Part shown: positions 1 to 64,000 of the stretch, in pieces | Layout of the letters: each line of letters begins with the position of its first letter | How positions within the stretch are numbered: position 1 is the stretch's first letter | DNA from: Burkholderiales bacterium | Lineage (GTDB): Bacteria > Pseudomonadota > Gammaproteobacteria > Burkholderiales > SG8-39 | DNA length: 64,000 nucleotides | Direction: 5' to 3' | Assembly: GCA_040902335.1 (NCBI GenBank) | Contig: JBBDXL010000170.1 | Coordinates: 9,283 to 73,282 of the forward strand | The notes under the pieces: model-generated | The model's database searches: none | Told to the model about the DNA's origin: nothing | The model's input: the letters and a program-made list of their open reading frames with translations, nothing else | Translations under genes and position numbers: made by a program

Positions 1-2
1 AG

Positions 3-179
3 ACGCCGAGCCTCGCGCAGGCCAAGGAGATCGCCAAGGCGCATCCGGAGATCACGGCGCACTACTACCCCGGCGCCGGGCACGGCTTCAACTGCGACCA
101 CCGCAGCTCCTACAACGCGGAGGCCTCCAAGCTCGCGCGCGAGCGCACGCTCGAGTTTTTCAGGAAGCACCTCGGGTAG
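3..179 (+). CDS. dienelactone hydrolase family protein, C-terminal fragment (5' end upstream of window)
   Basis: Own translation, frame 3: ...AKAHPEITAHYYPGAGHGFNCDHRSSYNAEASKLARERTLEFFRKHLG-stop (TAG 177..179). The GxGHGF His motif is typical of dienelactone hydrolases. Below the ORF-track length cutoff. Confidence 0.5.
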   Translation, partial: TPSLAQAKEIAKAHPEITAHYYPGAGHGFNCDHRSSYNAEASKLARERTLEFFRKHLG

Positions 180-187
180 ATCGGGCC

Positions 188-214
188 GTACGGTGGGCCA
201 ACGGCCCACCCTAC
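188..214. repeat. REP-like GC-rich palindrome, copy 1 (GTACGGTGGGCC-AAC-GGCCCACCCTAC)
   Basis: 12-bp inverted repeat (one mismatch) between convergent stops at 179 and 211. Nearly the same core recurs at 61787..61813. Confidence 0.5.
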
Positions 215-1920
215 AGGAGCGTCTCTCCTGGCTTCACGCGGGTGAAAGCCACCGGCTTCATCGACACTTCCAGCCGCTCGCCGGCGGCGCGCACGCTGGA
301 GTAGGCGGATCGGTCGAGCGCGCCTGCCGCGGGGAAGTCCTCGCGGAAGTGCGCGCCGCGCGAGTCCTCGCGCGCGAGCGCGGCTTGCGCGATCACGCGG
401 CTGACCTCGGTCAGGCTTCTCAGGTTGAGCCAGTCGTGCCAGCTGAGATTGAACGCGCGATTCGAATCGGGAATGCCCGTGGCCTCGAGCTCGCCGGCAA
501 TGGCGTGCAATTCGGACAGGGCGGATTCGAGCCCCGCCCGGTCGCGGATGACCCCGACCTTCTCCCACATCACCTCCTGAAGCCGCTCGCGCAGGGGCTC
601 CAGCGTGCCGTGCGACGCGACGGTCCTGGGCTCGCAGCGCTCGACCGCGGCGACGAGCGCATCGTGGTCGGGCTCGCGCAGCGCACCCTCCTTCCCAACC
701 CACCCCGCCATGGTGTCGCCCGCCACCGCGCCGAACACGGTGGAGTTGGCGACGCCGTTGCCGCCGAGGCGGTTCGCGCCGTGCACGCCACCCGCGTCCT
801 CGCCGGCGACGAAAAGTCCCGGCTGCCCGGTCGAGCAATCCAGGCCGAATTCCACGCCGCCCATCATGTAGTGCGCCGTGGGCACGACTTCGACGAGGCC
901 GCCGGCGAGGTCGAAGCCGCAATCGGCGCAGCGCTCGACCATGCCTTTGAAGTTCTGCGCCACCTTTTCCGGCCCGAGATGCGCCATGGAGATGTAGAGG
1001 CCGCCGTTCGGCGTGACCTTGCCCTTGCGCATCTCCGCAATCATGGCGCGCGAAACGAAGTCGCGCGTCGCGCGCTCGGCGAGCGGGTCGTACTTGGGCA
1101 TGAAGCGCTCTTTCGCCCCGTTCAGCAGGTAGCCGCCGGCACCGCGCAGGCCCTCTTCCAGCACCGTGCCGGTCATGCGCGTATGCGGACCGGCGAGCAG
1201 CCCCGTGGGATGGAACTGCACCATCTCCATGTCCCGCAGCGCCAGCCCCGCGCGCAGCGCCATGGCGAGCCCGTCGCAGCTCTTGTCGCCCGAAGGCGTG
1301 TGGTAGCGGTACATGGTCGGCCCGCCGCCCGTGGCGAGAAGCACGGCTTTCGCGCGCACGAAGACGTACTCGCCCGTGCGCATGTCGATCATCAGCACGC
1401 CGGCGAGCGAGTCGTCGGACCTGGACTTGATCAGCTCTACGGCGCGGTGCTCCTCGAGCCTGTGGATCTTCCTCGCCCACACCTGCTCCGCCAGCCGGTT
1501 CATGATCTCGATGCCGGTGAGATCGCCCTTGTGCACCGTGCGGTCGAACGTCTGCCCGGCGAAGGCCTTCTGGTGGACAGTGCCGTCGGGATTGCGGTCG
1601 AAGAAGCAGCCGAGCTCGTTTTCGAGCTCGCGGATGCGCTCCACCGCGAGCGTCACCAGCTTCCAGGCGAGCTCCTGGTCCGGCAGCCACTTGCCGCCCT
1701 CGATGGTGTCCATGAAGTGGCGCTCCACCGAGTCCCCCTTGGCGAGCGCCACGTTGTAGCCGCCCTGCACCATGCGCGTGCAGCCGCACTTGCCGAGCAG
1801 GCCTTTGACGGCGACTGTGATCGATAGAGAAGGATCGGCCTGGTGGGCGTGCAGCGCGGCGAACAGCCCTGCGCCGCCCGAGCCGAGGATCAGGATGTCG
1901 GTGTCGAGGCGGCGCATCAC
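211..1920 (-). CDS. succinate dehydrogenase/fumarate reductase-type FAD flavoprotein subunit (non-canonical; no covalent-FAD histidine)
   Basis: 569-aa ORF. It has an N-terminal GSGGAG dinucleotide fold, HPTG and RLGGNG active-site motifs, and a C-terminal helical domain ending REDSRGAHFREDFP. GCTRMVQGG replaces the SHTxAAQGG site. ATG at 1917 is the more likely start than GTG at 1920. Confidence 0.85.
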   Translation of the reverse strand: MMRRLDTDILILGSGGAGLFAALHAHQADPSLSITVAVKGLLGKCGCTRMVQGGYNVALAKGDSVERHFMDTIEGGKWLPDQELAWKLVTLAVERIRELENELGCFFDRNPDGTVHQKAFAGQTFDRTVHKGDLTGIEIMNRLAEQVWARKIHRLEEHRAVELIKSRSDDSLAGVLMIDMRTGEYVFVRAKAVLLATGGGPTMYRYHTPSGDKSCDGLAMALRAGLALRDMEMVQFHPTGLLAGPHTRMTGTVLEEGLRGAGGYLLNGAKERFMPKYDPLAERATRDFVSRAMIAEMRKGKVTPNGGLYISMAHLGPEKVAQNFKGMVERCADCGFDLAGGLVEVVPTAHYMMGGVEFGLDCSTGQPGLFVAGEDAGGVHGANRLGGNGVANSTVFGAVAGDTMAGWVGKEGALREPDHDALVAAVERCEPRTVASHGTLEPLRERLQEVMWEKVGVIRDRAGLESALSELHAIAGELEATGIPDSNRAFNLSWHDWLNLRSLTEVSRVIAQAALAREDSRGAHFREDFPAAGALDRSAYSSVRAAGERLEVSMKPVAFTRVKPGETLL

Positions 1921-2090
1921 CCGGTTGGAGGCGGGATAGGGAAATGCTTGCGCTCGTACGCTTCGATGAGTCCTACAAGTTCAAGAAGGCGAGTTTCCTC
2001 AGCGGATCCTTCGGCCGCTTCCCAGACAGCTTCGACTTTCTTGAGCGCCTTTGAATACTCACGCTTGGTGCGGATAGAACGACGTTTCAT
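1917..2090 (-). pseudogene. possible remnant of a HigA-family antitoxin (N-terminal helical part only, no HTH)
   Basis: Own translation: MKRRSIRTKREYSKALKKVEAVWEAAEGSAEETRLLELVGLIEAYERKHFPIPPPTG-stop. The pattern (EY..AL..ve.l...eg..e...LelL..LIeaYE.kh.pIppP) matches the N-terminus of HigA-like antitoxins. It lies in a lower-GC patch with no clear RBS. Confidence 0.3.
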
Positions 2091-2141
2091 TCCGGAGGTC
2101 TAAGTTGTTCTGCGGAAATCGGGCTCTGACCCCGATTTTAG

Positions 2142-2750
2142 CTAGCGCACGCCGAGCCGGCGCAGGGCTTCGGCGCGCCTTGCCTTCGACGCGTCCCGCA
2201 CCTTCGCGTACAGGCTCGCGCCGTGGCTGTCCATCGCCACCAGCAGCGGCCCGAACCCCTTCACGCGGAATTTCCACAGCGACTCGGGATTCAGGTCGTC
2301 CAGGTCCACGTCCTCGATCGCTTCGATCCAGGTGGTCTCGAGCGCCGCCGTGCCCCCGATGATCGCGAGGTAGACCCCGCCCAGCTCGCCGAATGCCGCC
2401 AGCGAGTCCTCGCGCAGCCCGCCCTTGCCGATGATGATGCGCACACCGTATTCGTGCATCAGCGGGCGGCTGAAGCGCTCCATGCGGTCGCTTGTGGTGG
2501 TGCCGATGCACAGCGGCGCGTACCCGGCCGGGTGCTCGGCGCTCTTTTCGACCTTACGCACGTTGGGCGCGGTATGGATCACCGCGTGCCCCGCAAGGTC
2601 GAAGCGCGTCTTGCGGCCCCGGTCGAACATGTGGATCTGCGTCGCGTCGCGAATGCCGAACAGCGTGCCGTTCAGCGTCACCGTGTCGTCGACGCGCAAG
2701 GCGCGCGCTTGCGCCTCGCCAATCGGCATGCTGAGCTCGTGGTGCGCCAT
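2142..2750 (-). CDS. Fe-S hydro-lyase beta subunit (class I fumarate hydratase / L-tartrate dehydratase family, C-terminal-domain type)
   Basis: 202-aa ORF with motifs GTLFGIRDATQ, HTAPN, GTTTSDRME and IIGKGG, characteristic of FumA C-terminal/TtdB-like subunits. Confidence 0.85.
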   Translation of the reverse strand: MAHHELSMPIGEAQARALRVDDTVTLNGTLFGIRDATQIHMFDRGRKTRFDLAGHAVIHTAPNVRKVEKSAEHPAGYAPLCIGTTTSDRMERFSRPLMHEYGVRIIIGKGGLREDSLAAFGELGGVYLAIIGGTAALETTWIEAIEDVDLDDLNPESLWKFRVKGFGPLLVAMDSHGASLYAKVRDASKARRAEALRRLGVR

Positions 2751-2752
2751 CG

Positions 2753-3304
2753 CTAGCCGCCGAGCAGCGCCTTCTTCAAGTCGTCCTGCACCGGCTTCGG
2801 CCCAAGCCAGATGCGCAGCAGCGCCTGGTAGAAATCCTCTCCGGCGATGGCTGCGCCGGTGGCTTTGCCGTCCACGGTCATCTGCGTGCCGGTCCCGGGC
2901 AGCCAGTCCAGCGTGATCGCCATGCCCTTCTTCGCTTCCTTCATCTGCGCCATGACGGCGTTCAGCTCGGCGATGCGCGGCTCGAGCGCTTGCATCGTCG
3001 CCGCGTCGTGGTTCGGGCGCATGCCGTCGACGAGCGCCTGAGCGAAAGTGTCGGCGTCGACGTTGCGCAGCATGTGGAGGGCGATGCGCTTCGCGCCCGG
3101 CTGCATCACCAGGTCGGCCTTGGCATCGCGCACGTAAAGGCCCATGGCATACACGTCGAAGATGAAGCGCTGGCGCAGCCCCGCGCCGGTGAGCGCGAGC
3201 TCGGTACCGGCGATGCGCACGCGCTCGTCGAATTTCACGCCCGCCACCTCGGCCGCCTGCAGCGGCAGGGCGAACGCGAGGAGCAGCAGCAGCCTAGTAG
3301 CCAT
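2753..3304 (-). CDS. chalcone isomerase-like family protein, secreted
   Basis: 183-aa ORF with a signal peptide (MATRLLLLLAFALPLQAAEVAG). Shows the VKFDERV...LTGAGLRQRFIFDVYAMGLYV pattern of bacterial chalcone-isomerase-like domains. Confidence 0.7.
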   Translation of the reverse strand: MATRLLLLLAFALPLQAAEVAGVKFDERVRIAGTELALTGAGLRQRFIFDVYAMGLYVRDAKADLVMQPGAKRIALHMLRNVDADTFAQALVDGMRPNHDAATMQALEPRIAELNAVMAQMKEAKKGMAITLDWLPGTGTQMTVDGKATGAAIAGEDFYQALLRIWLGPKPVQDDLKKALLGG

Positions 3305-4169
3305 ACTCGAGCCCCGCGGGCCGGAACGTGGCGCGCGCGCGCCGCGCCGAGTGGCACTGCATGTTCACCGCCACCGGGTTCATGGTGATGTGGGTGGCCG
3401 CGATCTCGACGTGCACGGCGAACGCGGTGGAGTCTCCGCCCAGCCCCTGCGGGCCGACGCCCAGCATGTTCACCGCCGCGCTGAGAGCCTGTTCCAGCTT
3501 CGCCCCTTCGGGGTCTTCGCATGCCGTGCCGAGCGGCCGCGTCGCCGCGATCTTCGCCAGGTGCACGCACAGGTCCGCCGTGCCGCCCACGCCCACGCCG
3601 ACGATGGTCGGCGGGCAGGTCTTGCCGCCCGCCTGCAGCACGCAGTCGACGACGAAGGTCTTGATGGCATCCACGCCGTCGGCGGGGATCGCCATCTTCA
3701 GCCAGGAGTTGTTCTCCGAGCCCGAGCCCTTGGGCACCATCTCCAGCGCGAGCGTCTCGGGTTCCTCGGTGAAATCGATGTGGATGACCGGGATGCCGCG
3801 GCCGGTGGAGTCCTGCGCGTTGACGCGCGTGGTCGGATGCACGATCGAGGAGCGGAAGGAGTACTCGCGCGTGGAGCGCGCGCAGCCCGCCCGGATGGCC
3901 TCCTTCAGCGCCACGCCGTCCACTTCGACGTTCCTGCCGATCCACACGTTGTAGATCGGGATGCCGGTGTCCTGACACAGCAGGTTGTCGGTGTCCTCGG
4001 CGACCTTGATGTTGCGGATCATGGTGCCGAGTATGCGCTGCGCGCCCGAGTCAGTCTCCGCGCGTGCGAGCGCATCGAAGCCCTGCTTGACGTCCGGCGG
4101 CAGGAGCTTCAACGCACGGATGTAGAGCTCCTTGGCGGCTTCCTCCACCGCTTTCAGATCCACGATCAC
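3294..4169 (-). CDS. Fe-S hydro-lyase alpha subunit (class I fumarate hydratase / tartrate dehydratase family, N-terminal-domain type)
   Basis: Contains the motifs CQDTGIP, KGSGSEN and GVGVGGT. I place the start at GTG 4169, overlapping the permease stop as GTGA. The 435-aa track ORF (to 4601) is a spurious 5' extension into the permease gene. Confidence 0.85.
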   Translation of the reverse strand: MIVDLKAVEEAAKELYIRALKLLPPDVKQGFDALARAETDSGAQRILGTMIRNIKVAEDTDNLLCQDTGIPIYNVWIGRNVEVDGVALKEAIRAGCARSTREYSFRSSIVHPTTRVNAQDSTGRGIPVIHIDFTEEPETLALEMVPKGSGSENNSWLKMAIPADGVDAIKTFVVDCVLQAGGKTCPPTIVGVGVGGTADLCVHLAKIAATRPLGTACEDPEGAKLEQALSAAVNMLGVGPQGLGGDSTAFAVHVEIAATHITMNPVAVNMQCHSARRARATFRPAGLEYGY

Positions 4170-5059
4170 CGCTGCATGCCCCACTTGCGCACGGTCTTCT
4201 CCTCGATCGTGCGGAACACCACGTTCTCGACCAGCAGGCCGATGATGATGACCGTGACCAGGCCCGCGAACACGTAGTCGATGAGGAGCTCGTTCTTGTT
4301 CTCGAAGATGAACCAGCCCAGCCCGCCCGATCCGGAGCTCACGCCGAACACGAGCTCGGCCGCGATGAGCGTGCGCCACGCGAACGCCCACGCGATCTTC
4401 AGCCCAGCGAGGATCGACGGGAACGCGGCCGGGATCAGGATCCGCGTGACGTAACCCACCCCCCTGAGGCCGTAGTTGCGCCCGGCCATGCGCAGCGTCT
4501 CGCTCACGCTCATGAAGCCGGAATGCGTGTTCAGCGAAAGCGGCCACAGCACGGCGTGGATCAGCACGAAGATCAGGCTCGCCTTGCCCAGCCCGAACCA
4601 CAGCAGCGCCAGCGGCAGCAGCGCGATCGCCGGCAGCGGGTTGAACATCGCCGTCAGCGTGGCGAGCAGGTCGTTGCCGAAGCGCGTCGACACCGCGAGC
4701 GTGGTGAGCACGGCGGCGATCGCCACGCCCGCTGCGTAGCCCATCAGCAGCACTTCGATCGACACCCAGGCGCGCTGCGCGAGTCCGCCCGACACGAGCG
4801 CGTCCCAGAACGCCCGCGCGGTCGCGCCGAACGTAGGGAACATCAGCGCGTTGTCGAGGTAGGCGGAGTACCCCTGCCAGAACACGGCGAGCAGCACCAG
4901 GATGAATACGCGCCGCACCGCGGTGACGTTGCGAATCCGCTCCCAGGTCGAAAGCGGCCGCTCGATGGCACCGATATGGCTGACGTCGCCGGGTTCGCGC
5001 ACGAACTCCGGGCGCACCGGCGGCGTCTTGGCCAGCGTCAGGTCAGTCATGGGACTCAA
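4166..5059 (-). CDS. ABC transporter permease (nitrate/sulfonate/taurine NitT/TauT family)
   Basis: 297-aa ORF with about 6 predicted hydrophobic helices. Carries the EAA-like loop SETLRMAGRNYGLRG typical of SsuC/TauC-type permeases. Confidence 0.9.
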   Translation of the reverse strand: MSPMTDLTLAKTPPVRPEFVREPGDVSHIGAIERPLSTWERIRNVTAVRRVFILVLLAVFWQGYSAYLDNALMFPTFGATARAFWDALVSGGLAQRAWVSIEVLLMGYAAGVAIAAVLTTLAVSTRFGNDLLATLTAMFNPLPAIALLPLALLWFGLGKASLIFVLIHAVLWPLSLNTHSGFMSVSETLRMAGRNYGLRGVGYVTRILIPAAFPSILAGLKIAWAFAWRTLIAAELVFGVSSGSGGLGWFIFENKNELLIDYVFAGLVTVIIIGLLVENVVFRTIEEKTVRKWGMQR

Positions 5060-5864
5060 CCTCCTCCTGCTCGATGCGCTCGGCGAACAGCATGTCGTGG
5101 ATGCGCTGGCGCAGGCGGACGAAAGCCGCGCCGTCCTGGGTGGCGTGGTCGTACAGATGCGCGTTCAGCTCGGCGCGCACCTGCCCCGGATGCGGCGAGA
5201 GCACGAGGATGCGACTGCCGACGATAATCGCCTCTTCGATCGAGTGCGTAACGAACAGCACCGTGAAGCGCACGTCGTCCCACAGGCGCAGCAGCTCCTC
5301 CTGCATCTTGCGGCGCGTGAGCGCATCGAGCGCGGCAAACGGCTCGTCCATCAGCAGGATGTCGGGCTCCATCGCCAGCGCCCGGGCAATCGCCACGCGC
5401 TGCTTCATCCCGCCGGAGAGCATGTGCGGGTAGGCGTCGGTGAACTTGGTCAAATTGACCTTGTCGATCACGGCGCGCGCGCGCTCCTCGGCCTCGCGCG
5501 CGCGGTAGCGCCCGCTCGTGCGCATCGGGAACAGCACGTTCTGCCGCACCGTCTTCCACGGCAGGAGCTGGTCGAACTCCTGGAACACCATCATGCGGTC
5601 GGGGCCGGGGCTGACCACCGGCCTGCTGTTGACCCGGATCTCGCCTTCCGACGGAACCATGAACCCGGCCACGCCTTTCAGCAGGGTGGACTTGCCGCAG
5701 CCCGAGGGCCCCAGCACGACGAAGCGGTCGGCCGGATACACCGAGAAGCTCACGCGGTAGGTCGCCGTGACCAGGTGCTCCTTGGTCTTGTACTGCAGCG
5801 TGACGCCGTCCACCTCCAGCAGGGCGTGCACGGCGCCGGGCTCCCGTGTCGGCGCGGGCGCCAT
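5043..5864 (-). CDS. ABC transporter ATP-binding protein (NitT/TauT family)
   Basis: Walker A GPSGCGKST, signature LSGGMKQR, Walker B ILLMDEPF. Start ATG 5864 overlaps the upstream stop as ATGA. The 632-aa track ORF is an artefactual extension. Confidence 0.9.
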   Translation of the reverse strand: MAPAPTREPGAVHALLEVDGVTLQYKTKEHLVTATYRVSFSVYPADRFVVLGPSGCGKSTLLKGVAGFMVPSEGEIRVNSRPVVSPGPDRMMVFQEFDQLLPWKTVRQNVLFPMRTSGRYRAREAEERARAVIDKVNLTKFTDAYPHMLSGGMKQRVAIARALAMEPDILLMDEPFAALDALTRRKMQEELLRLWDDVRFTVLFVTHSIEEAIIVGSRILVLSPHPGQVRAELNAHLYDHATQDGAAFVRLRQRIHDMLFAERIEQEEVESHD

Positions 5865-6871
5865 CAGCTTCCCGGCAGGTCGTGGATCTCGGGGAAGAAG
5901 TAGTCCTTCCAGCTCGCGGGCTTGTTGTTCAGCGCGCCCACGCGATGCATGAACTCCGCGTATTTCGTCGTGTTGAGCGGGGTCAGCGTGAAGTCGTTCT
6001 CCGGATCCATCACGATCTTGCGCACGAAGCCGGGGTCGAGCCTGGACTTCGTCACCGACATGAAGACATCGCTCGCCGCCGCCTTGTCGGCGTTGATGAG
6101 CGCCATCGACTCCCTCAGCGCGGCGACGAACGCCTGGTAGGTCTTCGGATTGTCGCTGCGGAACTTCGAGGCCGCCCAGATCACGTTGAACGTCGATTTG
6201 CCGCCCAGCACGTCGTAGGAGCTGAGGATCCGTCGCATGCCCGGGTTCGCCAGCAGCTGCTGCTGGAACGGCGGGCTGGTGAGGTGCCCGGTGATCTCGC
6301 CCTGGCCGGAAAGCATCGCCGCCACGCCGTCCGGATGGCGCATCGACACGGTGAACCTGTCGAGCATTTCGTGCTTGCCCGGGCCGAACTCCTTCTCGGC
6401 AGCCATTTGCAGCGTGCGCGCCTGGATCGAAACCTTCACCGCCGGCAGCGCGACCTTGTCCTGCTCGGTCAGGTCGCGGATGCTCTTCACCTTCGGATTG
6501 CGCGTGACTAGATACAGCGGCATCGAGTTGATCGCCGCCACGCCCTTCACGTCCAGGTTGCCCATGGTCTTGTCCCAGATCGTCAGCAGCGGGCCGACCC
6601 CGCCGGAGGCGAAGTCCAGATTGCCCGAGAGCAGGGCGTCGTTCATCGCCGCGCCGCTCGCGAAGCGCGACCAGTTCACCTTGATGTCGCCCAGGCCGAG
6701 CCGACTGGCGTGCTTCTCGAGCAAGCGCTTGTCGCGCATCATCTGCAGCGGCAGGTAGCCGATGCCGAACTGTTCGGCAATGCGCACCTCGGACACTTCG
6801 GCCCGCGCCGCACCCAGCCCCAGGGCGAGGCAAAGCACCGCCGCGCCGGTGATCAGCTTGCTTGATTTCAT
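5864..6871 (-). CDS. ABC transporter periplasmic substrate-binding protein (NMT1/THI5-like, sulfonate/nitrate family)
   Basis: Start MKSSKLITGAAVLCLALGLGAARA (signal peptide) is preceded by GAAGGAGGAGA. Body matches SsuA/TauA-like binding proteins. Confidence 0.85.
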   Translation of the reverse strand: MKSSKLITGAAVLCLALGLGAARAEVSEVRIAEQFGIGYLPLQMMRDKRLLEKHASRLGLGDIKVNWSRFASGAAMNDALLSGNLDFASGGVGPLLTIWDKTMGNLDVKGVAAINSMPLYLVTRNPKVKSIRDLTEQDKVALPAVKVSIQARTLQMAAEKEFGPGKHEMLDRFTVSMRHPDGVAAMLSGQGEITGHLTSPPFQQQLLANPGMRRILSSYDVLGGKSTFNVIWAASKFRSDNPKTYQAFVAALRESMALINADKAAASDVFMSVTKSRLDPGFVRKIVMDPENDFTLTPLNTTKYAEFMHRVGALNNKPASWKDYFFPEIHDLPGS

Positions 6872-6992
6872 CGCGTCTCCTCCTTCTATTGGTCTGGAAC
6901 TCCGTCGCCGTGCCCACGGGGCCGGCACCCGGCCATTGCACCGCTAATTTATCCTCTTTACAACCCGGCGCGCCTCGGTTTCGCGTCTGCGT

Positions 6993-7301
6993 TCACCGCA
7001 TTCCACTGACCACGAACGCCAGTCCGGCCGCGAGCGCGAAAGCGGCGGCCGCGGCGGCGAGGCCTTTCGCCCACCCGCGCCACGGCAGGAACTCGAGCGC
7101 CAGCACGCGCAGCCCCCCCGCCAGGTGCAGCGCGAGCAGCGTCACCAGGCCCCACTCGGCGGCCTTCACCGCCGGCTGCTCGGTCCAGGCGAGGAAGGTA
7201 TCGAGCTCGAGGGCGCGGGAGAGGACCCAGAAATGCGCGGGCAGGAAGAGCGCGAGCGCGATCCCCGAGAGCCGGTGGGCGAGCGCGAGCGCGCGGCTCA
7301 T
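6993..7301 (-). CDS. SDH/fumarate reductase small hydrophobic anchor subunit (SdhD/FrdD-like)
   Basis: 102-aa product MSRALALAHRLSGIALALF... with 3 hydrophobic helices and a conserved His (LLALHLAGGLR). ATGA overlap with the upstream anchor gene. Confidence 0.6.
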   Translation of the reverse strand: MSRALALAHRLSGIALALFLPAHFWVLSRALELDTFLAWTEQPAVKAAEWGLVTLLALHLAGGLRVLALEFLPWRGWAKGLAAAAAAFALAAGLAFVVSGMR

Positions 7302-7636
7302 GCGAACACCCCGCGCACCGCCTGAAGCCCCATCCCGGCGAGCAGCACGGCGAAGGCGATCAGCAGGAAGTCGCGCGCGCGGCCGCGCCAGCCGAGCCAC
7401 TCGGCGAGCACCACCCGCAGCCCGATCGGCGCGTGCACCGCCGCGGCGAGGACGAACACGGTGTAGAACGCGGCCCAGCCGAGGTTGCCGCGCGTGCGGC
7501 CGAGAATCTCGGCGCCGGTGAGCCCGCCTTGCACCGCGTAGAAAATGGTCGCCAGATGCACCGTCACGCAAACCGCGAGCACCGCGGCGCTCGCGCGTTG
7601 CGCCACCCAAAGGAGCGTCTCAGTGCGCCGGCTCAT
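7298..7636 (-). CDS. SDH/fumarate reductase hydrophobic anchor subunit (SdhC/FrdC-like)
   Basis: 112-aa product MSRRTETLLWVAQRASAAVLAVCVTVHLATIF... with 3 helices and His residues suitable for heme b. ATGA overlap with the Fe-S subunit gene. Confidence 0.6.
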   Translation of the reverse strand: MSRRTETLLWVAQRASAAVLAVCVTVHLATIFYAVQGGLTGAEILGRTRGNLGWAAFYTVFVLAAAVHAPIGLRVVLAEWLGWRGRARDFLLIAFAVLLAGMGLQAVRGVFA

Positions 7637-8355
7637 AGCTTGCCCTGCAGCGCGGCGCGCGCCACGGCGCGCTTCAACCCCGCGATGCCCGCGGTGGGCG
7701 AGAGCGCCTTCGGGCAGCGCTCGGTGCAGCTCATGTGCGTGTGGCAGGCGAGGCTCGCGTCGTCCCCTGCCACCGCGCGCAGGCGCTCGGGCTGCGCCGC
7801 GTCGCGCGCGTCGTTGACGAGCGTCCAGGCGCGGTTCAGCGCCGCGGGCCCGAGGTAGCCGGGATTCGCGGCGACGACGTCGCAGGCGGCGTAGCACACG
7901 CCGCAGCCGATGCATTCGATGGCGGCGTCCGCATGCCGGCGCGCCTCCGATTCCGGGGAGATGCGCTCTAAGTCGTCGGCGCGCGTGCGCCTGCCCTTGA
8001 ACTGGCCCTGCGCCCGCGCCCACTTGTCGAAGAACTCGCGCATGTCGGCCACCAAGTCGCGGATTACAGGCAGGTTCCGCAGCGGCCCGATGGCGAGCCT
8101 GCCGTCCTTGGCGACCTTGTCGACGTGCGTGCGGCAGGTCCAGCGCGGCGCGCCGTTCACCGTCATGGCGCAGGAGCCGCACATGCCGACGCGGCAGGCG
8201 TAGCGATAGGCGAGCGTGGGGTCGAGCGCGCGCTGGATATGGGTCACCACGTCGAGCACGGTCTGGCTTTCGCGGCGCGGCACCTCGTACTCGCGGAAGG
8301 CGCCGTCGACGCCGCCGCGCCAGACGCGGACCTTGAGGAGTCCGGTCATCGGCAA
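7633..8355 (-). CDS. succinate dehydrogenase/fumarate reductase iron-sulfur subunit
   Basis: 240-aa ORF with three cluster motifs: CRVGMCGSCAMTVNG (2Fe-2S), CIGCGVCYAAC (4Fe-4S) and CHTHMSCTERCP (3Fe-4S). Confidence 0.9.
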   Translation of the reverse strand: MPMTGLLKVRVWRGGVDGAFREYEVPRRESQTVLDVVTHIQRALDPTLAYRYACRVGMCGSCAMTVNGAPRWTCRTHVDKVAKDGRLAIGPLRNLPVIRDLVADMREFFDKWARAQGQFKGRRTRADDLERISPESEARRHADAAIECIGCGVCYAACDVVAANPGYLGPAALNRAWTLVNDARDAAQPERLRAVAGDDASLACHTHMSCTERCPKALSPTAGIAGLKRAVARAALQGKL

Positions 8356-8407
8356 GTGGGTTGGTTGGGATGGAATGCCATCGGCCGGAACGACATTGTG
8401 GCGCCCA

Positions 8408-8899
8408 CTAGACCTTCAGAGGCTTCCTCCTCCAGCTCTCCGCCAACCGCTGAAACTCGCAAAAGAGCGTATCGCTTCCGCGGGCTTTTCTAAGTTCCCT
8501 GACGAAGCCCTCGAGCGCGCCCCAGTCTCGCAGGACCATCGAGTACTGCATGCGCCTGAACATTGCTTCGTCAAAGGCTCCGTCTCTGATTCCAGCGGCG
8601 GCAAACTCGTAGAAATTCAAGACTACGAGAATCGCTTTCGCTTCTTCTGTAGAGGCCTTGTCTCTCAGGGCATAGCCGACAAACTCTGCTTCGGCTTCAT
8701 GCAGCCCCAGGACTATTCCCCTCGCATCCAGGTTCGTCTTGTTGAGACGCTCATGCATCACCAAGTCTATTGTGGCGCGCTTTCGAGCGATCCGAAGGTT
8801 GTGGACAATGGCGATCGCGGCAATCGCACCAGAAATGAAAATGGCCCCAGCGGTGATGAAGGGGCCATAGTCCTGAGAGAATTGAGCGACGCAGCTCAA
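8408..8899 (-). CDS. membrane-anchored hypothetical protein (DUF4760-like)
   Basis: 163-aa ORF with a TTG start and an N-terminal TM helix (GPFITAGAIFISGAIAAIAIV). The LNFYEFAAAGIRDGAFDE...LRDW pattern is as I remember for DUF4760. Lies in a clearly lower-GC islet. Confidence 0.5.
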   Translation of the reverse strand: MSCVAQFSQDYGPFITAGAIFISGAIAAIAIVHNLRIARKRATIDLVMHERLNKTNLDARGIVLGLHEAEAEFVGYALRDKASTEEAKAILVVLNFYEFAAAGIRDGAFDEAMFRRMQYSMVLRDWGALEGFVRELRKARGSDTLFCEFQRLAESWRRKPLKV

Positions 8900-9084
8900 T
8901 CGGGGTCGCGCCTATTGCTAGTCGGTCCAGCCATCTCTAAGCATGGTGTCCTCCTGATGAGGCATTCTGCCATAGCTCTATACCCGTTTAGTAAGACGTT
9001 GATTCTCACGGTTAGTTCGTGCAGTTTCGGTCCTCGGCAACCAGGCCCTGGACGGCTCTTGGTCTGGGGTGGTCCGCTCGTCGC

Positions 9085-9771
9085 TCACGCGTAGCCCAGG
9101 AGGATGCGCGCCGTCTCCTCGGGCGCGCTCACCATCAGGTCGTGCCCGGTCGCGAGCTCGATGAAGTCCCAGCCGCTGCGATGGCGCGGCTTCATCGCGG
9201 CGAGCGCGGTGAGCGCCGGCGAGGTGCAATCGACGTAGGCCTTCGGCAGGCCGTTGCCGAGCGCGCACCCCCACTTTACCTTCTGCTCGAACGGCGCGTA
9301 CGGGTGCGGCACAAGGCGCCGGCGCACCCATTCGTCGTCGGCCGGGTCCGCAAAGCCGTAAATCTTGGGATCGGGCGCCGGGAGAGTCTTGACGCCGTTC
9401 GTCACCATGGCCGACTTGCGGCGCGCCTCGGTCACCTCCGGCGGGAACGCCTCCGCCCACGACTGCCCGCTCTCCACCAGCAAGGCGTCGAGATAGACGA
9501 GCTGGCGCAGGCGCCGCGGCGCGCGCGCGGCCACGCCCGAGATCACGAGTCCGGCGTAGCTGTGGCCGGCGAGTACAACGTTCTCCAGCTCCTCGGACTC
9601 GAGCACGCGAACGATGTCCTCGACGTGCGTGTCGAGATCCACAGCAGGCGTCAGCAGGTGCGCCCGCTCGCCCAGCCCGGTGAGCGTCGGCGCGAACACG
9701 CGGTGCCCGGCCTTCTGCAGCCGGTCGGCGACGCGCCGCCAGCACCAGCCGCCGTGCCAGGCGCCGTGCAC
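9085..9771 (-). CDS. alpha/beta hydrolase (esterase, salicylate-esterase/MES-like)
   Basis: HGAWHGGWCW N-terminal motif, nucleophile elbow GHSYAG, C-terminal GHDLM. Only a GTG start right at the HG motif is available, because an in-frame TGA lies 12 codons upstream. Confidence 0.8.
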   Translation of the reverse strand: MHGAWHGGWCWRRVADRLQKAGHRVFAPTLTGLGERAHLLTPAVDLDTHVEDIVRVLESEELENVVLAGHSYAGLVISGVAARAPRRLRQLVYLDALLVESGQSWAEAFPPEVTEARRKSAMVTNGVKTLPAPDPKIYGFADPADDEWVRRRLVPHPYAPFEQKVKWGCALGNGLPKAYVDCTSPALTALAAMKPRHRSGWDFIELATGHDLMVSAPEETARILLGYA

Positions 9772-9784
9772 CAGTACGTACGTG

Positions 9785-10954
9785 CTATGCGGACTCGTAC
9801 AGCCTCGTCAGCACGAATTCGCGGTGCCCGAGCGCTTCGGCGGCGGTGAGCCGGCCGTTGGCGGTGCGGAACATGCATTCGAGCAGCTTGTCGCCCGCCT
9901 GGTCGGGCGTGAGCTCCTTGCGCAGCAGCCCCGAGACGTCGACGTCGATGTGCTCGCTCATGGTGCGCACGGTGCGCGGGTTCGCGGAGAGCTTGATCAC
10001 CGGCAGGATCGGGTTGCCGATGACGTTGCCCTGGCCGGTGGGAAAGAGGTGCACCGCGAAACCGGCGGCGGCGCAGAGCGTCACCATCTCGGCCGCGGCG
10101 GAAGAGGAGTCCATGAACCAAAGGCCCGGCCCGGTCGGCATTTCCGCCTTGTCGAGCACGCCGTCGACGACGCACTTGCGGCCGATCTTCTGGATGTTGC
10201 CGAGCGCCTTTTCCTCGATGGTGGTGAGGCCGCCCTCGATATTGCCCTTGGTCGGCTGCGAATCCATGAGATCGCTCGTCTTGTGGCGGTCGACGACCGC
10301 CTGATAGCGGTCGAAGACGAACTGGAATTTCTTCCTCACCTCGTCGTTGCGGCAGCGCGCGGCCACGAGCTGCTCGCCGCCCGTCAGCTCTGTAGTTTCC
10401 CCAAACACCAGGGTGACGCCGCGCGGGTAGAGCTTGTCGAAGGCGTTGCCGACGGTGGGGTTCGCGCCGCAGCCCGAGGTGGTGTCGGACTCGCCGCACT
10501 TGGTTGACACCCACAGATCCTTGAGCGGCCGCTCCTCGCGCCTGAGCTCGGAGGCCCACTGCACGTACTCCTTCGCCGCCTTGGAGGCGCGCATGATGGT
10601 GTCGTGGTCGCCGTGCTGCTCGATGCCGAAGTACGAGACGGGCTTGCCGGTGGCGGCGATGCCGTCGGCCACCTTCTTGGCCCACGTGTCCTCGATGCAG
10701 ATCACCACCACCGCGGCGACGTTCGGGTTCGAGCCCGCGCCGATCAGTGTCCGGAAGTGCAGGTCGAGGTCGGCGCCGAACTGCAGGCGCCCGTACGGAT
10801 GCGGGATCGCCAGCGCGCCCTTCACGTTGTTCTCCACGGCCTGCGCCGCGGCGTTGGAAAGATCGTCCACCGGCAGGATGAGGACGTGATTGCGCACGCC
10901 GACCCGCTGGTTCTCGCGCTTGTAGCCCCAGAAGCTCGCTTTCGAGAGGTCCAT
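9785..10954 (-). CDS. UxaA family hydrolase, large subunit (altronate/galactarate dehydratase C-terminal domain)
   Basis: 389-aa product starting [28 protein letters not shown]; motifs [12 protein letters not shown] and PTGQGN. The rest of the 1058-aa track ORF is antisense to phoD and spurious. Confidence 0.85.
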
Positions 10955-10956
10955 GT

Positions 10957-11238
10957 TCACCACCGCTTGGTTTTCAGGTTCTGAACGTGCGTGTGCTCGC
11001 CCTTGGCGATCGGCGCCACGACTCTTCCGATGTCGACGCCGTACTTGATCACCGTGTCGCCGGGTTTGTAGTCCTTGAGGGCGAGCTTGTGGCCGATCGG
11101 GATGTCGCTCTTCGCGGTGATCCTGATCTCCTTGTCGTCCTCCATGATCCAGCCGGTGAGCTCCTGCCCCTGCTTCACGTCCTCGACGACGACCACGCCG
11201 ACGCCGTCGCCCTCCTCGTGCACGACGAAATGAATCAT
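10957..11238 (-). CDS. UxaA family hydrolase, small SAF-domain subunit
   Basis: 93-aa ORF with [22 protein letters not shown] (SAF domain), immediately upstream of the large subunit. Confidence 0.8.
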
Positions 11239-11275
11239 TGCCTTCTCCGTAACGTTCCCCCGCTATTCTATCGGC

Positions 11276-12802
11276 ATGACCGATCGCCGAAGGTTCCTGC
11301 AGGCGCTCGCCGCCGCGGGTGTTTCGCACGCGCTGCCGGGCTGCGCGCAGGGGACGCCGCGTTTCGCCTCCTATCCCTTCGGCCTGGGCGTCGCCTCGGG
11401 CTATCCGCATCCCGGCGGCATGGTGCTGTGGACGCGGCTCACCGGCGAGCTGCCGCCGGTCGGCTTGCCGGTGCGCTGGGAGATCGCGGCGGACGAGTCC
11501 ATGTCGAAGGTCGTGGCTTCGGGCAACGCCGTTGCGGAGCCGCATTGGGCGCATTCGCTGCGCGTGGAGGCGAAAGGCCTCGAGCCCGATCGCGGGTACT
11601 GGTACCGGTTCATGGCCGGCGACGCCGTGAGCCCGGTCGGGCGCACGCGCACGGCGCCGCGCCTCGATGCCGCGGTCGCGCGGCTGCGCTTCGCCTTCGC
11701 CTCCTGCCAGCAGTACGAGCAGGGCTACTTCGGCGCGCACCGGCACATCGCGGCGGATGCGCTCGACCTGATCGCGTTTCTCGGCGACTACATCTACGAA
11801 TCGTCCTGGGGCAAGGAGCACGTGCGCAAGCACGGCGCGCCGGAACCCTACACGCTCGAGGACTACCGCGCGCGCTACGCCTTGTACAAGTCGGATCCCG
11901 ATTTGCAGGCCGCGCACGCCGCCTGTCCGTGGATCGTCACCTGGGACGACCACGAGGTGGACAACGACTACGCCGACGACCGGCCCGAGGACGGCATGCC
12001 GCGCGAGCAGTTCCTCGCGCGTCGCGCGGCGGCCTATCGCGCCTTTTACGAGCACATGCCGCTCCCCGAGCGTATGAAACCCAAGGGCCCGGAAATGCGC
12101 ATCTACACGCAGCTCGGCTGGGGGACGCTCGGGCGCTTCTACCTGTTGGACGATCGCCAATACCGCACCTGGCAGTCCTGCGCGCGGCGCGGGCGCGGCG
12201 GCTCGAACACCGTGGACGTGGAGAAGTGCGACCGGCTGACCGACGCGAAGCGCTCGCTGCTCGGTGCCGCGCAGGAGCGCTGGCTGGAGGGGGCGCTCGG
12301 CGACTCGCGTTCCCGGTGGAATTTCCTCGCGCAGCAGACGCGCATGGCACAGTTCGATCAGAAGCCGGGACCCGGGCGGCGCGCCTGGACCGACGGCTGG
12401 GACGGCTATCCGGCGGCGCGCGAGCGGCTGCTCGGGTTCCTGGCCGAGCGGCGCATCGCCAATCCGGTGGTGCTGGGCGGCGACGTGCACCAGTTCAATG
12501 TCGCCGACCTGAAGGCCGACTTCGACGATCCCGCCTCGCCGACCGTGGCGAGCGAGTTCGTCGGCACTTCGATCACCTCGCAGGGTTGGCCGCAGGACAC
12601 CCTGAACCGGTTCCTGCCCGACAACCCGCACATGAAGCTGATGGAGTCGCGCTTTCGCGGCTACGTGCGCGTGGACGTGACAGCGCATGAAGCGCGCTTC
12701 GACCTGCGCGCGATGGAGTCGGTGCGCGAGCCCGGCGCGGGGTGCCGCACGCACGCGACGTTCGTCGTCGGGGACGGGCGGGCGGGGTCGGTTCGCGCGT
12801 AG
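11276..12802 (+). CDS. phoD: alkaline phosphatase D family protein (Tat-exported)
   Basis: 508-aa ORF with twin-arginine signal [16 protein letters not shown]. PhoD metallophosphatase motifs [23 protein letters not shown]. Confidence 0.9.
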
Positions 12803-12804
12803 CG

Positions 12805-13185
12805 TCAGCGCAGGAGAGCGAGCGGGTAGAGGAGCATCAGGCCCACGAGGGCGATGAGGAAGAGCGCCCGCACAAAGTCTTCCATCGTCGCGCGCCGCAG
12901 GCGGCTCCAGAGCCAGCGCGCGTAGGAGCCCCCGTGCTCCCGGTGCCACTGGGCCTGCCATGTCTCGCGTGCCGCCGCAGCGTAGTCTGCCGCCTCCCGG
13001 TCCAGGATTTCCTTCGCGCGGGGGTAGTCCCCTTGCGCTACCCAGATGGCGTCGCTCCCGAAGAGCCTCGACTTCGAGCGCGTTTCCTGGTGCGCGATCT
13101 TCGCTTCGTCGAGCAGCCGCAGGATCTCGCGCTCCTGGTCGGGCTCGAGCGGCAGGCTGACGAGGCGCTCGGTGCGGCCCTCCAT
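12805..13185 (-). CDS. hypothetical protein (DUF2007-like N-terminus, C-terminal TM helix)
   Basis: 126-aa ORF with coding-like composition, a small alpha/beta N-terminal region and a hydrophobic tail [19 protein letters not shown]. Confidence 0.5.
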
Positions 13186-13193
13186 CGCAGCGC

Positions 13194-13400
13194 TCAGGGC
13201 TTGAGCACCTCGCGAAGCGCCTTCACGGCATCGAGGCGGCCGTGGTGCGCGGCGAGCATGAGCGCAGTCTGCCCGAAGCGGTCCTTCGCATCGACGTCTG
13301 CGAGCAATGACGTCTCAGCCTGAGAAGCGTCGCCTCCGGCAGCAAATCCGGCCGAGACAGAAAGCGCCGAGGCCAAGACAAACTGAAGGCGTGTTTTCAA
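13194..13400 (-). CDS. small secreted protein with a single ankyrin-like repeat
   Basis: 68-aa ORF with a signal peptide, then [25 protein letters not shown] (ankyrin consensus). Possibly a fragment. Confidence 0.4.
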
Positions 13401-13430
13401 GATTCCGTATGAGTCGTGGCAGATGTCTTG

Positions 13431-13688
13431 TTACTCAATGCCCAGCTCATCCTTTAAACCCAGAACAAAATTTCTCGCGCGCCCAGCAGATACCATGATG
13501 CCCAGCGCCAAGGTTTCCCTCAATTCGGCGGAGGTCGCACCGACCTCCTTCGCGCCTGTGAAGGCGTTACGCAGTCAGGTGGGACAGCCGGCCGCCACGG
13601 CACACCCTGCCTGGATCAGCCTTCGCGTTTTCGCATCCAGCACTTCCTCATACTCGAAATCGATGAGTATCTTCTTTCGCGTCGTCAC
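13431..13688 (-). CDS. carboxymuconolactone decarboxylase/AhpD-like small redox protein with in-frame TGA (candidate selenocysteine, C-P-T-U motif)
   Basis: Own translation: AAGGAG-N6-GTG(13688) MTTRKKILIDFEYEEVLDAKTRRLIQAGCAVAAGCPT-TGA(13577..13575)-LRNAFTGAKEVGATSAELRETLALGIMVSAGRARNFVLGLKDELGIE-TAA. Both halves share one frame. The TGA falls where the second Cys of the family CxxC motif is expected. Confidence 0.55.
13530..13574 (-). promoter_or_regulatory. SECIS-like stem-loops immediately 3' of the in-frame UGA
   Basis: On the mRNA: UGA-N8-CGCCU-UCAC-AGGCG-CGAA-GGAGGUC-GGUGC-GACCUCC. The perfect 7-bp stem has a G-rich 5-nt loop that starts 33 nt after the UGA. Confidence 0.4.
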
Positions 13689-13778
13689 GTTTTTCTCCTT
13701 GCCAGCAGCAAGCTCAGAGCACCGCGCGCTGCCGGATCACGTTCGCGGTCTAACGTCCATTAGCGATAGCGCGTCATG

Positions 13779-14069
13779 CTATTTGCACTTCAGATTCGCC
13801 GACCAGTTCTCGATCGGCTTCGTGCAATCCGCCTCGTTCACCTGCCGCGTCGCATCGAGCCCGCGCTCCCGTGCGGCGGCGCTGCCGCCGTACTCCGCCG
13901 CGATCAGGCCGATGCCGATCAGCGCCCAGACCGCGGGACCGCCGTGCCCGCTGTAGCCGGCTGAAAAGCTGGTGGTGGTGCTCGTCACACTGCCACCCGA
14001 GTCAAACCGCACGCTCGTATGCGAGCACCCGGCGATGAGAAAGGCACAAACCAGCGTAAGAAATCTCAT
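13779..14069 (-). CDS. hypothetical lipoprotein
   Basis: 96-aa ORF with lipobox LIAGC after a signal peptide. Lies in a lower-GC patch. Confidence 0.55.
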   Translation of the reverse strand: MRFLTLVCAFLIAGCSHTSVRFDSGGSVTSTTTSFSAGYSGHGGPAVWALIGIGLIAAEYGGSAAARERGLDATRQVNEADCTKPIENWSANLKCK

Positions 14070-15001
14070 GATGTCGCTCTAATCAGCCGGTCCCGCACCC
14101 CGGCCCATTCCGGAGTCTCGGGCGGCGCTTCGATGAGGATACTCTCGCAGCCCGCCCCGTCCAACGCGCGCAGCGCCGCGTAGAGCCGCTGCGCGTAGCC
14201 GAGCGGCTCGCGCGGCATGCGCAACCAGTACGCCACCCGCTCGTCGGGCCGCGAGAAGGCGAGCACCGCCACCCTGTCCTTCAGCCGCGCGATCTCGCGG
14301 TCGAGCTCGTGCGGCGGCACGAGGCGCGCGGGCGTCTTCGGCGCGTAGTGGCGTTCTAGCCCGCCTGAATGCCGCGGCGAGTCGGCGCGCTTTTCCTGTA
14401 CCAGGATGCCCAGGACCTTCTCCAGCTCCAGCCGCGTGATGCGGCCAGGCCGCAGGAGCGCCGGCGCTTCCCCCGAAAGGTCCACGATGGTGGACTCGAT
14501 GCCGACCTCGCTCGGCCCGCCGTCCAGGACGAGCTCGACGTCCGCGCCGAGGTCCTGCTTCACGTGCATCGCGGTGGTGGGCGAAACCTGCCCGAAGCGG
14601 TTTGCCGAGGGCGCCGCGATGCCGCCGCCGAAGGTCTTGAGGAATTCCTGCGCCACCGGGTGCGACGGCACCCGAAGCCCGATGGTGTCCTGCCCGCCAG
14701 TGACGAAGTCGCCCGCCTTGGGCGAGCGCTTCAGGATCAGCGTGAGCGGCCCCGGCCAGAACGCCGCGGCGAGCTTCTTCGCGCCTTCCGGCACATCGCG
14801 CGCCCACTCGAACGCAGTTGTCGCGTCGGCGAAATGCACGATCACCGGATGGTCCGCCGGCCGGCGCTTCGCGGCGTACAAGCGCGCGACCGCTTCCCGG
14901 CTGGAAGCGTCCGCCCCCAGCCCGTACACGGTCTCGGTGGGAAAGCCGACCAGCCCGCCGCGCTTGAGGACCTCGGCGGCGCGCCGGACGTCGTCGCTCA
15001 C
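14066..15001 (-). CDS. tsaC: L-threonylcarbamoyladenylate synthase (Sua5/YwlC long form)
   Basis: Motifs [36 protein letters not shown], plus a C-terminal Sua5 domain. GTG start at 15001 overlaps the purE stop (GTGA). Confidence 0.85.
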
Positions 15002-15477
15002 AGTTTGAGCGGCGCTGCCTTGAGGACCGCTTCGGTCTGCTTCGCGCGAAAGGCCTCGAGCTTCTTCGCCATGTCCTTGTCGGCGAGCGCAAGCAGCGCC
15101 ACCGCGAACAGCGCCGCGTTCGCCGCGCCCGCTTCGCCGATGGCGAAGGTGGCCACCGGAATGCCCTTGGGCATCTGCACGGTGGACAGCAGCGAATCCA
15201 GGCCCTGCAGGTGCTTGGAGGGCATCGGCACGCCGAGCACCGGCAGCGTCGTATGCGCCGCGACCACGCCCGCGAGGTGCGCCGCGCCGCCCGCGGCGGC
15301 GATGATCGCTTTCATGCCCTTCTTCTGCGCGCCTTCGGCCCACGCGGCCACCGCGTGCGGCGTGCGGTGCGCGGACATGGCCTTCGCCTCGTAGGGCACG
15401 CCGAAGTCCTCGAGCATCTTCGCGGCCGCCTTCATCACGTCCCAGTCGTTGGCCGACCCCATCACGATGCCGATCAT
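14998..15477 (-). CDS. purE: 5-(carboxyamino)imidazole ribonucleotide mutase
   Basis: 159-aa product [15 protein letters not shown]...SAHRTP...[10 protein letters not shown], a classic PurE pattern. Confidence 0.9.
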
Positions 15478-16367
15478 GCGAGCTTTCTCCCGGTGAGACG
15501 CTCGAGCGCTTCGCGATATTTTTCGGATGTCCTGGCGATCACCTCGGGCGGGAGCTTCGGCGCCGGCGGCGTCTTGTCCCACTCCAGCGTCTCCAGGTAA
15601 TCGCGCACGTACTGCTTGTCGTAGGACGGCGGGCTGATGCCGACTTTGTACGAGTCGGCGGGCCAGAAGCGCGAAGAGTCCGCCGTCAGCACTTCGTCGA
15701 TGAGGACGAGGTTGCCCTGCGCATCGGTGCCGAACTCGAACTTGGTGTCGGCGATGATGATGCCCCGGGTCGCCGCGTACTCGGCGGCCTCCTGGTACAG
15801 GCGGATCGACACCTCGCGCACCTTCGCCGCCAGGTCCTTGCCGATCAACTTCTCGACTTCGCCGAAGGAAATGTTCTCGTCGTGGCCTTCCGCGGCCTTG
15901 GTCGCGGGCGTGAAGATCGGCTCGGGGAGCTTCTGCGCCTGCGCGAGGCCCTTCGGCAGCGCGATGCCGCAGACCTTGCCGGTCTTCTGGTAGTCCTTCC
16001 AGCCCGAGCCGATGAGATAGCCGCGCACCACCGCCTCGATCGGCAGGGGCTTCAGCTTCTTCACCACCACCGAGCGGCCCTTCACCTGCGCTTTTTCGTC
16101 CTCGCCCTGCACCACCGTCTGCGGGTCGATGCCGGTGAGCTGGTTGGGCACGATGTGGCCGAGCTTGCCGAACCAGAAGTTGGCCATCTCGTTCAGCACG
16201 CGCCCCTTGTCGGGAATCGGATCGGGCAGCACCACGTCGAAGGCCGAGAGCCGGTCGCTCACCACGATGAGCATCTTGTCCTCGCCCACGCCATAGATGT
16301 CGCGCACCTTGCCGCGCCCGAGGCGCGGCAGGCTCTTCAGGCTCGATTCGTAGAGGGCGTCGTTCAT
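15474..16367 (-). CDS. purC: phosphoribosylaminoimidazole-succinocarboxamide synthase
   Basis: 297-aa ORF of the long PurC type: [23 protein letters not shown]. Confidence 0.92.
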
Positions 16368-17390
16368 CTACGCGGCCTGCCTTTCCAGCTCGGGCTTCCA
16401 CTTGCCGAGCGCGGCGAGGCCGTTCATGTGCGCGCGGTGGTGGAACGCCTTCTGCGCCGCGCCGGCGTTCTTCGCCTCGCCGCGCCAGGCCTTGAGCGCC
16501 GGGTTCTGCAGCGCGCGCGAATAGGAAAAGGTGAGAGGCCAGGGCAGCCCCTTCATCGCCGCCATGGCATTGAGGTGCGCCGTGGCCGCCTCGTCGGACT
16601 GTCCGCCCGACAGAAAGACGATGCCCGGCTGCGCCGCCGGCACCGTGCGCTTCAGCACGCGCACGGTGCGCTCGGCGACCTCGTCGACGGGGGCCTGGCG
16701 CGCGTGGTCCTTGCCCGAGACCACCATGCTGGTCTTCAGGATCAGGTGCTCGACCGAGACGTTGTGCGCGGCGATCGCGGCGTAGGTGGCGCGCAGGGTC
16801 GCTTCGGTGACTTCCTCGGCGCGCTCCACGCTGTGGCTGCCGTCGAGCAGCACCTCGGGCTCGATCATCGGCACGATGGACGCCTCCTGGCAGAGCGCCG
16901 CGTAGCGCGCGAGCGCGTGCGCGTTGGCGTAGAGACAGGCGTGGCTGGGGATGCCGTCGCCGATGGTGATCACCGCGCGCCACTTGGCGAAGCGCGCGCC
17001 GAGCTTGAAGTACTCGGCGAGCCGCCCGCGCAGGCCGTCCAGCCCCTCGGTCACCTTCTCGCCGGGGCAGAGCGCGAGGTCCATCGCGCCCTTGTCCACC
17101 TTGATGCCGGGGATGATCCCCTTCCCGGCGAGATACGCCGGGAACGGCACCCCGTCGTTCGTCTTCTGGCGGATCGTCTCGTCGAACAGGATCACCCCCG
17201 AAACGTACTGCTCCGCGCCCGGGGTGGTGAAGAGCAGCCCCCGGTAGGCGCGGCGGTTCTCTTCGGTGCACTCGACGTTGACCGACTTGAAGCGCTTCTC
17301 GCAGGTGCCGCTCGATTCGTCGGCGGCGAGCACGCCTTTGCCGCGCGCGACCATCGCCGCGGCGGTCTTGGAAAGCAGGGCTTTGTCCAT
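16368..17390 (-). CDS. class I fructose-bisphosphate aldolase
   Basis: 340-aa ORF with [19 protein letters not shown] and a Schiff-base region LILKTSMV; typical class I FBA. Confidence 0.9.
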
Positions 17391-17451
17391 CTGACGTTCT
17401 CTCGTGCTGGGAATGGATCCCGGAAGGCCCGGATTTTACCTTGCGGCGCTG

Positions 17452-17940
17452 CTAGAACTCGATGTCCTCGCGAATCGCCGCGATGCCCGCCGCCGCGCAG
17501 GCGTCGTCCTCCTTGCCGCCGGGCGCGCCCGAGACGCCGATCGCGCCAAGCAGCGATCCGCCCGCCTCGATCATCAGACCGCCACCCACCGCGGCCACGC
17601 CGGGCAGATCCCGGATGCCGCTCGAGGGCTTGCCGGCCTGGCTGGCTTGCGCGAGCTCCGTCGTGTTGGTGCGGAAGCTCGCCGCGGTCCAGGCCTTGCT
17701 GCGCGCCATCTCCACGGTGTGCGTGCCGGCATAGCGGTCGCGCAGCAGCACCTGCGTCACGCCCATGCGGTCCACCACGGCCACCGTCACCTGGAAGCCG
17801 CCGTCGCGGCATTTCTTCAGCGCGGCCTGCGCCGCCTTGAGCGCGGTCTCGGGCGTGAGCAGCTTGATCGAGTGGGTGCCCTGGGCCGAGGCGGCCAAAG
17901 GGAAAATTCCGAGGCACAGCAAGAGCAGGGTGAGTTTCAT
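17452..17940 (-). CDS. GlcG/HbpS-like heme-binding protein (DUF336), secreted
   Basis: 162-aa product with a signal peptide. Motifs AVVDRMG...LRD and GGGLMI...GAIGVSGAPGGKEDDACA. Confidence 0.75.
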   Translation of the reverse strand: MKLTLLLLCLGIFPLAASAQGTHSIKLLTPETALKAAQAALKKCRDGGFQVTVAVVDRMGVTQVLLRDRYAGTHTVEMARSKAWTAASFRTNTTELAQASQAGKPSSGIRDLPGVAAVGGGLMIEAGGSLLGAIGVSGAPGGKEDDACAAAGIAAIREDIEF

Positions 17941-19046
17941 GTCATCCGCCAGTATTGGTATTTCATCGTGAGCGCGGAGCCGGCGACGATCGCCGCGAAG
18001 GTGAGGAACGAGCCCAACGCGAGCGTTGAGATGCCGGTGATCGCCTGGCCGATGGTGCAGCCCAGCGCGGTGATGCCGCCGAAGCCCATGAGCGTCCCGC
18101 CGATCACGTGGTTCGCGGTGTCCCCGGCGTCGCGAAAGCCCTCCCAGCGGAAGCTGCGCGTGGCGAGCGCATAGGCGGCCGAGCCGGCGATCACGCCCAG
18201 CCCCGATGCGATGCCGTAGGTGACGATCTTCGACTTGTCGGTCCACAGCATCAGATATTCGAGCGTGTAGGCCATCGGCGAAACGAAGGAGAACGACTCC
18301 ATGCGCCCGGTGTTGGTGGCGATGAACGCCTCCTGCAGCGTTTCGGGATGCTCTTCGACATAGCCGAGCACGCCGCTGACATACCAGCCGCCGACCACCA
18401 CCAGCCCCGTGACCACGCCGCCCAGCGTGTAGTCGAAGTTGGCGCGGAACTCTCTTTTCGCGTAGGCGAAGGCGACGAGCCCGCCGCCGATCGCCGCCGC
18501 CAGGATCGCCGTCCAGGTCGGCTGGGCCCCGCCGGTCGCCGCCGCGAGAAGCGAGCCCAGGTCCTGCCCCGTGGGCAGCGTGATCGCCGCCCTCTCCAGC
18601 ACGCCCACGCGGAACGCGCCGAACAGGCCCCTGAGCGTCATGTAGGCGGCGATGCCGAGGAACACGTAGACGATGAGCGACTTGAGGTTTCCCCCGCCGA
18701 TGCGGATCAGCGTTTTCGAGCCGCAGCCCGAGCCGAGCGTCATGCCGACGCCGAAGAGAAAACCGCCGACGATGTACGAGAGCCAGGTGAAGTTGGAGCC
18801 CGGGTAGATCGACTTGGAGAGGTCCACCACGCCGGCGAGGGCGAGCGCGCTCGAGCCGAGCAGCGCCACCGCGATGGCGAGCAGCCACATGCGCATGCGA
18901 CTGGTATCGCCCATGTTCACCCAGTCGGATACCGCGCCCATCGTGCAGAAGTTGGTCTTGTTGCCTACGGCGCCGAAAATGAAGGCGAGGACGAACGCGC
19001 CGCCGGTGACGTAGGGGACGAGCTGCGCGGGATCGGCTTCGTTCAT
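17937..19046 (-). CDS. YeeE/YedE family sulfur-compound (thiosulfate-type) transporter
   Basis: Polytopic membrane protein with the paired conserved motifs NFCTMGA and GGITALGCTIGQ. Start MNEADPAQ at 19046 overlaps the upstream stop (ATGA). Confidence 0.85.
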   Translation of the reverse strand: MNEADPAQLVPYVTGGAFVLAFIFGAVGNKTNFCTMGAVSDWVNMGDTSRMRMWLLAIAVALLGSSALALAGVVDLSKSIYPGSNFTWLSYIVGGFLFGVGMTLGSGCGSKTLIRIGGGNLKSLIVYVFLGIAAYMTLRGLFGAFRVGVLERAAITLPTGQDLGSLLAAATGGAQPTWTAILAAAIGGGLVAFAYAKREFRANFDYTLGGVVTGLVVVGGWYVSGVLGYVEEHPETLQEAFIATNTGRMESFSFVSPMAYTLEYLMLWTDKSKIVTYGIASGLGVIAGSAAYALATRSFRWEGFRDAGDTANHVIGGTLMGFGGITALGCTIGQAITGISTLALGSFLTFAAIVAGSALTMKYQYWRMT

Positions 19047-20152
19047 CGGAGATGCTCCAGGGCCTTGCGGTGATCGAGCACGCCGCGCGCGGCGTCGGCG
19101 GCCCCCCGGAGCGAGCCGTGACGGCCGAGATGCCACAGGCACAGCGCGGCGCCGTAGATCAGGCAGTCGCGCGTCGGGCCGCTCTGGCCGGCGAGCGCCG
19201 CCATGCCGGCCGCCGCGGCCGCTTTCGCCGCGACCGCCGCATCGAACGGCACTTCGCTATTGCCGTCGTCGCTCGCGCCGGGGATGCGCGGCGCGCGTAC
19301 GGACTGCTCGATGCCGAGCTCGGCAGGCTTGAACTCCACCGCCATCTCCTCGGCGCCGCCGAGAACGCGGAACACCTTGCCGGTCTGCGAGAGCGACGGA
19401 ATCACGCCGCCCTCGACGCCGCGCACGATGAGCGCGGAGTCGAAACCAGCGTGGCGCGCGAGCAGCGCGTAAATGCGCGGATAGGGCTTGTGCACGTAGC
19501 CGGTGACGAGATGGGTCTTCAGGCGGCCGCGCACGGGACCGGCCAGCACCTCGGCGGTGGTGATGGCGGGGCGCTTCACGATGAGCGCGCGCAGCGCGGC
19601 GAGCGCGTAGAGCTTCGGGCAGAACGCTTTCTGATCGACGTAGGCCCAGCCGATGCGCGCATCGCCGAGTCGCGCGGCGGCCTCTTCCGGCCCCAGATCC
19701 ACCGGCAAGCCGGCGGCGCCCAGCACCTGCCGGTGCGTGACGCCGTACTTGGGGCCCATGCGCTCGACGCCGTGCGAAACCGTGGCCACGCCGCAGGCAG
19801 CGAGTACCGGCGGCAGGAAGGGCGAGGCCGGCAGCGTCCGGATGTAGCCGTCGTAGGGGTCGCCGATGTCGAGCACCTCGTCCACCGGCGCGGTGGCGCC
19901 GCGCGTCGCATCGCGAATCGCTTCCAGCACGCCGAGGTTTTCGTCGTCCGTCTCGCGCTTCATGCGCAGCGCGATCAGGAATACCCCGGCCTGCACCGGA
20001 TCGACCAGCCCGTCGAGCACCAGGCGCATGCCCGCGCGGGCCTCTTCGCGCGAGATGTCCTTGCTCAGCTCCGGCCCGGTGGCGATGCGCTTGAGGATCG
20101 AGCGCATCAGGGCCGCATCATCTGCCGGGCTCACGCGCAGCGAAGCGCTCAT
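19043..20152 (-). CDS. glycosyltransferase family 3 / anthranilate phosphoribosyltransferase-like protein (non-canonical, TrpD2/YbiB-like)
   Basis: N-terminal helical bundle (ILKRIATGPELSKDISREEA...AGVFLIALRMKRET) and an alpha/beta domain. The PRPP-binding GTGGD motif is replaced by IGDPYDG. Confidence 0.7.
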   Translation of the reverse strand: MSASLRVSPADDAALMRSILKRIATGPELSKDISREEARAGMRLVLDGLVDPVQAGVFLIALRMKRETDDENLGVLEAIRDATRGATAPVDEVLDIGDPYDGYIRTLPASPFLPPVLAACGVATVSHGVERMGPKYGVTHRQVLGAAGLPVDLGPEEAAARLGDARIGWAYVDQKAFCPKLYALAALRALIVKRPAITTAEVLAGPVRGRLKTHLVTGYVHKPYPRIYALLARHAGFDSALIVRGVEGGVIPSLSQTGKVFRVLGGAEEMAVEFKPAELGIEQSVRAPRIPGASDDGNSEVPFDAAVAAKAAAAAGMAALAGQSGPTRDCLIYGAALCLWHLGRHGSLRGAADAARGVLDHRKALEHLR

Positions 20153-20478
20153 GGCGTCTGCGCCCCGTGCACACCGACCAGAATGCGCTCGCCTTCCAGC
20201 CGCACCGGATAGGTCTCGAGGTTTTCCTCCGCCGGCTCCTCCAGCGCCTCGCCGGTGCAGACGTTGAAGCGGCTGCCGTGCAGCGGGCACTTGACCAGCG
20301 CGCCTTTCAGGACGCCCGCCGAGAGCGAAGCCTCTTCGTGGGTGCAGGTGTCGTCCGCCGCGCAGATGCGCCCGTCGACGTTGGCGAGCAGGATGCGCCG
20401 GCCGAGAATGTCGACGCGCTTCATGGCGCCGGGCGCAAGCTCGCCCGCCTTTCCTGCCTCGATGAATTCTTGCGTCAT
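20149..20478 (-). CDS. Rieske (2Fe-2S) ferredoxin, NirD-like
   Basis: 109-aa ORF with the CTH...CPLHG Rieske ligand pairs. Confidence 0.8.
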   Translation of the reverse strand: MTQEFIEAGKAGELAPGAMKRVDILGRRILLANVDGRICAADDTCTHEEASLSAGVLKGALVKCPLHGSRFNVCTGEALEEPAEENLETYPVRLEGERILVGVHGAQTP

Positions 20479-20485
20479 CTGTATC

Positions 20486-21871
20486 TCATGCCGCGGGTTC
20501 GAACCATTTTAGACGCTCGCGCAGCCTCACCACCTCGCCGATGATGATCAGCGTAGGCGCCTTGACGCCGCTTGCGTGCACGAGGGCGGGCAGCGACTCG
20601 AGCGTGCCCGCCAGCACGCGCTGCTGCGGCGTGGTGCCCTGCTGGATCAGCGCGGCCGGCGTAGCGGCCGGCAGGCCATGCGCGGTGAGCTCGCGGCACA
20701 GGACATCGATGCCGACCAGTCCCATGTAGAACACGATGGTCTGGCGCGGTTGCGCGAGCGCGCGCCAGTTCAGGTTCATGCTGCCGTCCTGCATCTGGCC
20801 GGTGACGAACACCACCGACTGCGCGTAGTCGCGGTGGGTAAGCGGAATGCCGGCGTAGGACGCGCAGCCGGCCGCCGCGGTGATGCCGGGCACCACCTGG
20901 AAGGGAATGCCCTCGGCGGCGAGCGTATCGATCTCCTCGCCGCCGCGCCCGAAGATGAACGGATCGCCGCCCTTCAGGCGCACCACGCGCTTGCCCTCGC
21001 GCGCCAGGCGCACCAGCAGGTGATTGATGTCCTCCTGCGGCAGCGCGTGCTTCGCGCGCTCCTTGCCGGCGTAGATGCGCTCGGCCTCGATCCGCACCAG
21101 ATTCAGGATCGGCTGCGAGACCAGCCGGTCGTACACCACGACGTCGGCCTGCTGCATCAGCCGCAGCGCGCGGAACGTGAGCAGGTCCGGATCGCCCGGG
21201 CCGGCGCCGACCAGCGACACCTCGCCGCCGCTGAAGGCAAGGCGCGTGTCCTCGAGCGCGGCCCGCAGGGCCGCGCTTGCCTCGGCGTCGCGGCCCGTGA
21301 ACACCAGCTCGGCGATCGGGCCCTGCAGCACGCGTTCCCAGAAGCGCCGGCGCTCCGGCGGCTTGAAGCGTGCCTTGACGCGATCGCGGAACGCCCCCGC
21401 CAGCGCGGCGAGGCGCCCATAGCCCGCCGGGATTAGGCTCTCCAGGCGCGCGCGCAGCAGCCGCGCCAGCACCGGCGAAGCGCCGCCGCTCGACACCGCC
21501 ACGATGAGCGGCGCGCGCTCGATGATGGAGGGCAGGATGAACGAGGAGAGCGCGGGCTGGTCGACCACGTTCACCGGGATGCGCCGCGCCCGGGCAGCGG
21601 CGGCGACCGCCCGATTCACGGCTTGGTCGCTGGTCGCCGCGATCGCCACCGCAAACCCGTCGAGGTCCTCGTCGCGGAAGCTCGCCGCGCGCTGCGTGAT
21701 GCGCGCGGCGGCGAGATCGGCGTCGAAGGCCGCGCTCAGCGCCGGCGCGAGCACCGTGACCCGCGCGCCGGCGCGCAGCAGCAGCGCGCACTTGCGCGCG
21801 GCCACCTCGCCGCCGCCCACCACCAGGCAGGGCTGGTCGCGTACGTCGAGAAAGATCGGCAGAAAGTCCAT
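20486..21871 (-). CDS. cysG: siroheme synthase (uroporphyrinogen-III methyltransferase / precorrin-2 dehydrogenase / ferrochelatase)
   Basis: 461-aa ORF. N-terminal [11 protein letters not shown] Rossmann fold plus a C-terminal SAM methylase ([25 protein letters not shown]). Confidence 0.9.
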
Positions 21872-21910
21872 GGCGTTCTACGAGCGCGGGGCGCTTCGCT
21901 ATGATAGATC

Positions 21911-22900
21911 ATGAGCGCGCACGTACAGGTCAAGCCGAGCGGCCGCGAGTTCTTCGTAGACGGCAACGACAGCCTGCTGGAGGCGGCGCTGCGCGCGGGG
22001 CTGTCGCTCGACTACGGCTGCAGCATCGGCAGCTGCGGAAAATGCAAGGCCCGGGTCGTTTCGGGCCAGGCGCACCGCACGCGCCATTCCGATTACGCCC
22101 TTACCGCGGCCGAGAAGAACGCCGGCGTCGTGCTCATGTGCTGCAACACCGCGCTCACCGACCTCGTGCTCGAGGCGCGCGAGGCGCACGGCGCGGCGGA
22201 CATGCCGCTGCAGAGCATCGACGCCAGGGTCAAGTCCGTGAGCCCGCTCGGCGACGACCTGCGGCTGCTGCATCTGCAGACGCCGCGCAGCAACCGGCTG
22301 CGCTTTCTCGCCGGGCAATCGGTCTCGCTGTCTCTGGGCGAAGGTCTCAGCGCATCGTTCCCCGTGGCGAGCTGCCCCTGCGACGACCGCAACCTGCAGT
22401 TCCACGTGCAACGGCGCGCCGGCGACGCCTTCGCCGAGCGCGTATTCGGCGGGCTGAAGGGCGTAGACACGGTGCGCGTCGAGGGACCGCGCGGGGAATT
22501 CGTGCTGAACGAGGAATCGCATCGGGCGCTCGTCTTCATCGCCGGCGAATCCGGTTTTGCGCCCATCAAGAGCCTGATCGAGCACGCCATGGCGCTCGAG
22601 GCGGCCGAGTCGATGCATCTGGTCTGGGTCGCCGCCGACAGCAACGGCCACTACCTGGACAATCTGTGCCGCTCGTGGAGCGATGCCCTGGACGACTTCC
22701 GCTACACCTCCTTGACGGCGAAGGGCGCCCTTGCGGACGACGAGGCAATGGTGCGGCAGGTATTGCAGGATCACCCGCGGCTGGTCGAATGCGATGTCTA
22801 CGTCGCGGGGCCCGCGCCGTGGGCGGGCGCGGCCGAGTTCCAGCTGCTCGAGCGCGGGCTGCCGCGCGCACAATTGAGGGTCAGCGCCCTGCAGGCCTAA
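21911..22900 (+). CDS. 2Fe-2S ferredoxin fused to FNR-type NAD(P)H-flavin oxidoreductase
   Basis: N-terminal plant-type ferredoxin CSIGSCGKC...C, then a RxFS-like FAD-binding module (RLRFLAGQSVSL) and an NAD-binding module GESGFAPIKS. Confidence 0.85.
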   Translation: MSAHVQVKPSGREFFVDGNDSLLEAALRAGLSLDYGCSIGSCGKCKARVVSGQAHRTRHSDYALTAAEKNAGVVLMCCNTALTDLVLEAREAHGAADMPLQSIDARVKSVSPLGDDLRLLHLQTPRSNRLRFLAGQSVSLSLGEGLSASFPVASCPCDDRNLQFHVQRRAGDAFAERVFGGLKGVDTVRVEGPRGEFVLNEESHRALVFIAGESGFAPIKSLIEHAMALEAAESMHLVWVAADSNGHYLDNLCRSWSDALDDFRYTSLTAKGALADDEAMVRQVLQDHPRLVECDVYVAGPAPWAGAAEFQLLERGLPRAQLRVSALQA

Positions 22901-23565
22901 GGAGACTTCTTCCGGCTCTTGCCCAGGCCATGCTCGACCGCGCTCACCGCCGCCTCCACGCGCGAGCGCAAGCCGAGCTTGCGCAGGATCGCTTTCACGT
23001 GCAGCTTGACGGTGCCGTCGGTGATGTCCAGCTCGCGCGCGATCATCTTGTTGCTGGAGCCATCGGCGATGCACTCCAGGATCTCCAGCTCGCGCGGCGT
23101 GAGCTCGGCGAAGGGCGCCGGGCGCCGCGCCGCGCGTTGCGGGCCCGCTTCCTTGCCGCCCACCAGGCGCGCCAGGGTGCCGACCAGCTCGCGCGCGACG
23201 ACGTTGTTACCCTGCAGCGCCGCCTCGAGCGCGGGCACCAGGTCCTCCGGCTCGATGTCCTTCAGCAGGTAGCCCTGCGCGCCGCCGCGCAGCGCCGCGC
23301 TCAGATCGGCATCCTCGCGGCTCATGGTGAGCATCACCACCGGCGTGCCGATGCCGCTCGCGCGCAGCTGTTTCAGGGTCTCGATGCCGTTCATGCCCGG
23401 CATCTTGACGTCGAGCAGGATGAGATCGGCGGGCAGCTCGCGCGCCCGGCGCACGCCCTCCTCGCCCGAGCCGACCGCGGCCACCACCTGGACGCCGCGG
23501 CTCTGCAGCAGCTCCTCGATGCCCTTGCGCACCAGCGCGTGGTCGTCGATCAGCAGTACCCGCAT
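22897..23565 (-). CDS. NarL/FixJ-family response regulator (REC + LuxR-type HTH)
   Basis: MRVLLIDDH...DLILLDVKMPGMNG receiver domain and a C-terminal LTPRELEILECIADGSSNKMIAREL HTH. Confidence 0.9.
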   Translation of the reverse strand: MRVLLIDDHALVRKGIEELLQSRGVQVVAAVGSGEEGVRRARELPADLILLDVKMPGMNGIETLKQLRASGIGTPVVMLTMSREDADLSAALRGGAQGYLLKDIEPEDLVPALEAALQGNNVVARELVGTLARLVGGKEAGPQRAARRPAPFAELTPRELEILECIADGSSNKMIARELDITDGTVKLHVKAILRKLGLRSRVEAAVSAVEHGLGKSRKKSP

Positions 23566-23566
23566 G

Positions 23567-24772
23567 TCAGCTGCGCGTCGCGGCGGCCGGCGGCGCAGTG
23601 AACATCAGCACGATGCGCGTGCCCTCGCCGGGCTCGCTCTCGATCACGATCTGGCCTTGCAGCCGCTCGGTGCGCTCGCGCATGATGGCGAGACCCGCGT
23701 GGCCGCCGTGGGCGCCCTCCTCGGCCTCGGGCTCGGCCATGCCCAGGCCGTCGTCCTCGATCAGCACGGTGTAGAGATCGCCCTCGTTGTTGAGCATGAC
23801 GCGCACGTTGTGCGCGCCGCTGTGCTTGCGGATGTTGGCGAGCGCCTCCTGGACGATGAAGAACACCTGGATCTCCTGGGCCGGCGTGAGCGCGAGCGAG
23901 CGGCATTCGTTCTGGAAGAACACCGCGATGCCGGTTTCCCGGCCGAAGCGCTCGACCAGGCTGGCGATCGTCGGCACCAGCCCGGCGTCGTCGATCTTCA
24001 GGCGGTAGTTGGTGAGCAGCTCGCGCAGGTCGCCGTTCGCCTGCGTCATCGCGCGCCGCAGGCGGCTCGCCTCGTACTGGGCGGCGCCGACGTCCTTGCG
24101 CGCCAGCGACTCGCCGAGGAGCTTCAGCTGCAGGCGCATGCCGATCAGCGACTGCGCCAGGGAATCGTGCAGCTCGTTGCCGATGATGTTGCGCTCCTCC
24201 AGGATGGCGAGGCGGCGCGCCTCGCTCTCCAGGCGCGACTTCTCGATGGCGAGGCCCAGGTGCCGGCCCACGCTGATCAGCAGGTCGGGCATGTCCTCGC
24301 CCATGGCCGCGAGCGGGCGGTCGAGGAACAGGTTGTAGACGCCGAGGATGCGGTCCTGGTACTGCACCGGAACCGCCACGAACTCCGCGCAGTCGCGCTC
24401 GAGCATCGGCCGGCCGATGAGCGCCGCGCAGGGCGCGGTGCCGCGCTGGATGCGCAGCCCGCCTTCGCTCGCCGCCCAGCCGCAGGGGCAGCCGCCCACC
24501 GGCATCAGCCGGTCGCGCTCGGCGACCTCCGGGGCGAGTCCGCGGCTCGCGATCAGCCGGGTGTGGCCGTCGCCGGTGGCGAGCCGCACGCTCGCCGCGC
24601 GCGCGTCCACCAGCTCGATGAACGCCTCGAGAAAGCCGTCGAGCAACTGCTCGAGGCTCCCGGGTTGGCTGAGGGTGGTGGCCACCTCGTACAGGATGTC
24701 GAGCGACTGCGTCTTGCGCGCAAGGCGCACCGCCTGCGTCTGCGCCTGCTTCGAGGAAGTGGGCTCCGGCAT
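23567..24772 (-). CDS. cytoplasmic GAF-domain sensor histidine kinase (HisKA_3/NarX-like)
   Basis: No TM segments. Has a GAF-like N-terminal half, an H-box ELHDSLAQSL and an ATPase domain (N, G1 DDGLG, G2 GLAIMRER). Confidence 0.85.
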   Translation of the reverse strand: MPEPTSSKQAQTQAVRLARKTQSLDILYEVATTLSQPGSLEQLLDGFLEAFIELVDARAASVRLATGDGHTRLIASRGLAPEVAERDRLMPVGGCPCGWAASEGGLRIQRGTAPCAALIGRPMLERDCAEFVAVPVQYQDRILGVYNLFLDRPLAAMGEDMPDLLISVGRHLGLAIEKSRLESEARRLAILEERNIIGNELHDSLAQSLIGMRLQLKLLGESLARKDVGAAQYEASRLRRAMTQANGDLRELLTNYRLKIDDAGLVPTIASLVERFGRETGIAVFFQNECRSLALTPAQEIQVFFIVQEALANIRKHSGAHNVRVMLNNEGDLYTVLIEDDGLGMAEPEAEEGAHGGHAGLAIMRERTERLQGQIVIESEPGEGTRIVLMFTAPPAAATRS

Positions 24773-25353
24773 ACCGCAAACCAGACTAACCCCATGCCCC
24801 GGCCGCGTCCAGCGCTGCGCCTAAGCTGAACCGAAGGCGGGCGAACAGCCGGATCGCCAGGCACGACGAGAACGACGGATTTATGCCGCTCCCTTCTTAC
24901 GATCCGCATGGCCTCCGCCATATCGCCATCGTTTGAACAAACAACGGCGCAGTCGTAGCGGTTGTTCCAGGCGTCATTTACGAGATGTACGGACAGGTTG
25001 ACGTCCGACCCTTTTTCTTCGGATTTGAGCACGCTCACATACATTGACCGGCGGAACTTCATCTTATGTACCAGCCGCATCGTGACCGGCTTTTGTATGA
25101 AGTGGCCCTCCGTTATTTCGAGTTCCGGAATGTGGGCTTCAAGCGCTTGTAGGTAAAAGTCCTGCCTGGTCGGAGCGTCGGGATTGTCGGGACGTGCCGA
25201 TACTCTGGCGATGTAATACTTGATTTTCAGAATGTCATTTTCGGGCCGGAGAATGCTCTTGAAGAGGGCTTTTACGTCCAGCCACTTGTGAGACGTATGC
25301 TTGAGCGCTCCGTAGTACAGGTTGAAGCCGTCTATGTAGACATACGTCCGCAC
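24553..25353 (-). pseudogene. NYN/LabA-like (PIN_4) domain gene, apparently 3'-truncated and reading through into the kinase 5' region
   Basis: The N-terminal ~175 aa (MRTYVYIDGFNLYYG...EEKGSDVNL...CSNDGDMAEA...VVLVVPGDP) are a good NYN domain in low-GC DNA. After about 24800 the ORF becomes Arg/Gly-rich high-GC read-through overlapping 23567..24772. Confidence 0.5.
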
Positions 25354-25363
25354 TAAACGACCC

Positions 25364-25396
25364 CTAGAAAAAGCAAAGGCCCGCCGAAGCGGGCCC
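25364..25396 (-). terminator. rho-independent terminator candidate downstream of dsrR
   Basis: Minus strand reads GGCCCGC-TTCG-GCGGGCC followed by TTTGCTTTTTCT. Located about 180 nt after the dsrR stop. Confidence 0.5.
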
Positions 25397-25577
25397 TGCC
25401 AACCCCACGACCGAAGCCGAGGGGGGAGTGGTGAACATATGATAGGGACGGCCTAGCCAAGGTTCAATCTTTTTTTTGTTAACTGGCTGATTCTACTACC
25501 GTCGCCCTGCCGCAACAGGGCGGCAGAAAGCCATAATCCGCCTATAACGGCCGGCCTAATCCCCCAGCCTGGCGACC

Positions 25578-25895
25578 CTAGCGCGCCGCCTTGGGCGCCT
25601 TGTGGGACGGATCGTTCGGATTGAGAAAGATGAAGCGCCACTCGCCGGGATTGATCTCCACGTAATCCAGCGTGGCGCCGGTCAGCAGCTCGACGCTGCC
25701 GGGCGCGACCAGGATCGTGACGCCGTTGCAGGCCACCCGCGCGTCGCCCTCGGCCGCGTCGTCGAAGCCCATGCCGTACTCGATCACGCCCTTGTCGTCC
25801 AGGCGCGCGGCGAGGCGCAGGCTCGGGCTGCCGCCGCCGGCCTGTGCGGCCGACTTGGCGATCTGCTCGGCCGCCTGCGGCGTGACGCTGATCAT
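25578..25895 (-). CDS. dsrR: IscA/HesB-like protein lacking the cluster-ligating cysteines (DsrR)
   Basis: 105-aa A-type-carrier fold (ISVTPQAAEQI...LRLAARLDDKGVIEYGMGFDD...LDYVE) without the C-terminal CGCG cysteines. Last gene of the dsr operon, as in Allochromatium. Confidence 0.75.
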   Translation of the reverse strand: MISVTPQAAEQIAKSAAQAGGGSPSLRLAARLDDKGVIEYGMGFDDAAEGDARVACNGVTILVAPGSVELLTGATLDYVEINPGEWRFIFLNPNDPSHKAPKAAR

Positions 25896-26227
25896 CAGCC
25901 CGTGCTCCAGGCGCGCGGCCGGCGCATGCCGGCGACCTTGCAGGCCTGCTTCACGTAGCCGTAGGGAAACAGTCGGAACAGCTCGTTGCGGTCCTCGCGG
26001 CCCGCGCCGCGCCAGACGGCCAGATGCTTCATGACGTGGCGCGCGTCCGGCGCGATGTGGTGTGCTTCGTAGTACTGGCGCATGAACCGGATCACCGCCC
26101 AGTGCGCATCGGTGAGCGCGATGCGCTCCCTGCGCGCCAGGTCCTCGGCGACGCTCTCGTTCCAGTCGCCGGGATCGACGAGGTAGCCTTCGTCGTCGAG
26201 CGCGGGCCGCGTGCTCTCGACCCTCAT
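25895..26227 (-). CDS. TusE/DsrC-family protein, only penultimate Cys retained (tail ...QACKVAGMRRPRAWSTG)
   Basis: 110-aa product MRVESTRPALDDEGYLVDPGDWNESVAEDLARRERIALTDAHWAVIRFMRQYY...LFPYGYVKQACK. ATGA overlaps on both sides (dsrN, dsrR). Confidence 0.8.
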   Translation of the reverse strand: MRVESTRPALDDEGYLVDPGDWNESVAEDLARRERIALTDAHWAVIRFMRQYYEAHHIAPDARHVMKHLAVWRGAGREDRNELFRLFPYGYVKQACKVAGMRRPRAWSTG

Positions 26228-27630
26228 CAGGCGTGGGGTACCGCGGCTTTGGCGCGTTGCGTAACGCAGCGCCGCGCGAACTCGACGAAGCGCCGCGCCC
26301 AACGGTTGCCGGAGACGTCGCGCAGGTGCGCGTAAGAGGCGAGCAGGTTGCGGTGCACGATGCCGTCGCGCCGGCCATCGATGCCGTAGCCGCGCTCCAC
26401 GTCGTAGGCGAACTCGAGGCCGGGCGCGAGGTTCTCGACGCTCGAATAGTGGAACTCGTGCGCGCGGATGAGCGCCGGCTCGCCCGCCGGCCGCGCGGGC
26501 CACAAGCCGCGGCCGGTTTCGCGCAGATGCACGTAGCCGCGGCCGACCGGGCGCGCGTGCATGACGATGTCCGCCGGGAGCACGCCGGCCATCTCGGCGC
26601 GGCGCCCGTGCCATTCGATGGCGCGCGCGAGGTACATCAGCCCGCCGCATTCAGCGTAGGCGGGCATCCCGGCCTCGATCGCGTTGCGCACCTCGGCGCG
26701 CAGCGCGGTGTTCGCGGCGAGCGCCTCCATGTGCGTCTCGGGAAACCCGCCGCCGATGAACAGCGCGTCGACGCGCGGCAGGCGCTTGTCGCGCAGCGCG
26801 TCGAAGGGCACGAGCTCCGCCCCGGCGGCGCGCAGGGCCTCCAGATCGCCCGGGTAGTAGAAGCCGAACGCCGCGTCGCGCGCGATGCCGATGCGCACCG
26901 GCGCTCCGCCGGCCGCCTCGGACGCCAGTTCACCGCCCTGCAGCGGCGGCGCCTGCCGGGCGATGGCCCGCACCTGGTCGAGGTCGACCTGTGCGGCGAT
27001 GTGCGCCGCAATCGCGTCGATGCGGCTGCGCGCGCCTTCCGCCTCGTTGCTCGGCACCAGCCCAAGGTGGCGCTCGACGATCGCCATGCGCTCGTCGTGC
27101 TGCACGGCGCCGAGCACCGGCACGCCGGTGTAATGCTGGATCACGGCGCGCAGCTTGGCCTCGTGGCGCGAGCCTCCGAGCTGATTCAAGATCACGCCGG
27201 CGATGCGGATGTTCCGGTCGAACGCCTGGTAGCCGAGAATGAGCGGCGCGATGCCGCGCGTCATGCCGCGCGCGTCGATCACCAGCACCACCGGCGTGCC
27301 GAGCATCGCGGCGAGGGCGGCGTTGCTGTTGCTGCCGTCCAGCGCCAGGCCGTCGTACAGGCCCTTGTTGCCCTCCACCAGGCCGAGCGTGGCGCCCTGC
27401 ATGCGCTGCGCGAACTCGGCGCGCAGCTCCTGGGCGCCGCTCAGATAAGGGTCGAGGTTGTAGCAGGGCCGCCCGGCGGCGAGTCCGAGCCACAGCGGAT
27501 CGATGTAGTCGGGACCTTTCTTGAAGGGCTGCACCGCCTCGCCGCGCGCGCCGAGCGCCGCGCACAAGCCGATGCACACCGTGGTCTTGCCCGAGGACTT
27601 GTGGGCGGCGGAGATGAACAGGCGGTTCAT
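26227..27630 (-). CDS. dsrN: cobyrinic acid a,c-diamide synthase-like siroheme amidase
   Basis: 467-aa product with P-loop SAAHKSSGKTT and the glutamine amidotransferase Cys in YAECGGLMYL. Sits after dsrP. Confidence 0.85.
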   Translation of the reverse strand: MNRLFISAAHKSSGKTTVCIGLCAALGARGEAVQPFKKGPDYIDPLWLGLAAGRPCYNLDPYLSGAQELRAEFAQRMQGATLGLVEGNKGLYDGLALDGSNSNAALAAMLGTPVVLVIDARGMTRGIAPLILGYQAFDRNIRIAGVILNQLGGSRHEAKLRAVIQHYTGVPVLGAVQHDERMAIVERHLGLVPSNEAEGARSRIDAIAAHIAAQVDLDQVRAIARQAPPLQGGELASEAAGGAPVRIGIARDAAFGFYYPGDLEALRAAGAELVPFDALRDKRLPRVDALFIGGGFPETHMEALAANTALRAEVRNAIEAGMPAYAECGGLMYLARAIEWHGRRAEMAGVLPADIVMHARPVGRGYVHLRETGRGLWPARPAGEPALIRAHEFHYSSVENLAPGLEFAYDVERGYGIDGRRDGIVHRNLLASYAHLRDVSGNRWARRFVEFARRCVTQRAKAAVPHA

Positions 27631-28823
27631 GCGGCCGCGGATTCGACGTCGCCGTCCGCGAGGCTCTTCGGCAGGAACGGCAAGACCTTCAGCGCCACGG
27701 CGGTAAGCGCCAGCGCCAGCGCCACGCCGCCGACGCCGAGCGCCAGTTCCGGCAGGCTCGGCGCGTAGCTTGCGACCACGCCGTCGAAGAAGCTGCTCGC
27801 GACTTCCTTTTCCGGGAACATCAGCTGCGGGTAGGCCTGGCCGCCGATGATGAGGACATAGAGCTGCGCGAGCCCGCCCACGATCACCGCCACCGCCGCC
27901 GCCGCGAGCGCGCGGCGCGATGTGCTGCCGAACAGCAGCACGAGCGGCACGATGCCGCCGACCAGAACATGGCCGAGCCAGAACAGCGCCGTATAGACAC
28001 CGCCGTCCCAGAGGAAGAAGCGCTCCACGTCGTGCCGGCGCGCGATGTAGAGGTTGGTGAGGTGCTGGACCGCGACGAAATACAGCACCGCCGCGACGAA
28101 CACGCCGAGCAGGTTCCTGAGCCGCTTCAGCACCACGTCGCCCAAGGGGCGGCCGGTCCACCGGCAAGCGGCCATCAGCACCAATACGAAGATCGCCAGG
28201 CCGAAAGAGAACGACATGATGATGAACAGCGGCGCGAGCAGCGCACTGTCGTAGGGCTCGCGCGCCACCAGGAAGCCGAAGATCGATCCGGTGCCGGTGG
28301 TGAGCACCAGGCGCCACACGAACGCGAGCAGGCCGGCGCGCCTGGTGTAGCCGTTCATGCGCCGCTCGAACATGCTCCACAGGTACAGCGCCACCACGGC
28401 GAAGAACCCGGTGTAGAGGAAGATGTTCCAGGCGAAGATCGACTTGAAGTTGTAGTGCGTCATCGCCACGATCAGCCGCTCGGGCCGGCCGAGGTCGAGC
28501 ACCAGCACCGCGAGGCCGCCGGCGAGCAGCGTTATGGCGAGCAGCCCCGAGAGCCGGGCGAGCGGCTTGTACAGCTCCCGCCCGAACACCGAGGCGATCG
28601 AGGCGACGTTGAGCGCGCCCGAGGCGGCCACGATCAGGAACACCGCGAACACGTGCGGCGTTCCCCACACGATGCGGTTCGTCATGCCCGTGATGTGGTG
28701 GCCCTCGTGCTCCATCATCCAGGCCGCCCCCAGGCCCGCCAGGATCAGCGCGCCGAGCACACCAAGCAGCGCCAGGAAGGCGCCGCTGCGACCGTCGATC
28801 TCGCGATACTGGATGCTCGCCAT
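27627..28823 (-). CDS. dsrP: DsrP, NrfD/PsrC-like integral membrane quinone-interacting subunit
   Basis: 398-aa polytopic membrane protein directly after dsrO. Confidence 0.9.
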   Translation of the reverse strand: MASIQYREIDGRSGAFLALLGVLGALILAGLGAAWMMEHEGHHITGMTNRIVWGTPHVFAVFLIVAASGALNVASIASVFGRELYKPLARLSGLLAITLLAGGLAVLVLDLGRPERLIVAMTHYNFKSIFAWNIFLYTGFFAVVALYLWSMFERRMNGYTRRAGLLAFVWRLVLTTGTGSIFGFLVAREPYDSALLAPLFIIMSFSFGLAIFVLVLMAACRWTGRPLGDVVLKRLRNLLGVFVAAVLYFVAVQHLTNLYIARRHDVERFFLWDGGVYTALFWLGHVLVGGIVPLVLLFGSTSRRALAAAAVAVIVGGLAQLYVLIIGGQAYPQLMFPEKEVASSFFDGVVASYAPSLPELALGVGGVALALALTAVALKVLPFLPKSLADGDVESAAA

Positions 28824-28825
28824 GG

Positions 28826-29551
28826 CTAGAGGCCCTGGTAGCGCACGCCGGTGTTGAGCGCGAGGTCGGCGCGGATTTGGCTGGAGGGCTCGCGCTTCAG
28901 GCGCCGGTGGATCTCCGACGACGCGTCGTTCAGGTCGCCGAACGCCATCGCCTTGCCGCCGTCCTTGTTGCACGCCTCCACACAGGCCGGCGTCTCGCCG
29001 CGGTCCACGCGGTGCACGCACAGGGTGCAGGACTCCACCGTGCCCTTGCCGCGCGGCACGTCCGCCTTCTGCCCGCTCACCGCCTCGTGGACGAACGAGC
29101 GCGCGCCGTACGGGCAGGCGAGGACGCAGTAGCGGCAGCCGATGCAGGTGTGCTTGTCGACCAGCACGATGCCGTCGTCGCGCCTGAACGAGGCGCCGGT
29201 CGGGCACACGTCCACGCACGGCGGGTGCTCGCAGTGCTGGCACATGAGCGGCAGCGTCTGCGCGTAGCCGGTGCGCTTGTCGCGCAGGCTCACCTTGCGG
29301 ATCCACTGCGCGTCGGTCCCGGGGCGGCCGTGGCCGGTGACGCCGTTCTCCTCGTGGCAGGCGGTGACGCAGGCGTCGCACTCCCCGCACTGCGTGATGT
29401 CGATCAGCAGCCCCCAGCGCTGCAGCTTGGAGGCGGCTTCCTGCGGCGAGCGCGCCTGCGCGAGCTCGATCAGCCTGAAGCCCGGCGCGAGGGCCGCGCC
29501 GGCCGCCGCGGCCGCGCCCCAACCCAGAAACTCGCGGCGATCCGGATTCAT
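28826..29551 (-). CDS. dsrO: DsrO, periplasmic 4Fe-4S ferredoxin-like subunit (Tat signal)
   Basis: MNPDRREFLGWGAAAAAGAALA twin-arginine signal plus several CxxCxxCxxxCP cluster motifs. Start ATG 29551 overlaps the dsrJ stop. Confidence 0.9.
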   Translation of the reverse strand: MNPDRREFLGWGAAAAAGAALAPGFRLIELAQARSPQEAASKLQRWGLLIDITQCGECDACVTACHEENGVTGHGRPGTDAQWIRKVSLRDKRTGYAQTLPLMCQHCEHPPCVDVCPTGASFRRDDGIVLVDKHTCIGCRYCVLACPYGARSFVHEAVSGQKADVPRGKGTVESCTLCVHRVDRGETPACVEACNKDGGKAMAFGDLNDASSEIHRRLKREPSSQIRADLALNTGVRYQGL

Positions 29552-29901
29552 GGCCTGGCCGCGACCCGCTTCTGCCGCAGCGGCGTATGGCACTCGAAGC
29601 AATCCATCTTCACCGCGGCGTATTCATGGCAGCTCGAGCAGAAGCCCTCCTTGCCGAGCACGCTGCCGGTCTCGCGGCTGGCGTGGCAGTCGACGCAGTT
29701 CTTCAAGCTGAAGCGCGGCTCGCGCAGCCCCTGGCGCAGGGTCCGGTCGCGCTGGTGCAGCAGCATGTCCATGTGGTCGCGGCGCATCTCCGCGGTCGGC
29801 GCGACGCAGGCTTCGCCGCGCTCGATCTTGAACCTGGGCGCATCGGCGCGCGCCGCGAGCGTCAGCACGGCGGCCAGGATTCCAGCGGCGATGCGCATCA
29901 T
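29548..29901 (-). CDS. dsrJ: DsrJ, periplasmic triheme cytochrome c
   Basis: 117-aa product with a signal anchor and three CxxCH motifs (CVDCH, CSSCH, CFECH). Confidence 0.9.
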   Translation of the reverse strand: MMRIAAGILAAVLTLAARADAPRFKIERGEACVAPTAEMRRDHMDMLLHQRDRTLRQGLREPRFSLKNCVDCHASRETGSVLGKEGFCSSCHEYAAVKMDCFECHTPLRQKRVAARP

Positions 29902-29909
29902 TCCCGCGC

Positions 29910-31895
29910 TCAGTGATCGCCCAGGCCCATCTTGATGTACCCGGTGGGGCACACATCGGCGCAGATGTGGCAGCCGATGCACAGGTCGTAGTCGGTGTAC
30001 ACGTAGCGGCCCATCGTGGCCTCCGCCTTGGGGGTGCGCTTGACCGCGACCTGCGGGCAGTAGATGACGCAGTTGTCGCACTCGAAGCACATGCCGCAGC
30101 TCATGCAGCGCTTGGCCTCGTCCACCGCCTGCTTGTCGGTCAGGCCCACCATGCGCTCGGCGAAGTGGCCCAGCACCTCCTCGGCCGACGGCCCGATCTC
30201 GGTGCGCTTGATGCGCTCCTGGTACGGGAAATGGCCGAGGAACAGCTCCTCGGACTTGCACACCTCCGCGGCGCTGCGGTCCTCGTAGTTGTGGATGGCG
30301 AAGCCGCCCACCGCCTTGCCGTGTTCGGAGGTGCCGCGCAGTCCCTGGTCGATAAGGCGCGGACCATTGGCTTCGGAGGACTCGTATTTCCCGGGCTCGA
30401 GGTTCACCTCGCGCAGCTTGTCGAGGAGGTTGAAATGGTGCACGTCGACCTTCGGCCGCTTGGGCATTTCCTTGTGGTCGAGATAGCGGTCGATGCTGTC
30501 GGCGGCGATCGAGCCCTGGCCGATCACGGTGGTGAGCAGGTGCGGCCGGAGGATGTCGCCGCAGGCGAACACGCCCTGGCGGTTCGGCAGCTGGTAGAAC
30601 TTGTCGGCCGCGATCTGGCCCTTGCCGTTGTCGAGCTCCTCCATCCCCGCGAGGTCGCCCTGCTGGCCGATGGCGACGACGATGAGATCGGCCTCGACGT
30701 CCATCTCGGTGCCGGGCTTCTCGGTGAACTTGTTCTTGTCCCACTGCACCTCGATCAGGCGCAGCGCCTTGGCGCGCCCGCTCTTCTCGTCGACGATCAC
30801 CTTCTTGGGCAGGAGGTTGCCCTGGATCTTGACGCCTTCGCGCTGCGCGTCCTCGATCTCGTGCCTGGCGGCGTTCATCTGCTCGATCGGCTGCATCGAG
30901 GTGAGCATCACGTCGGCGCCCTGGCGCGCGGCGAGCGTCGAGACGTCGTGCGCGGTGTGCCCCATGACCACATGCTCCGGGCGCTCGGCCTCCGCGACGT
31001 CTTCGACATAGCCCAGGCGCCGCGCCACCGATACCACGTCGACCGAGGTGTCGCCGCCGCCGATCACCACCACGCGGCCGGCGACCGCCTGCAGGCGCCC
31101 CTGGTTGAAGGCCTCGAGGAACGCGACCCCGCTGATGCAGTTGGGCGCATCGGCACCGGGGACCGGCAGCGCGCGCCCCGCCTTGCAGCCGATGGCGATG
31201 AGCACCGCGTCGAAATCCTTCTCCAGCTCCTGCAGCTGCACGTCCTTGCCGATGCGCGTGTTGGGCCGCACTTCGACGCCCATGGCGATGATGCGATCGA
31301 TCTCGCCATCGAGGTGCGTGCGCGGCAGGCGGTAGCCCGGCACGCCGTATTTCGCCATGCCGCCGAGCTCCGCGTGATCGTCGAACAGCGTCACGGCGTG
31401 GCCCTTGCGGCGCAGTTGATACGCCGCGGACAGGCCCGCCGGGCCGCCGCCCACGATCGCCACGCGCTTGCCGGTCTCGGGGCCTGCCTGGAAGGCGAAC
31501 TTCTGCGCGAGCGCGTAGTCGCCGATGTACTGCTCGACCGCGTTGATGCCGACGGTGTCCTCCACTTTGTTCCTGTTGCAGCCCGCCTGGCAGGGCGCGG
31601 GGCACACGCGACCCATCATCGAGGGGAAAGGGTTGGCGTCGGTGGAACGCCGGAACGCGTACTCCTGCATGCTCGTGCCCTTGGGGGCCTTCTCCACGCC
31701 GCGCACGATGTTGAGCCAGCCGCGGATGTCCTCGCCCGAGGGGCAGCTCGCCTGGCAGGGCGGCGTCTTGTGCACGTAGGTCGGGCACTTGTCGGACTCG
31801 TCGCCGGCGAAGATCTGCTCCTGGAACGAACCCCACTCATGATCGCCGTCCTTGAACTTGCGGAAGGTGTGCCCGCTTTTCGCTGGCGCTGACAT
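29910..31895 (-). CDS. dsrL: DsrL, NAD(P)H-dependent iron-sulfur flavoprotein (GltD-like)
   Basis: 661-aa product with VAIVGGGPAGLSAA and VVVIGGGDTSVD dinucleotide folds. C-terminal ferredoxin domain CMSCGMCFECDNCVIYCP / CIGCHICADVCP. Confidence 0.9.
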   Translation of the reverse strand: MSAPAKSGHTFRKFKDGDHEWGSFQEQIFAGDESDKCPTYVHKTPPCQASCPSGEDIRGWLNIVRGVEKAPKGTSMQEYAFRRSTDANPFPSMMGRVCPAPCQAGCNRNKVEDTVGINAVEQYIGDYALAQKFAFQAGPETGKRVAIVGGGPAGLSAAYQLRRKGHAVTLFDDHAELGGMAKYGVPGYRLPRTHLDGEIDRIIAMGVEVRPNTRIGKDVQLQELEKDFDAVLIAIGCKAGRALPVPGADAPNCISGVAFLEAFNQGRLQAVAGRVVVIGGGDTSVDVVSVARRLGYVEDVAEAERPEHVVMGHTAHDVSTLAARQGADVMLTSMQPIEQMNAARHEIEDAQREGVKIQGNLLPKKVIVDEKSGRAKALRLIEVQWDKNKFTEKPGTEMDVEADLIVVAIGQQGDLAGMEELDNGKGQIAADKFYQLPNRQGVFACGDILRPHLLTTVIGQGSIAADSIDRYLDHKEMPKRPKVDVHHFNLLDKLREVNLEPGKYESSEANGPRLIDQGLRGTSEHGKAVGGFAIHNYEDRSAAEVCKSEELFLGHFPYQERIKRTEIGPSAEEVLGHFAERMVGLTDKQAVDEAKRCMSCGMCFECDNCVIYCPQVAVKRTPKAEATMGRYVYTDYDLCIGCHICADVCPTGYIKMGLGDH

Positions 31896-31897
31896 GG

Positions 31898-33388
31898 CTA
31901 TCTCCGATTGAATACGATGGCGTTGCCGACCAGAGCGTGCACGCTGCCGATCATGTCCATGGGGTGCTGGTAGTAGGGCAGCACCTTGGTGAACTGGCTC
32001 TTGCAGATGGCGCAGATCGCGGCCATGTAGTTGACGCCGTGCTCCTCGACCACCTGCTGCAGCGCCTGCATGCGCGGCAGCGCGCCCTTGACGCGCAGCT
32101 CGACCAGGTCGTCGGTGAGCAGCCCCCCGCCCCCGCCGCAGCAGAAGGTGGCCTCGCCGATGGTCTCGGGCGCCATGTCGACGAACCGGTCGACGCAGGC
32201 GCGGATGATCTCGCGCGGGATCGTGAACTGCCCGCCCGGCACGTCGCCCATGCGCGAGCCGCGCGACACGTTGCACGAATCGTGGAAGGTCACCACCTTG
32301 TCGGCGTTGGCGCTCTTGTCGAGCGTCAGCGCGCCGCGGTGGATGAGGTCCCAGGTCACCTCGCAGATGTGCTGCGGCGCCGGGTAGCGCGCATCGAGAA
32401 AATCGAACGGCCCGATGAGCGTGTTCCAGAAGCTGTAGGCGACGCGCCAGGCGTGGCCGCACTCGCCCACCACGATGCGCTTCACGCCCAGCTCGAGCGC
32501 CGCCTCGCGGATGCGCTCGGCCACCTTCTGCAGGTTGTCGTGGTTGCCGATGAAGAGCGAAAAGTTCGCCGCTTCCGACGCGTGCGTGGAGAGCGTCCAC
32601 GAGATGCCCGCCGCGTGGAACACCTTGGCGTAGCCGATCAGCCCGTCGATGTGCGGCTCGGCGAAGAAGTCGGCGCTCGGCGTGACGAGCAGCACTTGCG
32701 CCCCTTTCTCGTCGAGCGGGAAGCGCACGTCGACGCCGGTCGCTTCCTTCACGTCCTCTTCCAGGCCGTCGAGCGTGTTGCGCAGCGCCGGCCCGGGCAG
32801 GCCGAGGTTGTTGCCGATCTTGTGCACCTTGCCGATGATCTCGTTGGAGTACTTCTGCCCGAGGCCGACGCTGTCCATGATGTCGCGCGCCGCCATCGAG
32901 ATCTCGGCGGTGTCGATGCCGTAGGGGCAGAACACCGAGCAGCGCCGGCACTGCGAGCACTGGTGGAAGTAGCTGTACCAGTCGTCCAGCACGTCCTTGG
33001 TCATGTCGCGCGCGCCCACCAGCTTCGGGAAGTGCTTGCCGGCGAAGGTGTAGTAGCGCCGGTACACCGAGCGCAGCAGGTCCTGGCGCGCCACCGGCAT
33101 GTTCTTGGGATCGGCGGTGCCCAGGTAGTAGTGGCACTTGTCGGTGCAGGCGCCGCACTTGACGCAGGAATCGAGGAACACCTGCAGCGCGCGCGACTGC
33201 GAGACGAGCTCGCCGAGCTTGGTGACGGCGACCTTTTCCCAGTCCGGCACAAGCTCGCCGGGGAAGCCGAGCGGCGTTTGCAGATCGGGCTTGGCGACGA
33301 AGGGCCTGGAATGCGCCATCGCCCCCTCGCGCACGAGCGGGATCACGGGATACTCGCCCAGCTTTGGCGTTTCGAAGGTGCTTGCCAT
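31898..33388 (-). CDS. dsrK: DsrK, HdrD-like catalytic subunit with CCG domain
   Basis: 496-aa ORF with CVKCGACTDKC, CSQCRRCSVFCP and the CCG motif FCCGGGGG. Confidence 0.92.
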   Translation of the reverse strand: MASTFETPKLGEYPVIPLVREGAMAHSRPFVAKPDLQTPLGFPGELVPDWEKVAVTKLGELVSQSRALQVFLDSCVKCGACTDKCHYYLGTADPKNMPVARQDLLRSVYRRYYTFAGKHFPKLVGARDMTKDVLDDWYSYFHQCSQCRRCSVFCPYGIDTAEISMAARDIMDSVGLGQKYSNEIIGKVHKIGNNLGLPGPALRNTLDGLEEDVKEATGVDVRFPLDEKGAQVLLVTPSADFFAEPHIDGLIGYAKVFHAAGISWTLSTHASEAANFSLFIGNHDNLQKVAERIREAALELGVKRIVVGECGHAWRVAYSFWNTLIGPFDFLDARYPAPQHICEVTWDLIHRGALTLDKSANADKVVTFHDSCNVSRGSRMGDVPGGQFTIPREIIRACVDRFVDMAPETIGEATFCCGGGGGLLTDDLVELRVKGALPRMQALQQVVEEHGVNYMAAICAICKSQFTKVLPYYQHPMDMIGSVHALVGNAIVFNRR

Positions 33389-33389
33389 G

Positions 33390-34115
33390 TCAACGCAACC
33401 GCGCGGACCAGCCCGCCACGTGGCGGTGTTCGCGCGCGTCGTCGACCTGGTTCAAGCTCGGGCTGAAGAACACCCCCGGCGCGTGCAGCAGCTTCGACAC
33501 GGGAAACACGATCATCAGCACGGCCACCAGCGCGAGGTGGATGAGCAGCACCGGGTCGGCGGGCAACGGCCGCCAGTCGAACGCCATCAGTCCGAGGAAG
33601 AACGCCTTCAGCGCCACGATGTCGGTGTGCACGAGATATTTCATGGCGAGGCCGCTCGCGGCGATGGCGGCGAGCAGCGCAAGCATCAGGTGATCGGAGG
33701 GAGCGCTGATGTAGCGCACGCGATCGACGAGCACGCGCCGCGCCCACAGCCCGCCGAGCCCGGCGAGCATGGCGAACGCCGCGTACAGGCCGAACGGCTG
33801 CACGAGGTCCACCCAGAACCACACCGGCTCGGTGAAATAGCGCAGGTGCCTGAGCAGCACGAGGAGCAAGGCGACGTGGAACATCCAGCCGAAGAGCCAG
33901 GTCCACTTGCTGGAGCGGAACAGGGCGCGGAACAGCGTCACCTCCACGAGCATGCGCAGCGCGACGCCGCCGCGCGTGGTCGGCGCCGGCGGGATCGGGA
34001 TCTTCAGCGGCTGCGGCGTGCGCGCGTACACCCAGCACTTCCAGGCCACGCCGCCGACCAGCGTGGCGGCGACGACGTAGAAGAGCAGCGCGTAGAAGAC
34101 GGTCAGCGCCGGCAA
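33390..34115 (-). CDS. dsrM: DsrM, NarI-like diheme cytochrome b
   Basis: 241-aa ORF with 5 hydrophobic helices and conserved His pairs. Sits between dsrC and dsrK. Confidence 0.9.
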   Translation of the reverse strand: MPALTVFYALLFYVVAATLVGGVAWKCWVYARTPQPLKIPIPPAPTTRGGVALRMLVEVTLFRALFRSSKWTWLFGWMFHVALLLVLLRHLRYFTEPVWFWVDLVQPFGLYAAFAMLAGLGGLWARRVLVDRVRYISAPSDHLMLALLAAIAASGLAMKYLVHTDIVALKAFFLGLMAFDWRPLPADPVLLIHLALVAVLMIVFPVSKLLHAPGVFFSPSLNQVDDAREHRHVAGWSARLR

Positions 34116-34127
34116 CGGTCGCTGTTC

Positions 34128-34460
34128 CTATACACAGCCGGTCGGCTTGGGCAGCCCCGCGTACTTGCAGGCCTGCTTGGCGGGACCGTACGGGAACAGC
34201 TCGTACAGGTACTTGCTGTTGCCCTTGTCCGCGCCGAGCTTCTTGCCGATGGCCTTGGTCAGCACGCGCACCGCCGGTGCGATCTGATACTCGTCGTAGT
34301 ACTCGCGCAGGAAGTTGAGCACTTCCCAGTGGTTCTCGCTCAGGTCGCAGTTGTCGACGCGCGCCATTTCCTTGGCCACGTCCTCGCTCCAGTCGGCGCG
34401 GTCGGCGAGATAGCCTTCCTCGTCGGTTTCGATGGTCTTGCCGCTCACTTCGATGGGCAT
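34128..34460 (-). CDS. dsrC: DsrC, sulfur carrier with both C-terminal cysteines
   Basis: 110-aa ORF ending ...LFPYGPAKQACKYAGLPKPTGCV, the canonical two-Cys arm. Confidence 0.95.
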   Translation of the reverse strand: MPIEVSGKTIETDEEGYLADRADWSEDVAKEMARVDNCDLSENHWEVLNFLREYYDEYQIAPAVRVLTKAIGKKLGADKGNSKYLYELFPYGPAKQACKYAGLPKPTGCV

Positions 34461-34479
34461 ATCGTTTCTTCCTCCAGGA

Positions 34480-34779
34480 TCAAAGCCAGGATTGCACGGC
34501 GTTGTGCTCCGCCACGAGGTCCACGAACCCCCCGTAGTCCACCAGGCGCACGCCGTCCATCACCCGGTTCTGCATGCCTCGCGCCTCGACGTCGGGCTTG
34601 AGGGCGTAGATCTGCACGCTCTTCAGCGCCTCCTCGATGCGCGGCGAGACGGCCGTGTCCTTCGCCGCCGCGTACACGCCGTCCTCGATCAGCAGCACGG
34701 CGCTGCCCTGCCGCGCAAACCTGAGGCAGGTTTCCAGGGCCTTGTGCTCGAACGGCGACTTGTTGACGGTATGCAGCAT
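34480..34779 (-). CDS. dsrH: DsrH (TusB-like) sulfur relay subunit
   Basis: 99-aa ORF MLHTVNKSPF..., placed after dsrF. Confidence 0.85.
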   Translation of the reverse strand: MLHTVNKSPFEHKALETCLRFARQGSAVLLIEDGVYAAAKDTAVSPRIEEALKSVQIYALKPDVEARGMQNRVMDGVRLVDYGGFVDLVAEHNAVQSWL

Positions 34780-34790
34780 GTGTCCAGTCC

Positions 34791-35174
34791 TCAGAAGCTC
34801 AGGATCACGTCCTGCGCTTCCATGATTTCGGCCATGCGCTGCGTGCTCACCACCTCGACCGGCACCGCCAGGTCGGCCTCGGTGAGCCCGCGCGCTTCGA
34901 GCGCCTCCTTCTCCACGTAGAGCTTGGTGACGTCGTAGTCTTCCAGTGCGCGGAAGGTCGGCGAGAAGTTCTTCACTTCCAGCCCCTTGGTGTCCTGGCC
35001 CTTGGTCAACTGGTACACGCCGTCGCCCAGGAACGCGAGGCTCACGTCCTGCTCGAACGCCGCGCCGATCAGCACCACTTCGAGCGACTCGAGCGCGTAG
35101 ATGCTGCCGTAGGGCGCCCGGCGGTTCACGTACAGGAACCGCTTGGCGACGCCGCCTGCGTTTTCCTCAGTCAC
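34791..35174 (-). CDS. dsrF: DsrF (TusC-like) sulfur relay subunit
   Basis: 127-aa DsrE/F-fold ORF sitting between dsrE and dsrH. Confidence 0.85.
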   Translation of the reverse strand: MTEENAGGVAKRFLYVNRRAPYGSIYALESLEVVLIGAAFEQDVSLAFLGDGVYQLTKGQDTKGLEVKNFSPTFRALEDYDVTKLYVEKEALEARGLTEADLAVPVEVVSTQRMAEIMEAQDVILSF

Positions 35175-35559
35175 CGAACACCACCAGCCGGTCGGCCTGG
35201 ATGCCCGCCTCGATCAGCTGCCCGAGGCCCGAGATGCGGAACCCCGGCGCGATGTTGTCCGCGTCCTTGCCGTTCCTCTTGGCCTCGCTCTTGTCCATGA
35301 GCCCGCGGCGCTGCGCGGCGGCGATGCACACGACGAGGTCGAGCTTGTGCTCGGCGGCGAGCTCGCTCCAGCGCTTGACGACGTTGCGGTCGTCCTGCGG
35401 CGGCATCGTGAGGCGCGTGCCGTTGTTCACGCCGTCGTGATAGAAGAACACGCGGTAGATCTCGTGCCCCTTGGCGAGCGCGGCCCGGGTGAACTGGTAG
35501 GCCGTGTCCGAGGCCTCGTGCGTGTAGGGCCCCTCGTTGACCAGGATGCTGAGCTTCAT
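35167..35559 (-). CDS. dsrE: DsrE (TusD-like) sulfur relay subunit with active-site Cys
   Basis: 130-aa product MKLSILVNEGPYTHE...DLVVCIAAAQRRG (the conserved Cys). Confidence 0.9.
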   Translation of the reverse strand: MKLSILVNEGPYTHEASDTAYQFTRAALAKGHEIYRVFFYHDGVNNGTRLTMPPQDDRNVVKRWSELAAEHKLDLVVCIAAAQRRGLMDKSEAKRNGKDADNIAPGFRISGLGQLIEAGIQADRLVVFGD

Positions 35560-35561
35560 GC

Positions 35562-36656
35562 CTAGAAGCGGATGTGCGCCGAGGCGTTGAGGCTGTTCCT
35601 CGCCCCGCGCCAGTTGTCGATGTGGAACTTGGTGAACGGCAGCCCGGTCAGCTCGAAGAACCTCGGCCAGCCGATGCGCTCCACCCAGTCGCCTACGCGC
35701 TCCCAGTCGCGCGCGTCCTTCTTGTAGGTATACAGGATCTTCTTCACCACCGCGGCGACTTCCGGCCAGCGCGGCGGGTTGTTGGGCAGGCCCGCCGCCA
35801 CCAGCTTCTGGAACATCGGCTTGGAGCGGGCGTTGGAGTTCTTCCCGCCCACCCAGATGGCGAGCTTGGAGTGCTCCGGGTCGTTGATCTGCATCGGCGG
35901 GCACGGCGGGTAGCAGGCGCCGCAGCAGATGCACTTCTTCTCGTCCACCTCGAGCGAGGGCTTGCCGTTGACGATCGCCGGGCGGATCGCCGCCACCGGG
36001 CAGCGCGCCACCACGGAAGGCCGCTCGCACACGTTCGCCACCAGGTCGTGGTTGATCTTCGGCGGCTTGGTGTGCTGCACGTTGATCGCGATGTCGCCCT
36101 GGCCGCCGCAGTTGATCTGGCAGCACGAGGTGGTGATGTGCACGCGGTTCGGCATCTCCTCCTTGATGAACTCCTCGTAGAGCTCGTCCATCAGGGACTT
36201 CACCACGCCCGAGGCGTCGGTGCCGGGGATGTCGCAGTGCAGCCAGCCCTGCGTATGCGAGATCATGGTCACCGAGTTGCCGGTGCCGCCGACCGGGTAG
36301 CCCGCGTCGTTGAACGCCTGGATGAGGGGGCCGACCTTCTCCCACTTCGACACCATCACTTCCAGATTGGAGCGGATGGTGAAGCGCACGTGGCCTTCGC
36401 CGTACTGGTCGACGATGTCGCACAGCAGGTTGATCTCGTAGGGCCCGAGCTGGCGCTGAGTGCCGACGCGCACCGTCCAGATCTCGTCGCCCGAGTAGGC
36501 GACGTGGTGCAGCACCCCCGGCCGCGGCCGGTCGTGGTACTTCCAGTTGCCGAAGTTCTTCACCATCAGCGGATGCATGAACTGCATGCCGTCGGGACAC
36601 CCGCTCTCGATCGGCGTGCGCATCTGCTTCTTCTCTACCGCCTGTGCTTGTGCCAC
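35562..36656 (-). CDS. dsrB: dissimilatory sulfite reductase beta subunit (reverse/oxidative type by gene context)
   Basis: 364-aa ORF with siroheme/Fe-S motifs (TSCCQINCGG, CICCGACYPPCP). Confidence 0.95.
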   Translation of the reverse strand: MAQAQAVEKKQMRTPIESGCPDGMQFMHPLMVKNFGNWKYHDRPRPGVLHHVAYSGDEIWTVRVGTQRQLGPYEINLLCDIVDQYGEGHVRFTIRSNLEVMVSKWEKVGPLIQAFNDAGYPVGGTGNSVTMISHTQGWLHCDIPGTDASGVVKSLMDELYEEFIKEEMPNRVHITTSCCQINCGGQGDIAINVQHTKPPKINHDLVANVCERPSVVARCPVAAIRPAIVNGKPSLEVDEKKCICCGACYPPCPPMQINDPEHSKLAIWVGGKNSNARSKPMFQKLVAAGLPNNPPRWPEVAAVVKKILYTYKKDARDWERVGDWVERIGWPRFFELTGLPFTKFHIDNWRGARNSLNASAHIRF

Positions 36657-36677
36657 CGCGACCTCCTCAGTCCTGAC

Positions 36678-37982
36678 TCAGGCTACCGGCTGCTTGTGCC
36701 GCTCCACCCACTTCGCCGCTTCCTGGTCCCAGTCGTCCAGGCGCACGTAGGAGCTGGTGCGCGGATGGCTGATCATGTTCGGGTCGACCTCCACGCCGAT
36801 GCCCTCCAGGAAGTTCGCCAGGCCGATCCTCTCGATCATCTCGCCGCAGCGCTCGTGCTCCAGGCCGTTCTCCGCCCAGAAATCGATCACCGTGGCCGCC
36901 AGCTCGCGCAGCTTCTCGTAGTCCTCGTCGGTGTCCATCTTCATGAACGGCACGATCACCGTGCCCATGGTGTCGCCGATCTTCAGCGTCCGCTTGCCGC
37001 CGATGAGCAGGGTGATGCCGCGATCCTTGCCGGGTTTGAGCGCCTTGGTCATGACGTTGATGCAGTGCATGCAGCGCACGCAGCTCTTGTTGTCGACCTC
37101 GAGCGTGTCGTCATCGTTCAGCGACAGCGCCCTGGTCGGGCAGCGCGCGATGACGTTGTCGATGGTGTACTTGCGGCCGTGGCTCTCGATGTAGTCCTTC
37201 ACGCCCTTCTGGTCGACCTGCATGTCGTCGCGCCAGGTGCCGATCACGGCGAAGTCGGCGCGCTGGATCGAGTTCATGCAGTCGTTCGGGCAGCCCGAGA
37301 CCTTGAACTTGAACTTGTAGGGCAGCGCCGGGCGGTGCATGTCGTCGATGAAGTTGTTGACCAGCGTGCTGTGGATGCGGTGCTCGTTGGCGCAGGACTG
37401 CTCGCAGCGCGCCGCGCCGACGCAGGACATGGCGGTGCGCACGCACGGGCCCGCGCCGCCCAGGTCGAAGCCGTACTCGTTGATCTCGTCGAAGAAATGC
37501 TGCGTGTTCTCGCTGGTCGAGCCGATGAACATGATGTTGCCGGTCTGGCCGTGGAAAGCGATCAGGCCCGAGCCCCACTTGTTCCAGGAGTTGGAGAGCT
37601 GCCGCAGCAGCTTGGTGGTGTAGTGGTTCCCGGCGGGCGGCTGCACGCGCAGCGTGTGGAATTCCTTCGACTCCGGAAACATGCTCGCCACTTCGGAGAA
37701 GCGCGGGATGATGCCCCCGCCATAGCCGAACACCGAGACCGTGCCGCCCTTCCAGTAGCCGAGGCGCGTCTTGTACGAGTGCTCGAGCTGGCCGAGCAGG
37801 TCGACCATCATGTTGTTCTCGTGCGCCAGGCGCTTCAAGCCCGTGACGAAGCTCGGCCAGGGGCCGCTCTCGAGCTGGTCGAGCATCGGCGTCGGGTGGA
37901 AGGCCTTGGTGGACTTCTTCTCCTTGGGCAGGTAGGTGCTGTGCCGCTGCGGATCTTTCGGCGGCGTGCGGGCGTCGGACAT
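36678..37982 (-). CDS. dsrA: dissimilatory sulfite reductase alpha subunit (reverse/oxidative type by gene context)
   Basis: 434-aa ORF with ferredoxin-insert motifs (CVRCMHCINVM, SGCPNDC). First gene of the operon. Confidence 0.95.
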   Translation of the reverse strand: MSDARTPPKDPQRHSTYLPKEKKSTKAFHPTPMLDQLESGPWPSFVTGLKRLAHENNMMVDLLGQLEHSYKTRLGYWKGGTVSVFGYGGGIIPRFSEVASMFPESKEFHTLRVQPPAGNHYTTKLLRQLSNSWNKWGSGLIAFHGQTGNIMFIGSTSENTQHFFDEINEYGFDLGGAGPCVRTAMSCVGAARCEQSCANEHRIHSTLVNNFIDDMHRPALPYKFKFKVSGCPNDCMNSIQRADFAVIGTWRDDMQVDQKGVKDYIESHGRKYTIDNVIARCPTRALSLNDDDTLEVDNKSCVRCMHCINVMTKALKPGKDRGITLLIGGKRTLKIGDTMGTVIVPFMKMDTDEDYEKLRELAATVIDFWAENGLEHERCGEMIERIGLANFLEGIGVEVDPNMISHPRTSSYVRLDDWDQEAAKWVERHKQPVA

Positions 37983-38054
37983 CGCGGTCCCTCCAGATGT
38001 GCGAAATCGAGCCCCGCCAGTGTAATGACGCCCCCTCGCGCACCTGCCTGATCA

Positions 38055-38085
38055 TTGGGGATAGGCACCTCTCCCTTTGGGGATA
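38055..38085. promoter_or_regulatory. direct repeat TTGGGGATA x2 (22-bp spacing) in the dsrA / tauD-like divergent intergenic region
   Basis: TTGGGGATA at 38055..38063 and again at 38077..38085. Lies 73-103 nt upstream of the dsrA ATG and 32-62 nt upstream of the 38117 ATG. Confidence 0.3.
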
Positions 38086-38116
38086 TACGGGTTGCTTATG
38101 CCCAAGAGAGCCGCAA

Positions 38117-38998
38117 ATGCGGTACGTTGTGTTCGCCTTGAACGCCGTCCTGCAAGACCCATTCGACCGCCGGCGCGAGCGCAAGCTCGCGCGCTATCCG
38201 CGCCGCACCGAGGACCTGATCGTCGAGGTGCGCGATCCGCGCAATCTGAGCGACAGCGAGGCTGCCGAGATCCGGCGCCTGTGCGCCGTGGCGAACATGG
38301 CGGTGTACGCGAGCCCGCTCGCAGGCATAGCGGACAAGGACATCGCGCGGCGCCTCGGCGAGCGCCTCGGGCTCGAGCGCCTGCAGGCCAATCCGCTCGC
38401 CGACGAGGACGGCATCACCTCGCTCGAGGTGGCGGCGGAAAAGTCGGGACGAGGCTACATCCCGTACTCCAGCCGGCGGCTCCTCTGGCACACCGATGGC
38501 TACTACAACCCGCCCGCGAGCCGCATCCGCGCCTTCCTCCTGCACTGCGTGCGCCCCGCGGCCGAAGGCGGCGAGAACCGGCTGCTCGATCCGGAGATCG
38601 CCTACCTCCTGCTGCGCGACGCCGACCCGCGCTACGTCGCGGCGCTCTCGGCGCCAGACGCCATGACCATTCCCGCCAACGAGGAGAATCCCGCCGCGCA
38701 GCGCGCGGCGCAGACGGGTCCGGTCTTCTCCTGCGAGGGCGGCGCGCTGCACATGCGCTACACCGCGCGCACGCGCAGCATCGAGTGGCGGCCGGACGAG
38801 GTGACGCAGGCCGCGGTGCAGCGCCTGCGCGAGATCCTCGACTCCGACTCGCCCTATGTCTTCAAGCTGAGGCTCTCGGGAGGCCAGGGCCTGGTGTGCA
38901 ACAACGTGCTGCACGATCGCAGCGAGTTCACCGACGCACCCGGCGCGGGCCGCCTCGTGTACCGGGCGCGCTACGCCGACCGCATCGGCCCGGCATGA
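38117..38998 (+). CDS. TauD/TfdA-family Fe(II)/2-oxoglutarate dioxygenase-like protein
   Basis: 293-aa product from MRYVVFALN.... Has the HxD facial-triad motif LLWHTDGYY and the distal His in NNVLHDRSEF. The earlier track start (37997) lies within the promoter region. Confidence 0.75.
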   Translation: MRYVVFALNAVLQDPFDRRRERKLARYPRRTEDLIVEVRDPRNLSDSEAAEIRRLCAVANMAVYASPLAGIADKDIARRLGERLGLERLQANPLADEDGITSLEVAAEKSGRGYIPYSSRRLLWHTDGYYNPPASRIRAFLLHCVRPAAEGGENRLLDPEIAYLLLRDADPRYVAALSAPDAMTIPANEENPAAQRAAQTGPVFSCEGGALHMRYTARTRSIEWRPDEVTQAAVQRLREILDSDSPYVFKLRLSGGQGLVCNNVLHDRSEFTDAPGAGRLVYRARYADRIGPA

Positions 38999-39717
38999 AG
39001 ACCATCCCGCTCAAGTACATCCGGGAAGACCCGGGCGTCGGCAACGCCGACGACAGCAGCGACGCGGCCGAGGAGACCGGGAAGCTCAAGCGCCTGGTCG
39101 CCGGCGTGCGCGAGGAGCTCGACGCGCTCTCCCCCGGCGCGGCGCCGCTGCGCCGCGCCGACCTGCTGCTGCAGCTCGGCCGCGCGCTGGTGCGGCTCGA
39201 GCAGGGCGCCGAGGCCTGGGCCACCGCGCGCGAGGCGTTCGACCTATATCTCGCCGAGCAGGCCTGGGAAGGCGCGGCGCAGGCCTGCGACATCCTGTTC
39301 CTCGCCGGCGAGCCGCAATCGCTCGCCGCGCTCGGCCAGGGCATCTGGCTCGCGGTGACCTACCCGATCGATCCCGAGCTGAGCGTCGCGCTGCTGCAGC
39401 ACGTGGTCGACGAGACGCCGCCGGACGCCGACGGCGCGGCGGTTGCCGCGGTGACGGCGCACTACCTCGTAGACCTGCGCGCACAGGATCCGCAGCGCGA
39501 GCACCTGCTGCTCTACACCAACCAGCTGCTCGCTACGGTCGCGCGCCGGCATAGCGGCGTGGACGGGCAGGAGGCGTTCAACCGCTGGATCGAGGACATG
39601 GAGCTGAGCGACCCGGCGAAGTTCCTGCCGCGCCTCAGGAACGTGGTCGACGTCCTGGTGCAGGACGAGTGGTGGCTCGACCGCGACGCCCTGCAGGCGG
39701 CGCTGCCCGCGGACTGA
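38995..39717 (+). CDS. hypothetical helical protein
   Basis: 240-aa product MKTIPLKYIREDPG... with an ATGA overlap with the tauD-like gene. Coding-like composition; I recognised no family. Confidence 0.6.
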   Translation: MKTIPLKYIREDPGVGNADDSSDAAEETGKLKRLVAGVREELDALSPGAAPLRRADLLLQLGRALVRLEQGAEAWATAREAFDLYLAEQAWEGAAQACDILFLAGEPQSLAALGQGIWLAVTYPIDPELSVALLQHVVDETPPDADGAAVAAVTAHYLVDLRAQDPQREHLLLYTNQLLATVARRHSGVDGQEAFNRWIEDMELSDPAKFLPRLRNVVDVLVQDEWWLDRDALQAALPAD

Positions 39718-39722
39718 GTGGC

Positions 39723-40364
39723 ATGGACGAGGTCGTGGACGCGGTGTTCGCGATCGAGTGCCGCAGCCTGCCGGTCGACCACGCTTACGCGCTCTCCGCG
39801 GCGATCCAGGCGGCGCTGCCCTGGTTCGCCGGCGAGCCGCAAGCCGGGCTGCACACGATCCACGGGGCGTCCTCGGCGAGCGGCTGGATGCGGCCCGAGG
39901 GCGAGGACGCGCTGCTGCAGCTTTCGCATCGCACGAAGCTCGTGCTGCGCATTCCCGAGCGTCGCCTGGCGCATGCCGAGGCGCTCACCGGACTGACGCT
40001 GGACGTCGCCGGCTGGCCGATGCGCGTAGGCCGGGTATCGCCGCGCCCGCTCGTGCGCATCGCGTCGCTCTTCTCGCGCAGCGTGATCTTCGAGGGCGCG
40101 GCCGACGAGCCGGCGTTCGTCGCCGCCGCGATCGAGGGGCTGCGCGCGCTCGGCGTGGAAACCTCGACCATGCTCTGCGGGCGCGAGGTGACCCTCGCCA
40201 CGCCGGAAGGTACCTATCGGACGCGCAGCCTGATGGTGACTGTCGCCACGCCGGCGCAGTCGCTCGAGTTGCAGCGCCACGGGCTGGGCGAAGCGCGCAA
40301 GCTCGGCTGCGGCCTGTTTATTCCCCACAAGGACGTGGGCGACCTGCGCTCCGGATCGGATTGA
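39723..40364 (+). CDS. Cas6/Cmx6-like (type I-MYXAN Cas6 family) protein, orphan
   Basis: 213-aa product MDEVVDAVFAIECRSLPVDHAYAL...LELQRHGLGEARKLGCGLFIPHKD. The N-terminal VD..F.i.g..LP.DH and C-terminal G.G..R..GCG.F.PHK signatures match my memory of the Cmx6 family. No HMM search was run. Confidence 0.55.
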   Translation: MDEVVDAVFAIECRSLPVDHAYALSAAIQAALPWFAGEPQAGLHTIHGASSASGWMRPEGEDALLQLSHRTKLVLRIPERRLAHAEALTGLTLDVAGWPMRVGRVSPRPLVRIASLFSRSVIFEGAADEPAFVAAAIEGLRALGVETSTMLCGREVTLATPEGTYRTRSLMVTVATPAQSLELQRHGLGEARKLGCGLFIPHKDVGDLRSGSD

Positions 40365-40381
40365 TCGCAAAAGAGGACACC

Positions 40382-40723
40382 ATGACGTACGAAGTGAACG
40401 GCAGGACGCTCGAGGCGACCGAGAGCGGCTACCTGGCGAACCCGGACGACTGGGACAAGGATGTCGCGCAGGCGATCGCCGCCGCGGAAGGGCTTGCACT
40501 CACCCAGGACCACTGGGACGTGATCGAGTACCTGCGCGATGCCTGGTTCAACCACAACGCCGAGCAGCCCAACAACCGCGCCATCCTCAAGGCGATGCAG
40601 GACAAATGGGCGGGCCGCAAGGTGGACAACAAGACCCTGTTCGATCTCTACCCGGGCAACCCGTCCAAGCAGGCGGGCAAGATCGCCGGGCTGCCCGAGA
40701 GCCTGAGGAAGGGCGGGTACTGA
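40382..40723 (+). CDS. TusE/DsrC-family protein with no cysteines (copy A; tail ...PSKQAGKIAGLPESLRKGGY)
   Basis: 113-aa product MTYEVNGRTLEATESGYLANPDDWDKDVAQAIAAAEGLALTQDHWDVIEYLRD.... Clear DsrC fold pattern, but both functional Cys are replaced. Confidence 0.85.
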   Translation: MTYEVNGRTLEATESGYLANPDDWDKDVAQAIAAAEGLALTQDHWDVIEYLRDAWFNHNAEQPNNRAILKAMQDKWAGRKVDNKTLFDLYPGNPSKQAGKIAGLPESLRKGGY

Positions 40724-40748
40724 GCTGTTATTGAAATAGCGCACCCTA

Positions 40749-40838
40749 TCGTAGGCTGGCTACGAATTATCCGTCCGTTCTAATAGATCGTCAGCAGGTA
40801 ATATTAGTATGGTGTGTATAATCGTAGTGTGGCTACGA
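40749..40838. promoter_or_regulatory. pair of palindromes TCGTAG-N5-CTACGA upstream of / overlapping the abiEi start: candidate AbiEi operator
   Basis: TCGTAGGCTGGCTACGA at 40749..40765 and TCGTAGTGTGGCTACGA at 40822..40838, in an AT-rich stretch containing TATAAT (40817..40822). Confidence 0.35.
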
Positions 40839-41566
40839 CTACTCATAGCAAACTAAATAACCTCTATAACCGGTTGCCTGGCGGCTCTCCGGTGACTTCG
40901 GCGGAGCTCGCTCGGATGGGTGTTTCCGCGGACCTTGCGGTCCACTACGCACGCGCCGGGTGGCTGCGGCGCTTGGCAAAGGGTGTCTACACCAAGCCTG
41001 GCGACTCGCTCCAGTTGCATCCAAGCCTCGTCGTGCTCCAACGGCAAGTAGCCGGCCTTCACGTTGGCGGGAAGACGGCTCTCGAGTGGTACGGCGTCCG
41101 CCAGTATGTGGCGCAGCAGTCCGTACTGCATCTGTACGGCTGGGTGACCGCGAAACATCCCGAGTGGTTCGTCAAGCACTTCCCGAGCGAGTATCACCGC
41201 AAGCGGCTGTTCAAGGAAAAGCCCGAGAACATGCCTGGAGTGGGTCGCTTCGAGAATCGCGACAACGCGCCCATGGTTTCAACGCCGGAACGGGCGCTCC
41301 TCGAGCTCCTGGACGAGGTGGGCGTTCGGCAACCGCTGCAGGAGGCGAGGGAGATAGCCGAAGGCACGTACAACCTCCGCGCCGAAGTGCTGATGGATCT
41401 TCTCAAGCAGTGCACGAGCGTGAAGACGGTACGGCTGTGCCTCATGCTCGGGCGCGAGCTTTCGCTGCCGTGGGGGAGCAAGCTCGACGCAGACGCCCTG
41501 CCGAAGGGAAGCGCGCGTCCCTGGATATCGAAGTCCAAAGACGGCCTGCTGGTGCTCAAGCCTTGA
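40814..41566 (+). CDS. abiEi: type IV toxin-antitoxin system AbiEi family antitoxin
   Basis: 250-aa ORF. N-terminal wHTH pattern (VTSAELARMGVSADLAVHYARAGWLRRLAKGVY) and a C-terminal AbiEi_3-like region. The start is uncertain (GTG 40814, GTG 40829 or later). Confidence 0.8.
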   Translation: MYNRSVATTTHSKLNNLYNRLPGGSPVTSAELARMGVSADLAVHYARAGWLRRLAKGVYTKPGDSLQLHPSLVVLQRQVAGLHVGGKTALEWYGVRQYVAQQSVLHLYGWVTAKHPEWFVKHFPSEYHRKRLFKEKPENMPGVGRFENRDNAPMVSTPERALLELLDEVGVRQPLQEAREIAEGTYNLRAEVLMDLLKQCTSVKTVRLCLMLGRELSLPWGSKLDADALPKGSARPWISKSKDGLLVLKP

Positions 41567-42480
41567 ATCAGGTTTATCTCGATACCGCGCGGCTCCTGAC
41601 CCAGGTCGCACCGCTGGTGTTCGCGAACAACGTCTTCGCGCTCAAGGGCGGAACGGCGATCAATCTCTTCGTCCGCGACATGCCCCGGCTGTCCGTGGAC
41701 CTCGACCTGGTTTTCGCCGATCACACCCTGGCCCGGGAAGAAGCGCTCGGCAAGATCAATGAGGCGATCAGGAGCGCCGGCGAGCGCCTGAAGAAGCGCG
41801 GGTTCCAGACTCACGTGGCGACGGTCGCCGACGCCGGCGAAACCAAGTTGTTCGTCCGGCGCGAGAAGCTGGAAGTCAAGGTCGAAGTAAATTTCGTGCT
41901 GCGAGGCACGGTGCATCCGGTTCGTCCGGCGTCGCTCACCGCGAAGGCGAAGGAAGTCTTGCAGGCGGATCTGGAATTACCGCTCCTGTCGCTTGAGGAT
42001 CTGTATGGCGGGAAGCTCGTGGCGGCAATGGACCGCCAGCATGCGCGAGACCTGTTCGACGTCATGGAGCTCTTCCGTCATGGGGGAATCACGCCGGGCA
42101 TCCGGCGCAGCTTCGTCGCCTACCTGGCCGCGCACAACCGGCCGATTCACGAGGTGCTTTACCCGAACCTTCGGGATGTTTCGGGCGGATACGAGGGCAC
42201 TTTCAAGGGCATGACGGCGGAGCCCGTGGCGTTGAAGGCGCTCCTGGCGGCGCGCGAGCGCATGGTGAAAGAGCTGCAGGCGGGGCTCGACATCGCCGAG
42301 CGCGAGTTCCTGCTATCGCTCGCCAGGAACGACCCCAAGTGGGACTTGCTGGGCATAGCGCATCTCGAGCAGATGCCCGGCGTCCGGTGGAAGCTGGAGA
42401 ACCTCGGCCGCCTGGCGAAGGCGAACCCGAAGAAGCTCAAGGCGCAGGCTGAGGAACTCGAGCGGCTGCTTGCGAAGTGA
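41563..42480 (+). CDS. abiEii: nucleotidyltransferase AbiEii/AbiGii family toxin
   Basis: 305-aa product with a TTG start overlapping the abiEi stop (TTGA). Has the FALKGGTAINLF...RLSVDLDLVF NTase motif. Confidence 0.85.
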   Translation: MNQVYLDTARLLTQVAPLVFANNVFALKGGTAINLFVRDMPRLSVDLDLVFADHTLAREEALGKINEAIRSAGERLKKRGFQTHVATVADAGETKLFVRREKLEVKVEVNFVLRGTVHPVRPASLTAKAKEVLQADLELPLLSLEDLYGGKLVAAMDRQHARDLFDVMELFRHGGITPGIRRSFVAYLAAHNRPIHEVLYPNLRDVSGGYEGTFKGMTAEPVALKALLAARERMVKELQAGLDIAEREFLLSLARNDPKWDLLGIAHLEQMPGVRWKLENLGRLAKANPKKLKAQAEELERLLAK

Positions 42481-42524
42481 AGAGCGCGACCCGCGCGGCG
42501 GGGCGGCCGCGCGGCAGACCGGGA

Positions 42525-42920
42525 TTAGCCTTGCCCTTCCGGCTCGCCCTGCCAGAGCATGTCGTAGCCCAGTTCCTTGGTCTCGGTGCACATCTTCGCC
42601 AGCGCCTCGAACTTGTTGGTGAACGTGGCGTCGGCGTGCGAGCGCTCGTGCTCCTCGAAGGAGCGCCAGTAGGTGACGATGACGTAATGCTCGTCCGCGG
42701 TGCGCGTGGCGTTGAGCGAGCCCTGGTCGGACACGAAGCCGGAGAACTTGAACACCTGGCCGGCGATGAAGCCGCCCTTGTCTCCACCGTAGGTTTCCTT
42801 GACCACGTTGCACATCTCGCCCACGGCCAGCTCGACATCCTCGAACTTGACGCCGGGCTTGAGTTTCACGGTGTTGAACAGCATCTTGGCGCCGAAGGGC
42901 AGGGTGATCGGTTCGAACAT
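42525..42920 (-). CDS. hypothetical protein, ABM/Dabb-like (ferredoxin-like alpha+beta) domain
   Basis: 131-aa ORF. The VIVTYWRSFEEHERSHADATFTNKF pattern resembles antibiotic-biosynthesis-monooxygenase-like domains. Confidence 0.5.
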   Translation of the reverse strand: MFEPITLPFGAKMLFNTVKLKPGVKFEDVELAVGEMCNVVKETYGGDKGGFIAGQVFKFSGFVSDQGSLNATRTADEHYVIVTYWRSFEEHERSHADATFTNKFEALAKMCTETKELGYDMLWQGEPEGQG

Positions 42921-42988
42921 CAGCTTGCTCCGTAAGTAAGAGAGTCTTTCGACAACCCCATTTTGCCCAGGTTTCAGGAGACAGGACC

Positions 42989-43330
42989 ATGACGTACGAA
43001 GTGAACGGCAGGACGCTCGAGGCCACCGAGAGCGGCTACCTGGTGAACCAGGACGACTGGGACAAGGACGTCGCGCAGGCGATCGCCGCGGCCGAAGGCC
43101 TCACGCTCACCCAGGACCACTGGGACGTGATCGAGTACTTGCGCGATGCCTACCTCAATCACAACGGCGAGCAGCCGAACAATCGTGCCATCCTCAAGGC
43201 CATGCAAGACCAGTGGCCGGAGCGCAAGGTGGACAACAAGACCCTGTTCGATCTCTACCCGGGCAACCCTTCCAAGCAGGCGGGCAAGATCGCGGGGCTG
43301 CCCGAGAGCCTGCGCAAGGGCGGGTACTGA
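42989..43330 (+). CDS. TusE/DsrC-family protein with no cysteines (copy B, 9 aa differences from copy A)
   Basis: 113-aa ORF, collinear with 40382..40723. Nucleotide similarity starts at the ATG and stops at the TGA. Confidence 0.85.
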   Translation: MTYEVNGRTLEATESGYLVNQDDWDKDVAQAIAAAEGLTLTQDHWDVIEYLRDAYLNHNGEQPNNRAILKAMQDQWPERKVDNKTLFDLYPGNPSKQAGKIAGLPESLRKGGY

Positions 43331-43407
43331 CGATCCGTACGGCTTCGCCGTTCTGGCCAGGCTGGCCAGACATGCGTATACTGGGCGCATAAGCCACGGA
43401 GACGGAC

Positions 43408-43647
43408 ATGCGCCTTAACATACTTGAAGCGAAGAACCGGTTGTCCGAGCTGGTGCGCGCCGCATGTGCCGGAAAGGAAGTTGTGATCGCGAAGAACGGG
43501 CAGCCGATGGTGCGGCTCGTGCCCATCGCGGCAGCCGCCGGACTCAAGGGTTTCGGTTCGTTGAAATCCGTTCGCGGCGATGCCGACAAGGCGTTCACGC
43601 CTGCCACCGAGCGCGAGGTCGCGCGGCTCTTTCGCGGCCGCGCGTGA
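43408..43647 (+). CDS. Phd/YefM-family type II antitoxin
   Basis: 79-aa ORF MRLNILEAKNRLSELVRAACAGKEVVIAKNGQPMVRLVP, the classic Phd/YefM N-terminus. Confidence 0.8.
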   Translation: MRLNILEAKNRLSELVRAACAGKEVVIAKNGQPMVRLVPIAAAAGLKGFGSLKSVRGDADKAFTPATEREVARLFRGRA

Positions 43648-44018
43648 CGCTGCTGCTTGATACGCAGGTCGCGATCTGGTGGCTTGTCGGCAGCCGCCGG
43701 CTCGGCGGCCCGGCGCGAAAGCTGCTCGCCGGATCAGCCTGCGTGTTATCGGCGGCCAGCGTCTGGGAAGTCGCCATCAAGCACCGCCTCGGCAAGCTGT
43801 CCGTCGCACCGGCGCTGTTTCGCGATCGCATGATCGCGGCCGGCGCCGAGTTGCTGATGGTGTCCGATAGGCATGCCATCGAAACCGCCGCCTTGCCGCG
43901 CCACCACGACGACCCCTTCGACCGCATGCTGATTGCGCAGGCGCGCGTGGAAAAATTGCGGGCCGTTTCCGCGGACAGGGCGTGGCGGGACTACGAAATC
44001 GATCTCGCGGCCGTCTGA
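43644..44018 (+). CDS. vapC: PIN-domain toxin (VapC-like)
   Basis: 124-aa product with a GTG start overlapping the antitoxin stop (GTGA). LLLDTQVAIWW...SAASVWEVAIK...HHDDPFDRMLIAQA, with the PIN acidic residues. Confidence 0.8.
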   Translation: MTLLLDTQVAIWWLVGSRRLGGPARKLLAGSACVLSAASVWEVAIKHRLGKLSVAPALFRDRMIAAGAELLMVSDRHAIETAALPRHHDDPFDRMLIAQARVEKLRAVSADRAWRDYEIDLAAV

Positions 44019-44031
44019 GCGCGCTAATCCG

Positions 44032-44346
44032 TCACCCGTAGTGCTTGCGCTGCGCGCGCCTGCGGCCCACCTGCTGCACCACGCCGCCGCGGATGGTGTA
44101 GGGCGGGGTGAGCTCGAAGCCGCCGTACTTCGGGTTGAGGGGCTTCAGGAAGCGGCGCTCGCCGTCAAAAACGAGCTGGCGGAAGAAGACGTCCCCCGCG
44201 AACTCCACCACCATGTAAGAGCCGTCGCGCGGCACGTAGCCGGGGTCGACGATGACGACGCAGCCATCCGCGAATTCGGGCTCCATGCTGTCGCCGAGCA
44301 CGCGCAAGGCGTACGGTTCGAGCGCGCTGCAGCTTTCCTGGGCCAT
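44032..44346 (-). CDS. S24 (LexA/UmuD-type) serine peptidase domain protein without DNA-binding domain
   Basis: 104-aa product MAQESCSALEPYALRVLGDSMEPEF... (Ser nucleophile) and ...RRFLKPLNP (Lys). ATGA overlap with the upstream small gene. Confidence 0.7.
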   Translation of the reverse strand: MAQESCSALEPYALRVLGDSMEPEFADGCVVIVDPGYVPRDGSYMVVEFAGDVFFRQLVFDGERRFLKPLNPKYGGFELTPPYTIRGGVVQQVGRRRAQRKHYG

Positions 44347-44621
44347 CAGGGCTTCTTCTTGTAGAAATCGATCACCTTGTCCGCGCGCCCCGGCTCGTCG
44401 GCATAGCGCGGCTGCCCTCCGACCGGCCGGCCTGCGGCTTGCGCGAGTTCCCGCTCGCGCGCGCTGATCAACGCCAGGCACTGCCGCAAATCCTCGATCG
44501 TCGCGTCCGACAGCGGATGGCGCATGCCGTGGGGGGTGGCGGTGTCGCGGATCACCCCGGCGAGCGTCAGCTTCACCGCCTGCAGGATGCGCTCCTCCTT
44601 GGAAAGTTGCGGATCGCTCAT
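44346..44621 (-). CDS. hypothetical small protein (91 aa)
   Basis: Translationally coupled to the S24 gene and 10 nt downstream of the PiuC-like stop. Helical; I recognised no family. Confidence 0.5.
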   Translation of the reverse strand: MSDPQLSKEERILQAVKLTLAGVIRDTATPHGMRHPLSDATIEDLRQCLALISARERELAQAAGRPVGGQPRYADEPGRADKVIDFYKKKP

Positions 44622-44631
44622 CGCGTGCGCC

Positions 44632-45306
44632 TTAAATGTCCGACCACATGCGGATCAAATTCAGGTAAGCGGCATTCACCTGCGCGGTCTCCTCCGCCTC
44701 GGGCGCAGCCGCGAGCAGCTTCTCCCGCGCGAGGTTCAGCCCGTACAACAGCTCGCGCCGCGCCGGATCGCGCACCAGGCTCTGCACCCAGGTCACCGCC
44801 ACCAGCCGCTCGCCGCGCGTCACCGGACGCACCTGGTGGATCGTGCTCGCCGGATAGAGCACCGCGTCGCCCGCCGCGCCCTTCACCTGCTGCTCGCCCG
44901 AAGCCGTGCGCACGACGAGCTCGCCGCCATCGTACTCTTCGGGCGAGCTCAGAAACACCGTCACCGCAACGTCCGACCGGTACATCACCCCGCCGGTCCC
45001 CATGATCGGATCGTCCAGGTGTTCGCCGTACACCATCCCCGGCCGGTAGCGCGCATACAGCGGGCTCGCCGCGTGCAGCGGCAGCGCGCCGTTGCGGTAC
45101 ATCGGATGGCGCGACAAGGCGCCCATCACCAGCCGGTCGAGCCGCTCGACGTCGCCGGCGCCGCGATCGCGCTCCTGGTTCTCCTTCACGCGCCGCGCGG
45201 CGGCCCCGGCCGAGAGCTTGCCGTCCACAAACGGCGCATCGGCGAGCCAACTGCGCGCCAGCGCCAGCTCGTCGGGCTTGAGGACACCATTAACGACGAG
45301 CAGCAT
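44632..45306 (-). CDS. Fe(II)/2-oxoglutarate-dependent oxygenase, PKHD-type hydroxylase (PiuC/YbiX-like)
   Basis: 224-aa ORF with HxD in VYGEHLDDP, the distal His and Arg in STIHQVRPVTRGERL, and the YbiX-type C-terminal helical tail. Confidence 0.85.
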   Translation of the reverse strand: MLLVVNGVLKPDELALARSWLADAPFVDGKLSAGAAARRVKENQERDRGAGDVERLDRLVMGALSRHPMYRNGALPLHAASPLYARYRPGMVYGEHLDDPIMGTGGVMYRSDVAVTVFLSSPEEYDGGELVVRTASGEQQVKGAAGDAVLYPASTIHQVRPVTRGERLVAVTWVQSLVRDPARRELLYGLNLAREKLLAAAPEAEETAQVNAAYLNLIRMWSDI

Positions 45307-45312
45307 GCGCGC

Positions 45313-45657
45313 TCAGGTATCGGCTTGCGGCATCGGCAGGCCGGCCAGCCTGCAGATGCTGCGCACCGGATCGGTGTGGAACAGGCTGTAGATGTGCTTC
45401 TCGTAGGCCTTGCGGTCGCGAAAGCGCGCGCCCTCGCGCTTGCCGAGATCCAAGACCATCCTGCGCATGGTGGGCGCGGTCAGCGTTTCCTCGTAGTAGT
45501 CGCGGAAGTACCAGATCAGCTCCCAGTGGTCCACGAACAGCTCGAAGCCGTCGTGCGCGGCCAGCGCGCTCGCGAAATCCTCGCTCCAGTCGCCGAGCTC
45601 GAGCAGGAACCCCTGCTCGTCGGTCTCGATCGTCCTGCCGTTGACTTCGAACTGCAT
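45313..45657 (-). CDS. TusE/DsrC-family protein, penultimate Cys only (tail ...SICRLAGLPMPQADT)
   Basis: 114-aa ORF MQFEVNGRTIETDEQGFLLELGDWSEDFASALAAHDGFELFVDHWELIWYFRDYY... Confidence 0.8.
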   Translation of the reverse strand: MQFEVNGRTIETDEQGFLLELGDWSEDFASALAAHDGFELFVDHWELIWYFRDYYEETLTAPTMRRMVLDLGKREGARFRDRKAYEKHIYSLFHTDPVRSICRLAGLPMPQADT

Positions 45658-45660
45658 GTC

Positions 45661-46254
45661 TCACGCGAAGCAGATCCAGGTGGTGGCAATGTACTTGACC
45701 CCGGCCTGCAGCGTGACGCCGCGATGCACGTGCGTCCAGAACGGCGGGAACAGCACGAGCTTGCCCTGCGCCGGCCGGATCAGCACCTCCTGCAGCGGGA
45801 ACTCGGTCTCGCCGCCCGGCCCCGCGACGTCGTTCAGGTACCAGATGGCGACCATCTGGCGCGCGCTGAACTCGCCCGGCCCCGCGTCTACGTGCCAGTG
45901 GTAGTACTCCCCCGGCAAAGTGCGCTGCAGGTTGTAGCCGATGTCCTTGAACTTGTTGGCGGCGAAGAAGGGGAACTCCAGCGCGAAGGCGTTGAAGCTC
46001 GACACGAGCTGCTGCGCGAGGATCCGGTCGAGGTCGCGCCAGTCCTCGCGCCCGCTGATGCGCAGGTCGGTGGAGCGCTTGACCTGCGGCGCGATCTCGC
46101 CGGCCTGGCCGATCCGGCCCGGCGCCTGCTGGTCGGCAGAGGCCTCGAAGCGCCGGATGGCCTCCGCGCAGACGTCGGCCGGCAGCGCGCGCTCCTTCTC
46201 GTAGATGAAGCTCAAGGGCTTGACCTCGCGGATGCGCGCGTCCGAAAGCGACAT
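45661..46254 (-). CDS. 2OG-Fe(II) oxygenase, prolyl 4-hydroxylase-like
   Basis: 197-aa ORF with HxD in YYHWHVDAG, the distal His in FWTHVHRG and the Lys/Arg 2OG anchor region GVKYIATTW. Confidence 0.75.
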   Translation of the reverse strand: MSLSDARIREVKPLSFIYEKERALPADVCAEAIRRFEASADQQAPGRIGQAGEIAPQVKRSTDLRISGREDWRDLDRILAQQLVSSFNAFALEFPFFAANKFKDIGYNLQRTLPGEYYHWHVDAGPGEFSARQMVAIWYLNDVAGPGGETEFPLQEVLIRPAQGKLVLFPPFWTHVHRGVTLQAGVKYIATTWICFA

Positions 46255-46258
46255 CGGC

Positions 46259-46582
46259 TCAGCCGTACAGCAGCTCGGTGTTCTGCATCTCGCCCGCGGC
46301 GTCGATGTCCACGCCGACCGCGCCCGGCATGCGCAGGGCGATGTAGCCGGCCATCAGCATGGCGGTGGCCTCGTTGCCCGTCGTGAGGCTGGAGAGCAGC
46401 CGCTCGGCGACGATCTGGCAGCGCTGCAGCCGGTCGGGGCGCTCTACGAACTCGCGGCTCATCTGCCAGCCGCGGTCCATGTCGCGGTCGAGCCTGGCGT
46501 GGAACTCGGCGGATTCGCGCAGCAGGTCGTCGGGCAGCTCGATGGCGTAGACCTGCTCGCCGATGACGACCTTGAATTGCAT
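46259..46582 (-). CDS. hypothetical protein (107 aa), first gene of the oxygenase/DsrC-like operon
   Basis: Product MQFKVVIGEQVYAIELPDDLL.... Its stop lies 4 nt before the P4H-like start. The longer track start (46627) would overlap the divergent gene. Confidence 0.5.
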   Translation of the reverse strand: MQFKVVIGEQVYAIELPDDLLRESAEFHARLDRDMDRGWQMSREFVERPDRLQRCQIVAERLLSSLTTGNEATAMLMAGYIALRMPGAVGVDIDAAGEMQNTELLYG

Positions 46583-46619
46583 AATATCGATCGTTGCACA
46601 GTCTACAGGAGCACCTGTC

Positions 46620-46817
46620 ATGGGCACCCCCTACTACGACGGCATCGACCGGATGCAGAAGCAGAACGTCGACCCCGAGTACATCAACGGCTGGGCGTCG
46701 GGCTTCCTGCACAACCCCAAGCGCGAGCAGCAACGCGCGAACGAGGCCTACGAGGCCGGCTACGCGGCCGGCCTGAAGAAAGACAAGGGCGGCTTCGAGG
46801 CCTGGATCAGGAAGTAG
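46620..46817 (+). CDS. hypothetical small protein (65 aa)
   Basis: MGTPYYDGIDRMQKQNVDPEYINGW... preceded by AGGAG 10 nt upstream. No family recognised. Confidence 0.4.
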   Translation: MGTPYYDGIDRMQKQNVDPEYINGWASGFLHNPKREQQRANEAYEAGYAAGLKKDKGGFEAWIRK

Positions 46818-47241
46818 CGCGCTCGGCGGCCGCGCGCCACTTCGCGGCCTCGGCGGGGGCGGCGCCGACCCCGAGGCCCTTCTCGTACATCGTCGCGAGC
46901 ATCGACTGCGAGCCCGCCAGGCCCTGCTCGGCGGCGCGCCTGAACCACTGCGCCGCCTCGGCATGGTCGGCCTTGGTGCACTCGCCCTGGAAGTACATGA
47001 ACCCCAGGCCGTGCTCGGCGAGCGCGTAGCCCTGCCCGGCGGCGGCGCGCATCCACTTCACCGCGCTGGCGCAGTTCTTCACCACGCCCAGGCCCACCTG
47101 CCACATGATCGCCACGCGGTACTGCGCCGCGGGCGCGCCGCGCTCGGCGAGCGGCAGCAGCAGCTGCAGGGCGCGCGCGAACTCCTTCGCCTCGAAGGCC
47201 GCAACGCCGCTCGCCATCTCCATATCCAGTCCTGACATCAC
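46807..47241 (-). CDS. Sel1-repeat (SLR/TPR-like) protein
   Basis: 144-aa ORF with repeated A.A..W...AA.QG...A...LG.MY..G motifs (3-4 Sel1 repeats). Confidence 0.75.
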   Translation of the reverse strand: MMSGLDMEMASGVAAFEAKEFARALQLLLPLAERGAPAAQYRVAIMWQVGLGVVKNCASAVKWMRAAAGQGYALAEHGLGFMYFQGECTKADHAEAAQWFRRAAEQGLAGSQSMLATMYEKGLGVGAAPAEAAKWRAAAERATS

Positions 47242-47267
47242 GTCCCCTCGCGTCTATTATCCCCCGC

Positions 47268-47852
47268 ATGGCCATCATCAGCAGCCGCCCGCAGATCGCG
47301 CTGGTCAAGACGCGCTGGCGCAAGAAAGGACCGCGCACGGTGGAGGAGCGCGCGGGCGTCATCGGCGCCAACGTGTGGAAGATCGCGCTCGAGATCTTCA
47401 AGCACATGGAGAAGGAGGGATTCCGCTTCGGCTCCGACCGCCTGACCACCGACGTCATCGCCGAGCTCATCGCCTTCCAGGTCCAGCTCCTCGATCGCGC
47501 GGTCTACGGCAGGCTGGAGGAGGCCGAGCGCGCGGCGCTCATCGGCGAGGTGGTCCGCCACCTCGCGGCGACCATGGAGAACAACCAGACGGACCTCTTC
47601 GGGCCGGGGGAATACCGCGAGCCTTTCATCGCGCTGCTCAATGCGCGCTTCGCCGAGTACGCAGGCATCGAGTATCGCGGTGCGGAGCCGAGCTATGACT
47701 GCCTGCGTTATTTCGCCACTCGCGTGTCCGACCTGATGGCGCAGAGCGACAACAAGTGGGTGGTCGAGCAGATGATGGACATCGAAGCGCCCGAGATGGC
47801 GCGCCTGGTCAGGAAGCTCGCCGAGCAGACCGTGGACGCCACGCCGCCCTAG
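47268..47852 (+). CDS. hypothetical protein (194 aa)
   Basis: Coding-like composition. Stop overlaps the convergent 47849..48820 gene by 4 nt. No family recognised. Confidence 0.55.
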   Translation: MAIISSRPQIALVKTRWRKKGPRTVEERAGVIGANVWKIALEIFKHMEKEGFRFGSDRLTTDVIAELIAFQVQLLDRAVYGRLEEAERAALIGEVVRHLAATMENNQTDLFGPGEYREPFIALLNARFAEYAGIEYRGAEPSYDCLRYFATRVSDLMAQSDNKWVVEQMMDIEAPEMARLVRKLAEQTVDATPP

Positions 47853-48820
47853 AGGCGCGCGCGCGCCCCGGCGAGCCAGCGCTCGGCGCCCTCGCGCGCC
47901 ACCTGCTCGAGCCGGCGCAGCGATCCGCTGCGCAGGAATTCCTCGTAGGCTTCGAGCGCTTGCGGGAACAGCTGGCGGCGCGGGGCGTCGAAGGTGGCGA
48001 AGTGGAAATGCAGCGCCGGGAGGTTTGCGCGCTCGATCAGCGCCGGCAGCGTCTGCAGGCAGTCGGCGAGCAGGTCGCGCACCGCGCGCGCCTCGATTTC
48101 GGCGGGCGTGCCCGCGACCGACACGATCATCTCGTCCCACGCCCCGCCGAGCAGCTCGCCCGCCGCCGCCTCGCCGATCTCGTGCAGGATCATGGTTTCC
48201 ATCTCGTTGCCCGCCATGCGCGCGAGCGCGCTTTCCGGGTCGGCGATGAAGTCGTAGCTCGCCAGCACGCGCGCCATGGCACCGCCCTGCTTGCGCCACT
48301 GCCACTCCTCGATCTTCTCCCACAGATAGCGGCGCACCGACTCCAGGCGCACGAAGATGGTCCGCCCCTGCAGCATCGCCGGCGGCGCGGCCAGCTCGCG
48401 CGCGTACTCGCAGGAGGAAACGCGGATCGTGAGGCCGGCGCGCTCCTCTACGCGCAGCAGCTCCCCGAGGAAGAACACCGGCTTACCCATCCGTCCGAGC
48501 CCGGCGCCGTAGACGCAACCCTGCGGCAGCAATTCGTGGTTGGCGGCTTCGGCATCGAACGGGTCGAGCTCCGCGCACGCGATCGGCAAGGGCGCGAATG
48601 CGTCGTGCTCGATGCCGTCCCAGGCCTGCTCGCGCGCCTTCAGCCAGTCGCCCAGCTCGTCCTTCGGCAGGCTGCGCGCGAAAGGCAGCTCGTTCTCCCA
48701 GCGGTAGTACTCGCGCATCTTCAGCAGGAAAGTGCACAGGCCGTAGTCGCCCGCGTGGCGCGCGTCCGAGATGTCGCAATTGCGCTGCACGACGCTCGCC
48801 AGTTGCGGAAGATTGCGCAT
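47849..48820 (-). CDS. conserved hypothetical protein (323 aa)
   Basis: MRNLPQLASVVQRNCDISDARHAGDYGLCTFLLKMREYYRWE.... Looks like a conserved family, but I cannot name it with confidence. Confidence 0.6.
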   Translation of the reverse strand: MRNLPQLASVVQRNCDISDARHAGDYGLCTFLLKMREYYRWENELPFARSLPKDELGDWLKAREQAWDGIEHDAFAPLPIACAELDPFDAEAANHELLPQGCVYGAGLGRMGKPVFFLGELLRVEERAGLTIRVSSCEYARELAAPPAMLQGRTIFVRLESVRRYLWEKIEEWQWRKQGGAMARVLASYDFIADPESALARMAGNEMETMILHEIGEAAAGELLGGAWDEMIVSVAGTPAEIEARAVRDLLADCLQTLPALIERANLPALHFHFATFDAPRRQLFPQALEAYEEFLRSGSLRRLEQVAREGAERWLAGARARL

Positions 48821-48867
48821 CGAGGTAGGCGGGTTTATAAAGTTACTTTAGCAGGCTCGCCCGCCGC

Positions 48868-49356
48868 ATGGCCAAGACAAGCGCCCCGAAGCCCCACGTC
48901 ACGCTCGACATGCTCGGCGCCGCCTGCCCCGGCCCGATGATCGGCGCGCGCCGCGTGCTCGACGACCTGCTCGCGGGCGAGGTGATGCTGCTGAAATCCG
49001 ACTGCCCCGGGACCCGGGACGACCTGCTGTCCTGGCCGAAGTACGCCGACGTGGAGATCTTGAAGACCGCGAAGCTGCCGCGCGGCGGGACCGCGTACTA
49101 CATCCGCAAGGGCAAGGGCCGGCGCGTGTCCGCCAACGCCGTTCTCGACATGCGCGGCGCCACCTGCCCCGGCCCCGTCATCGAGGCGAAGAAGCTGCTG
49201 AACGGCATGCGCGAGGGCGAAGTGCTGCAGCTGCTCAGCGATTGTCCCGGCATCCGGGCGGACGTGCGCAGCTGGGTGAAGGCAACCGGCCTGGATTTGG
49301 CCGATGCGCGCGAAAGCGCGCCCGGCGAGTACGTCTTTCACATCCGAAAGCGCTGA
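48868..49356 (+). CDS. tandem TusA/SirA-domain protein (two CPGP sulfur-carrier motifs)
   Basis: 162-aa ORF. Repeat 1 LDMLGAACPGPMIGARR, repeat 2 LDMRGATCPGPVIEAKK. Each is followed by the SDCPG motif. Confidence 0.8.
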   Translation: MAKTSAPKPHVTLDMLGAACPGPMIGARRVLDDLLAGEVMLLKSDCPGTRDDLLSWPKYADVEILKTAKLPRGGTAYYIRKGKGRRVSANAVLDMRGATCPGPVIEAKKLLNGMREGEVLQLLSDCPGIRADVRSWVKATGLDLADARESAPGEYVFHIRKR

Positions 49357-49359
49357 ATC

Positions 49360-49722
49360 ATGAGCTTGATGGACGAGATCATCGGCAAGGGCGACGCCGG
49401 CAAGGACGCCCTGTTCCCGCACGCGCCCGCGGGCTGGACGCCGGCGCTCGCCGCCGAGTCCGCGCGGCGCGAAGACCTGGAGCTCGGCGAAGAGCACTGG
49501 ATGGCGGTACGCGCCCTGCAGGAATACTTCGCGCGGCACGAACCGACCGCGGTCAACCTGCGCGAGCTGCACGATGCGCTCGACGAGAAGTTCCATCGCC
49601 AGGGCGGGATCCGGCGCCTGTACCTGCTTTTCCCCGGCGGGCCGGTGGCGCAGGGCTGCCGCGTGGCCGGGCTCAAGGCGCCGGCGGGCGCCACCGACAA
49701 GGGCTTCGGCAGCGTCGCCTAG
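49360..49722 (+). CDS. divergent TusE/DsrC-family protein, penultimate Cys only, extended tail (...LFPGGPVAQGCRVAGLKAPAGATDKGFGSVA)
   Basis: 120-aa ORF starting 3 nt after the tandem-TusA stop. Has the LELGEEHWMAVRALQEYF core typical of the DsrC helix-turn-helix-like region. Confidence 0.7.
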   Translation: MSLMDEIIGKGDAGKDALFPHAPAGWTPALAAESARREDLELGEEHWMAVRALQEYFARHEPTAVNLRELHDALDEKFHRQGGIRRLYLLFPGGPVAQGCRVAGLKAPAGATDKGFGSVA

Positions 49723-49946
49723 CGGCGCTTCAGGAAGAAAACGAACTCCTTGTCCGCTTGGGCCTGCTGCAGCAGGTCGTTGCCAGTCTGCTTGGAGAAG
49801 GCCTGGAAGTCCTTCACCGACCCGGGGTCGGTGGCGACGATCTTCAGCACCTGTCCGGACTGCATGTCGTTGAGCGCCTTTTTCGCGCGCAGGATGGGAA
49901 GCGGGCAGTTCAGCCCGCGGGCGTCGAGTTCTTTGTCGAAGTTCAT
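49719..49946 (-). CDS. tusA: sulfurtransferase TusA
   Basis: 75-aa ORF MNFDKELDARGLNCPLPILRAKKAL...ATDPGS, the canonical TusA pattern. Confidence 0.9.
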   Translation of the reverse strand: MNFDKELDARGLNCPLPILRAKKALNDMQSGQVLKIVATDPGSVKDFQAFSKQTGNDLLQQAQADKEFVFFLKRR

Positions 49947-49980
49947 GGAGAAATACTGGCCTCCCGGTGGGTGGATGTCA

Positions 49981-50256
49981 TCAGGCGAAGCGCGACAGCA
50001 GCTCCGCCACCTTGCCCGCGTGCTCCTCGCGCGCGCTCTCGCCGGCCGGCGGTTCGTGCCGGATCATGCAGGACACCATCTCGTAGAAGGCGCGGTCGAG
50101 CGCCTTCCTTGCCGCGGCCAATTGCTGCGCGATGTCCTCGCAGGTCTCGTCCTCGCCGATCATGCGCCGCACGGCGTGCACCTGGCCTTCGATGCGCGCG
50201 AGGCGCACGTCCATGGCCTTCTTCATGTCGGGGTCGTGCATGGTCGGCTTGGGCAT
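49981..50256 (-). CDS. CsoR/RcnR/CstR-family (DUF156) metal- or persulfide-sensing repressor
   Basis: 91-aa product MPKPTMHDPDMKKAMDVRLARIEGQVHAVRRMIGEDETCEDIAQQLAAARKAL...MVSCMI with two Cys at the CstR/CsoR sensing positions. The 144-aa track start is an extension through the promoter. Confidence 0.85.
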   Translation of the reverse strand: MPKPTMHDPDMKKAMDVRLARIEGQVHAVRRMIGEDETCEDIAQQLAAARKALDRAFYEMVSCMIRHEPPAGESAREEHAGKVAELLSRFA

Positions 50257-50264
50257 GGCGTGGA

Positions 50265-50284
50265 ATATACACCACGGGGTATAT
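50265..50284. promoter_or_regulatory. CsoR-family-type operator candidate ATATACACC-AC-GGGGTATAT
   Basis: 9-bp inverted repeat (one mismatch) of the ATACCCC/GGGGTAT type. Located 9 nt upstream of the csoR-like ATG in the divergent region shared with the DsrE-like gene. Confidence 0.45.
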
Positions 50285-50402
50285 GCACGTTGGTTTCCGC
50301 TCTTGTGCGCTGCCGCATAAGAAAAACCCCCACCGTCATCAGAGGAAACATTTGGCGCATACTCCTGCACAGTATTAGCTTCCACCCGAAGGAGAGACTG
50401 CA

Positions 50403-50999
50403 ATGTCCGACGCAAGCGACCTGGACCGTCTGATCAACGAGCGACTCGATGCGCTGCTGCCGAAGAAGCTCGCGGAGCTGCGCGAGAAGCAGACGCCCTC
50501 GATGACCATCATCGCCACCAAGGGCACGCTCGACTGGGCCTACCCGCCGTTCATCCTCGCGAGTACGGCGGCGGCGCTCGGCTGGAACGTATCGATGTTC
50601 TTCACCTTCTATGGGCTCAACCTGTTGAGGAAGGACCTGAGCGACCTGAAGGTGAGCCCGCTCGGCAACCCGGGCATGCCGATGAAGATGCCCTTCGGAC
50701 CGCAGTGGTTCAAGGGCATCAACTGGAACATCCCGAACGCCGTGCAGGCAGTCGTGCCCGGCTTCGAGAGCCTGGCGACGACGCTCATGAAGCAGACCAT
50801 TCACAACAAGGGCGTCGCCGGCATCGCCGAGCTGCGCAACGCCAGCCTCGAGGGCGGCGTGAACCTGATCGGCTGCCAGATGACTGTGGACCTGTTCGGC
50901 TACTCGCACGGGGATTTCATCCCGGAAGTGAAGGAGTACGTGGGCGCGGCAACCTTCCTGCCAATGGCGAGGGACGCCGACGTCAGCCTGTTCATTTGA
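50403..50999 (+). CDS. DsrE/DsrF/DrsH-like family sulfurtransferase-type protein (COG2210-like)
   Basis: 198-aa ORF with the TIIATKGTLDWAYPPFILAS core and a conserved Cys in NLIGCQMTVDLFG. Confidence 0.8.
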   Translation: MSDASDLDRLINERLDALLPKKLAELREKQTPSMTIIATKGTLDWAYPPFILASTAAALGWNVSMFFTFYGLNLLRKDLSDLKVSPLGNPGMPMKMPFGPQWFKGINWNIPNAVQAVVPGFESLATTLMKQTIHNKGVAGIAELRNASLEGGVNLIGCQMTVDLFGYSHGDFIPEVKEYVGAATFLPMARDADVSLFI

Positions 51000-51048
51000 G
51001 AAGTTAACTCCGGCTTGGCGGCTGGCGAACTACAGGAGAGGGGGGATC

Positions 51049-52395
51049 ATGACGATACGCAGGACCGTTACCGGCCTTGTTGCGGCCGGCTGTATGGTTC
51101 CGGGAGTGGCCGCAGCGACCAATGGCTATTTCCAGCACGGTTATGGCTTGAAAGCCAAGGGAATGGCAGGGGTGGGCACTGCGATGGCCGTCGATGCGTT
51201 CGGCGGCGCAAACAATCCTGCGAGCATGGTCTGGGTCGGCAACCGTGTCGACTTCGGTGCCGATCTGTTCAGTCCGCGGCGAGAAGCGAGCCGGTTCGGG
51301 AGCGATCCGGCGTTGGGACCGATCGACGGTAGCGCCGAGAGCGACAGCAACTATTTTCTCGTCCCCGAGTTCGGTTACAACAAAATGATTAATCCCAACC
51401 TGTCTCTCGGGGTAACGGTTTATGCCAACGGCGGGATGAACACCGATTACCCGGGGGGGCAAATTCCCGCCGCCAGCGCCTGCGCGGGGTTCAACCCGAC
51501 CCCCGGACCTTACAACCTGCTCTGCGGCAATGGGCGCCTGGGCGTCGATCTGTCGCAACTCGTGATCGCACCCACGGTTGCTTATAAGCTTCACCCGAAC
51601 CATTCCGTCGGCATTTCCCCCTTGATCGGCATTCAGAGATTCAAGGTTGATGGCTTGCAGGCGTTCGATAATCCTGCCTTCTCAACGTCGCCGGGAAACG
51701 TGACAAACCGGGGCCATGAGTACGCCTACGGCTTCGGCGTGCGTGTGGGTTGGTTCGGTAAGCTCTCCGAGAGCGTCAACGTAGGGGCAGCGTATTCGAC
51801 CAAGGTCTACATGAGCGAATTCGACAAGTACCGGGGCTTGTTCGCGGAGCAGGGTGATTTCGATATGCCCGAGAACTACAACGTCGGTATCGCGGCGAAG
51901 GTTTCCCCGAAAGTGACCGTTGCCGCCGACTATCAGCGCATCAACTACAACGACGTGAAATCGGTTGGAAATACCCAGGTCAACCTGATCCCGTGCTTCT
52001 TCGGTGGCAATGCGGCGTTCTGCTTGGGGGGCAATCAGGGCGCCGGTTTCGGATGGAAAGACGTGAACGTATACAAGATCGGCATCACATACGAATATGA
52101 CAAGCGCTGGACTTGGCGCGCGGGTTACGACCACACCGACAATCCGATCAGGGGGAGCGACATCGACTTCAATATCCTCGCGCCCGGCGTGGTGCAGGAT
52201 CACCTGACTTTCGGCCTCACCTACAAGACCACGACCGGCGGCGAGTTGACGATTGGTTACATGCACGCTTTCAGCAAATCCGTGACCGCCCCCTCGCTCT
52301 TGAACAGCTTTGTCCCCCCTGGGGTGTCTGCGGGGAGCGCAACAATCAAGATGTACCAGAATGCCGTCGGCATCGCTTACGGCTGGACGATGTAA
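51049..52395 (+). CDS. outer-membrane hydrophobic-compound channel, FadL/OmpP1/TodX family
   Basis: 448-aa ORF with a signal peptide and an N-terminal hatch motif ATNGYFQHGYGLKAKGMAGVG. Beta-strand periodicity, ending YGWTM. Confidence 0.85.
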   Translation: MTIRRTVTGLVAAGCMVPGVAAATNGYFQHGYGLKAKGMAGVGTAMAVDAFGGANNPASMVWVGNRVDFGADLFSPRREASRFGSDPALGPIDGSAESDSNYFLVPEFGYNKMINPNLSLGVTVYANGGMNTDYPGGQIPAASACAGFNPTPGPYNLLCGNGRLGVDLSQLVIAPTVAYKLHPNHSVGISPLIGIQRFKVDGLQAFDNPAFSTSPGNVTNRGHEYAYGFGVRVGWFGKLSESVNVGAAYSTKVYMSEFDKYRGLFAEQGDFDMPENYNVGIAAKVSPKVTVAADYQRINYNDVKSVGNTQVNLIPCFFGGNAAFCLGGNQGAGFGWKDVNVYKIGITYEYDKRWTWRAGYDHTDNPIRGSDIDFNILAPGVVQDHLTFGLTYKTTTGGELTIGYMHAFSKSVTAPSLLNSFVPPGVSAGSATIKMYQNAVGIAYGWTM

Positions 52396-52414
52396 GAAGG
52401 CCGGCCGCGGCCCC

Positions 52415-53647
52415 TCAGAACGCGTAACGCAACTGCAGGTACACGTTGTCGTCCTGCGCTAGCTGGCCGAACTGACCCCGGGCCTTGCCGCCGAACAGGT
52501 TGGCGCCGATTGCGCCCCAAATCCTGTCGGTGAAGCTGTAGCGCAGCTCCGGGTTCACGAAGTAGTCGCCGTTGCTGGCGTTGTACGAGGCGTAGGCGGA
52601 AAACCGAAGCGTCTGGTGCAGGTACAGCTGCGTTACGCGCGCCGAGACGGTGTGGCTCCAGCGCTTGTCGACCGGAAAGCCGGCCGGCAGCGCTGCGCGG
52701 TAGGCGTCGTAGTCGTGCATGTATTCGGCGTAGTACTGGAAACTGAGCGAAAGATCCTCCACCGGCTGGAACTGGTAGCCGACGAGGAGCCGCGTCTGGG
52801 AGTTGGGCACCGTGAAGTCGCTTCCCCCGCGGTCCTGGCGCGAGTCATAGTAGGCCCCTTCCAGGCTCATCACCCCGTTTCCCGCGCGGCCCGAGACGCT
52901 GGCGCCATAGACCGAAAGCCCCGGATGAAACAAGGTGATCTTGCTCGGCGCAGTCAAGCTGTCGGGTCGCATCGATGGAGTGCGCTGGAAGCCGCGATAC
53001 AGGTACAGCGCTGCGTCGTAGCCGGCGATGTCGCGGTACATGCGCAGCCCGGCCTCGCCTTCGTCCGGCACGACGGTCTCGCGGTTAGTGACCCCCGGCA
53101 TGGGATCGAAAACGTGGAAGCGGCGGGAGTCCGGCAGGCGGCTCTCGCGGAAGCTCGGTGCCGCCACCAGCTCGAAGGAAGCGAACTCGGGATACACGCC
53201 AAGCTTTAGCGCATCCACGCCGCGCTTGAGGTACTCCAGCGGCCGGCCCGCAAACAGCGCCTCGTAATCCTTGGGAAAAACGTCGTTCACGAACACCAGA
53301 TCGCCGAACCCCCAGGTGATCACCTGGCGGCCGACGCGCAGGTCCCAGTTCCCGGCGGCGTAGTCGACATAGCCCTCGCGCAGCTCGCTCTCGCCTTTGC
53401 GGCCAAGATGGTCGTATGCGACATCGCCTTTGAGCAGCGCACGCCAGGCGCCACCGCTGGCATCCAGCTTCAATTGCGCGCGCTCCTCCAGCCACTTGTA
53501 GTGCCGCCCGTCGGGGTTCGCCGCCACGGTGTTGAAGGCCGTGTTCTGCTGCAGGAAGCCCGAAAGTGCGAGCTCCGCCCGCGCGGCGAGCGGCGCCAGC
53601 AGGGCAACGAGGCAGAACGCGGCGGCCCGCAGCGTCAATCGACCCAC
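52415..53647 (-). CDS. outer-membrane beta-barrel protein (uncharacterised family)
   Basis: 410-aa ORF with a signal peptide, alternating beta-strand pattern and a C-terminal ...YLQLRYAF. Last gene of the RND/LolA-like operon. Confidence 0.6.
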   Translation of the reverse strand: MGRLTLRAAAFCLVALLAPLAARAELALSGFLQQNTAFNTVAANPDGRHYKWLEERAQLKLDASGGAWRALLKGDVAYDHLGRKGESELREGYVDYAAGNWDLRVGRQVITWGFGDLVFVNDVFPKDYEALFAGRPLEYLKRGVDALKLGVYPEFASFELVAAPSFRESRLPDSRRFHVFDPMPGVTNRETVVPDEGEAGLRMYRDIAGYDAALYLYRGFQRTPSMRPDSLTAPSKITLFHPGLSVYGASVSGRAGNGVMSLEGAYYDSRQDRGGSDFTVPNSQTRLLVGYQFQPVEDLSLSFQYYAEYMHDYDAYRAALPAGFPVDKRWSHTVSARVTQLYLHQTLRFSAYASYNASNGDYFVNPELRYSFTDRIWGAIGANLFGGKARGQFGQLAQDDNVYLQLRYAF

Positions 53648-54423
53648 TTACGCGGGGGCTGGCGCAGGAAGCGCTCCGAGAACAGGGCGTCCTCGATGCC
53701 GAGGTCATAGTCGGTCTTGACATACGCGACCTCGGTGCGGTGGCCGGTTTGCAGATTCTTCATGGTGCGCTTGATCGGCGTCGGAATGCCCTTGATGTCC
53801 GCCACCTCGTCTACGGTGAAAAGCTTGTAGCGGTTACCCCTCTTGTCGTACTGCTCTTCCCTGAGCGGCAGGAAATTCGCCTTGTCCACCCAGGTCAGCT
53901 TGTGGCCGAAATCGGCGTCCTCTCCCCTCGGCGTGCTCTTGACCACGTAGCAGTCGCGGTTGCCGACCTTCTCTTCGCGCTCGATCACGTGCATGTCGTC
54001 TTCGATGTCGCGCCCGGAAACGTCCTCGTAGGTGAAATCCGAGCCGACAAAGCTGGAGCGCTTGTCCTGCGCGGCGATGCGCTTGACCATGTTGATCGCC
54101 GGGATGAATAGCCAGCGGTCATCATCCCTGGCGGGGTATTTGTTGATCATGAAGGTCATGTCCCTCACGTCCGCCGGCTGGAAGAAGTACATGAAGTACT
54201 TCTGCTCGCCGCCGGGCCCGCCGATGTTCTTGCGCAGCATCGTGAGCTCGCGCAAGCGCTCCTGTCCGTCCTTGTTGACGAGCTTCATCACCACCCGCGC
54301 CTTGAAGTCCTTGCCCGAGTAGAGGAACGCGGCCTGCGATTTCTGCATCGCCTCCTCGCCGGTCAGGGCCATGGCCTGCAGCGGCAGCAGGCCGGTGAGC
54401 ATGCATACACATAAGTTCTTCAT
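53635..54423 (-). CDS. outer-membrane lipoprotein-sorting (LolA-like) protein
   Basis: 262-aa product MKNLCVCMLTGLLPLQAMA... preceded by AAGGAG. Has the LolA_like pattern (RWLFIPAINMVKRIA, SFVGSDFTYEDV). Confidence 0.75.
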   Translation of the reverse strand: MKNLCVCMLTGLLPLQAMALTGEEAMQKSQAAFLYSGKDFKARVVMKLVNKDGQERLRELTMLRKNIGGPGGEQKYFMYFFQPADVRDMTFMINKYPARDDDRWLFIPAINMVKRIAAQDKRSSFVGSDFTYEDVSGRDIEDDMHVIEREEKVGNRDCYVVKSTPRGEDADFGHKLTWVDKANFLPLREEQYDKRGNRYKLFTVDEVADIKGIPTPIKRTMKNLQTGHRTEVAYVKTDYDLGIEDALFSERFLRQPPRKWVD

Positions 54424-54424
54424 G

Positions 54425-56749
54425 TCAAGCTCCTTTTTCCTCAACGAGCAGCCAGCGCCGGCCCAGCATGATGAGGGCCGGCAGATAGAAAATGGTGAGC
54501 AGCGCCGAGAGCATCATCATCGCCACGATGAACCCGCCCACCGCGATATAGGGCGTGAGCGGGGCGAAGAGCATCACCGAGAATGCCGCGGCAAAGAGCA
54601 CCGCGTTGCGGAAGATTCCCTTGCCCGGCCGCGCCGCCGTCCACAACAGCGCTCCTTGCACATCGCGGCCGCCGGTTTCGGCGAGCCGCTGGCGGAAGCG
54701 GTTGATGAAATGGATGGAGAAATCCACCGCCATGCCGAGCGACAGCGTGCTCAGCACCGAGAGCGGCATGTCGAAATCCTTGCCGGCAAAACCCACCACG
54801 CCGTAAATGAGCAGGATGGTGAACAGCAGCGGCACGTAGCCGACCAGCGCCCATTTGGCGGAGCGGAAGTTGAGGGCGAGAACGATGAAGACCACGACCA
54901 GCGCCATCAGAAAACCGCGCACCATGTCGCCGAGCACCTCGTCGTTCCAGACCAGGTTGAAATAGGCGATTCCCGCGGGCTTCACCGTTACCGCCAGCGG
55001 ACGGGCCTGCTGATAGGTTTGCGCTGCCCGGATGACCAGCCGCATCGCGTCCGCGTCCCAGGTCTTGAGCTGCACCCACACGTTGGCCTTCTGGAACGTC
55101 GGATCGACCACGTTGTCGAGGTCGGAAGGCTTGGCCGACATGCTGAACAGGAACAGGTACTGCCCGATCGCCTCTTTCGTACCGGGTACCGCGTCGAATT
55201 TCAGGTCGTCGTCGTGCAGCACGCGGTTGATGCGCTTCACGTAGTCCGCCACCGAGAAAGTCTTGCCGACCACCGGCATCCCCTCCAAGTGCCGCTGCAG
55301 GCCGTCGAGCCAGCGCACGGCTTGAGGCCGCTTCATGAATTCCGGCTCGTCGGCCTGCACGACGAGATAGCCGAGGGAGGTGCCGCCCAGTGCCTGGTTC
55401 ATGGCCGTGTCGGCGACGCGGATCTCGCTCGATTCCTTGAACCACGCCACCATGTTGTTATTGACGTGGATCTTCGAGGTTCCGGCCACGGCGACGGCCA
55501 GGAGAACGATTCCAACCAGAGTGGTGGCCAGTGGACGCGTCGCGCCCAATTCACCGATGCGGCGCAGCAAGCGCGCGGTCCGATCCAGTTCGACGCTCTC
55601 GCCTGCCACGGCCTTGGCGACCTTCTCCTCCTTGAGGAAGGTCAGGATCGCGGGAATCAAGCTGAAGGAGAACAGGCGCAGCAGCACCGTGCCGAAAGCG
55701 ATCAGCCCGCCGAACACTTGGACCGGGATGATGTTCATGAACAGCAGCACGGCGAAGCCGGCGGCGGTGGCGAGCGCCGTATAGCGCACAGGGCGGCTCA
55801 CCGCCTGCATCGTCTCGCGGATCGCGGCGAGCTTGTCGCGCTTCTCGCGGTAGCGGAAGTAGAACTCGTTGAAGATGTGGATGCTGTCCGTGGCGATGGC
55901 CATGAGGAACACCGGCGCCATCGAGCTCATGATGTGCACCGGGAAGCCCGCACCGATCAGCAGGCCCATGCTCCAGATGATCGCCGTCATGGCCACCGCC
56001 ATCATGGCCAGGGACAGCGACAGGCTGCGGAACATGATCTGGATGGCGATGAACATGATCATGCCGGCGATGGGCGAGAAGATGCCCATCAGCTTGAACA
56101 TCTCGGCGCCGAAAGTGTCCCGCGCCACCGGGTCCCCGGCTATGTAGTAGCGCTCCGTTCCGCTTTCCTTGGCGACGATGGCGCGGATCCGGCCGGCGAT
56201 CTCGGCGCCGTTGGCACCCTTGTCCAGCGGTACGTAGATCGCGGTCGTCTTGCCGTCCGGCGAGACGATGCGGTTGACGAAGAGCGGATTGCCGAACAGC
56301 GCTGCGCGCAGCGCTTCCACCTCGGCCTGGCTCTGCGGCGGCCCCGGCAGGAGCGGCCCGACCTTGAGCGTGCCGGCGTCAGCCGTGACATTGGTGATGG
56401 TGGTGAAGCCGTTCACGTCGCGGCTGGCCACGCCTTTCAGCTCGAGGATCTCGCCGGTAATGCGGGCGATGCGGCCGAGCGTTTCGCGGTTGAGCACCCC
56501 CGCCTCGTTTTGCACGCCCACGACGATGGTGTCCTCGTAGAGCGCGAAGAGCCTGTCCACCTCGTCGTTCCAGACGCGCACCTCCGAGGTCTCGGGCAGC
56601 ATGTTCTTCGGGTTGGTGTCGGTCTTGAGGCGCGGGAACTGGGTAAGGAACAGCAGCGTCAGTGCCACCGTTACCCAGACCACCAGCTTCGGGCGGTGAA
56701 TGGAGAAATCGACGAGCGAGAACTTGAACATGGACTCCCCTTGCGCCAT
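54425..56749 (-). CDS. RND/MMPL-family efflux transporter (two 6-TM SSD-like halves)
   Basis: 774-aa ORF with two hydrophobic bundles separated by large periplasmic loops. An alternative start MFKFSL lies 6 codons in. Confidence 0.85.
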   Translation of the reverse strand: MAQGESMFKFSLVDFSIHRPKLVVWVTVALTLLFLTQFPRLKTDTNPKNMLPETSEVRVWNDEVDRLFALYEDTIVVGVQNEAGVLNRETLGRIARITGEILELKGVASRDVNGFTTITNVTADAGTLKVGPLLPGPPQSQAEVEALRAALFGNPLFVNRIVSPDGKTTAIYVPLDKGANGAEIAGRIRAIVAKESGTERYYIAGDPVARDTFGAEMFKLMGIFSPIAGMIMFIAIQIMFRSLSLSLAMMAVAMTAIIWSMGLLIGAGFPVHIMSSMAPVFLMAIATDSIHIFNEFYFRYREKRDKLAAIRETMQAVSRPVRYTALATAAGFAVLLFMNIIPVQVFGGLIAFGTVLLRLFSFSLIPAILTFLKEEKVAKAVAGESVELDRTARLLRRIGELGATRPLATTLVGIVLLAVAVAGTSKIHVNNNMVAWFKESSEIRVADTAMNQALGGTSLGYLVVQADEPEFMKRPQAVRWLDGLQRHLEGMPVVGKTFSVADYVKRINRVLHDDDLKFDAVPGTKEAIGQYLFLFSMSAKPSDLDNVVDPTFQKANVWVQLKTWDADAMRLVIRAAQTYQQARPLAVTVKPAGIAYFNLVWNDEVLGDMVRGFLMALVVVFIVLALNFRSAKWALVGYVPLLFTILLIYGVVGFAGKDFDMPLSVLSTLSLGMAVDFSIHFINRFRQRLAETGGRDVQGALLWTAARPGKGIFRNAVLFAAAFSVMLFAPLTPYIAVGGFIVAMMMLSALLTIFYLPALIMLGRRWLLVEEKGA

Positions 56750-56883
56750 CGGTGTGGGCGCGACGCGCCCGATCCGACAATTATCAACTATTCAACCTAA
56801 CAGTTGACTAGTGGGGAAGGCTTGATCTGTATCAAACGCCGCCGCGGCCGATCAAGCGGCAGGCCGTCATGACGGAATGCGGT

Positions 56884-57531
56884 TCAGCAGCCATGCGGAT
56901 CCCGCCGTGCGAGAGCAATAGCGAGAAAGCCCCCGAAGGGCAGGCGCCCCGGCAGTACCTGCTCCAGTCCGCGCGCCAGTTTGCCGCCGCCGGGGCCGAA
57001 GACCGCGCTGCGCACGGTCAGCGCGGGCGGCGGCCGCAGTCCACTGGACCAGGATTGCGCAATGCGCGACGTGTCCCACCGCGCGCCGCGGTACGAGGGC
57101 GCGTGCCGCTTCTTGAGCCACAGCAGGCTGTTGCGGTTCAGGAGCCCGAGGACCACCGAGCGGCGCGCGACGCGCCACATCTCGCGCAGAGCGGCGCTGG
57201 CGGGCTCGATGAAGCACAGGCTCGTGACCGCGACTGCGCAATCGAAAGAGCGGTCCCTGAACGGTAGCCTGCGTGCGTCGGCGCGCAAGTAGCGGGTAGG
57301 TCCGTTCTTGCGCATGGCGAAGTCGATCGCGCCCCCATCGGTGTCGATGCCCGTCACGCGAAACCCGGCCTGCGCGAGACGGCGGCTGAAGTAGCCGGTG
57401 CCGCAGCCCACATCGAGAACCGAATCGCCGTGCTGGCAGGTCAGAAGGTCCAGCAACAGCCTGGTTTCCACGTCCCCGATCCAGCGGCCGCGCGCGCTCG
57501 CATACCACGCGTCGTAGGCGGCCGGGTCCAC
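56884..57531 (-). CDS. class I SAM-dependent methyltransferase
   Basis: 215-aa ORF with motif I VLDVGCGTGYFS and the post-I motif VTGIDTD. Confidence 0.85.
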   Translation of the reverse strand: MDPAAYDAWYASARGRWIGDVETRLLLDLLTCQHGDSVLDVGCGTGYFSRRLAQAGFRVTGIDTDGGAIDFAMRKNGPTRYLRADARRLPFRDRSFDCAVAVTSLCFIEPASAALREMWRVARRSVVLGLLNRNSLLWLKKRHAPSYRGARWDTSRIAQSWSSGLRPPPALTVRSAVFGPGGGKLARGLEQVLPGRLPFGGFLAIALARRDPHGC

Positions 57532-57540
57532 GGGCTCGGG

Positions 57541-58692
57541 TCAGAACTGGCGATAGAGCCAGTACTTCTCGTAGAGCACCTTCGCGCCGTGCCAGAGCAG
57601 GCTCGGCGAGCGCAGCTTCACCTCCGGAAGCGGCTCGGCGTAGAAGTTGCCGCTCCCCATGCCGGCCCTCGCGCCGCCGGTTTCGATGAAGCACGTGCCC
57701 TCGCCCTCGAACCGTCGCGGCTTGCCGCGGCCGGTCCATGCGGCGGCGATGTTATGCGCGACGACCTCGGCCTGGCCGTGCGCGAACACGCCCGCCTTGG
57801 GCAGCGGCCGGCCCATCTTCAGCGGGATCACCGTGATGTCGCCGACTGCATAGACGTCCGGGAATCGAGTCGCCAGGGTGTGGCGATCGACGGCAATCCA
57901 GCCCGCGTCATCGACGAGTCCGGCAGCCCGGACCGGCTCCGGCGCGCGGTGCGGCGGCACGTAAAGGAGCAGGTCGAACTGCGCGCCCGACCCGCTGGCG
58001 AACTCGATGCGCCGCTGCGCAGGATCGACCGACTTCACCTGGCGCCCGGGCTGGTATGCAATGCCGCGCGCTTCCACCATGGCACGCACGCCGGCTGACA
58101 CGGCGGCGCCCGCGACCATCATCGGACCCGGCTCCGCGGCGTAGAAGTCGATCGTCGCCTTGTCACGGCGCCCGCGCTCGCGCAGGTAACTGTCCACGAG
58201 CAACGCGGCCTCGTACGGGGCAGCGGGACACTTGTACTGAGGCGTTGCCGTGAGGACCGCGATCCTGCCGCCTTCGAAGCGCTCGAGCGCGTCGCGGATC
58301 GCGCTCGCGCCCGCGAGCGTGTACAGGCACAGCCCCGCCTCGGACAGTCCCGGGATCGCCTCCAGGGCATAGTCGGCGCCGAGCGCGATGACGATGGCGT
58401 CGCCGCGCAGGGTTTGTTCCCCCACTCGGACCGTCCTCGCGGCAGCGTCGATAGAGACGACCTCGCCGCGCACCAGCTCGATGCCCGGGCGCGCCGCGTG
58501 CGCACAGGGCCGTGAGAAGTCGCCCGCGTCGCGCTTGCCCACCATCAGCCAGAGGAGCGAGGGCGGAAAGACGTGCCGCTCCTCGCGCTCCACAAGAACG
58601 ACGCGCTCGCTTCGCGGCAGGAGCCGGCGCAGCCCGTGCGCGGCGACCATGCCGCCGAGCCCCGCGCCCAGCACCAGGGCGGTGCGGCTCAT
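57541..58692 (-). CDS. sulfide:quinone oxidoreductase-like FAD-dependent pyridine nucleotide-disulfide oxidoreductase
   Basis: 383-aa ORF with LVLGAGLGG FAD fold, the conserved Cys motif YKCPAAPYE, a second Cys in GEGTCFIETG, and the AVGD motif. Confidence 0.8.
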   Translation of the reverse strand: MSRTALVLGAGLGGMVAAHGLRRLLPRSERVVLVEREERHVFPPSLLWLMVGKRDAGDFSRPCAHAARPGIELVRGEVVSIDAAARTVRVGEQTLRGDAIVIALGADYALEAIPGLSEAGLCLYTLAGASAIRDALERFEGGRIAVLTATPQYKCPAAPYEAALLVDSYLRERGRRDKATIDFYAAEPGPMMVAGAAVSAGVRAMVEARGIAYQPGRQVKSVDPAQRRIEFASGSGAQFDLLLYVPPHRAPEPVRAAGLVDDAGWIAVDRHTLATRFPDVYAVGDITVIPLKMGRPLPKAGVFAHGQAEVVAHNIAAAWTGRGKPRRFEGEGTCFIETGGARAGMGSGNFYAEPLPEVKLRSPSLLWHGAKVLYEKYWLYRQF

Positions 58693-58702
58693 GCAGCGCG
58701 TC

Positions 58703-59077
58703 TCAGAACACCAGCACCTTGCCGGCCCACGCGGTCCACTCGGTGAGCTGGTCCATCGTGCCGCGCTGCGCGCCGGCGACGAGCTCGGCGTCCGTCATGC
58801 CTCGCGCGTCCATGCAGGTGCCGCAGACTGCAACTTCGCCTTGCCGGCGGGTCACCGCGCCAAGCATGTCGGCGATGTTGTAATAGCCCTGAGGCACCTT
58901 CTGCCCGGTCTTCGCGCATGCAGCCGCATCGCCCATCAGGAAGATACGCACCGCTCCCGCCTGCTTGAGGAGCAGGTTGCGCGCCAGCCGCAGCGCGTTG
59001 TAGCTGCGCTCGGTGCCGTAGGGCGGATCGTTGAGAATCAGCAGATGATTCATCAGGCGGGCGCTATTGACGTCCAT
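58703..59077 (-). CDS. DsrE/DsrF-like family protein
   Basis: 124-aa ORF with LLILNDPPYGTERSYNALRLA and VAVCGTCMDARG. An alternative start lies at 59053. Confidence 0.75.
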   Translation of the reverse strand: MDVNSARLMNHLLILNDPPYGTERSYNALRLARNLLLKQAGAVRIFLMGDAAACAKTGQKVPQGYYNIADMLGAVTRRQGEVAVCGTCMDARGMTDAELVAGAQRGTMDQLTEWTAWAGKVLVF

Positions 59078-59192
59078 GGACAGCCTAGCACCCCGGGAAT
59101 CGACCGCTTTTGATTCACATCAAGCCGGCGTCCCCCCACCAAGGCGGACATGTACCCGGGCATCTGGGCCTAGGTGAGGCCCTGATCGCGGC

Positions 59193-59615
59193 CTAGCGCA
59201 TGCCGAGCGCTTCTCGCGCGATGCCGTCGAGAAGCGCCTCGACCTCCTTCAGCGCCGCCTTGGAAGCCGCCGAGCCGTCGGGCCGCCACGGGCGGCGGTA
59301 GGCCACGTGCACCGTCCCGGGACCCTGCGCCGTCGCATAGACCATGATGCTGTACGGGCAGAGCGCGGCGTTGGCGAAATCGGCCTCCATGGTCTTTCTC
59401 GACAGGACCGCGCTGCAAAACACGAACGCCTGCGCGTCGGCGTAGAGCTTGCGCGCCGAGCCGACGTCCTTGCCGGTGCGCTCGAGCATGCGGCCGACGA
59501 AGGACTGGTAATCGATCACCAACCCCTTGCCCTCGATGGCAAGCTTGAGGTCGTCGCGCACGTCGTCAAACTTCGCGCGTTTGGAGTAAGTTACGACGGG
59601 ATGCGGATCTGCCAT
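59193..59615 (-). CDS. DUF302 domain protein
   Basis: 140-aa product MADPHPVVTYSKRAKFDDVRDDLKLAIEGKGLVIDYQ...LCPYSIMVY, the DUF302 pattern. Confidence 0.75.
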   Translation of the reverse strand: MADPHPVVTYSKRAKFDDVRDDLKLAIEGKGLVIDYQSFVGRMLERTGKDVGSARKLYADAQAFVFCSAVLSRKTMEADFANAALCPYSIMVYATAQGPGTVHVAYRRPWRPDGSAASKAALKEVEALLDGIAREALGMR

Positions 59616-59664
59616 GGGCCCCTCCTGTGATGGGCAGAGGCTAGCGCCGCGGCGGAGAGATGTC

Positions 59665-60549
59665 ATGATCAGGATCAAAGGCTGCGCAGCCGCCCTGTGC
59701 CTCGCGTTACTCGCCGCGCCGGCGGCGGCGCAGGCGCCCTGGGTGAGCACCCAGTACCCGCAGGACGCGTCCAAGTGGTGGTGGGACGACGCCTGGTGGG
59801 AGCGCGGCCGCATGCCCGGGGCGGCCAATTACGACGTCGCGTCGCGCGACGCGTCCTACCGCAGCGGCGACGTCGAGGTGCCGGTGGAGATCCACGTCCC
59901 CAAGGGACCGAAGCACTTTCCGATGGTCGTCTTTTTCCACGGCCGGCGCGGCATCGACCCCGTGACCCGGCTCGCGCCGCTGCGGCTTGCCGCGCGGGGT
60001 TTCACCGTCGTGGCCCCGGACCTGTACTCCGGCCGCTTCATCGCCCCCTACCCCATTCGGCACGACGCGGCCCTGGAGGAGGACGCGGCGCGCGCGATCG
60101 ACTTCGCCCTTTCGCTCCCCGAAGCGCGCGGCCAGGCGAAGACCTGCGTCGTCTCGCACACGCGCGGCGGCTACTACTCCCTCAAGGCGCTGGTGACGAA
60201 AGGCCGCCAGGCGAAGACCGCGTGCTACATCTCGTACTACCCGCACTGGCAGCACCCGGAGGCGCCCGAGCCGGAGCAGGTCTACCGCTACGCCGCCGAG
60301 GTCGATGCGCTCACGGTGCCGGTGCTCGTCTTCTTCGGCGAGCACGAGCAGTACCAGCGCTCGCGCTCGATCCTCGCCGGCATCGACGCGCTGCAGGACA
60401 AGAAGCGCGACGCGCGCGTGATCGTCTATCCGGGCGTCGGCCGCGCGTTCGACTTTCGCCCGCGCGAGGTGCGCACCTTCGCCGACGACCTCGCGGCCCA
60501 GGACGCGCTGCGGCGCACGGCGGAATTCATCAGGAGGCACTTGCCATGA
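59665..60549 (+). CDS. dienelactone hydrolase family protein, secreted
   Basis: 294-aa product MIRIKGCAAALCLALLAAPAAAQA... with VVFFHGRRG, a nucleophile region VVSHTRGG and a C-terminal YPGVGRAF. Confidence 0.8.
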   Translation: MIRIKGCAAALCLALLAAPAAAQAPWVSTQYPQDASKWWWDDAWWERGRMPGAANYDVASRDASYRSGDVEVPVEIHVPKGPKHFPMVVFFHGRRGIDPVTRLAPLRLAARGFTVVAPDLYSGRFIAPYPIRHDAALEEDAARAIDFALSLPEARGQAKTCVVSHTRGGYYSLKALVTKGRQAKTACYISYYPHWQHPEAPEPEQVYRYAAEVDALTVPVLVFFGEHEQYQRSRSILAGIDALQDKKRDARVIVYPGVGRAFDFRPREVRTFADDLAAQDALRRTAEFIRRHLP

Positions 60550-61022
60550 AACCCATTCGCATCCTCAGATGGCTCGCACTCGCGGCGCTGCTCGCGAGCG
60601 CCCAGGCGACGGCGCAGGTCGCCAAGGTCGTCTGGCACGTCGATTTCGCCGAGCCGCGCCGGCTGAGCGCGATGATCCAGAACGTGAACAACATGGTGAC
60701 CACCTACCAGGGCAACCTCGAGGACTACGAGGTACGCGTCGTGTTCCTCGCGGGCGGCATCCGCTTCCTGACCAGCGACCCGCTCAAGGGCACGCCGTTC
60801 GAGGAAGACGACGCATTCCGCAAGGCGCGCCCGGACCTGATGACGCGCCTGCAGCAGCTGAGGACGCTGCACGACGTGAAGCTGGAAGTCTGCGAGATCA
60901 CGCGCGAGCAGCTCAACCTGCCGAAGGACAAGATCATCGAGGGCGTGGCGCCGGTGCGCTCGGGCGTGGTGCGCATCGCCGAGCTGCAGGCGAAGGGTTA
61001 CGCCTACCTGAAGGTCGAGTAG
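60546..61022 (+). CDS. DsrE-related (COG1416-like) protein with signal peptide
   Basis: 158-aa product MKPIRILRWLALAALLASAQATAQVAKVVWHVDF...VEVCEITRE. ATGA overlap with the hydrolase gene. Confidence 0.7.
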   Translation: MKPIRILRWLALAALLASAQATAQVAKVVWHVDFAEPRRLSAMIQNVNNMVTTYQGNLEDYEVRVVFLAGGIRFLTSDPLKGTPFEEDDAFRKARPDLMTRLQQLRTLHDVKLEVCEITREQLNLPKDKIIEGVAPVRSGVVRIAELQAKGYAYLKVE

Positions 61023-61225
61023 GCGCGGTCTGCCAGGTCGCCGTAGAAGCGCTGGCAGATCCGGTAACGGCGCTCTTCCGGATCCAGCCCCTCGGGCAAC
61101 GAGGCCTCGACAATCTGTCGCGCGGTCTCGAACATCTCGCCGCACATGCGGACACGCTCTGCCGGCGTCAGGGCACGGAAGCGTTCGCGCATCAGCCGGC
61201 GGAATTCAGGAGTCGTGTCGTCCAT
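61004..61225 (-). CDS. hypothetical small protein (73 aa)
   Basis: ORF overlapping the upstream NTase-like gene by 20 nt. Helical; no family recognised. Confidence 0.4.
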   Translation of the reverse strand: MDDTTPEFRRLMRERFRALTPAERVRMCGEMFETARQIVEASLPEGLDPEERRYRICQRFYGDLADRAYSTFR

Positions 61226-61760
61226 TCAAAGCTGTCGTCAGCAGCGCGCTCACCGACAATTCTGCGGCGCAATATCGAAGATAGGCTTCATCGACGTCCG
61301 CTGCAAGCAGCGCCCCGACGTCCCGCATTTGCAGCTCGGATCCGGATTCCTTCGCCCACGCGAGCTTCGACAGTATCAGGTCCTCTCGGCTCACGATCCA
61401 CGCTTCGAAGCCTGGCAGCGCCACCCGCCTGCGGCGTCCGAACTCACGTTGCCGGTAGGCCGTGTCCTTGCGCACGATGAAGTCGAGCTTCACGACCTTC
61501 GCCAGATGCAGGACGTTGAACATCGCCCGCGTGGCAATTGCATGTGCGATGTCGTCCTCCGACACGTAGTAGTCCGGGGCAAAGAGCGCCGCGATCGACC
61601 TCGGATCGCGGCCGGCAAGCTCGACGACCAGATCGACATCGCGCGTCATGCGCGGCTCCGCGTAGTAGCTCAGGGCGACCGATCCCGTCAGCATGTACGC
61701 AATTCCGGCGCCTTCCAGCCGCGCGATCGCATCCTGCAGGACTTCGAGCTCGGCGCTCAT
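61206..61760 (-). CDS. nucleotidyltransferase-fold hypothetical protein
   Basis: 184-aa product MSAELEVLQDAIARLEGAGIAYMLTGSVALSYYAEPRMTRDVDLVV, the G[ST]...D.D pattern of minimal NTases. The track start 61817 would read through the palindrome. Confidence 0.5.
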   Translation of the reverse strand: MSAELEVLQDAIARLEGAGIAYMLTGSVALSYYAEPRMTRDVDLVVELAGRDPRSIAALFAPDYYVSEDDIAHAIATRAMFNVLHLAKVVKLDFIVRKDTAYRQREFGRRRRVALPGFEAWIVSREDLILSKLAWAKESGSELQMRDVGALLAADVDEAYLRYCAAELSVSALLTTALNGRHDS

Positions 61761-61786
61761 GGCGGCAATCCTATCGTGCGAGACCT

Positions 61787-61813
61787 GTAGGGTGGGCCAA
61801 TGGCCCACCCTAC
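61787..61813. repeat. REP-like GC-rich palindrome, copy 2 (GTAGGGTGGGCCA-A-TGGCCCACCCTAC)
   Basis: Perfect 13-bp inverted repeat 14 nt downstream of the soeC-like stop. Shares the GGTGGGCCAAyGGCCCACCCTAC core with 188..214. Confidence 0.5.
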
Positions 61814-61826
61814 GCACCGTCAGGGT

Positions 61827-62738
61827 TCAGGCGATCGCCTGGTAGTACAGGTTCTGCGGGTGCTTCGCCTCGGCGAAGAAGTACCAGCGCTCGGCGAGCA
61901 GGCCCGCGTACTGCAGGAGAAAGGCCGCACCGAGCAAGGGCGCCGAGAGCTTGCCGGCGAGCAGCAGCAGCGCCGGCAGCGGAAAGACGAGCGCGAGCAG
62001 CGACCAGCGCGCCGCGCGCACCACTTCGCGCGGGCGGCCGTGGAAGAACTCGCGCGTATTGAACGAGCCGCCCATCGCCCCCTGCGCGATCTGCACGATC
62101 CGCGGGTGCTTCACGCCGATGGCGGTGGCGAGCGTGGACTTCGGCCGCAGGCGCGTATTTCGAACCAGCGAGGCGAGCCGCCCCAGGTAGGCGAGCGCGC
62201 CCACGGCGAGTGCGGCGATCACGTAAGGCCGCGCGAGCGGGGTATGCAGCAGAGCGGCGAGCGCCGCCGCCGCGCTGAGGCCCGAGGCGCTGCCGAGCAG
62301 CGTGAAGTTCACGACGGTGAGCGGCGTACGCCACTCCTGCAGGAACGGCAGGCAGGCGTAGATCATCCCCGTGCAGACGAACAGCGCGAGCGCCAGCACC
62401 GCGCCCGCGACGCCGAGCGCGAGCGTTGGCTTGCCCAGCGCATGCGCCGCGCCCCAGGCGAGCACGGCCGCCATGAACGCCGGCAGCACGATCACTTCGC
62501 GCGACAGCCAGGATGTGCGCCACATGGCCGCCGAGCGCCACGCCCGCTCGGGGCGCCCGAGGTGGAAGAACGAGGCGGCGAGGCCCGCGCCGAGCAGCGC
62601 GAGCGACACCGCGGCCCCCGGCACGAACAGGGTCGATCCGCCCAGCCCCGCGAGCTCCGCCGCGAATAGCGCGAGGAACAACCCCTGGCCCGCGCCGATC
62701 AGCGTGGTGAGCAGGATCACCGACCAGGCGGGCCGCAC
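61827..62738 (-). CDS. soeC: DmsC-like membrane anchor subunit (SoeC-like)
   Basis: 303-aa polytopic membrane protein following the Fe-S subunit. Confidence 0.7.
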   Translation of the reverse strand: MRPAWSVILLTTLIGAGQGLFLALFAAELAGLGGSTLFVPGAAVSLALLGAGLAASFFHLGRPERAWRSAAMWRTSWLSREVIVLPAFMAAVLAWGAAHALGKPTLALGVAGAVLALALFVCTGMIYACLPFLQEWRTPLTVVNFTLLGSASGLSAAAALAALLHTPLARPYVIAALAVGALAYLGRLASLVRNTRLRPKSTLATAIGVKHPRIVQIAQGAMGGSFNTREFFHGRPREVVRAARWSLLALVFPLPALLLLAGKLSAPLLGAAFLLQYAGLLAERWYFFAEAKHPQNLYYQAIA

Positions 62739-62741
62739 GGC

Positions 62742-63479
62742 CTACCAGCTCGTCACGTCGTCCAGCGCCGGTGCGTCCGGCGCCGGCCGCGGCAGCAGGC
62801 CGTCGACCTTGAGCGGATTGTCGTAGCGCTCGAGCTCGTCCGGGTGCAGGCGCTTCTCGGTCTTCCTCCGCGGCAGGTAGTGGTTCGCGGGGTGCGTGCC
62901 CCATTCGGGCATCAGCGCGTAGCCGCCCTGCTCGCGGATGGCGCGCGAAGCCTGCGAGTCCGGGTCGTGGATGTCGCCGAACAGGCGCGCGTTCGTAGGA
63001 CAGGCGAGCACGCAGGCGGGCTTGCGCTCCGCCTCGGGCAGCTTCGCATCGTAGATGCGGTCGACGCACAGCGTGCATTTCTTCATCACCTTCTGCTCTT
63101 CGTCGACTTCGCGTGCGCCGTACGGGCAGGCCCAGGAGCAGTACTTGCAGCCGATGCACTTGTCGTAGTCGACGAGCACGATGCCGTCCTCGGCGCGCTT
63201 GTAGCTCGCGCCGGTCGGGCACACCGGCACGCACGGCGGGTCCTCGCAGTGCAGGCAGGACTTGGGGAAGTGGACCGTCTCGGTGTTCGGAAACTCGCCG
63301 ATCTCGAAGGTCTGCACGCGGTTGAAGAAGGTGCCCGTGGGATCGGCGCCGTAGGGGTTCTGGTCCGAGAGCGGCCCGGCCGCGCCGGCGTTGTTCCATC
63401 CTTTGCAGCTCGTCACGCAGGCGTGGCAGCCCACGCAGACGTTGAGGTCGATGACCAGCGCGAGTTGCTTCGTGGTCAT
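62742..63479 (-). CDS. soeB: 4Fe-4S ferredoxin-type subunit of a cytoplasm-facing molybdopterin oxidoreductase (SoeB-like sulfite dehydrogenase subunit)
   Basis: 245-aa product MTTKQLALVIDLNVCVGCHACVTSCK... with four Cys clusters and no Tat signal. Confidence 0.8.
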   Translation of the reverse strand: MTTKQLALVIDLNVCVGCHACVTSCKGWNNAGAAGPLSDQNPYGADPTGTFFNRVQTFEIGEFPNTETVHFPKSCLHCEDPPCVPVCPTGASYKRAEDGIVLVDYDKCIGCKYCSWACPYGAREVDEEQKVMKKCTLCVDRIYDAKLPEAERKPACVLACPTNARLFGDIHDPDSQASRAIREQGGYALMPEWGTHPANHYLPRRKTEKRLHPDELERYDNPLKVDGLLPRPAPDAPALDDVTSW

Positions 63480-64000
63480 GCCGGGGAAATCCTCACGCGC
63501 ACGTCGTACCAGCCCGCCTGCCCCGTGACCGGATCGGAATTCGACGTGTCGCCGGGCAGCCGGTCGGAAATGAGGGAGTTCAGGATAAAGCCGCGCGTGA
63601 ATTCGTTGGCGTCGGGCGCGAGACCCCAGGCGCCCGGCGACTTGCCGATCGCGTTCCAGGTCCACACGGTGCCGGGCTCGACCGCCTCGCTGTGGCGGCC
63701 CATGCAGCGCACGCGCCCCCACTGCGACTCGACCCACATCCACGCGCCGTCCGCGATGCCCTGGGCCGACGCGGTGCGCGGATTGACGAACAGGTAGTTG
63801 TGGGGGTGGATCTGCCGCAGCCACGCGTTCTGCGAGTCCCACGAGTGGTACATGGCCATCGGCCGCTGCGTGATCGCGGCGAGCGGGTATTCCCGGGTAT
63901 CGGTCGCCTGCGCTTCGAGCGGCGCGCTGTAGAAGGGCAGCGGATCGAAGTGTGTCGCCACGCGTCGCGCGAGGCGCTCGGGCGGGCGCCGGCCAGGCCA
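63476..64000 (-). CDS. soeA: molybdopterin oxidoreductase catalytic subunit, C-terminal part (SoeA-like; continues beyond window)
   Basis: The frame stays open to position 64000. The C-terminal molydopterin_dinucleotide-binding barrel pattern is present (NPRTASAQGIADGAWMWVESQWGRVRC...DPVTGQAGWYDVRVRI). Confidence 0.8.
   Translation of the reverse strand, partial: WPGRRPPERLARRVATHFDPLPFYSAPLEAQATDTREYPLAAITQRPMAMYHSWDSQNAWLRQIHPHNYLFVNPRTASAQGIADGAWMWVESQWGRVRCMGRHSEAVEPGTVWTWNAIGKSPGAWGLAPDANEFTRGFILNSLISDRLPGDTSNSDPVTGQAGWYDVRVRISPA

Follow-up and report, generated by a model that had tools for sequence, protein, structure and literature searches.

The locus lies within a stretch of 64,000 nucleotides (hereafter, the window) and holds a single small gene on the minus strand that is divided by an in-frame TGA. 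Read from 13688 to 13431, the frame opens with GTG, runs for 37 codons to TGA at 13577-13575, and continues for 47 in-frame codons to TAA at 13433-13431. The N-terminal half of the gene product is VTTRKKILIDFEYEEVLDAKTRRLIQAGCAVAAGCPT, whose last residues (...AAGCPT) directly precede the TGA; the C-terminal half, LRNAFTGAKEVGATSAELRETLALGIMVSAGRARNFVLGLKDELGIE, extends up to the TAA. The AAGGAG that serves as Shine-Dalgarno sequence sits within a motif conserved across the family, GAAAGGAGAAAA, as seen in an upstream alignment of 22 loci. A first-pass annotation of this DNA had described the arrangement as AAGGAG, six nucleotides, GTG, and 37 + 47 codons around a TGA, and each of its coordinates agrees with the sequence. 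The gene was missed by ordinary ORF calling because the ORF lister returned just two fragments of it, a 37-aa piece (13575-13688) and a 30-aa fragment starting with TTG (13431-13523). The gene is the only TGA-interrupted coding region found in the 64-kb window. The features of the locus are collected in Table 1.

Table 1. Features of the TGA-containing gene and its surroundings (window coordinates).
Feature	Position	Strand	Basis or remark
Low-GC single-gene insert, ~345 bp	13411..13756	-	blastn limits shared with related loci; flanking genes not shared
85-codon gene, GSU3128-family / 'distant AhpD homolog' (seleno)protein	13431..13688	-	Sequence, NF041047, Pfam CMD, dN/dS
Hairpin H2	13530..13548 (13548-13530)	-	GGAGGUC-GGUGC-GACCUCC, 7-8 bp stem
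Hairpin H1	13547..13564 (13564-13547)	-	Conserved across the family; starts 10 nt after UGA
In-frame TGA, predicted selenocysteine codon, residue 38	13575..13577	-	Falls on the second CPTC cysteine of Cys-type homologues
TGT, Cys35, first residue of the C-P-T-U redox motif	13584..13586	-	Invariant in the alignment
Leader, ~70 nt, accompanies the gene	13689..13756	-	blastn homology to other loci stops at 13756
Shine-Dalgarno sequence AAGGAG	13695..13700	-	6-nt spacer to the GTG start

The product belongs to a curated family. With the TGA read as Cys, it scores 119 bits (E = 6.7e-35; curated cutoff 110) against the NCBIfam equivalog NF041047, 'GSU3128 family (seleno)protein', and the match is end to end, with residues 1-83 on profile positions 1-83 of 84. 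More distant orthologues reach 98-106 bits on the same profile. The Pfam domain PF02627 (CMD/AhpD) is also detected (40.7 bits, E = 2.4e-10; cutoff 23). The small CMD/AhpD pattern that the first-pass annotation had recognized is thus borne out by both profiles. Its statement that AhpD-like families appear in selenoproteome surveys was correct as well: NF041047 stands in the table of a 2026 review as 'Distant alkylhydroperoxidase (AhpD) homolog, CxxU' (PMC13188914), both Geobacter sulfurreducens and G. uraniumreducens have a 'distant AhpD homolog' in their lists of selenoproteins (PMC1794560), and marine metagenomes are rich in AhpD-like and CMD-domain CxxU selenoproteins (PMC1088965, PMC2398784). 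The review credits the 'distant AhpD homolog' to the 2004 prokaryotic selenoproteome study of Kryukov and Gladyshev (PMC13188914). The gene is a new member of this already curated selenoprotein family, and since the family was described in 2004, what it represents is an annotation gap rather than a discovery.

The fold is likewise that of the CMD/AhpD group. By sequence, the nearest solved structures are the small CMD/AhpD proteins 7y4r (RclX), 3bey and 5dik, in which the CxxC aligns with C-P-T-U of the window protein. For structural comparison, the AF2 model of P0001, a Cys-type orthologue of 73% identity, stands in for the window protein; it consists of four helices with a pLDDT of 75. The best PDB fold matches of this model are all CMD/AhpD proteins, TM1620 among them with a TM-score of 0.69 and 2.1 A over 70 columns. 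Identity with AhpD sensu stricto (a full-size protein of ~175 aa with a CxxC plus His/Glu relay, coupled to AhpC) was considered and rejected: the product has 85 residues, the ahpD_dom profile TIGR00778 gives 13.9 bits, below its threshold of 27.8, and Mycobacterium tuberculosis AhpD is a weak fold match. No ahpC was found among the 40 window ORFs scanned. The protein would act as an AhpD-fold redox protein does, without being an AhpD orthologue. Its fold and CxxU motif point to a presumed thiol/selenol oxidoreductase activity. A literature search on GSU3128 found no papers, and we know of no member of the GSU3128 family with a demonstrated biochemical function.

The meaning of the TGA is best judged from the orthologues, whose DNA was fetched behind protein, genome and metagenome matches; the loci come from public metagenome samples and two MAGs. 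At this codon, 25 distinct orthologues have TGA and 10 have TGC, and all are co-linear and open to a common stop. The TGA-type orthologues share 64-94% amino-acid identity. A protein search returned nine full-length Cys-type relatives that read CPTC, together with seven gene calls, the closest at 92% identity, that end just before the TGA, five of them as '...CPT'. The TGA had been placed at the second redox Cys by the first reading of the DNA, and the alignment agrees: the counterpart of C-P-T-U is C-P-T-C in the 10 Cys-type orthologues and CxxC in 7y4r and 3bey. For the Sec-type genes, dN/dS comes to 0.067 before the TGA and to 0.086-0.13 after it, where dS exceeds 1. Low values on both sides of the codon mean that both halves are translated in frame and are under strong purifying selection.

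These data bear directly on the simplest alternative, already raised in the first-pass annotation, namely that the gene is a nonsense pseudogene: a Cys-type CMD gene broken by a TGC/TGT-to-TGA mutation, or a sequencing error. The TGA is indeed one nucleotide away from TGC or TGT, and the selenocysteine machinery is not seen in the 64-kb window. But the same TGA recurs in 25 distinct sequences from independent metagenomes and MAGs, the codons after it evolve with a dN/dS of 0.09-0.13 at dS > 1, and the Sec-type genes group as one clade whose members share a conserved hairpin after the TGA. The pseudogene explanation is rejected as extremely improbable.

The TGA might also be decoded without selenium, for instance through near-cognate insertion of Trp or Cys or through SECIS-independent readthrough; or the two halves might be made as separate peptides. 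Selenocysteine insertion is itself a prediction here, and one public annotation does give W for the orthologous codon, in protein P0004, which reads 'CPTW'. This W is an annotation artefact, because the underlying DNA codon is TGA. An alternative genetic code (4/25, with TGA as Trp or Gly) is excluded as the cause, since TGA is the usual stop in the window and ends 39 of its 63 predicted ORFs; the same count speaks against selenium-free recoding. In addition, the codon aligns with the catalytic Cys of CxxC, the classic position of Sec/Cys exchange, and NF041047 is curated as a selenoprotein family (PMC13188914). As for separate peptides, there is no conserved start codon or Shine-Dalgarno sequence after the TGA. 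Taken as a whole, selenium-free decoding is very improbable.

The selenoprotein reading proposed at first sight is therefore the one favored by the family profile, the 25 TGA-type orthologues and the low dN/dS on both sides. The 85-codon gene is real, and its product most likely carries selenocysteine at the active site. With a probability of roughly 0.85, the locus encodes a functional 85-residue selenoprotein of the GSU3128 family with a four-helix CMD/AhpD fold and the active site Cys35-Pro-Thr-Sec38, its UGA being read by means of a downstream hairpin. In this mechanism, UGA 13577-13575 would be decoded as selenocysteine by SelB with Sec-tRNA(Sec), and SelB would be recruited by an mRNA hairpin just downstream of the UGA, inside the coding sequence. 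The protein would then cycle between a selenenylsulfide and the reduced selenol/thiol, and might act in defence against peroxides or other oxidants, or in the reduction of a partner protein.

ORF scans of the window identified a dsr cluster with DsrAB, DsrM-, DsrK-, DsrP- and DsrN-like genes and a HesB-like gene. The gene order resembles what we take to be the reverse-type cluster of sulfur oxidisers. The cluster also holds three small ORFs of DsrEFH size, and elsewhere the window contains an FCSD-like flavoprotein, a YeeE/YedE-type transporter, CysG and central-metabolism genes. No selA, selB or selD domains were found among the 40 ORFs scanned in the 64-kb window, which also contains no tRNA-Sec (selC) and no tRNA of any kind; 18 related loci yielded one tRNA-Pro and no tRNA-Sec. 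The dsr-carrying host is predicted to decode selenocysteine.

Two hairpins follow the UGA, and they overlap by 2 nt. With the T of TGA numbered 0, H1 occupies positions 13-19/24-30 and H2 positions 29-35/41-47. Both were compared with the published bSECIS model, which calls for an upper stem of 4-16 bp capped by an apical loop of 3-9 nt, for G at one or both of the first two loop positions (as a rule with G or U next to it), for 16-37 nt from UGA to the apical loop, and for a minimum free energy of -7.5 kcal/mol or lower (PMC13188914, Fig. 2 legend). In the window, H2 falls within all four limits and H1 within three, its energy lying above the threshold. H2 has a 7-8 bp stem with a 5-nt (or 3-nt) loop, and H1 a stem of seven positions (six paired) with a 4-nt loop. 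The loop G is present in H2 (GGUGC) and in H1, where the window has AGGC and the remaining family members have AGGU or GGUC. The distances from UGA to the loop, 17 nt for H1 and 33 nt for H2, are both inside the 16-37 nt range. The energies are -14.1 kcal/mol for H2, -6.3 for H1 of the window and -11.7 for H1 of the family consensus. Rfam has no match to either hairpin, whether over the whole window at gathering thresholds or over 13400-13720 at E values up to 10. The 86-nt region around the TGA as a whole is unremarkable (z = -1.0); only the individual hairpins stand out.

H2 is the hairpin that the first-pass annotation had noticed, as a perfect 7-bp stem with loop GGUGC beginning 26 nt after the UGA at 13548-13530, and both sequence and folding agree with that description. 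Folded alone, it has a z-score of -4.0, and none of 200 shuffled sequences folds as well. A perfect 7-bp hairpin with an early loop G at a SECIS-compatible distance follows 16 of the 678 TGA triplets on this strand (~2.4%), so that H2 taken alone is unusual and suggestive, not decisive. Across the family, H2 is paired in just 60% of cells, close to the slid and shuffled controls. It is intact only in the clade of the window, comprising six sequences (the window, L001/L002, L003, L009, L010 and L011). Within that clade, H2 has undergone just two substitutions, both C-to-U opposite G, and pairing is kept.

H1, in contrast, is the element conserved across the family. Its consensus form, CCUUCGC-AGGU-GCGAAGG, has a z-score of -3.5, and it is paired in 94.3% of cells over 25 sequences, compared with 41-61% when the 3' arm is slid. 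The peptide A-F-A-G-A-K-E dictates five of the seven H1 pairs, and the informative sites are therefore the synonymous ones. At the third positions of codons +4, +5, +6, +8 and +9, the counts in 20 sequences are C20, C19/T1, A20, G19/T1 and G20, with an entropy of 0-0.29 bits, as against ~1.2-1.9 bits at other Ala/Gly third positions. Correspondingly, dS is 0.16 over H1 versus 0.95 over H2 and 1.15-1.7 elsewhere. No covariation was found within H1 of the Sec-type genes, and the support for H1 is this synonymous-site conservation. An RNAalifold consensus of the 25 Sec-type sequences gave a shifted, weak structure (-7.7 kcal/mol) that is neither H1 nor H2; it was set aside because single-sequence folds mostly choose H1 and the synonymous freeze coincides with H1. 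H1 is proposed to be the ancestral SECIS of the family. The first identification of a SECIS in this gene thus holds in part: H2 does have the features of a bSECIS in the window, but the element conserved in the family is H1, 16 nt upstream.

Comparison with the Cys-type genes gives a similarly mixed picture. Sec-type genes keep a mean of 6.6 of the 7 H1 pairs, whereas the mean in six Cys-type genes is 4.0 of 7. H1 is lost in 8 of the 10 Cys-type genes; in the six that read 'NGVAGAKE' and in L037, it is down to 3-5 of 7 pairs. L034 and L035 are the exceptions: these two Cys-type genes still encode AFAGAKE and have an H1 with all seven pairs, including a compensatory change from C-G to U-A, and this change in a Cys-type gene is the sole compensatory one in H1. 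The first-pass annotation had named the same downstream sequence in close Cys-type relatives as a refuting condition; this is partly borne out for H1 and not for H2. H1 is missing from most Cys-type genes but survives in L034 and L035; no Cys-type gene has H2, yet neither do 19 of the 25 Sec-type sequences.

The history of the two hairpins was traced on a neighbour-joining tree built from positions outside the hairpin region and rooted on one GV-type Cys gene. The GV-type Cys genes form the outgroup, and the Sec-type genes fall in a single clade, whose sister is L034 and L035. Within that clade, H2 with 7/7 pairs is limited to one shallow nested group, L011, L010, L009 with L001/L002, L003 and the window. 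Relative to sister sequences, it differs by GAA->GAG, GCC->GTC (Ala to Val), GGC->GGT and GCC->GCG, that is, by one amino-acid change and three synonymous ones. In exactly the same clade, the H1 loop AGGU has become AGGC or AGGG. The H1 stem also carries mismatches there, G18A in the window, L003, L010 and L011, and G26U in L001/L002; L009 is the only member with a perfect H1. Judged from this distribution, H2 is a hairpin that appears to have arisen once, in the clade where H1 erodes.

Which hairpin would work in the window gene itself is a separate question. H1 of the window, CCUUCAC-AGGC-GCGAAGG, forms six of seven pairs with one A.C mismatch. H2 is the more likely SelB-binding element here, alone or with the remnant of H1, because the stronger H2 arose while H1 lost its loop U and one stem pair. 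The mechanism outlined above would then have H1 as the ancestral hairpin and, in the lineage of the window, a stronger H2 that emerged as H1 lost these features. It is also possible, if somewhat doubtful, that H1 still works as the SECIS despite its A.C mismatch and AGGC loop, with H2 as an incidental or stabilising, clade-specific structure. H1 is the sole element conserved across the whole Sec-type clade, with frozen synonymous sites; its 17-nt spacing and loop position agree with the fdhF SECIS; and the closest relative, L009, has a perfect H1 plus H2. Moreover, positions 3-50 have accumulated about half as many substitutions in this clade as their share of the length would predict, which indicates that both hairpin regions are still constrained. 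Against a working H1 stand its energy in the window, above the -7.5 kcal/mol bSECIS threshold, with a z-score of -1.2 and 26 of 200 shuffles folding as well, and the absence throughout the clade of the loop U found in every Sec-type sequence outside it. In its 39-nt context, H1 of the window also gives way to a shifted hairpin whose UCAC loop lacks an early G, whereas H2 forms with high probability. The persistence of H1 function keeps real weight because the evidence consists of six related sequences and few substitutions.

The gene also stands apart from its surroundings. GC content is 0.56 at 13400-13799, compared with ~0.70 in the flanks and 67% for the window overall, and GC3 of the selenoprotein gene is 0.66 versus ~0.9 in the window. 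For all 37 matching loci, blastn homology stays within 13756-13411; L009, at a nucleotide identity of 93%, is no exception. Gene neighbours differ between the loci of the orthologues and include exonuclease VII with a hemolysin-like gene, ABM, phytochelatin synthase, MazE and a methyltransferase; the window gene is flanked by a 96-aa ORF coupled to Sua5/TsaC and by a short ankyrin-like ORF. Given the low GC and GC3, the homology limits and the varying neighbours, the gene behaves as a small, compositionally foreign unit. According to the upstream alignment, a Shine-Dalgarno sequence of its own belongs to this unit, as does the ~70-nt leader in part of the clade. The leader is conserved in L003, L011 and L012 and not in the host flanks; its block GTTAGACCGCG... 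is present in these three loci and in L015 too. It is presumed to be a promoter or operator. No meaningful flanking repeats were found around the insert, nor a sigma-70 promoter consensus or an intrinsic terminator consensus.

The hairpin history and the mobility can be joined in a tentative, rather unlikely scenario, a SECIS hand-over from H1 to a new H2 16 nt downstream in a gene that moves with its leader as a 345-bp single-gene unit. The Cys-type sister lineage would in that case keep a 'fossil' or pre-adapted H1. If the hand-over were true, the locus would offer a natural snapshot of bacterial SECIS turnover and of the spread of a Sec gene into hosts that already decode selenocysteine.

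The practical meaning of the locus lies first in annotation. Ordinary ORF callers split or truncate the gene, and most public predictions of the orthologues end '...CPT' while one reads Trp; the finding shows a route to the repair of such annotations. The scientific gain is modest, since publications from 2004-2008 onward already cover the family, the CxxU motif and the way such genes are detected. Two small points are added to this: the clade-specific second SECIS-like hairpin, which coincides with erosion of the ancestral one, and the Cys-type sister genes that carry the ancestral hairpin. Both bear on the evolution of SECIS elements and of Sec/Cys switches.

Among known systems, Mycobacterium tuberculosis AhpD (1knc, 1gu9) shares the fold class and a CxxC redox centre, but it is twice the size, ranks 35-45 among the fold matches and is a weak Foldseek match (E = 3-7), so the likeness is one of fold and chemistry only; its partner system (AhpC, lipoamide/DlaT) is not seen at the window. 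Closer are the small hexameric CMD/AhpD proteins RclX (7y4r), TM1620 (1p8c, 1vke), MTH O27018 (3bey) and lpg0406 (5dik), which have the same helical fold and whose deposited titles suggest antioxidant roles. These are Cys proteins of 90-120 residues, at no more than 27-38% identity, and none is a selenoprotein. The 'AhpD-like 2' (pfam02627, CxxU) and 'CMD domain-containing protein' (CxxU) selenoproteins of marine metagenomes have the same Pfam domain and motif, and they were predicted by the same logic, Sec/Cys pairs plus a bSECIS (PMC2398784, PMC1088965).

For the RNA element, the reference is the SECIS of E. coli fdhF, another hairpin located in the coding sequence directly after the UGA; its sequence was confirmed against 5,419 genomes of E. 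coli. Counting the U of UGA as 1, the family-consensus H1 reads G19 C20 A21 G22 G23 U24, identical to fdhF in letters and register. G23 and U24 are, we assume, the SelB contacts in the fdhF SECIS. H1 of the window reads A19 C20 A21 G22 G23 C24 and, unlike fdhF, has no bulged U. The loop of H2, 33 nt from the UGA, lies toward the upper limit of the 16-37 nt that the published model allows, again unlike fdhF.

The closest counterpart is the NF041047 family itself, with the 'distant AhpD homolog' of G. sulfurreducens: the length (~84 aa) and the CxxU/CxxC position are the same, and the HMM match is full-length. NF041047 mixes Sec and Cys forms, as do the orthologues of the window gene. The host of the window is not a Geobacter but a high-GC bacterium with a dsr sulfur-metabolism cluster. 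Compared with NF041047 at large, the window gene is further set apart by its place in a 345-bp low-GC insert and by the extra downstream hairpin H2 of its clade.

The selenoprotein gene and its leader together make up a low-GC insert of ~345 bp (13411-13756), with a GC content of 0.56 against ~0.70 around it and a GC3 of 0.66 against ~0.9. Its flanks bear no relation to the flanks of orthologues, even where nucleotide identity is 93%, and no repeats were found flanking the insert. Taken together, these features suggest that the gene and its leader moved horizontally as a single-gene unit. Within the insert, a conserved leader block shared with other loci (see table) lies 5' of the Shine-Dalgarno region GAAAGGAGAAAA, which is family-wide. 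The leader contains no match to the sigma-70 consensus; the block possibly serves as a binding site for a regulator or as a promoter of non-canonical type.

Orthologues with TGC at the Sec codon (Cys-type) occur at L034 (237-494) and L035 (856-1113), two related loci that are sister to the clade with TGA at this position (Sec-type). Both keep H1, the SECIS-like hairpin that follows the TGA across the family, with 7/7 pairs and GGU in the loop; one C-G pair has changed to U-A, a compensatory replacement. Either the hairpin is a SECIS fossil that remained after reversion from Sec to Cys, or it predates the switch to Sec. One metagenomic contig (L023) bears two Cys-type paralogues of the gene ~1 kb apart, with their Cys codons at positions 1467 and 2431. 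A close relative at L033 (326-578; 86% identity in the best segment) carries the KEVGATSAEL signature of the clade that has the second hairpin, H2. Its reading frame is broken upstream of the Sec position: either this copy is a true pseudogene, or the assembly is in error there.

Public protein calls also misread the predicted Sec codon. P0004, the call for L036 (4319-4570), reads CPTW where the codon in the DNA is TGA; its source evidently rendered TGA as Trp. Seven further orthologue calls (P0012-P0018) end directly after the residue preceding TGA, five of the seven with CPT. In metagenome data, members of this family are systematically mis-annotated.

Immediately downstream of the selenoprotein gene, at 13194-13400 (minus), is an ORF of 68 aa that contains a partial ankyrin repeat. 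In the 1058-aa ORF at 9785-12961 (minus), Pfam altronate/galactarate dehydratase domains are confined to the last ~380 residues, which makes it unlikely that the N-terminal 2 kb is a single gene. Adjoining CysG, and 4 kb away from the selenoprotein gene, is a "sulphur transport" protein of YeeE/YedE type (17937-19142, minus); members of this family have been linked to thiosulfate uptake and also to selenium metabolism. A lone Cas6 gene (39669-40364) adjoins an AbiEi-type antitoxin/regulator (40814-41566), and no CRISPR-like repeat array was found within 38900-44600.

Leader, dsr and Dms-like features of the window
Feature	Position	Strand	Remarks
Conserved leader block	13689-13756		GTTAGACCGCG ... 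GTGCTC ... CTGCTGG; also in L003, L011, L012, L015
dsr cluster	25578-37982	minus	
DsrA	36678-37982	minus	
DsrB	35562-36656	minus	
Three small ORFs	34128-35174	minus	DsrEFH-like in size
DsrM-like gene	33390-34115	minus	
DsrK-like gene	31898-33388	minus	
NrfD/DsrP-like	27627-29522	minus	
DsrN-like, CobB/CobQ-type	C-terminal part of ORF 26227-28668	minus	
HesB/IscA-like ORF	25578-26378	minus	
DmsC-like membrane anchor	61827-62738	minus	
DmsB-like 4Fe-4S subunit	62742 to window end (64000)	minus	runs past right edge

The molybdopterin catalytic subunit belonging to the Dms-like genes should lie just past the window's right edge. Some enzymes of this catalytic-subunit superfamily contain Sec, among them formate dehydrogenase alpha, the most common selenoprotein of bacteria. 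In the dsr cluster, the crude gene caller made no call in 29522-31898; the gene order looks similar to that of the reverse-type cluster of sulfur oxidisers.

Follow-up and report, generated by a model that had tools for sequence, protein, structure and literature searches.

A Cas6-family gene in a conserved, dsrAB-linked gene module of sulfur-oxidizing bacteria

A four-gene unit divergent from dsrA in a Burkholderiales genome contains a gene whose product is, judging by profile searches and a predicted structure, a true Cas6/Cmx6-family protein with a RAMP fold, and the module to which this gene belongs is, on genomic evidence, one of sulfur oxidation and not of CRISPR immunity. The earlier note on this DNA, a 64-kb stretch that we call the window, had suggested as much, and the suggestion holds because synteny is strong and tied to dsrAB; no CRISPR partner was found. 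It had also named three observations that would speak against its reading, and for each the opposite was seen: the fold is that of Cas6, no CRISPR array or further cas gene lies nearby in the scanned DNA, and the gene order recurs in other genomes. As the best reading, with a probability of roughly 0.4, the four genes would be the form taken here by a conserved module accessory to the oxidative Dsr pathway, in which an exapted Cas6 would take part in a regulatory complex.

Gene layout in the window

The junctions of the unit (Table 1) are exactly as previously claimed: the first two frames overlap by ATGA (38995-38998), and gaps of 5 nt (39718-39722) and 17 nt (40365-40381) precede the third and fourth genes. 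Such overlapping or near-abutting frames suggest coupled synthesis, as far as sequence can indicate. The ORF coordinates likewise reproduce the 134-bp region common to dsrA and the TauD-like gene, and the three peptides quoted in the earlier note (VDAVFAIECRSLPVDHAYAL, GLGEARKLGCGLFIPHKD and KQAGKIAGLPESLRKGGY) were each found in products of the window. DsrA and DsrB of the window are 93-99% identical to their counterparts in related loci of the Burkholderiales clade (L001-L019); in L001, the dsrA and dsrB equivalents match Pfam NIR_SIR.

Table 1. Features of the window, with positions counted from its first nucleotide
Feature	Position	Strand	Basis or remark
dsrB	35562-36656	-	ORF call; second gene of oxidative dsr operon
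dsrA	36678-37982	-	ORF call; first gene of oxidative dsr operon, divergent from module
Control region, 134 bp	37983-38116		Conserved in blocks across Burkholderiales clade
AGTGTAA box	38019-38025		Alignment of 50+ intergenic regions
TTGGGGATAG repeat, first copy, operator-like half-site	38054-38064		Comparison of Burkholderiales-clade loci
Imperfect palindrome TCTCCC-TTTG-GGGATA, includes second copy TTTGGGGATA	38070-38085		Consensus TATCCC-N4-GGGATA
TauD-like gene (dsrQ)	38117-38998	+	PF02668; start 38117 backed by orthologue N-termini
240-aa helical protein gene	38995-39717	+	No family match
Cas6-like gene	39723-40364	+	PF09559, TIGR02807
Cys-free DsrC gene (RspA type), copy 1	40382-40723	+	PF04358; C-terminus ...AGLPESLRKGGY
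131-aa gene	42525-42920	-	98% identical to L001 7094-7489
Cys-free DsrC paralogue gene, copy 2	42989-43330	+	PF04358, E 3e-33
PF13640-type 2OG-Fe(II) oxygenase gene, first	44632-45306	-	In convergent neighbor operon 44632-46254
DsrC paralogue gene, CysB only retained	45313-45657	-	Between both PF13640 oxygenases
PF13640-type 2OG-Fe(II) oxygenase gene, second	45661-46254	-	In convergent neighbor operon 44632-46254

The second Cys-free DsrC gene in the window had been overlooked earlier; it shares 92% nucleotide identity with copy 1, confined to the coding sequence. In several close relatives, the 131-aa gene separates the Cas6-like gene from the DsrC-like one, and loci L007-L010 have a gap of ~450-460 nt at the corresponding place, which we assume to hold this gene. 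Its product matches no Pfam family and gave only a faint monooxygenase-like match (E 0.009).

A Cas6-family protein with a RAMP fold

Profile searches and a structure prediction had been proposed as checks. The searches returned matches above threshold for Cas6 (TIGR02807 and PF09559), DsrC (PF04358) and TauD (PF02668), and the Cas6/Cmx6 signature claimed for the third product was borne out by Pfam, NCBIfam and PADLOC models, by a PDB profile match and by AF2 and Foldseek. The match to PF09559 reached 190.9 bits (E 3e-56, cut-off 26.7) and that to TIGR02807 (cas6_cmx6) 119.8 bits, above the NCBI cut-off of 98.85; PADLOC Cas6 models matched at E 5e-55. The family profile matched the type I-B CAST Cas6 in the PDB (8fcj_B, E 1.5e-27). 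The structure predicted for the product (pLDDT 92.5, pTM 0.88) is a double ferredoxin-like (RAMP) fold, for which Foldseek returned 8fcu_B at E 5.7e-17 with a TM of 0.78 and 24% identity, and ranks 3-41 were almost all Cas6/Cse3/CasE chains or Cascade entries.

In an alignment of homologues, the most conserved segment is a glycine-rich loop, G-x-G-x2-R-x-L-G-C-G-L-F-x-P-H-K, with conserved G187, G189, G195 and G197. Within the clade Arg76 never varies and Arg119 hardly does, both aligning with Arg in 8fcj_B, and Arg108 of the window protein aligns with Lys in that chain. Among the 85 closest homologues, conservation is 98% or more at His20 and at His44, and both vary in the wider family. With type I-B/I-MYXAN Cas6 (Cmx6; solved as chain B of 8fcj and 8fcu) the protein therefore shares its family by HMM, the double ferredoxin-like RAMP fold and C-terminal glycine-rich loop of 8fcu_B, and several basic positions of 8fcj_B. 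Unlike CRISPR-linked Cas6, the dsr-side clade has a 9-residue insertion SGNGWxRP and a PHK motif, most of its members have an N-terminal M-x-W-Q-E extension, and its place beside dsrAB is fixed. Members of the clade are also close to neutral (median pI of 6.2-6.4, with a net charge of about -3) rather than at a pI of about 9, the value for CRISPR-linked 8fcj_B being 9.2, which fits a loss of general RNA affinity.

Absence of CRISPR context

The Cas6-like gene proved to be an orphan, as had been claimed. Neither Tandem Repeats Finder nor a k-mer array scan found a CRISPR array in the 64-kb window, and there was no Rfam match of any kind, even at E <= 1, and no solitary repeat; Rfam includes CRISPR direct-repeat families. 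A PADLOC scan of the 151 window ORFs of at least 150 aa, a range above the size of Cas2, matched Cas6 on the Cas6-like gene and no other cas gene. Cas5, Cas7, Cas8, Cas3, Cas1 and Cas2 were not seen near the gene. In 85 related loci, the array scan gave a single, doubtful cluster of repeats, where the contig of L027 ends, and the annotated loci L001, L004, L005 and L027 contain no cas genes besides the Cas6-like one.

Because the pipelines of NCBI and JGI give these proteins the name 'type I-MYXAN CRISPR-associated protein Cas6/Cmx6', one may take the gene for a functionless remnant of a decaying type I-B/I-MYXAN CRISPR-Cas system, or for a mis-annotation. That explanation is in practice refuted. 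The reading frame is intact and its sequence conserved in 80 species and about 1800 metagenome proteins, the homologues form 919 clusters at 50% identity, and the fixed position beside dsrAB, the clade-specific conserved insertion and PHK motif, and the scans of related loci described above all argue against decay.

Reuse of a Cas protein outside adaptive immunity has a parallel in CRISPR-associated transposons (CAST), where the Cas6 end of Cascade is the docking site for the helical partner TniQ; the titles of Foldseek entries for our model include Cascade-TniQ complexes. However, CAST retain the crRNA, the array and other Cascade subunits, whereas the dsr-side module retains Cas6 alone, and its context is core energy metabolism with no mobile element.

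Conservation beside dsrAB

The neighborhood survey that the earlier note had called for showed strong synteny, bound to dsrAB. The Cas6-like cluster is kept in at least 80 bacterial species. Neighbors were counted in 61 loci with enough flanking sequence, one species each, from Beta- and Gammaproteobacterial sulfur oxidizers. The dsrA gene of the divergent dsrAB is a neighbor of the Cas6-like gene in 54 of the 61 loci, as is the gene for the RKGGY-type DsrC paralogue (54/61); dsrQ is one in 50, the gene for a small acidic protein in 47 and that for the helical protein in 40. In dozens of species, and across classes, one finds the order dsrQ-helical-Cas6-like-DsrC-like, which on comparative grounds is more than chance; in full, the module runs dsrQ, (small acidic protein), TPR-like protein, Cas6-like protein and Cys-free DsrC. 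The four-gene unit described earlier thus stands as a syntenic layout but not as a fixed composition, since the TauD-like and helical genes are each dispensable in some lineages. Gammaproteobacterial clusters add a fifth gene, for the small acidic protein, which had gone unnoticed in the earlier note.

The helical and small acidic proteins

The 240-aa protein has >3000 homologues, all 'hypothetical', and no Pfam or NCBIfam family match. Its AF2 model (pLDDT 86.6) has 11 helices, Foldseek gave weak TPR-type matches (best E 0.028, TM at most 0.52 among the matches listed) and Pfam TPR_14 matched at E 0.94; the protein is predicted to be all-helical and, on these weak matches, TPR-like. Both the helical protein and the small one are very acidic (pI 4.5). 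Identity with Cse2/Cas11 was considered and rejected: PF09485 appeared faintly in 2 of 37 orthologues (E 0.012), there was no PADLOC match, and no Cas11 or Cas8 structure was among the Foldseek matches listed.

Cysteine-free DsrC paralogues

That the fourth product has a DsrC fold with both functional cysteines replaced agrees with its PF04358 match (E 4.2e-32) and with the orthologue alignment. Among solved structures, A. vinosum DsrC comes nearest to it (1yx3, E 9.4e-20). Compared with the tail of true DsrC (KQACRFAGLPKPTGCV), its own tail (KQAGKIAGLPESLRKGGY) has lost both the penultimate CysA and CysB ten residues upstream. Across 64 orthologues, 62 are cysteine-free throughout and none has a tail cysteine; the terminal KGGY is invariant, with or without dsrQ, and is preceded by Arg in 63. 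The paralogue therefore has the fold of the functional DsrC sulfur carrier but not its redox cysteines, and the RKGGY-type tail is two residues longer.

Cys-free DsrC paralogues have been named RspA (DsrC/TusE/RspA family; Venceslau et al. 2014, cited in PMC8477390 and PMC9371685); the label 'regulatory' for RspA is a proposal. By the definition given in these two papers the product is an RspA, without redox cysteines and in a sulfur-oxidation gene neighborhood. Compared with RspA in general, the RKGGY type is a sharply conserved subgroup, with a Cas6-like partner gene at the frequency given above. Phage-encoded DsrC-like auxiliary metabolic genes offer a further parallel: RKGGY-type Cys-free DsrC genes occur on three IMG/VR contigs among phage-type neighbors, but no Cas6-like, helical or TauD-like gene lies within 5 kb on these contigs, and no relative of the Cas6-like protein was found in IMG/VR.

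The DsrC-like product also scores as a member of the TusE family (TIGR03342, 98.7 bits, cut-off 53.5). TusE works in complex with a tRNA-modifying enzyme, and the fold of Cas6 is one that binds RNA. The TusE-like protein, the RAMP protein and the oxygenase might together modify a tRNA or rRNA nucleoside, much as the TusBCDE-MnmA relay does for thiouridine. We consider this very improbable: the Cys-free DsrC offers no cysteine for a sulfur relay, the module is linked tightly and specifically to dsrAB and not to translation genes, and it contains neither a tRNA or rRNA gene nor a modification enzyme.

DsrQ and further 2OG oxygenases

The TauD-like product matches PF02668 (E 8.6e-20, 72.2 bits, cut-off 27), and the iron/2OG motifs WHTDGYY (HxD) and NNVLH and the C-terminal Arg (YRAR) are conserved in 62 orthologues. 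A tauD-like gene divergent from dsrA has been named dsrQ (Lenk et al. 2012, cited in PMC7596348), and by position and orientation to dsrA and by Pfam family the window gene is dsrQ as defined there. In PMC7596348, dsrQ is reported mainly from aerobic chemotrophs. The earlier note knew of no described function for the combination; this needs amending in that dsrQ and RspA already had names (PMC7596348; PMC8477390, PMC9371685), and stands in that these papers assign a known function to neither. We found no literature discussing the dsr-side Cas6 homologue or the helical protein.

PMC7596348 and PMC9371685 treat dsrQ alone and speculate on sulfonate cleavage, whereas here dsrQ opens a unit of several genes, can be dispensed with in some lineages and is accompanied by two further 2OG oxygenases. 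On the published idea, DsrQ would be a sulfonate dioxygenase that frees sulfite from taurine-like compounds, and its neighbors would be unrelated passengers. Membership of Pfam family TauD is in line with this. However, its highest-scoring curated relatives, TmpA and the trimethyllysine and gamma-butyrobetaine dioxygenases, fall far short of their cut-offs (NCBIfam TmpA, TMLD and BBOX, 24-46 bits against 268-415), the closest solved structure is TmpA (6npb, E 3.9e-7), and the NCBIfam search returned no TauD equivalog match. The dsrQ frame overlaps the next gene, and passengers would not be expected to keep the same order across classes. Oxidative DsrAB forms sulfite and does not consume it. 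We therefore regard this idea as improbable.

The other two oxygenases co-occur with dsrQ: of 43 loci with dsrQ, 38 encode one or both PF13640 enzymes no more than 10 kb downstream of the Cas6-like gene, as does 1 of 9 loci without it (Fisher p 1.4e-5). In the window, as in L006, L007 and L014, the two directly flank the gene of a DsrC paralogue. That three 2OG oxygenases travel with DsrC-family genes in this way speaks for a protein-modification or maturation module that works without RNA, in which the oxygenases would hydroxylate the arm of the DsrC paralogue, or DsrC/DsrAB, and the TPR-like and Cas6-fold proteins would be scaffolds for the substrate tail. The invariant KGGY tail with its preceding Arg, the acidic partners and the loss, in the Cas6-like clade, of the basic character of Cas6 point the same way. 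Protein hydroxylation is common among PF13640 enzymes, extended peptide tails are the typical ligands of TPR-type proteins, and for some TauD-family enzymes the substrate is tethered to a carrier protein. We nevertheless think this account possible but rather unlikely. L059, L064, L076 and L079 have none of the three oxygenases, yet their RKGGY tail and their core of small, helical and Cas6-like proteins are unchanged, and therefore hydroxylation cannot be the core function. Moreover, a mere scaffold would not require the conserved glycine-rich loop and arginines of the Cas6-like protein.

The shared control region

The region between dsrA and dsrQ is predicted to carry conserved, phased operator-like sites. 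Its AGTGTAA box is replaced by AGTCTAG in most Gammaproteobacteria; on the dsrA strand (TTACACT/CTAGACT) the box resembles the -10 hexamer of a putative dsrA promoter. In 14 loci the box stands at a constant 72-74 nt from the palindrome, and in the window at 61 nt. Copies of TTGGGGATAG are paired, 22-34 nt apart, inside the intergenic region in 17 loci of the Burkholderiales clade, with at most two further matches per locus outside it; L012 has two degenerate copies. A palindrome with at least 5 of 6 complementary positions occurs in 22 of 59 intergenic regions versus 2 of 1180 shuffles, and the variant TATCTC/GAGATA in L065 is compensatory. We found no conserved RNA hairpin between module genes, and 5' leaders in the clade of the window would be only about 20-30 nt, judging from intergenic lengths and promoter-like boxes.

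Proposed function

For the preferred reading, that the oxidative Dsr pathway has a regulatory complex containing an exapted Cas6, we infer the following mechanism. The Cas6-like protein would have retained the RAMP fold and the glycine-rich loop and may be the nucleic-acid-binding (or acidic-partner-binding) subunit of a complex with the TPR-like and small acidic proteins. The Cys-free DsrC would have retained the flexible C-terminal arm, with the RKGGY end in place of the sulfur-carrying Cys, and could dock as an adaptor or sensor on partners of DsrC (DsrAB, DsrEFH) without carrying sulfur. In oxygen-respiring lineages, DsrQ and the two further 2OG oxygenases may provide an O2-dependent input, and the output would be control of rDsr expression or activity by sulfur and oxygen status. 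Such control would most likely be post-transcriptional, with the Cas6-like protein binding or cleaving RNA. No RNA target for it was found among inter-gene hairpins or Rfam matches at E <= 1, and the acidic helical and small partners could occupy the former RNA groove, giving a pure protein complex. Against a regulatory complex, TauD-family enzymes have mostly small-molecule substrates.

In Allochromatium vinosum, a gene annotated 'Cas6-related' (Alvin_1248) lies two genes from dsrA, and together with two hypothetical genes it is directly beside dsrA; by annotation and by synteny in related Chromatiaceae only, these genes are probable orthologues of the module. In a secondary table whose reference condition is loosely stated, transcripts of the three genes change in the direction opposite to dsr (fold 12.5, 6.3 and 17.7, versus 0.24 for dsrA). 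The same table gives the three genes as flat on pyrite, with dsrA down 26-fold.

Gene order and family assignment

The four plus-strand genes that diverge from dsrA in the window belong to a unit that is real, widespread and largely unremarked. The sequence bears out the packing described in the earlier note, including the gene order, the ATGA overlap, the 5-nt and 17-nt gaps and the 134-bp control region shared with dsrA (see the table of coordinates). The Cas6/Cmx6, DsrC and TauD models that the note had proposed for HMM searches all match their respective products. The 240-aa product of the second gene has no family match in HMM searches. It is acidic (pI 4.5) and predicted to be all-helical (11 helices, pLDDT 86.6), and its structural neighbors in Foldseek are only of the TPR type and all weak. 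We considered this protein as a small or large subunit of Cascade, and rejected the assignment.

Coordinates of features in the window and in related sequences
Sequence	Feature	Positions	Strand	Remarks
Window	DsrC/TusE-family gene	25916-26173	-	
Window	DsrC/TusE-family gene	about 34128-34460	-	
Window	dsrB	35562-36656	-	ORF
Window	dsrA	36678-37982	-	ORF
Window	dsrA/dsrQ intergenic region	37983-38116		134 bp
Window	AGT(C/G)TA(G/A) box	38019-38025		-10-like TAGACT or TACACT on dsrA strand
Window	TTGGGG-type site	38054-38064		~35 nt beyond box
Window	Imperfect palindrome TATCCC-N4-GGGATA	38070-38085		
Window	TauD-like gene (dsrQ)	38117-38998	+	PF02668, E 8.6e-20 (HMM search)
Window	240-aa protein gene	38995-39717	+	ATGA overlap with TauD-like gene
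Window	Cas6-like gene	39723-40364	+	5-nt gap; PF09559, E 3e-56 (HMM search)
Window	DsrC-like gene, Cys-free copy 1	40382-40723	+	17-nt gap; PF04358, E 4.2e-32 (HMM search)
Window	AbiEi antitoxin/AbiEii toxin pair	40814-42480		Type IV toxin-antitoxin
Window	131-aa protein gene	42525-42920	-	
Window	Cys-free DsrC, copy 2	42989-43330		
Window	Phd/YefM antitoxin	43408-43647		
Window	PIN-domain toxin	43644-44018		
Window	Convergent operon	44032-46627	-	Six products
Window	PF13640-type 2OG-Fe(II) oxygenase	44632-45306	-	Downstream of module, convergent
Window	DsrC paralogue, CysB only	45313-45657	-	Between the two PF13640 oxygenases
Window	PF13640-type 2OG-Fe(II) oxygenase	45661-46254	-	Downstream of module, convergent
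Window	TusA, DsrE2, CsoR-like repressor, DUF6866 genes	47.8-51 kb		Syntenic with L001
Window	DsrC/TusE-family gene	49357-49722		
L001	Counterpart of 131-aa gene	7094-7489		98% identity
L022	Small acidic protein gene	8845-9024		
L041	Small acidic protein gene	9733-9912		
L064	Small acidic protein gene	8962-9141		
L027	Five spaced repeats	1-221		Contig end
L086 (IMG/VR)	RKGGY-type DsrC	5001-5309		
L087 (IMG/VR)	RKGGY-type DsrC	5001-5336		
L088 (IMG/VR)	RKGGY-type DsrC	4667-5339		

A Cas6-family protein outside CRISPR

The Cas6/Cmx6 identity claimed for the third product holds at the level of profiles and predicted structure. The protein scores 119.8 bits against TIGR02807 (cas6_cmx6), above the cut-off of 98.85, and a profile built from 46 diverse homologues has a match, at E 1.5e-27, in the Cascade of a type I-B CRISPR-associated transposon, namely its Cas6 subunit (chain B of PDB 8fcj). 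The AlphaFold2 model (pLDDT 92.5, pTM 0.88) has a TM score of 0.78 to the same subunit in 8fcu (chain B), and almost all of the Foldseek matches ranked 3-41 are Cas6, Cse3 or CasE chains or Cascade entries. The Cas6 fold, as modeled, is thus real.

The clade differs from CRISPR-linked Cas6 in carrying a conserved 9-residue insertion (SGNGWxRP) together with a PHK motif and, in most members, an N-terminal WQE extension. Its members are near-neutral (median pI 6.2-6.4), whereas the CRISPR-linked 8fcj_B is basic (pI 9.2). The glycine-rich loop of CRISPR-linked Cas6 is kept, Arg76 and Arg119 align with arginines in 8fcj_B, and Arg108 of the window protein aligns with a lysine.

The module is independent of CRISPR. 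As the earlier note had stated, the 64 kb contain no CRISPR repeats and no other cas genes: Tandem Repeats Finder and our own scan for spaced repeats detected no array, Rfam gave zero matches at the gathering threshold and at E ≤ 1, and PADLOC, run on all 151 ORFs of at least 150 aa, found no cas family besides Cas6 on 39723-40364. Scanning the window and 85 related loci from other genomes (L001-L085) for CRISPR remnants around the Cas6-like genes gave nothing usable, and we regard the idea that the gene is a decaying remnant of a CRISPR system as having next to no probability. In one Thiotrichaceae MAG (L027), five spaced repeats of GATTGCGCGGATTTAA lie 3 kb from the Cas6-like gene. We rejected this cluster as a CRISPR array; its neighbors are a symporter, a CxxCxxCC protein and a DNA methylase, with zero cas genes. 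No relatives of the Cas6-like protein were found in the IMG/VR viral collection.

For CRISPR biology, the point is a Cas protein with a large, cleanly separated clade outside immunity. The metagenome protein collection holds ~1800 relatives in 919 clusters at 50% identity, many of them named 'CRISPR-associated protein Cas6' by annotation pipelines. The label 'type I-MYXAN CRISPR-associated' on these genes inflates CRISPR counts in sulfur oxidizers.

Conservation of the unit and its linkage to dsr

A genomic survey with one genome per species returned at least 581 relatives of the Cas6-like protein. The hosts of the best 80, which we examined, are almost entirely sulfur oxidizers (Burkholderiales MAGs, Sulfuricaulis, Acidiferrobacterales, Ectothiorhodospiraceae, Chromatiaceae, Thiodiazotropha, Thiothrix and Beggiatoaceae). 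Using tblastn with the window proteins on the 61 loci having enough flank, we found that divergent dsrA and the Cys-free DsrC paralogue with a tail ending RKGGY (hereafter RKGGY DsrC) each adjoin the Cas6-like gene in 54 loci. The TauD-like gene does so in 50 of the 61, a gene for a small acidic protein in 47 and the helical protein gene in 40. The unit is therefore conserved and linked to dsr. Neither a different fold, nor CRISPR nearby, nor a lack of synteny was found, the three outcomes that the earlier note had named as counting against its claim. L055 retains the Cas6-like and DsrC-like genes alone. In most Beggiatoaceae loci (L025, L027, L038, L039, L044 and L070) only the small protein and Cas6-like genes stand together and dsr lies elsewhere.

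The small acidic protein (60-75 aa) is the product of a fifth conserved gene, found among L021-L085, and has the motif MLYLSE[IV]L.Q....F..L....A....FF[KR][IM]D[IV][KR]P.[YF].DTP..WE.RLE.AF. In 59 of the 85 loci its gene has the TauD-like gene on one side and the gene of the helical or the Cas6-like protein on the other; all loci of the gammaproteobacterial type have it directly after the TauD-like gene and before the next gene. The protein matched zero Pfam families, and both tblastn and an HMM search of ORFs in all six frames showed it to be absent from the window and the window's clade.

We infer a role for the module in the oxidative Dsr pathway. Our preferred mechanism, to which we assign a probability of about 0.4, is a small regulatory complex of an exapted Cas6 and RKGGY DsrC with oxygenase input. 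The exapted Cas6 would bind RNA, or else acidic partner proteins; RKGGY DsrC would dock onto the usual DsrC partners and carry no sulfur; the oxygenases would contribute an oxygen input.

A conserved control region between dsrA and dsrQ

Three ordered elements (a box, a TTGGGG-type site and a palindrome) are common to the dsrA/dsrQ intergenic regions of both classes (about 50 loci). The distance from the start of the box to the start of the GGGATA arm is 72-74 nt in 14 loci and 61 nt in the window. Palindromes with at least 5 of 6 complementary positions occur in 22 of 59 intergenic regions, compared with 2 of 1180 shuffles. In the window's Burkholderiales clade the palindrome degenerates to two direct copies of TTGGGGATA, 22-34 nt apart; 17 loci have paired copies within the intergenic region and no more than two further matches each elsewhere. 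With its 6-bp stem and tetraloop look, the palindrome could be taken for an RNA hairpin. We read it instead as a DNA operator, because it decays to direct copies in the window's clade and because its distance to the -10-like box of dsrA is fixed. Judged from sequence, the elements look like phased putative operator sites upstream of the dsrA promoter.

No hairpin common to the spacers that separate the Cas6-like gene from the DsrC-like gene was found, and no RNA target of the Cas6-like protein was found computationally. It is rather doubtful that this protein works as an endoribonuclease that binds RNA with sequence or structure specificity, was drawn from a type I-B-like CRISPR system and would process or shield a transcript of the sulfur-oxidation regulon while RKGGY DsrC would report the state of DsrAB or DsrEFH and the 2OG oxygenases would report oxygen. 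If so, it would be, to our knowledge, the first Cas6 exapted to control core energy metabolism and not defense or transposition. A role in RNA modification seems highly improbable.

DsrC paralogues with and without cysteines

The earlier note was also right that both cysteines of true DsrC are replaced in the fourth product. Its tail reads KQAGKIAGLPESLRKGGY, and the true DsrC encoded in the same window ends in KQACKYAGLPKPTGCV. In the RKGGY subgroup KGGY is invariant and is preceded by Arg in 63 of 64 orthologues, with dsrQ present or not; the C-terminal arm is two residues longer than that of DsrC. The 64 kb hold six genes of the DsrC/TusE family: one true DsrC (..PKPTGCV), three with only CysB, one of the two redox cysteines of the arm, and two that are Cys-free. 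The Cys-free copies share 92% identity, which is confined to the coding sequence, and L006 likewise has two copies.

RKGGY DsrC also occurs on three IMG/VR contigs (L086-L088), with no other module gene within 5 kb. The surrounding genes match phage protein families in L087 and L088, and on L088 (219 kb) a further DsrC-like gene stands in tandem. That phages carry a copy suggests that RKGGY DsrC acts on sulfur oxidation in the host even where the rest of the module is missing.

Oxygenases as an add-on to the core

The TauD-like protein retains the iron triad and the Arg. Its nearest characterized relatives are TmpA and the trimethyllysine and butyrobetaine dioxygenases, all far below cut-offs. 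Downstream lies the convergent operon, whose products are a 122-aa protein, a PF13640 2OG oxygenase, a CysB-only DsrC paralogue, a second oxygenase (PF13640/PKHD-type), a protein of 91 aa and one resembling S24 peptidases. Both PF13640 oxygenases match a PADLOC model labeled 'CRISPR-associated 2OG'. Of 43 loci with dsrQ, 38 have one or both of them within 10 kb, compared with 1 of 9 loci without it (Fisher p 1.4e-5), and the three oxygen-dependent enzymes thus form a joint add-on to the core, which is also found without them.

The main rival to the regulatory complex is a module that modifies or matures proteins only. The recurrence of 2OG oxygenases beside DsrC paralogues and the fact that the Cas6-like clade is no longer basic speak for it, but lineages lacking every oxygenase still have the core and the RKGGY tail, and we consider it rather unlikely.

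Named genes and Allochromatium vinosum

Two of the genes already have names. Lenk et al. 2012, as cited in PMC7596348, named the divergent tauD-like gene dsrQ, and the gene has been noted mainly in aerobic chemotrophic sulfur oxidizers (PMC7596348; PMC9371685; bioRxiv 10.1101/197269). The same sources give sulfonate cleavage as its speculative role; we find this idea, which concerns dsrQ alone, improbable. RspA, for 'regulatory sulfur-related proteins', is the label that Cys-free DsrC relatives carry in PMC8477390 and PMC9371685. In Methylovirgula thiovorans, MHY1_00075 (DsrC-like) and MHY1_00078 (DsrQ) lie beside DsrAB, and the two genes between them go without mention in that paper (PMC9371685). 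The earlier note's claim of an undescribed combination therefore stands in part: dsrQ and rspA are named, with functions only proposed, and our literature search found no Cas6 homologue connected with dsr. What is new is a Cas6-family protein outside CRISPR, within a cluster that has two already-named members.

In A. vinosum, three genes directly adjoin dsrA, one annotated as 'Cas6-related' and two as hypothetical (Alvin_1248-1251; PMC11267869 Table S2). Their orthology is presumed from annotation and from synteny in other Chromatiaceae (L069, L074). On pyrite, Alvin_1248, Alvin_1249 and Alvin_1250 changed 1.1-, 0.97- and 0.90-fold and dsrA 0.038-fold, a 26-fold fall (PMC11267869). In a re-tabulated elemental-sulfur set whose reference condition is loosely stated, the three genes rose 6-18-fold (12.5, 6.3 and 17.7) and dsr genes fell (dsrA 0.24; PMC11267869). 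These fold changes suggest that the two divergent units lack co-regulation, and regulation may be inverse. We rejected Alvin_1508 as the orthologue of the DsrC-like gene; it lies outside the module because its neighbors are SufS and succinyl-CoA synthetase.

For sulfur microbiology, the regulatory complex that we prefer would offer a candidate regulator that is directly testable, and the genetically tractable A. vinosum, which by annotation appears to have the core beside dsrA, would allow such tests. Through the conserved unit beside dsrA, the named dsrQ and rspA are tied to three unnamed genes, including a CRISPR-less Cas6. Oxidative DsrAB is the central enzyme for burning stored sulfur in many free-living and symbiotic bacteria.

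Other genes around the module

The AbiE pair separates the two Cys-free DsrC copies, and a second toxin-antitoxin pair (Phd/YefM and PIN) follows just past copy 2, within 3 kb. The 131-aa gene is family-less, with a faint monooxygenase-like match (E 0.009). Its L001 counterpart sits between the Cas6-like and DsrC-like genes, and in L007-L010 the same gene probably occupies a gap of about 450-460 nt. PADLOC also gave single-ORF matches to HEC-09 (E 9e-37), mad3 (E 3e-27) and mad8 in positions 1-30000 of the window, and to mad2 (E 1e-16) in positions 30000-64000.

Follow-up and report, generated by a model that had tools for sequence, protein, structure and literature searches.

A variable gene slot in a dsr sulfur island of uncultured Burkholderiales harbours genes for a DsrC-like protein, two putative 2OG/Fe(II) oxygenases and a stand-alone S24-like protein

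The window (the whole 64,000-nucleotide stretch of Burkholderiales DNA analysed in this work) harbours an array of six minus-strand ORFs, named g1 to g6 in 5' to 3' order. The first, g1 (46582..46259), encodes 107 amino acids. It is followed by g2 (46254..45661, 197 amino acids), a prolyl 4-hydroxylase (P4H)-like 2OG/Fe(II) oxygenase with the residues H121-x-D123...H177 and Lys187, and by g3 (45657..45313, 114 amino acids), a DsrC paralogue without CysA and with the tail C102-RLAGLPMPQAD-T114. The fourth gene, g4 (45306..44632, 224 amino acids), encodes a PiuC/YbiX-type (PKHD) 2OG/Fe(II) dioxygenase with H96-L-D98 and H157. g5 (44621..44346, 91 amino acids) is a lineage-restricted protein with a helical hairpin, the conserved loop DTATPHGMRHPLSD and a disordered tail; g6 (44346..44032, 104 amino acids) is a stand-alone S24-like protein with Cys6, Ser20, Arg56 and the basic tail GRRRAQRKHY. 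An earlier note on this DNA had reported the six ORFs, and all of them were found where it had placed them. Its family assignments for g2, g3, g4 and g6 were confirmed, while g1 and g5 belong to no family of Pfam or NCBIfam. The gaps of 4, 3, 6 and 10 nt were also correct; the g5/g6 junction, described as ATGA, reads TGATG, with one shared base (1-nt overlap). The co-directional genes, the short distances and a gene order conserved across species, well beyond the source genome, support the compact unit proposed in the note, and from this spacing the six genes are probably co-transcribed. A scan with simple consensus promoters and terminators, which is uninformative, revealed no internal minus-strand promoter or terminator in the array.

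The array is part of a sulfur island that is conserved and lies upstream of the reverse-dsr operon in uncultured Burkholderiales. The dsrAB-EFH-C-MK region (31898..37982; dsrA, B, F, H, M and K were identified) encloses the bona fide dsrC (34128..34460, minus strand), which matches TIGR03342 at full length (165 bits), has both Cys in its tail CKYAGLPKPTGCV and served as the reference for the family membership of g3. The same window contains TusA, DsrE2, a CsoR-like repressor, three further DsrC-family genes besides dsrAB-EFHC-MK...P, a third oxygenase (TauD-type) beside dsrA, AbiE and Phd/PIN toxin-antitoxin pairs, and Cas6. In A. vinosum, DsrC paralogues (Alvin_0028, 0345, 0732 and 1508) and Alvin_2107-type proteins accompany Dsr-based sulfur oxidation (PMC3368242, PMC11267869). 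The island shares the multiple DsrC-family paralogues and the Alvin_2107-type small proteins with these accessory genes, but oxygenase or S24-like genes beside DsrC paralogues, present here, are not described in either paper. The earlier view that no known sulfur-relay or SOS module corresponds to these genes stands; the literature searches covered the flanking family DUF6866/Sfum_1244, on which nothing was found, and PiuC with 2-oxoglutarate.

Both borders of the array are recognisable. On the left, an Alvin_2107-family small protein gene (46620..46817, plus strand) is divergent from g1, with 37 nt between the start codons. Residues 24-81 of the long ORF match NF049856 (E 1.6e-26), the ATG at 46620 has AGGAG 8 nt upstream, and the gene adjoins the slot in beta and gamma loci. 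An alternating-strand block conserved in other genomes follows (46807..48820; Pfam and NCBIfam matches), composed of a Sel1-repeat protein (46807..47241, minus strand), a 194-amino acid protein (47268..47852, plus strand) and a DUF6866/Sfum_1244-family protein (47849..48820, minus strand). The synteny of this block with g1/g2 extends over loci of Burkholderiales, Sulfuricaulis, Acidiferrobacteraceae and Muproteobacteria. In the gamma-proteobacterial loci, g1 and g2 are also linked to the DUF6866, Alvin_2107, Sel1 and 194-amino acid genes, and g1 comes after DUF6866 and has a C-terminal extension. On the right, a DsrC-family (RspA-like) gene (42989..43330, plus strand; TIGR03342, E 4e-29) encodes a protein with the tail AGLPESLRKGGY and no Cys. 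In most relatives this Cys-less gene is convergent with g6 and directly beside it; here a Phd/PIN toxin-antitoxin pair lies between them.

The complete six-gene order was found in at least nine other species genomes and 11 metagenome contigs. The array recurs in the same order and with junctions below 150 nt across species genomes and metagenome contigs numbering in the dozens, far beyond chance. Its composition is modular, and g3 and g4 are optional genes that have been repeatedly gained or lost. This was seen in two sets, one anchored on g2 (53 g2-bearing genomes with the entire slot visible) and one anchored on g3 (44 g3-bearing contigs); oxygenase absence was scored per slot and not per genome, metagenome contigs being short. 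The most constant member of the slot is g6 (52/53 g2-anchored and 44/44 g3-anchored slots), and g1 is present in 53/53 and 27/44 respectively. g3 occurs in only 12 of the 53 g2-anchored slots and is missing from 41. g4 is present in 44/53 g2-anchored slots and in 12/44 g3-anchored slots (missing from 32), and g2 in 28/44 of the latter (missing from 16). Neither oxygenase accompanies g3 in 15/44 contigs, which represent 11 distinct populations. There are 12 slot architectures among the 53 genomes and eight among the 44 contigs, and at least eight gain or loss events of g3 and at least six of g4 were placed on the g2 tree. The relative order of the genes present is the same in nearly all slots, with all junctions below 150 nt; the sole reordering seen is a g5/g6 swap in loci L056 and L065. 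Foreign genes have entered the slot, namely a GGDEF gene in locus L001 and, in the present DNA, toxin-antitoxin pairs.

g3 is a member of the DsrC/TusE fold family by its matches to DsrC (PF04358, E 6e-29) and TIGR03342 (94.8 bits, cutoff 53.5, full-length model). Among PDB entries it is matched best by A. vinosum DsrC (1yx3, E 3e-22), and with the window's true DsrC it shares 43% identity. It shares the arm motif AGLP-x-P and the CysB position with DsrC/TusE/RspA proteins. The tail SICRLAGLPMPQADT and the single Cys had been read correctly in the note. The position of CysA is occupied by Asp113 (CRLAGLPMPQADT aligned to CRFAGLPKPTGCV), unlike in A. vinosum DsrC and in the window's own DsrC, and no Cys was found at this position among the g3 orthologs from genomes and metagenomes. 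The penultimate CysA is essential for DsrC and TusE chemistry. By its sequence, g3 is thus a DsrC paralogue with fold and flexible arm retained but without the essential CysA, and it should therefore be unable to perform the persulfide/trisulfide chemistry of DsrC. It is also no TusE, as judged by NF008562 (73 bits, cutoff 191) and by the absence of the conserved C-terminal Cys equivalent to CysA. CysB (Cys102), located about 10 residues before the CysA position, is kept in 80/80 metagenome and 13/16 genome orthologs (93/96), being replaced by Ser or Gly in L004, L005 and L022. This distinguishes g3 from a classical Cys-free RspA-type protein and gives a hint that its role may involve some thiol chemistry and not be purely structural. 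The distinct tail, C[KR]LAGLPMPQ[PA]DT, shows only five single-residue variants across 80 orthologs, nearly all of which keep it, and is equally conserved with or without an oxygenase in the slot. Unlike dsrC, g3 lies outside the dsr operon, approximately 11 kb from the operon's own dsrC, and is optional, missing from most related genomes. Four g3 homologs were found outside the slot; the one inspected (L158) has no oxygenase nearby.

g2 matches PF13640 (E 7e-11), and its nearest solved relatives are the prolyl 4-hydroxylases of PBCV-1 (5c5t, E 2.5e-5) and B. anthracis (3itq, E 1.6e-4). Like collagen-type and viral P4Hs, it has a double-stranded beta-helix core, an H-x-D...H iron triad and a Lys that binds 2OG: H121, D123, H177 and Lys187 align with the P4H residues, and the triad is invariant in 81/81 sequences. 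However, the likeness is restricted to residues 102-194 approximately, the N-terminal 100 residues being unmatched, and a similarity this weak (E about 1e-5) says nothing about the substrate of g2. The 197-amino acid family is very conserved and, among the loci seen, was found in dsr-island contexts only, with dsrA at most 8 kb from g2 in at least 34/80 loci. It has 3843 relatives. g4 matches the Fe2+-dependent dioxygenase models NF003974 (227.7 bits, cutoff 143, full length) and NF003975 (219 bits, cutoff 180), and carries PKHD_C (PF18331). It shares this end-to-end match and the HxD...H site with the PiuC/YbiX/CciO dioxygenases, and its PDB matches are 3dkq (E 5.6e-48) and PiuC (9ghl, E 1e-41). 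PiuC-type genes, which serve in iron uptake, typically adjoin the gene of a TonB-dependent receptor under Fur control (PMC12004947). By contrast, g4 lies between g3 and g5 in a sulfur island, and no TonB receptor was detected among the part of the window's ORFs that was scanned. In gamma-proteobacterial relatives g4 has another location, next to an ORF whose sequence resembles msrB (putative methionine sulfoxide reductase B). With their Fe(II)/2OG sites intact, g2 and g4 are presumably active O2-dependent hydroxylases.

g6 matches Peptidase_S24 (PF00717, E 8e-17), and its top PDB match is the C-terminal domain of lambda CI. It shares the S24 fold signature and the GDSM Ser with LexA, lambda CI and UmuD. 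No HTH was found, in agreement with the earlier view that it lacks a DNA-binding part. The general base of S24 domains is a Lys (K192 in lambda CI, K156 in LexA). The Lys of FLKP had been proposed for this function in g6, but the alignment with lambda CI rejects it: K192 of CI ('TFKKL') aligns with Arg56 of g6 ('FFRQL'), while Lys68 of FLKP aligns with 'FLQP' of CI. Among 55 g6 orthologs, Cys6 is kept in 55, Ser20 (GDSM) in 54 and Arg56 in 55, while position 68 is variable (K41, E8, Q2, R2, A1, T1). The wider family is widespread; its members are stand-alone proteins of 100-135 amino acids in which the N-terminal Cys is invariant and the C-terminal tail basic, neither feature being present in canonical S24 members. 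Arg universally replaces the Lys that XRE-S24 relatives retain, and the Ser, unlike in LexA, CI and UmuD, is frequently lost (I, M, A, D or V in several members). g6 also has no cleavage site of its own: only approximately 11 residues precede the first core strand, whereas XRE-S24 relatives have VQAG approximately 30 residues upstream. Together, these features lend no support to the proposed self-cleavage or partner cleavage by the S24 domain. g6 is probably a pseudo-peptidase; with Ser20 kept in 54/55 orthologs, it may still have residual hydrolytic (Ser/Arg) activity.

The two remaining proteins, g1 and g5, are lineage-restricted. The AF2 model of g1 (pLDDT 87, pTM 0.84) gave no significant PDB fold match, and its 709 relatives are all annotated 'hypothetical'. 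The AF2 model of g5 (pLDDT 71, helices H8-27 and H39-62) gave no fold match either, and g5 has only 889 relatives. It adjoins g6 almost always, and most of its orthologs have an A-A-G linker, in which A-G is not invariant.

We consider it somewhat more probable than an even chance that the array is a co-transcribed, often remodelled accessory or regulatory bundle of the dsr island and not a DsrC-hydroxylation cassette. The alternative that best survives, although still rather unlikely, is that the genes have no common function: the site, permissive and prone to recombination, would collect unrelated small genes, whose joint transcription would be the default. This would explain the extreme combinatorial variability of the slot and the foreign genes in and around it (AbiE, Phd/PIN and Cas6 in the window, GGDEF in L001). 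Moreover, members of the g4 and g6 families stand alone or are otherwise linked elsewhere, PiuC next to TonB receptors (PMC12004947) and distant g6-like genes in unrelated contexts such as beside fpg or rnhA-dnaQ, and the array genes may therefore share location only. However, a permissive site accounts poorly for a gene order constant in all but a few slots, for tight junctions, or for g1, g2, g5 and g6, whose identity across many species (approximately 70-95%) implies selection. Nor does it account for a DsrC paralogue (g3) placed within a sulfur island, or for g1/g2 neighbours that are the same in gamma-proteobacteria.

Two further alternatives assign a DsrC-family substrate to the oxygenases. 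In the first, which is very improbable, g2 would be a general O2-dependent hydroxylase of DsrC-family arms, those of true DsrC (GLPKPTGCV), of the Cys-less neighbour and of g3 where present; if so, Dsr sulfur oxidation would be under oxygen-dependent control. g2 is kept in the dsr-linked island of beta and gamma lineages with its catalytic triad and Lys invariant, a DsrC-family gene is nearly always close (the Cys-less paralogue beside g6 in most loci), and the true dsrC is a few kb from the array. All of this is neighbourhood evidence, and against it the arm of the Cys-less neighbour holds a single Pro (AGLPES), and with g2 in only 223 of approximately 185,000 species genomes, the majority of Dsr-type oxidisers are without it. 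The second, put forward in the earlier note, is also very improbable: g2 and/or g4 would hydroxylate Pro (or Lys/Asp) of the g3 arm, and the S24 domain would process a partner. g2 directly precedes g3 (3-nt gap), its nearest solved relatives are peptidyl-prolyl 4-hydroxylases acting on proline-rich repeats, the arm has a conserved P-x-P-x-P motif (LPMPQPDT in most orthologs), and the entire six-gene order is present in about 20 other loci. The functional coupling is not supported by the composition of the slots: 41/53 g2 genomes have no g3, and 15/44 g3 contigs have neither oxygenase with the conservation of the arm unchanged. The off-slot g3 homologs (no oxygenase near the one inspected), the weak P4H match and a g6 with neither general-base Lys nor cleavage-site region add to this. 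Where the genes do occur together, hydroxylation may still take place, but the comparative data do not point to it.

The least probable alternative is a split LexA/CI-like regulator of the neighbouring sulfur genes, formed by g5-g6, possibly with the DsrC-like protein, in which the S24-like domain, having no cleavage loop of its own, would bind the L-A-G-L-P arm of the DsrC family or the g5 tail. A-G is the dipeptide cleaved or bound by S24 domains and is present in all DsrC-family arms of the window as well as in most g5 linkers, g6 is constant, has an invariant basic tail and adjoins a DsrC-family gene in most loci, and DsrC is said to have been found bound to the dsr promoter by Grimm et al. 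in 2010; however, no DNA-binding domain was found in g5 or g6 (family searches for both, AF2 model and fold search for g5), A-G is not invariant in g5, distant g6-family members have no DsrC-like or g5-like neighbour, and the idea is purely conjectural.

In the accessory or regulatory bundle that we favour, the array occupies a variable slot of the sulfur island flanking the reverse-dsr operon in uncultured sulfur-oxidising Burkholderiales. g1-g2 are the portion common to gamma-proteobacterial sulfur oxidisers, and g5-g6 a near-constant 3' pair of the beta lineage only. g3 may mimic DsrC without catalysis, as an adaptor, competitor or regulator, with its invariant LAGLPMPQPDT arm docking on the partners that bind DsrC. 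g6, which is no LexA-type self-cleaving peptidase, may be a pseudo-peptidase or binding module and partner of g5. g2 and g4, together with the TauD-type oxygenase beside dsrA, would serve to adapt sulfur metabolism, or to regulate it, in the presence of O2.

All six minus-strand ORFs that the earlier note had assigned to the array were found in the window: g1 (46582..46259), g2 (46254..45661), g3 (45657..45313), g4 (45306..44632), g5 (44621..44346) and g6 (44346..44032). The intergenic distances read in the sequence were the 4, 3, 6 and 10 nt previously reported, but the g5/g6 junction, described there as an ATGA overlap, is TGATG, with one shared base. Family scans agreed with the domain calls for g2 (a 2OG-FeII_Oxy_3 protein), g3 (DsrC family), g4 (a PiuC/YbiX-type 'Fe2+-dependent dioxygenase', matched over its full length with a score exceeding the curated cutoff) and g6 (a Peptidase_S24 domain without HTH); the same scans gave no match for g1 or g5. 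The GC content of the window DNA is 68%. Overall, the observation was partly confirmed and its interpretation partly supported: the array, which lies in the dsr island, is real, compact, widely conserved and combinatorially variable, but the coupling proposed between the DsrC-like protein and the oxygenases was not supported. On balance, we lean towards reading the array as a co-regulated group of proteins with accessory or regulatory roles, with g3 as a DsrC mimic, g5 and g6 as a module and g2 and g4 as active enzymes. Our confidence in the comparative statements is high, and in the functions low.

Upstream of the array, on alternating strands, are Alvin_2107-family, Sel1-repeat, 194-aa unknown and DUF6866/Sfum_1244 genes, followed by genes for a TusA-TusA fusion, another DsrC-like protein, TusA, a CsoR-like repressor and DsrE2. 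The Alvin_2107-family gene has its true start at 46620, which leaves 37 nt between it and the start of g1. From there to 48820 the DUF6866 (minus), 194-aa (plus), Sel1 (minus) and Alvin_2107-like (plus) genes form a compact block, with divergent starts 26–37 nt apart and convergent 3' ends overlapping by 4–11 nt. A good sigma-70-like site (CTGACA-17-TATTAT, 47232-47260) ends 7 nt ahead of the 194-aa gene's ATG, an arrangement suggestive of a leaderless mRNA. Among the papers searched, none mentioned the DUF6866/Sfum_1244 family, and a single one contained Alvin_2107, only as a figure-legend label.

Downstream of the array are a Phd/PIN toxin-antitoxin pair (43408..44018, plus strand), a Cys-less DsrC-like gene (42989..43330), a gene for a conserved 131-aa protein (42525..42920, minus), an AbiEi/AbiEii pair (40814..42480, plus) and a Cas6 gene (39669..40364, plus; PF09559, E 4e-56). 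The Phd/PIN and AbiEi/AbiEii pairs are insertions in the island; the former stands between g6 and the Cys-less DsrC-like gene, two genes that are direct neighbours in most relatives. The 131-aa protein has no family match, is 88–97% identical among relatives, and in many loci is encoded beside the Cys-less DsrC-like protein. CRISPR-like spaced repeats that could accompany Cas6 were not detectable anywhere in the 64-kb window. Beyond Cas6 stand a TauD-family dioxygenase gene, divergent from dsrA, and then dsrAB-EFH-C-MK...P.

The large protein database held 3843 relatives of g2, the best 120 listed all being at least 81% identical. A scan of one genome per species gave 223 relatives, from which 80 loci were fetched. 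These were mostly from uncultured Burkholderiales (Casimicrobiaceae, Usitatibacter, SG8_39/41); others, at approximately 70% identity, came from Sulfuricaulis, Acidiferrobacteraceae and Muproteobacteria. The dsrA gene was inside the 8-kb flank in at least 34 of the 80 loci. When all window proteins were searched with tblastn, the whole slot (the variable site holding g1–g6) was visible in 53 loci; g1 was present in 53/53, g3 in 12/53, g4 in 44/53, and g5 and g6 in 52/53 each. The commonest arrangement was g1-g2-g4-g5-g6 (27 loci); the full six-gene order occurred in 9 loci and g1-g2-g5-g6 in 7. No association between g3 and g4 was evident in these 53 slots (g4 in 10/12 with g3 vs. 34/41 without it). 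Mapped on the g2 tree, the distribution of g3 takes a minimum of 8 gain or loss events to explain, and the distribution of g4 a minimum of 6. The gamma-proteobacterial loci kept only g1 and g2 of the array, the two being separated by other genes, and g4 is encoded at another place; their g1 and g2 adjoin the DUF6866, Alvin_2107, Sel1 and 194-aa genes.

In one related locus (L001), an ORF resembling a MASE1-GGDEF diguanylate cyclase (8748..10205) is inserted between g2 and g3, and a second copy of the final ~30 g2 codons stands upstream of g3, fused to it in frame. The same g2 duplicate is found in L003, and a similar gap of ~1.6 kb in L003 and L005. The slot looks like a hot spot for insertions. 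Integron-like cassettes were rejected as the cause of its modularity because the junctions, of 3–40 nt, leave no room for attC sites. The main rival explanation holds that the array genes have only a permissive location in common. Foreign inserts in the region (the toxin-antitoxin pairs of the window and the GGDEF gene of L001) speak for it; a gene order that hardly varies and strongly conserved sequences speak against it.

A metagenome scan for g3 gave 242 relatives, and 80 contigs were fetched. The gene was in the usual slot in all but four of the contigs with recognisable context. The slot was visible in full in 44 contigs, of which 28 had g2, 12 had g4, 37 had g5 and all 44 had g6. No oxygenase accompanied g3 in 15 of them, namely ten g3-g5-g6 contigs from ten distinct populations and five g1-g3-g5-g6 contigs from a single one. 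These contigs, and the scarcity of g3 in g2-anchored slots, speak against either oxygenase being an obligate partner of the DsrC-like protein. The gene neighbourhood is still consistent with the hydroxylation of g3 by an adjacent oxygenase, as the earlier note proposed, and with a generalised form in which g2 would act on all DsrC arms; we regard both as improbable.

The g3 protein is nearest to A. vinosum DsrC and 43% identical to the window's own DsrC. Its tail, CRLAGLPMPQADT, aligned with CRFAGLPKPTGCV, retains CysB (the Cys ~10 residues upstream of CysA) and has Asp in place of the penultimate CysA, an essential residue of DsrC. On CysA and on location, g3 differs from both DsrC and TusE. 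The tail C[KR]LAGLPMPQ[PA]DT was kept in nearly all 80 orthologs (five had single-residue variants), independently of the oxygenase content of the contig. Under our preferred reading, g3 would be a mimic that docks on DsrC partners and is unable to carry sulfur. Four g3 homologs (68–73% identity; L154, L155, L157 and L158) were not in the usual slot. In L158 (539..3218) the tail reads ...LPMPQPDS, and the neighbours, judged by sequence alone, are a PLP-dependent ACC-deaminase/D-cysteine-desulfhydrase-like enzyme, a dienelactone hydrolase and a DksA/TraR zinc-finger protein.

The window harbours four DsrC-family genes, and only that at 34128..34460 encodes both cysteines. Besides g3 and the Cys-less gene downstream of the array, a third atypical member (49360..49722, plus) has CysB only and an extended tail, CRVAGLKAPAGATDKGFGSVA. 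It directly follows the TusA-TusA fusion gene (48868..49356, plus), and this pair is kept upstream of the slot in most loci. Several DsrC paralogues of unknown role were already known in sulfur oxidisers (PMC3368242, PMC11267869).

The g2 protein aligned weakly with viral and bacterial prolyl 4-hydroxylases (E 2.5e-5), and its likeness to them is limited to the active site. It has the iron triad H121-x-D123...H177, whose three residues did not vary across 81 sequences, plus Lys187. The g4 protein aligned end to end with the Sbal_3634 and PiuC structures and is by sequence a member of the PiuC/YbiX family; however, none of the window ORFs scanned encodes the TonB receptor that is the usual neighbour of these genes (PMC12004947). 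Among the papers searched, none combined PiuC with 2-oxoglutarate and hydroxylase. Both g2 and g4 are predicted to be active O2-dependent hydroxylases. A defence system was rejected as a candidate: PADLOC gave generic 2OG-domain matches for g2 and g4 and none for g1, g3, g5 or g6. The third 2OG oxygenase of the sulfur island is the TauD/TfdA-family 2OG/Fe(II) dioxygenase (37997..38998, plus). Its homologs (62–90% identity) were present in 38/80 related loci, gamma-proteobacterial ones included, and stood just upstream of dsrA wherever the fetched flank also held dsrA.

The best alignment of g6 was with the C-terminal domain of lambda CI. The Ser nucleophile is present (GDSM, S20). The Lys of FLKP, previously taken as catalytic, is the variable Lys68, which aligns with FLQP of CI; the general-base position (CI K192) is occupied by Arg56, which all 55 of 55 orthologs share. 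In both its general base and its cleavage site g6 differs from S24 peptidases, which disfavours LexA-type proteolysis as its role. An exhaustive search placed g6 in a family of stand-alone proteins of 100–135 aa. In the alignment, all short members have Arg (FRQ) where XRE-S24 repressors have Lys (FKQ), and in each of them the first core strand is preceded, at a distance of a few residues, by an invariant Cys. A basic tail, QRxGxRRxxxKxY, is found in most, and in several the Ser nucleophile is replaced by Ile, Met, Ala, Asp or Val. Together these features are characteristic of an S24-fold derivative that is non-catalytic or at least unlike LexA. The distant members are solitary genes by an AI-2E transporter, fpg, a two-component system or rnhA-dnaQ, and no g5 or DsrC-like neighbour was seen in the loci read. 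The family (P0362–P0510; L161, L165–L167) is widespread and unnamed, its source labels being 'LexA', 'DNA polymerase V' and 'S24 family peptidase'.

The g1 and g5 families are narrow (709 and 889 proteins respectively), with none annotated. The AF2 model of g1 was confident (pLDDT 87), while that of g5 (pLDDT 71) was a helical hairpin whose loop is highly conserved and whose tail is disordered; neither had a Foldseek PDB match at E <1. With g6, g5 may form a binding or regulatory module. A split LexA in which g5 would supply the missing DNA-binding half was rejected (no HTH, no family match, A-G not invariant). Gamma-proteobacterial g1 homologs (L067 6020..6607; L069, L072, L075, L079) have a conserved C-terminal extension of ~80 aa (…KLGKLEAMEQAGKDVTKVYQVGKSYRFAVRD…), which the beta-proteobacterial 107-aa form lacks. 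In L067, the one gamma locus with ORFs read, g1 directly follows DUF6866 and an opposite-strand ORF resembling an HPP/CBS membrane protein stands between g1 and g2.

The most far-reaching alternative strikes us as very improbable: g2 would be an O2-dependent prolyl hydroxylase of the flexible GLP(K/M)P arms of true DsrC and its CysA-less paralogues, the arm, which shuttles sulfur among DsrEFH, DsrAB and DsrK, would turn into an O2-sensing switch for dissimilatory sulfur oxidation, and this A-G-L-P arm would be bound or read out by the Ser/Arg S24-like g6.

The oxidation of sulfur by the Dsr pathway is one of the major routes of the sulfur cycle. At this locus, a DsrC paralogue without CysA has an invariant proline-rich arm of its own; as many as three 2OG/Fe(II) oxygenases lie within the dsr island of abundant, uncultured Burkholderiales from soil and sediment; and a widespread, previously uncharacterised stand-alone S24-like family is represented, whose members have lost the catalytic Lys. 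Tight operonic packing here does not amount to evidence of an enzyme-substrate relationship. The present value of the locus lies in its well-defined candidate accessory genes and, if any of them act on the Dsr machinery, oxygen or iron status would be tied to sulfur oxidation.
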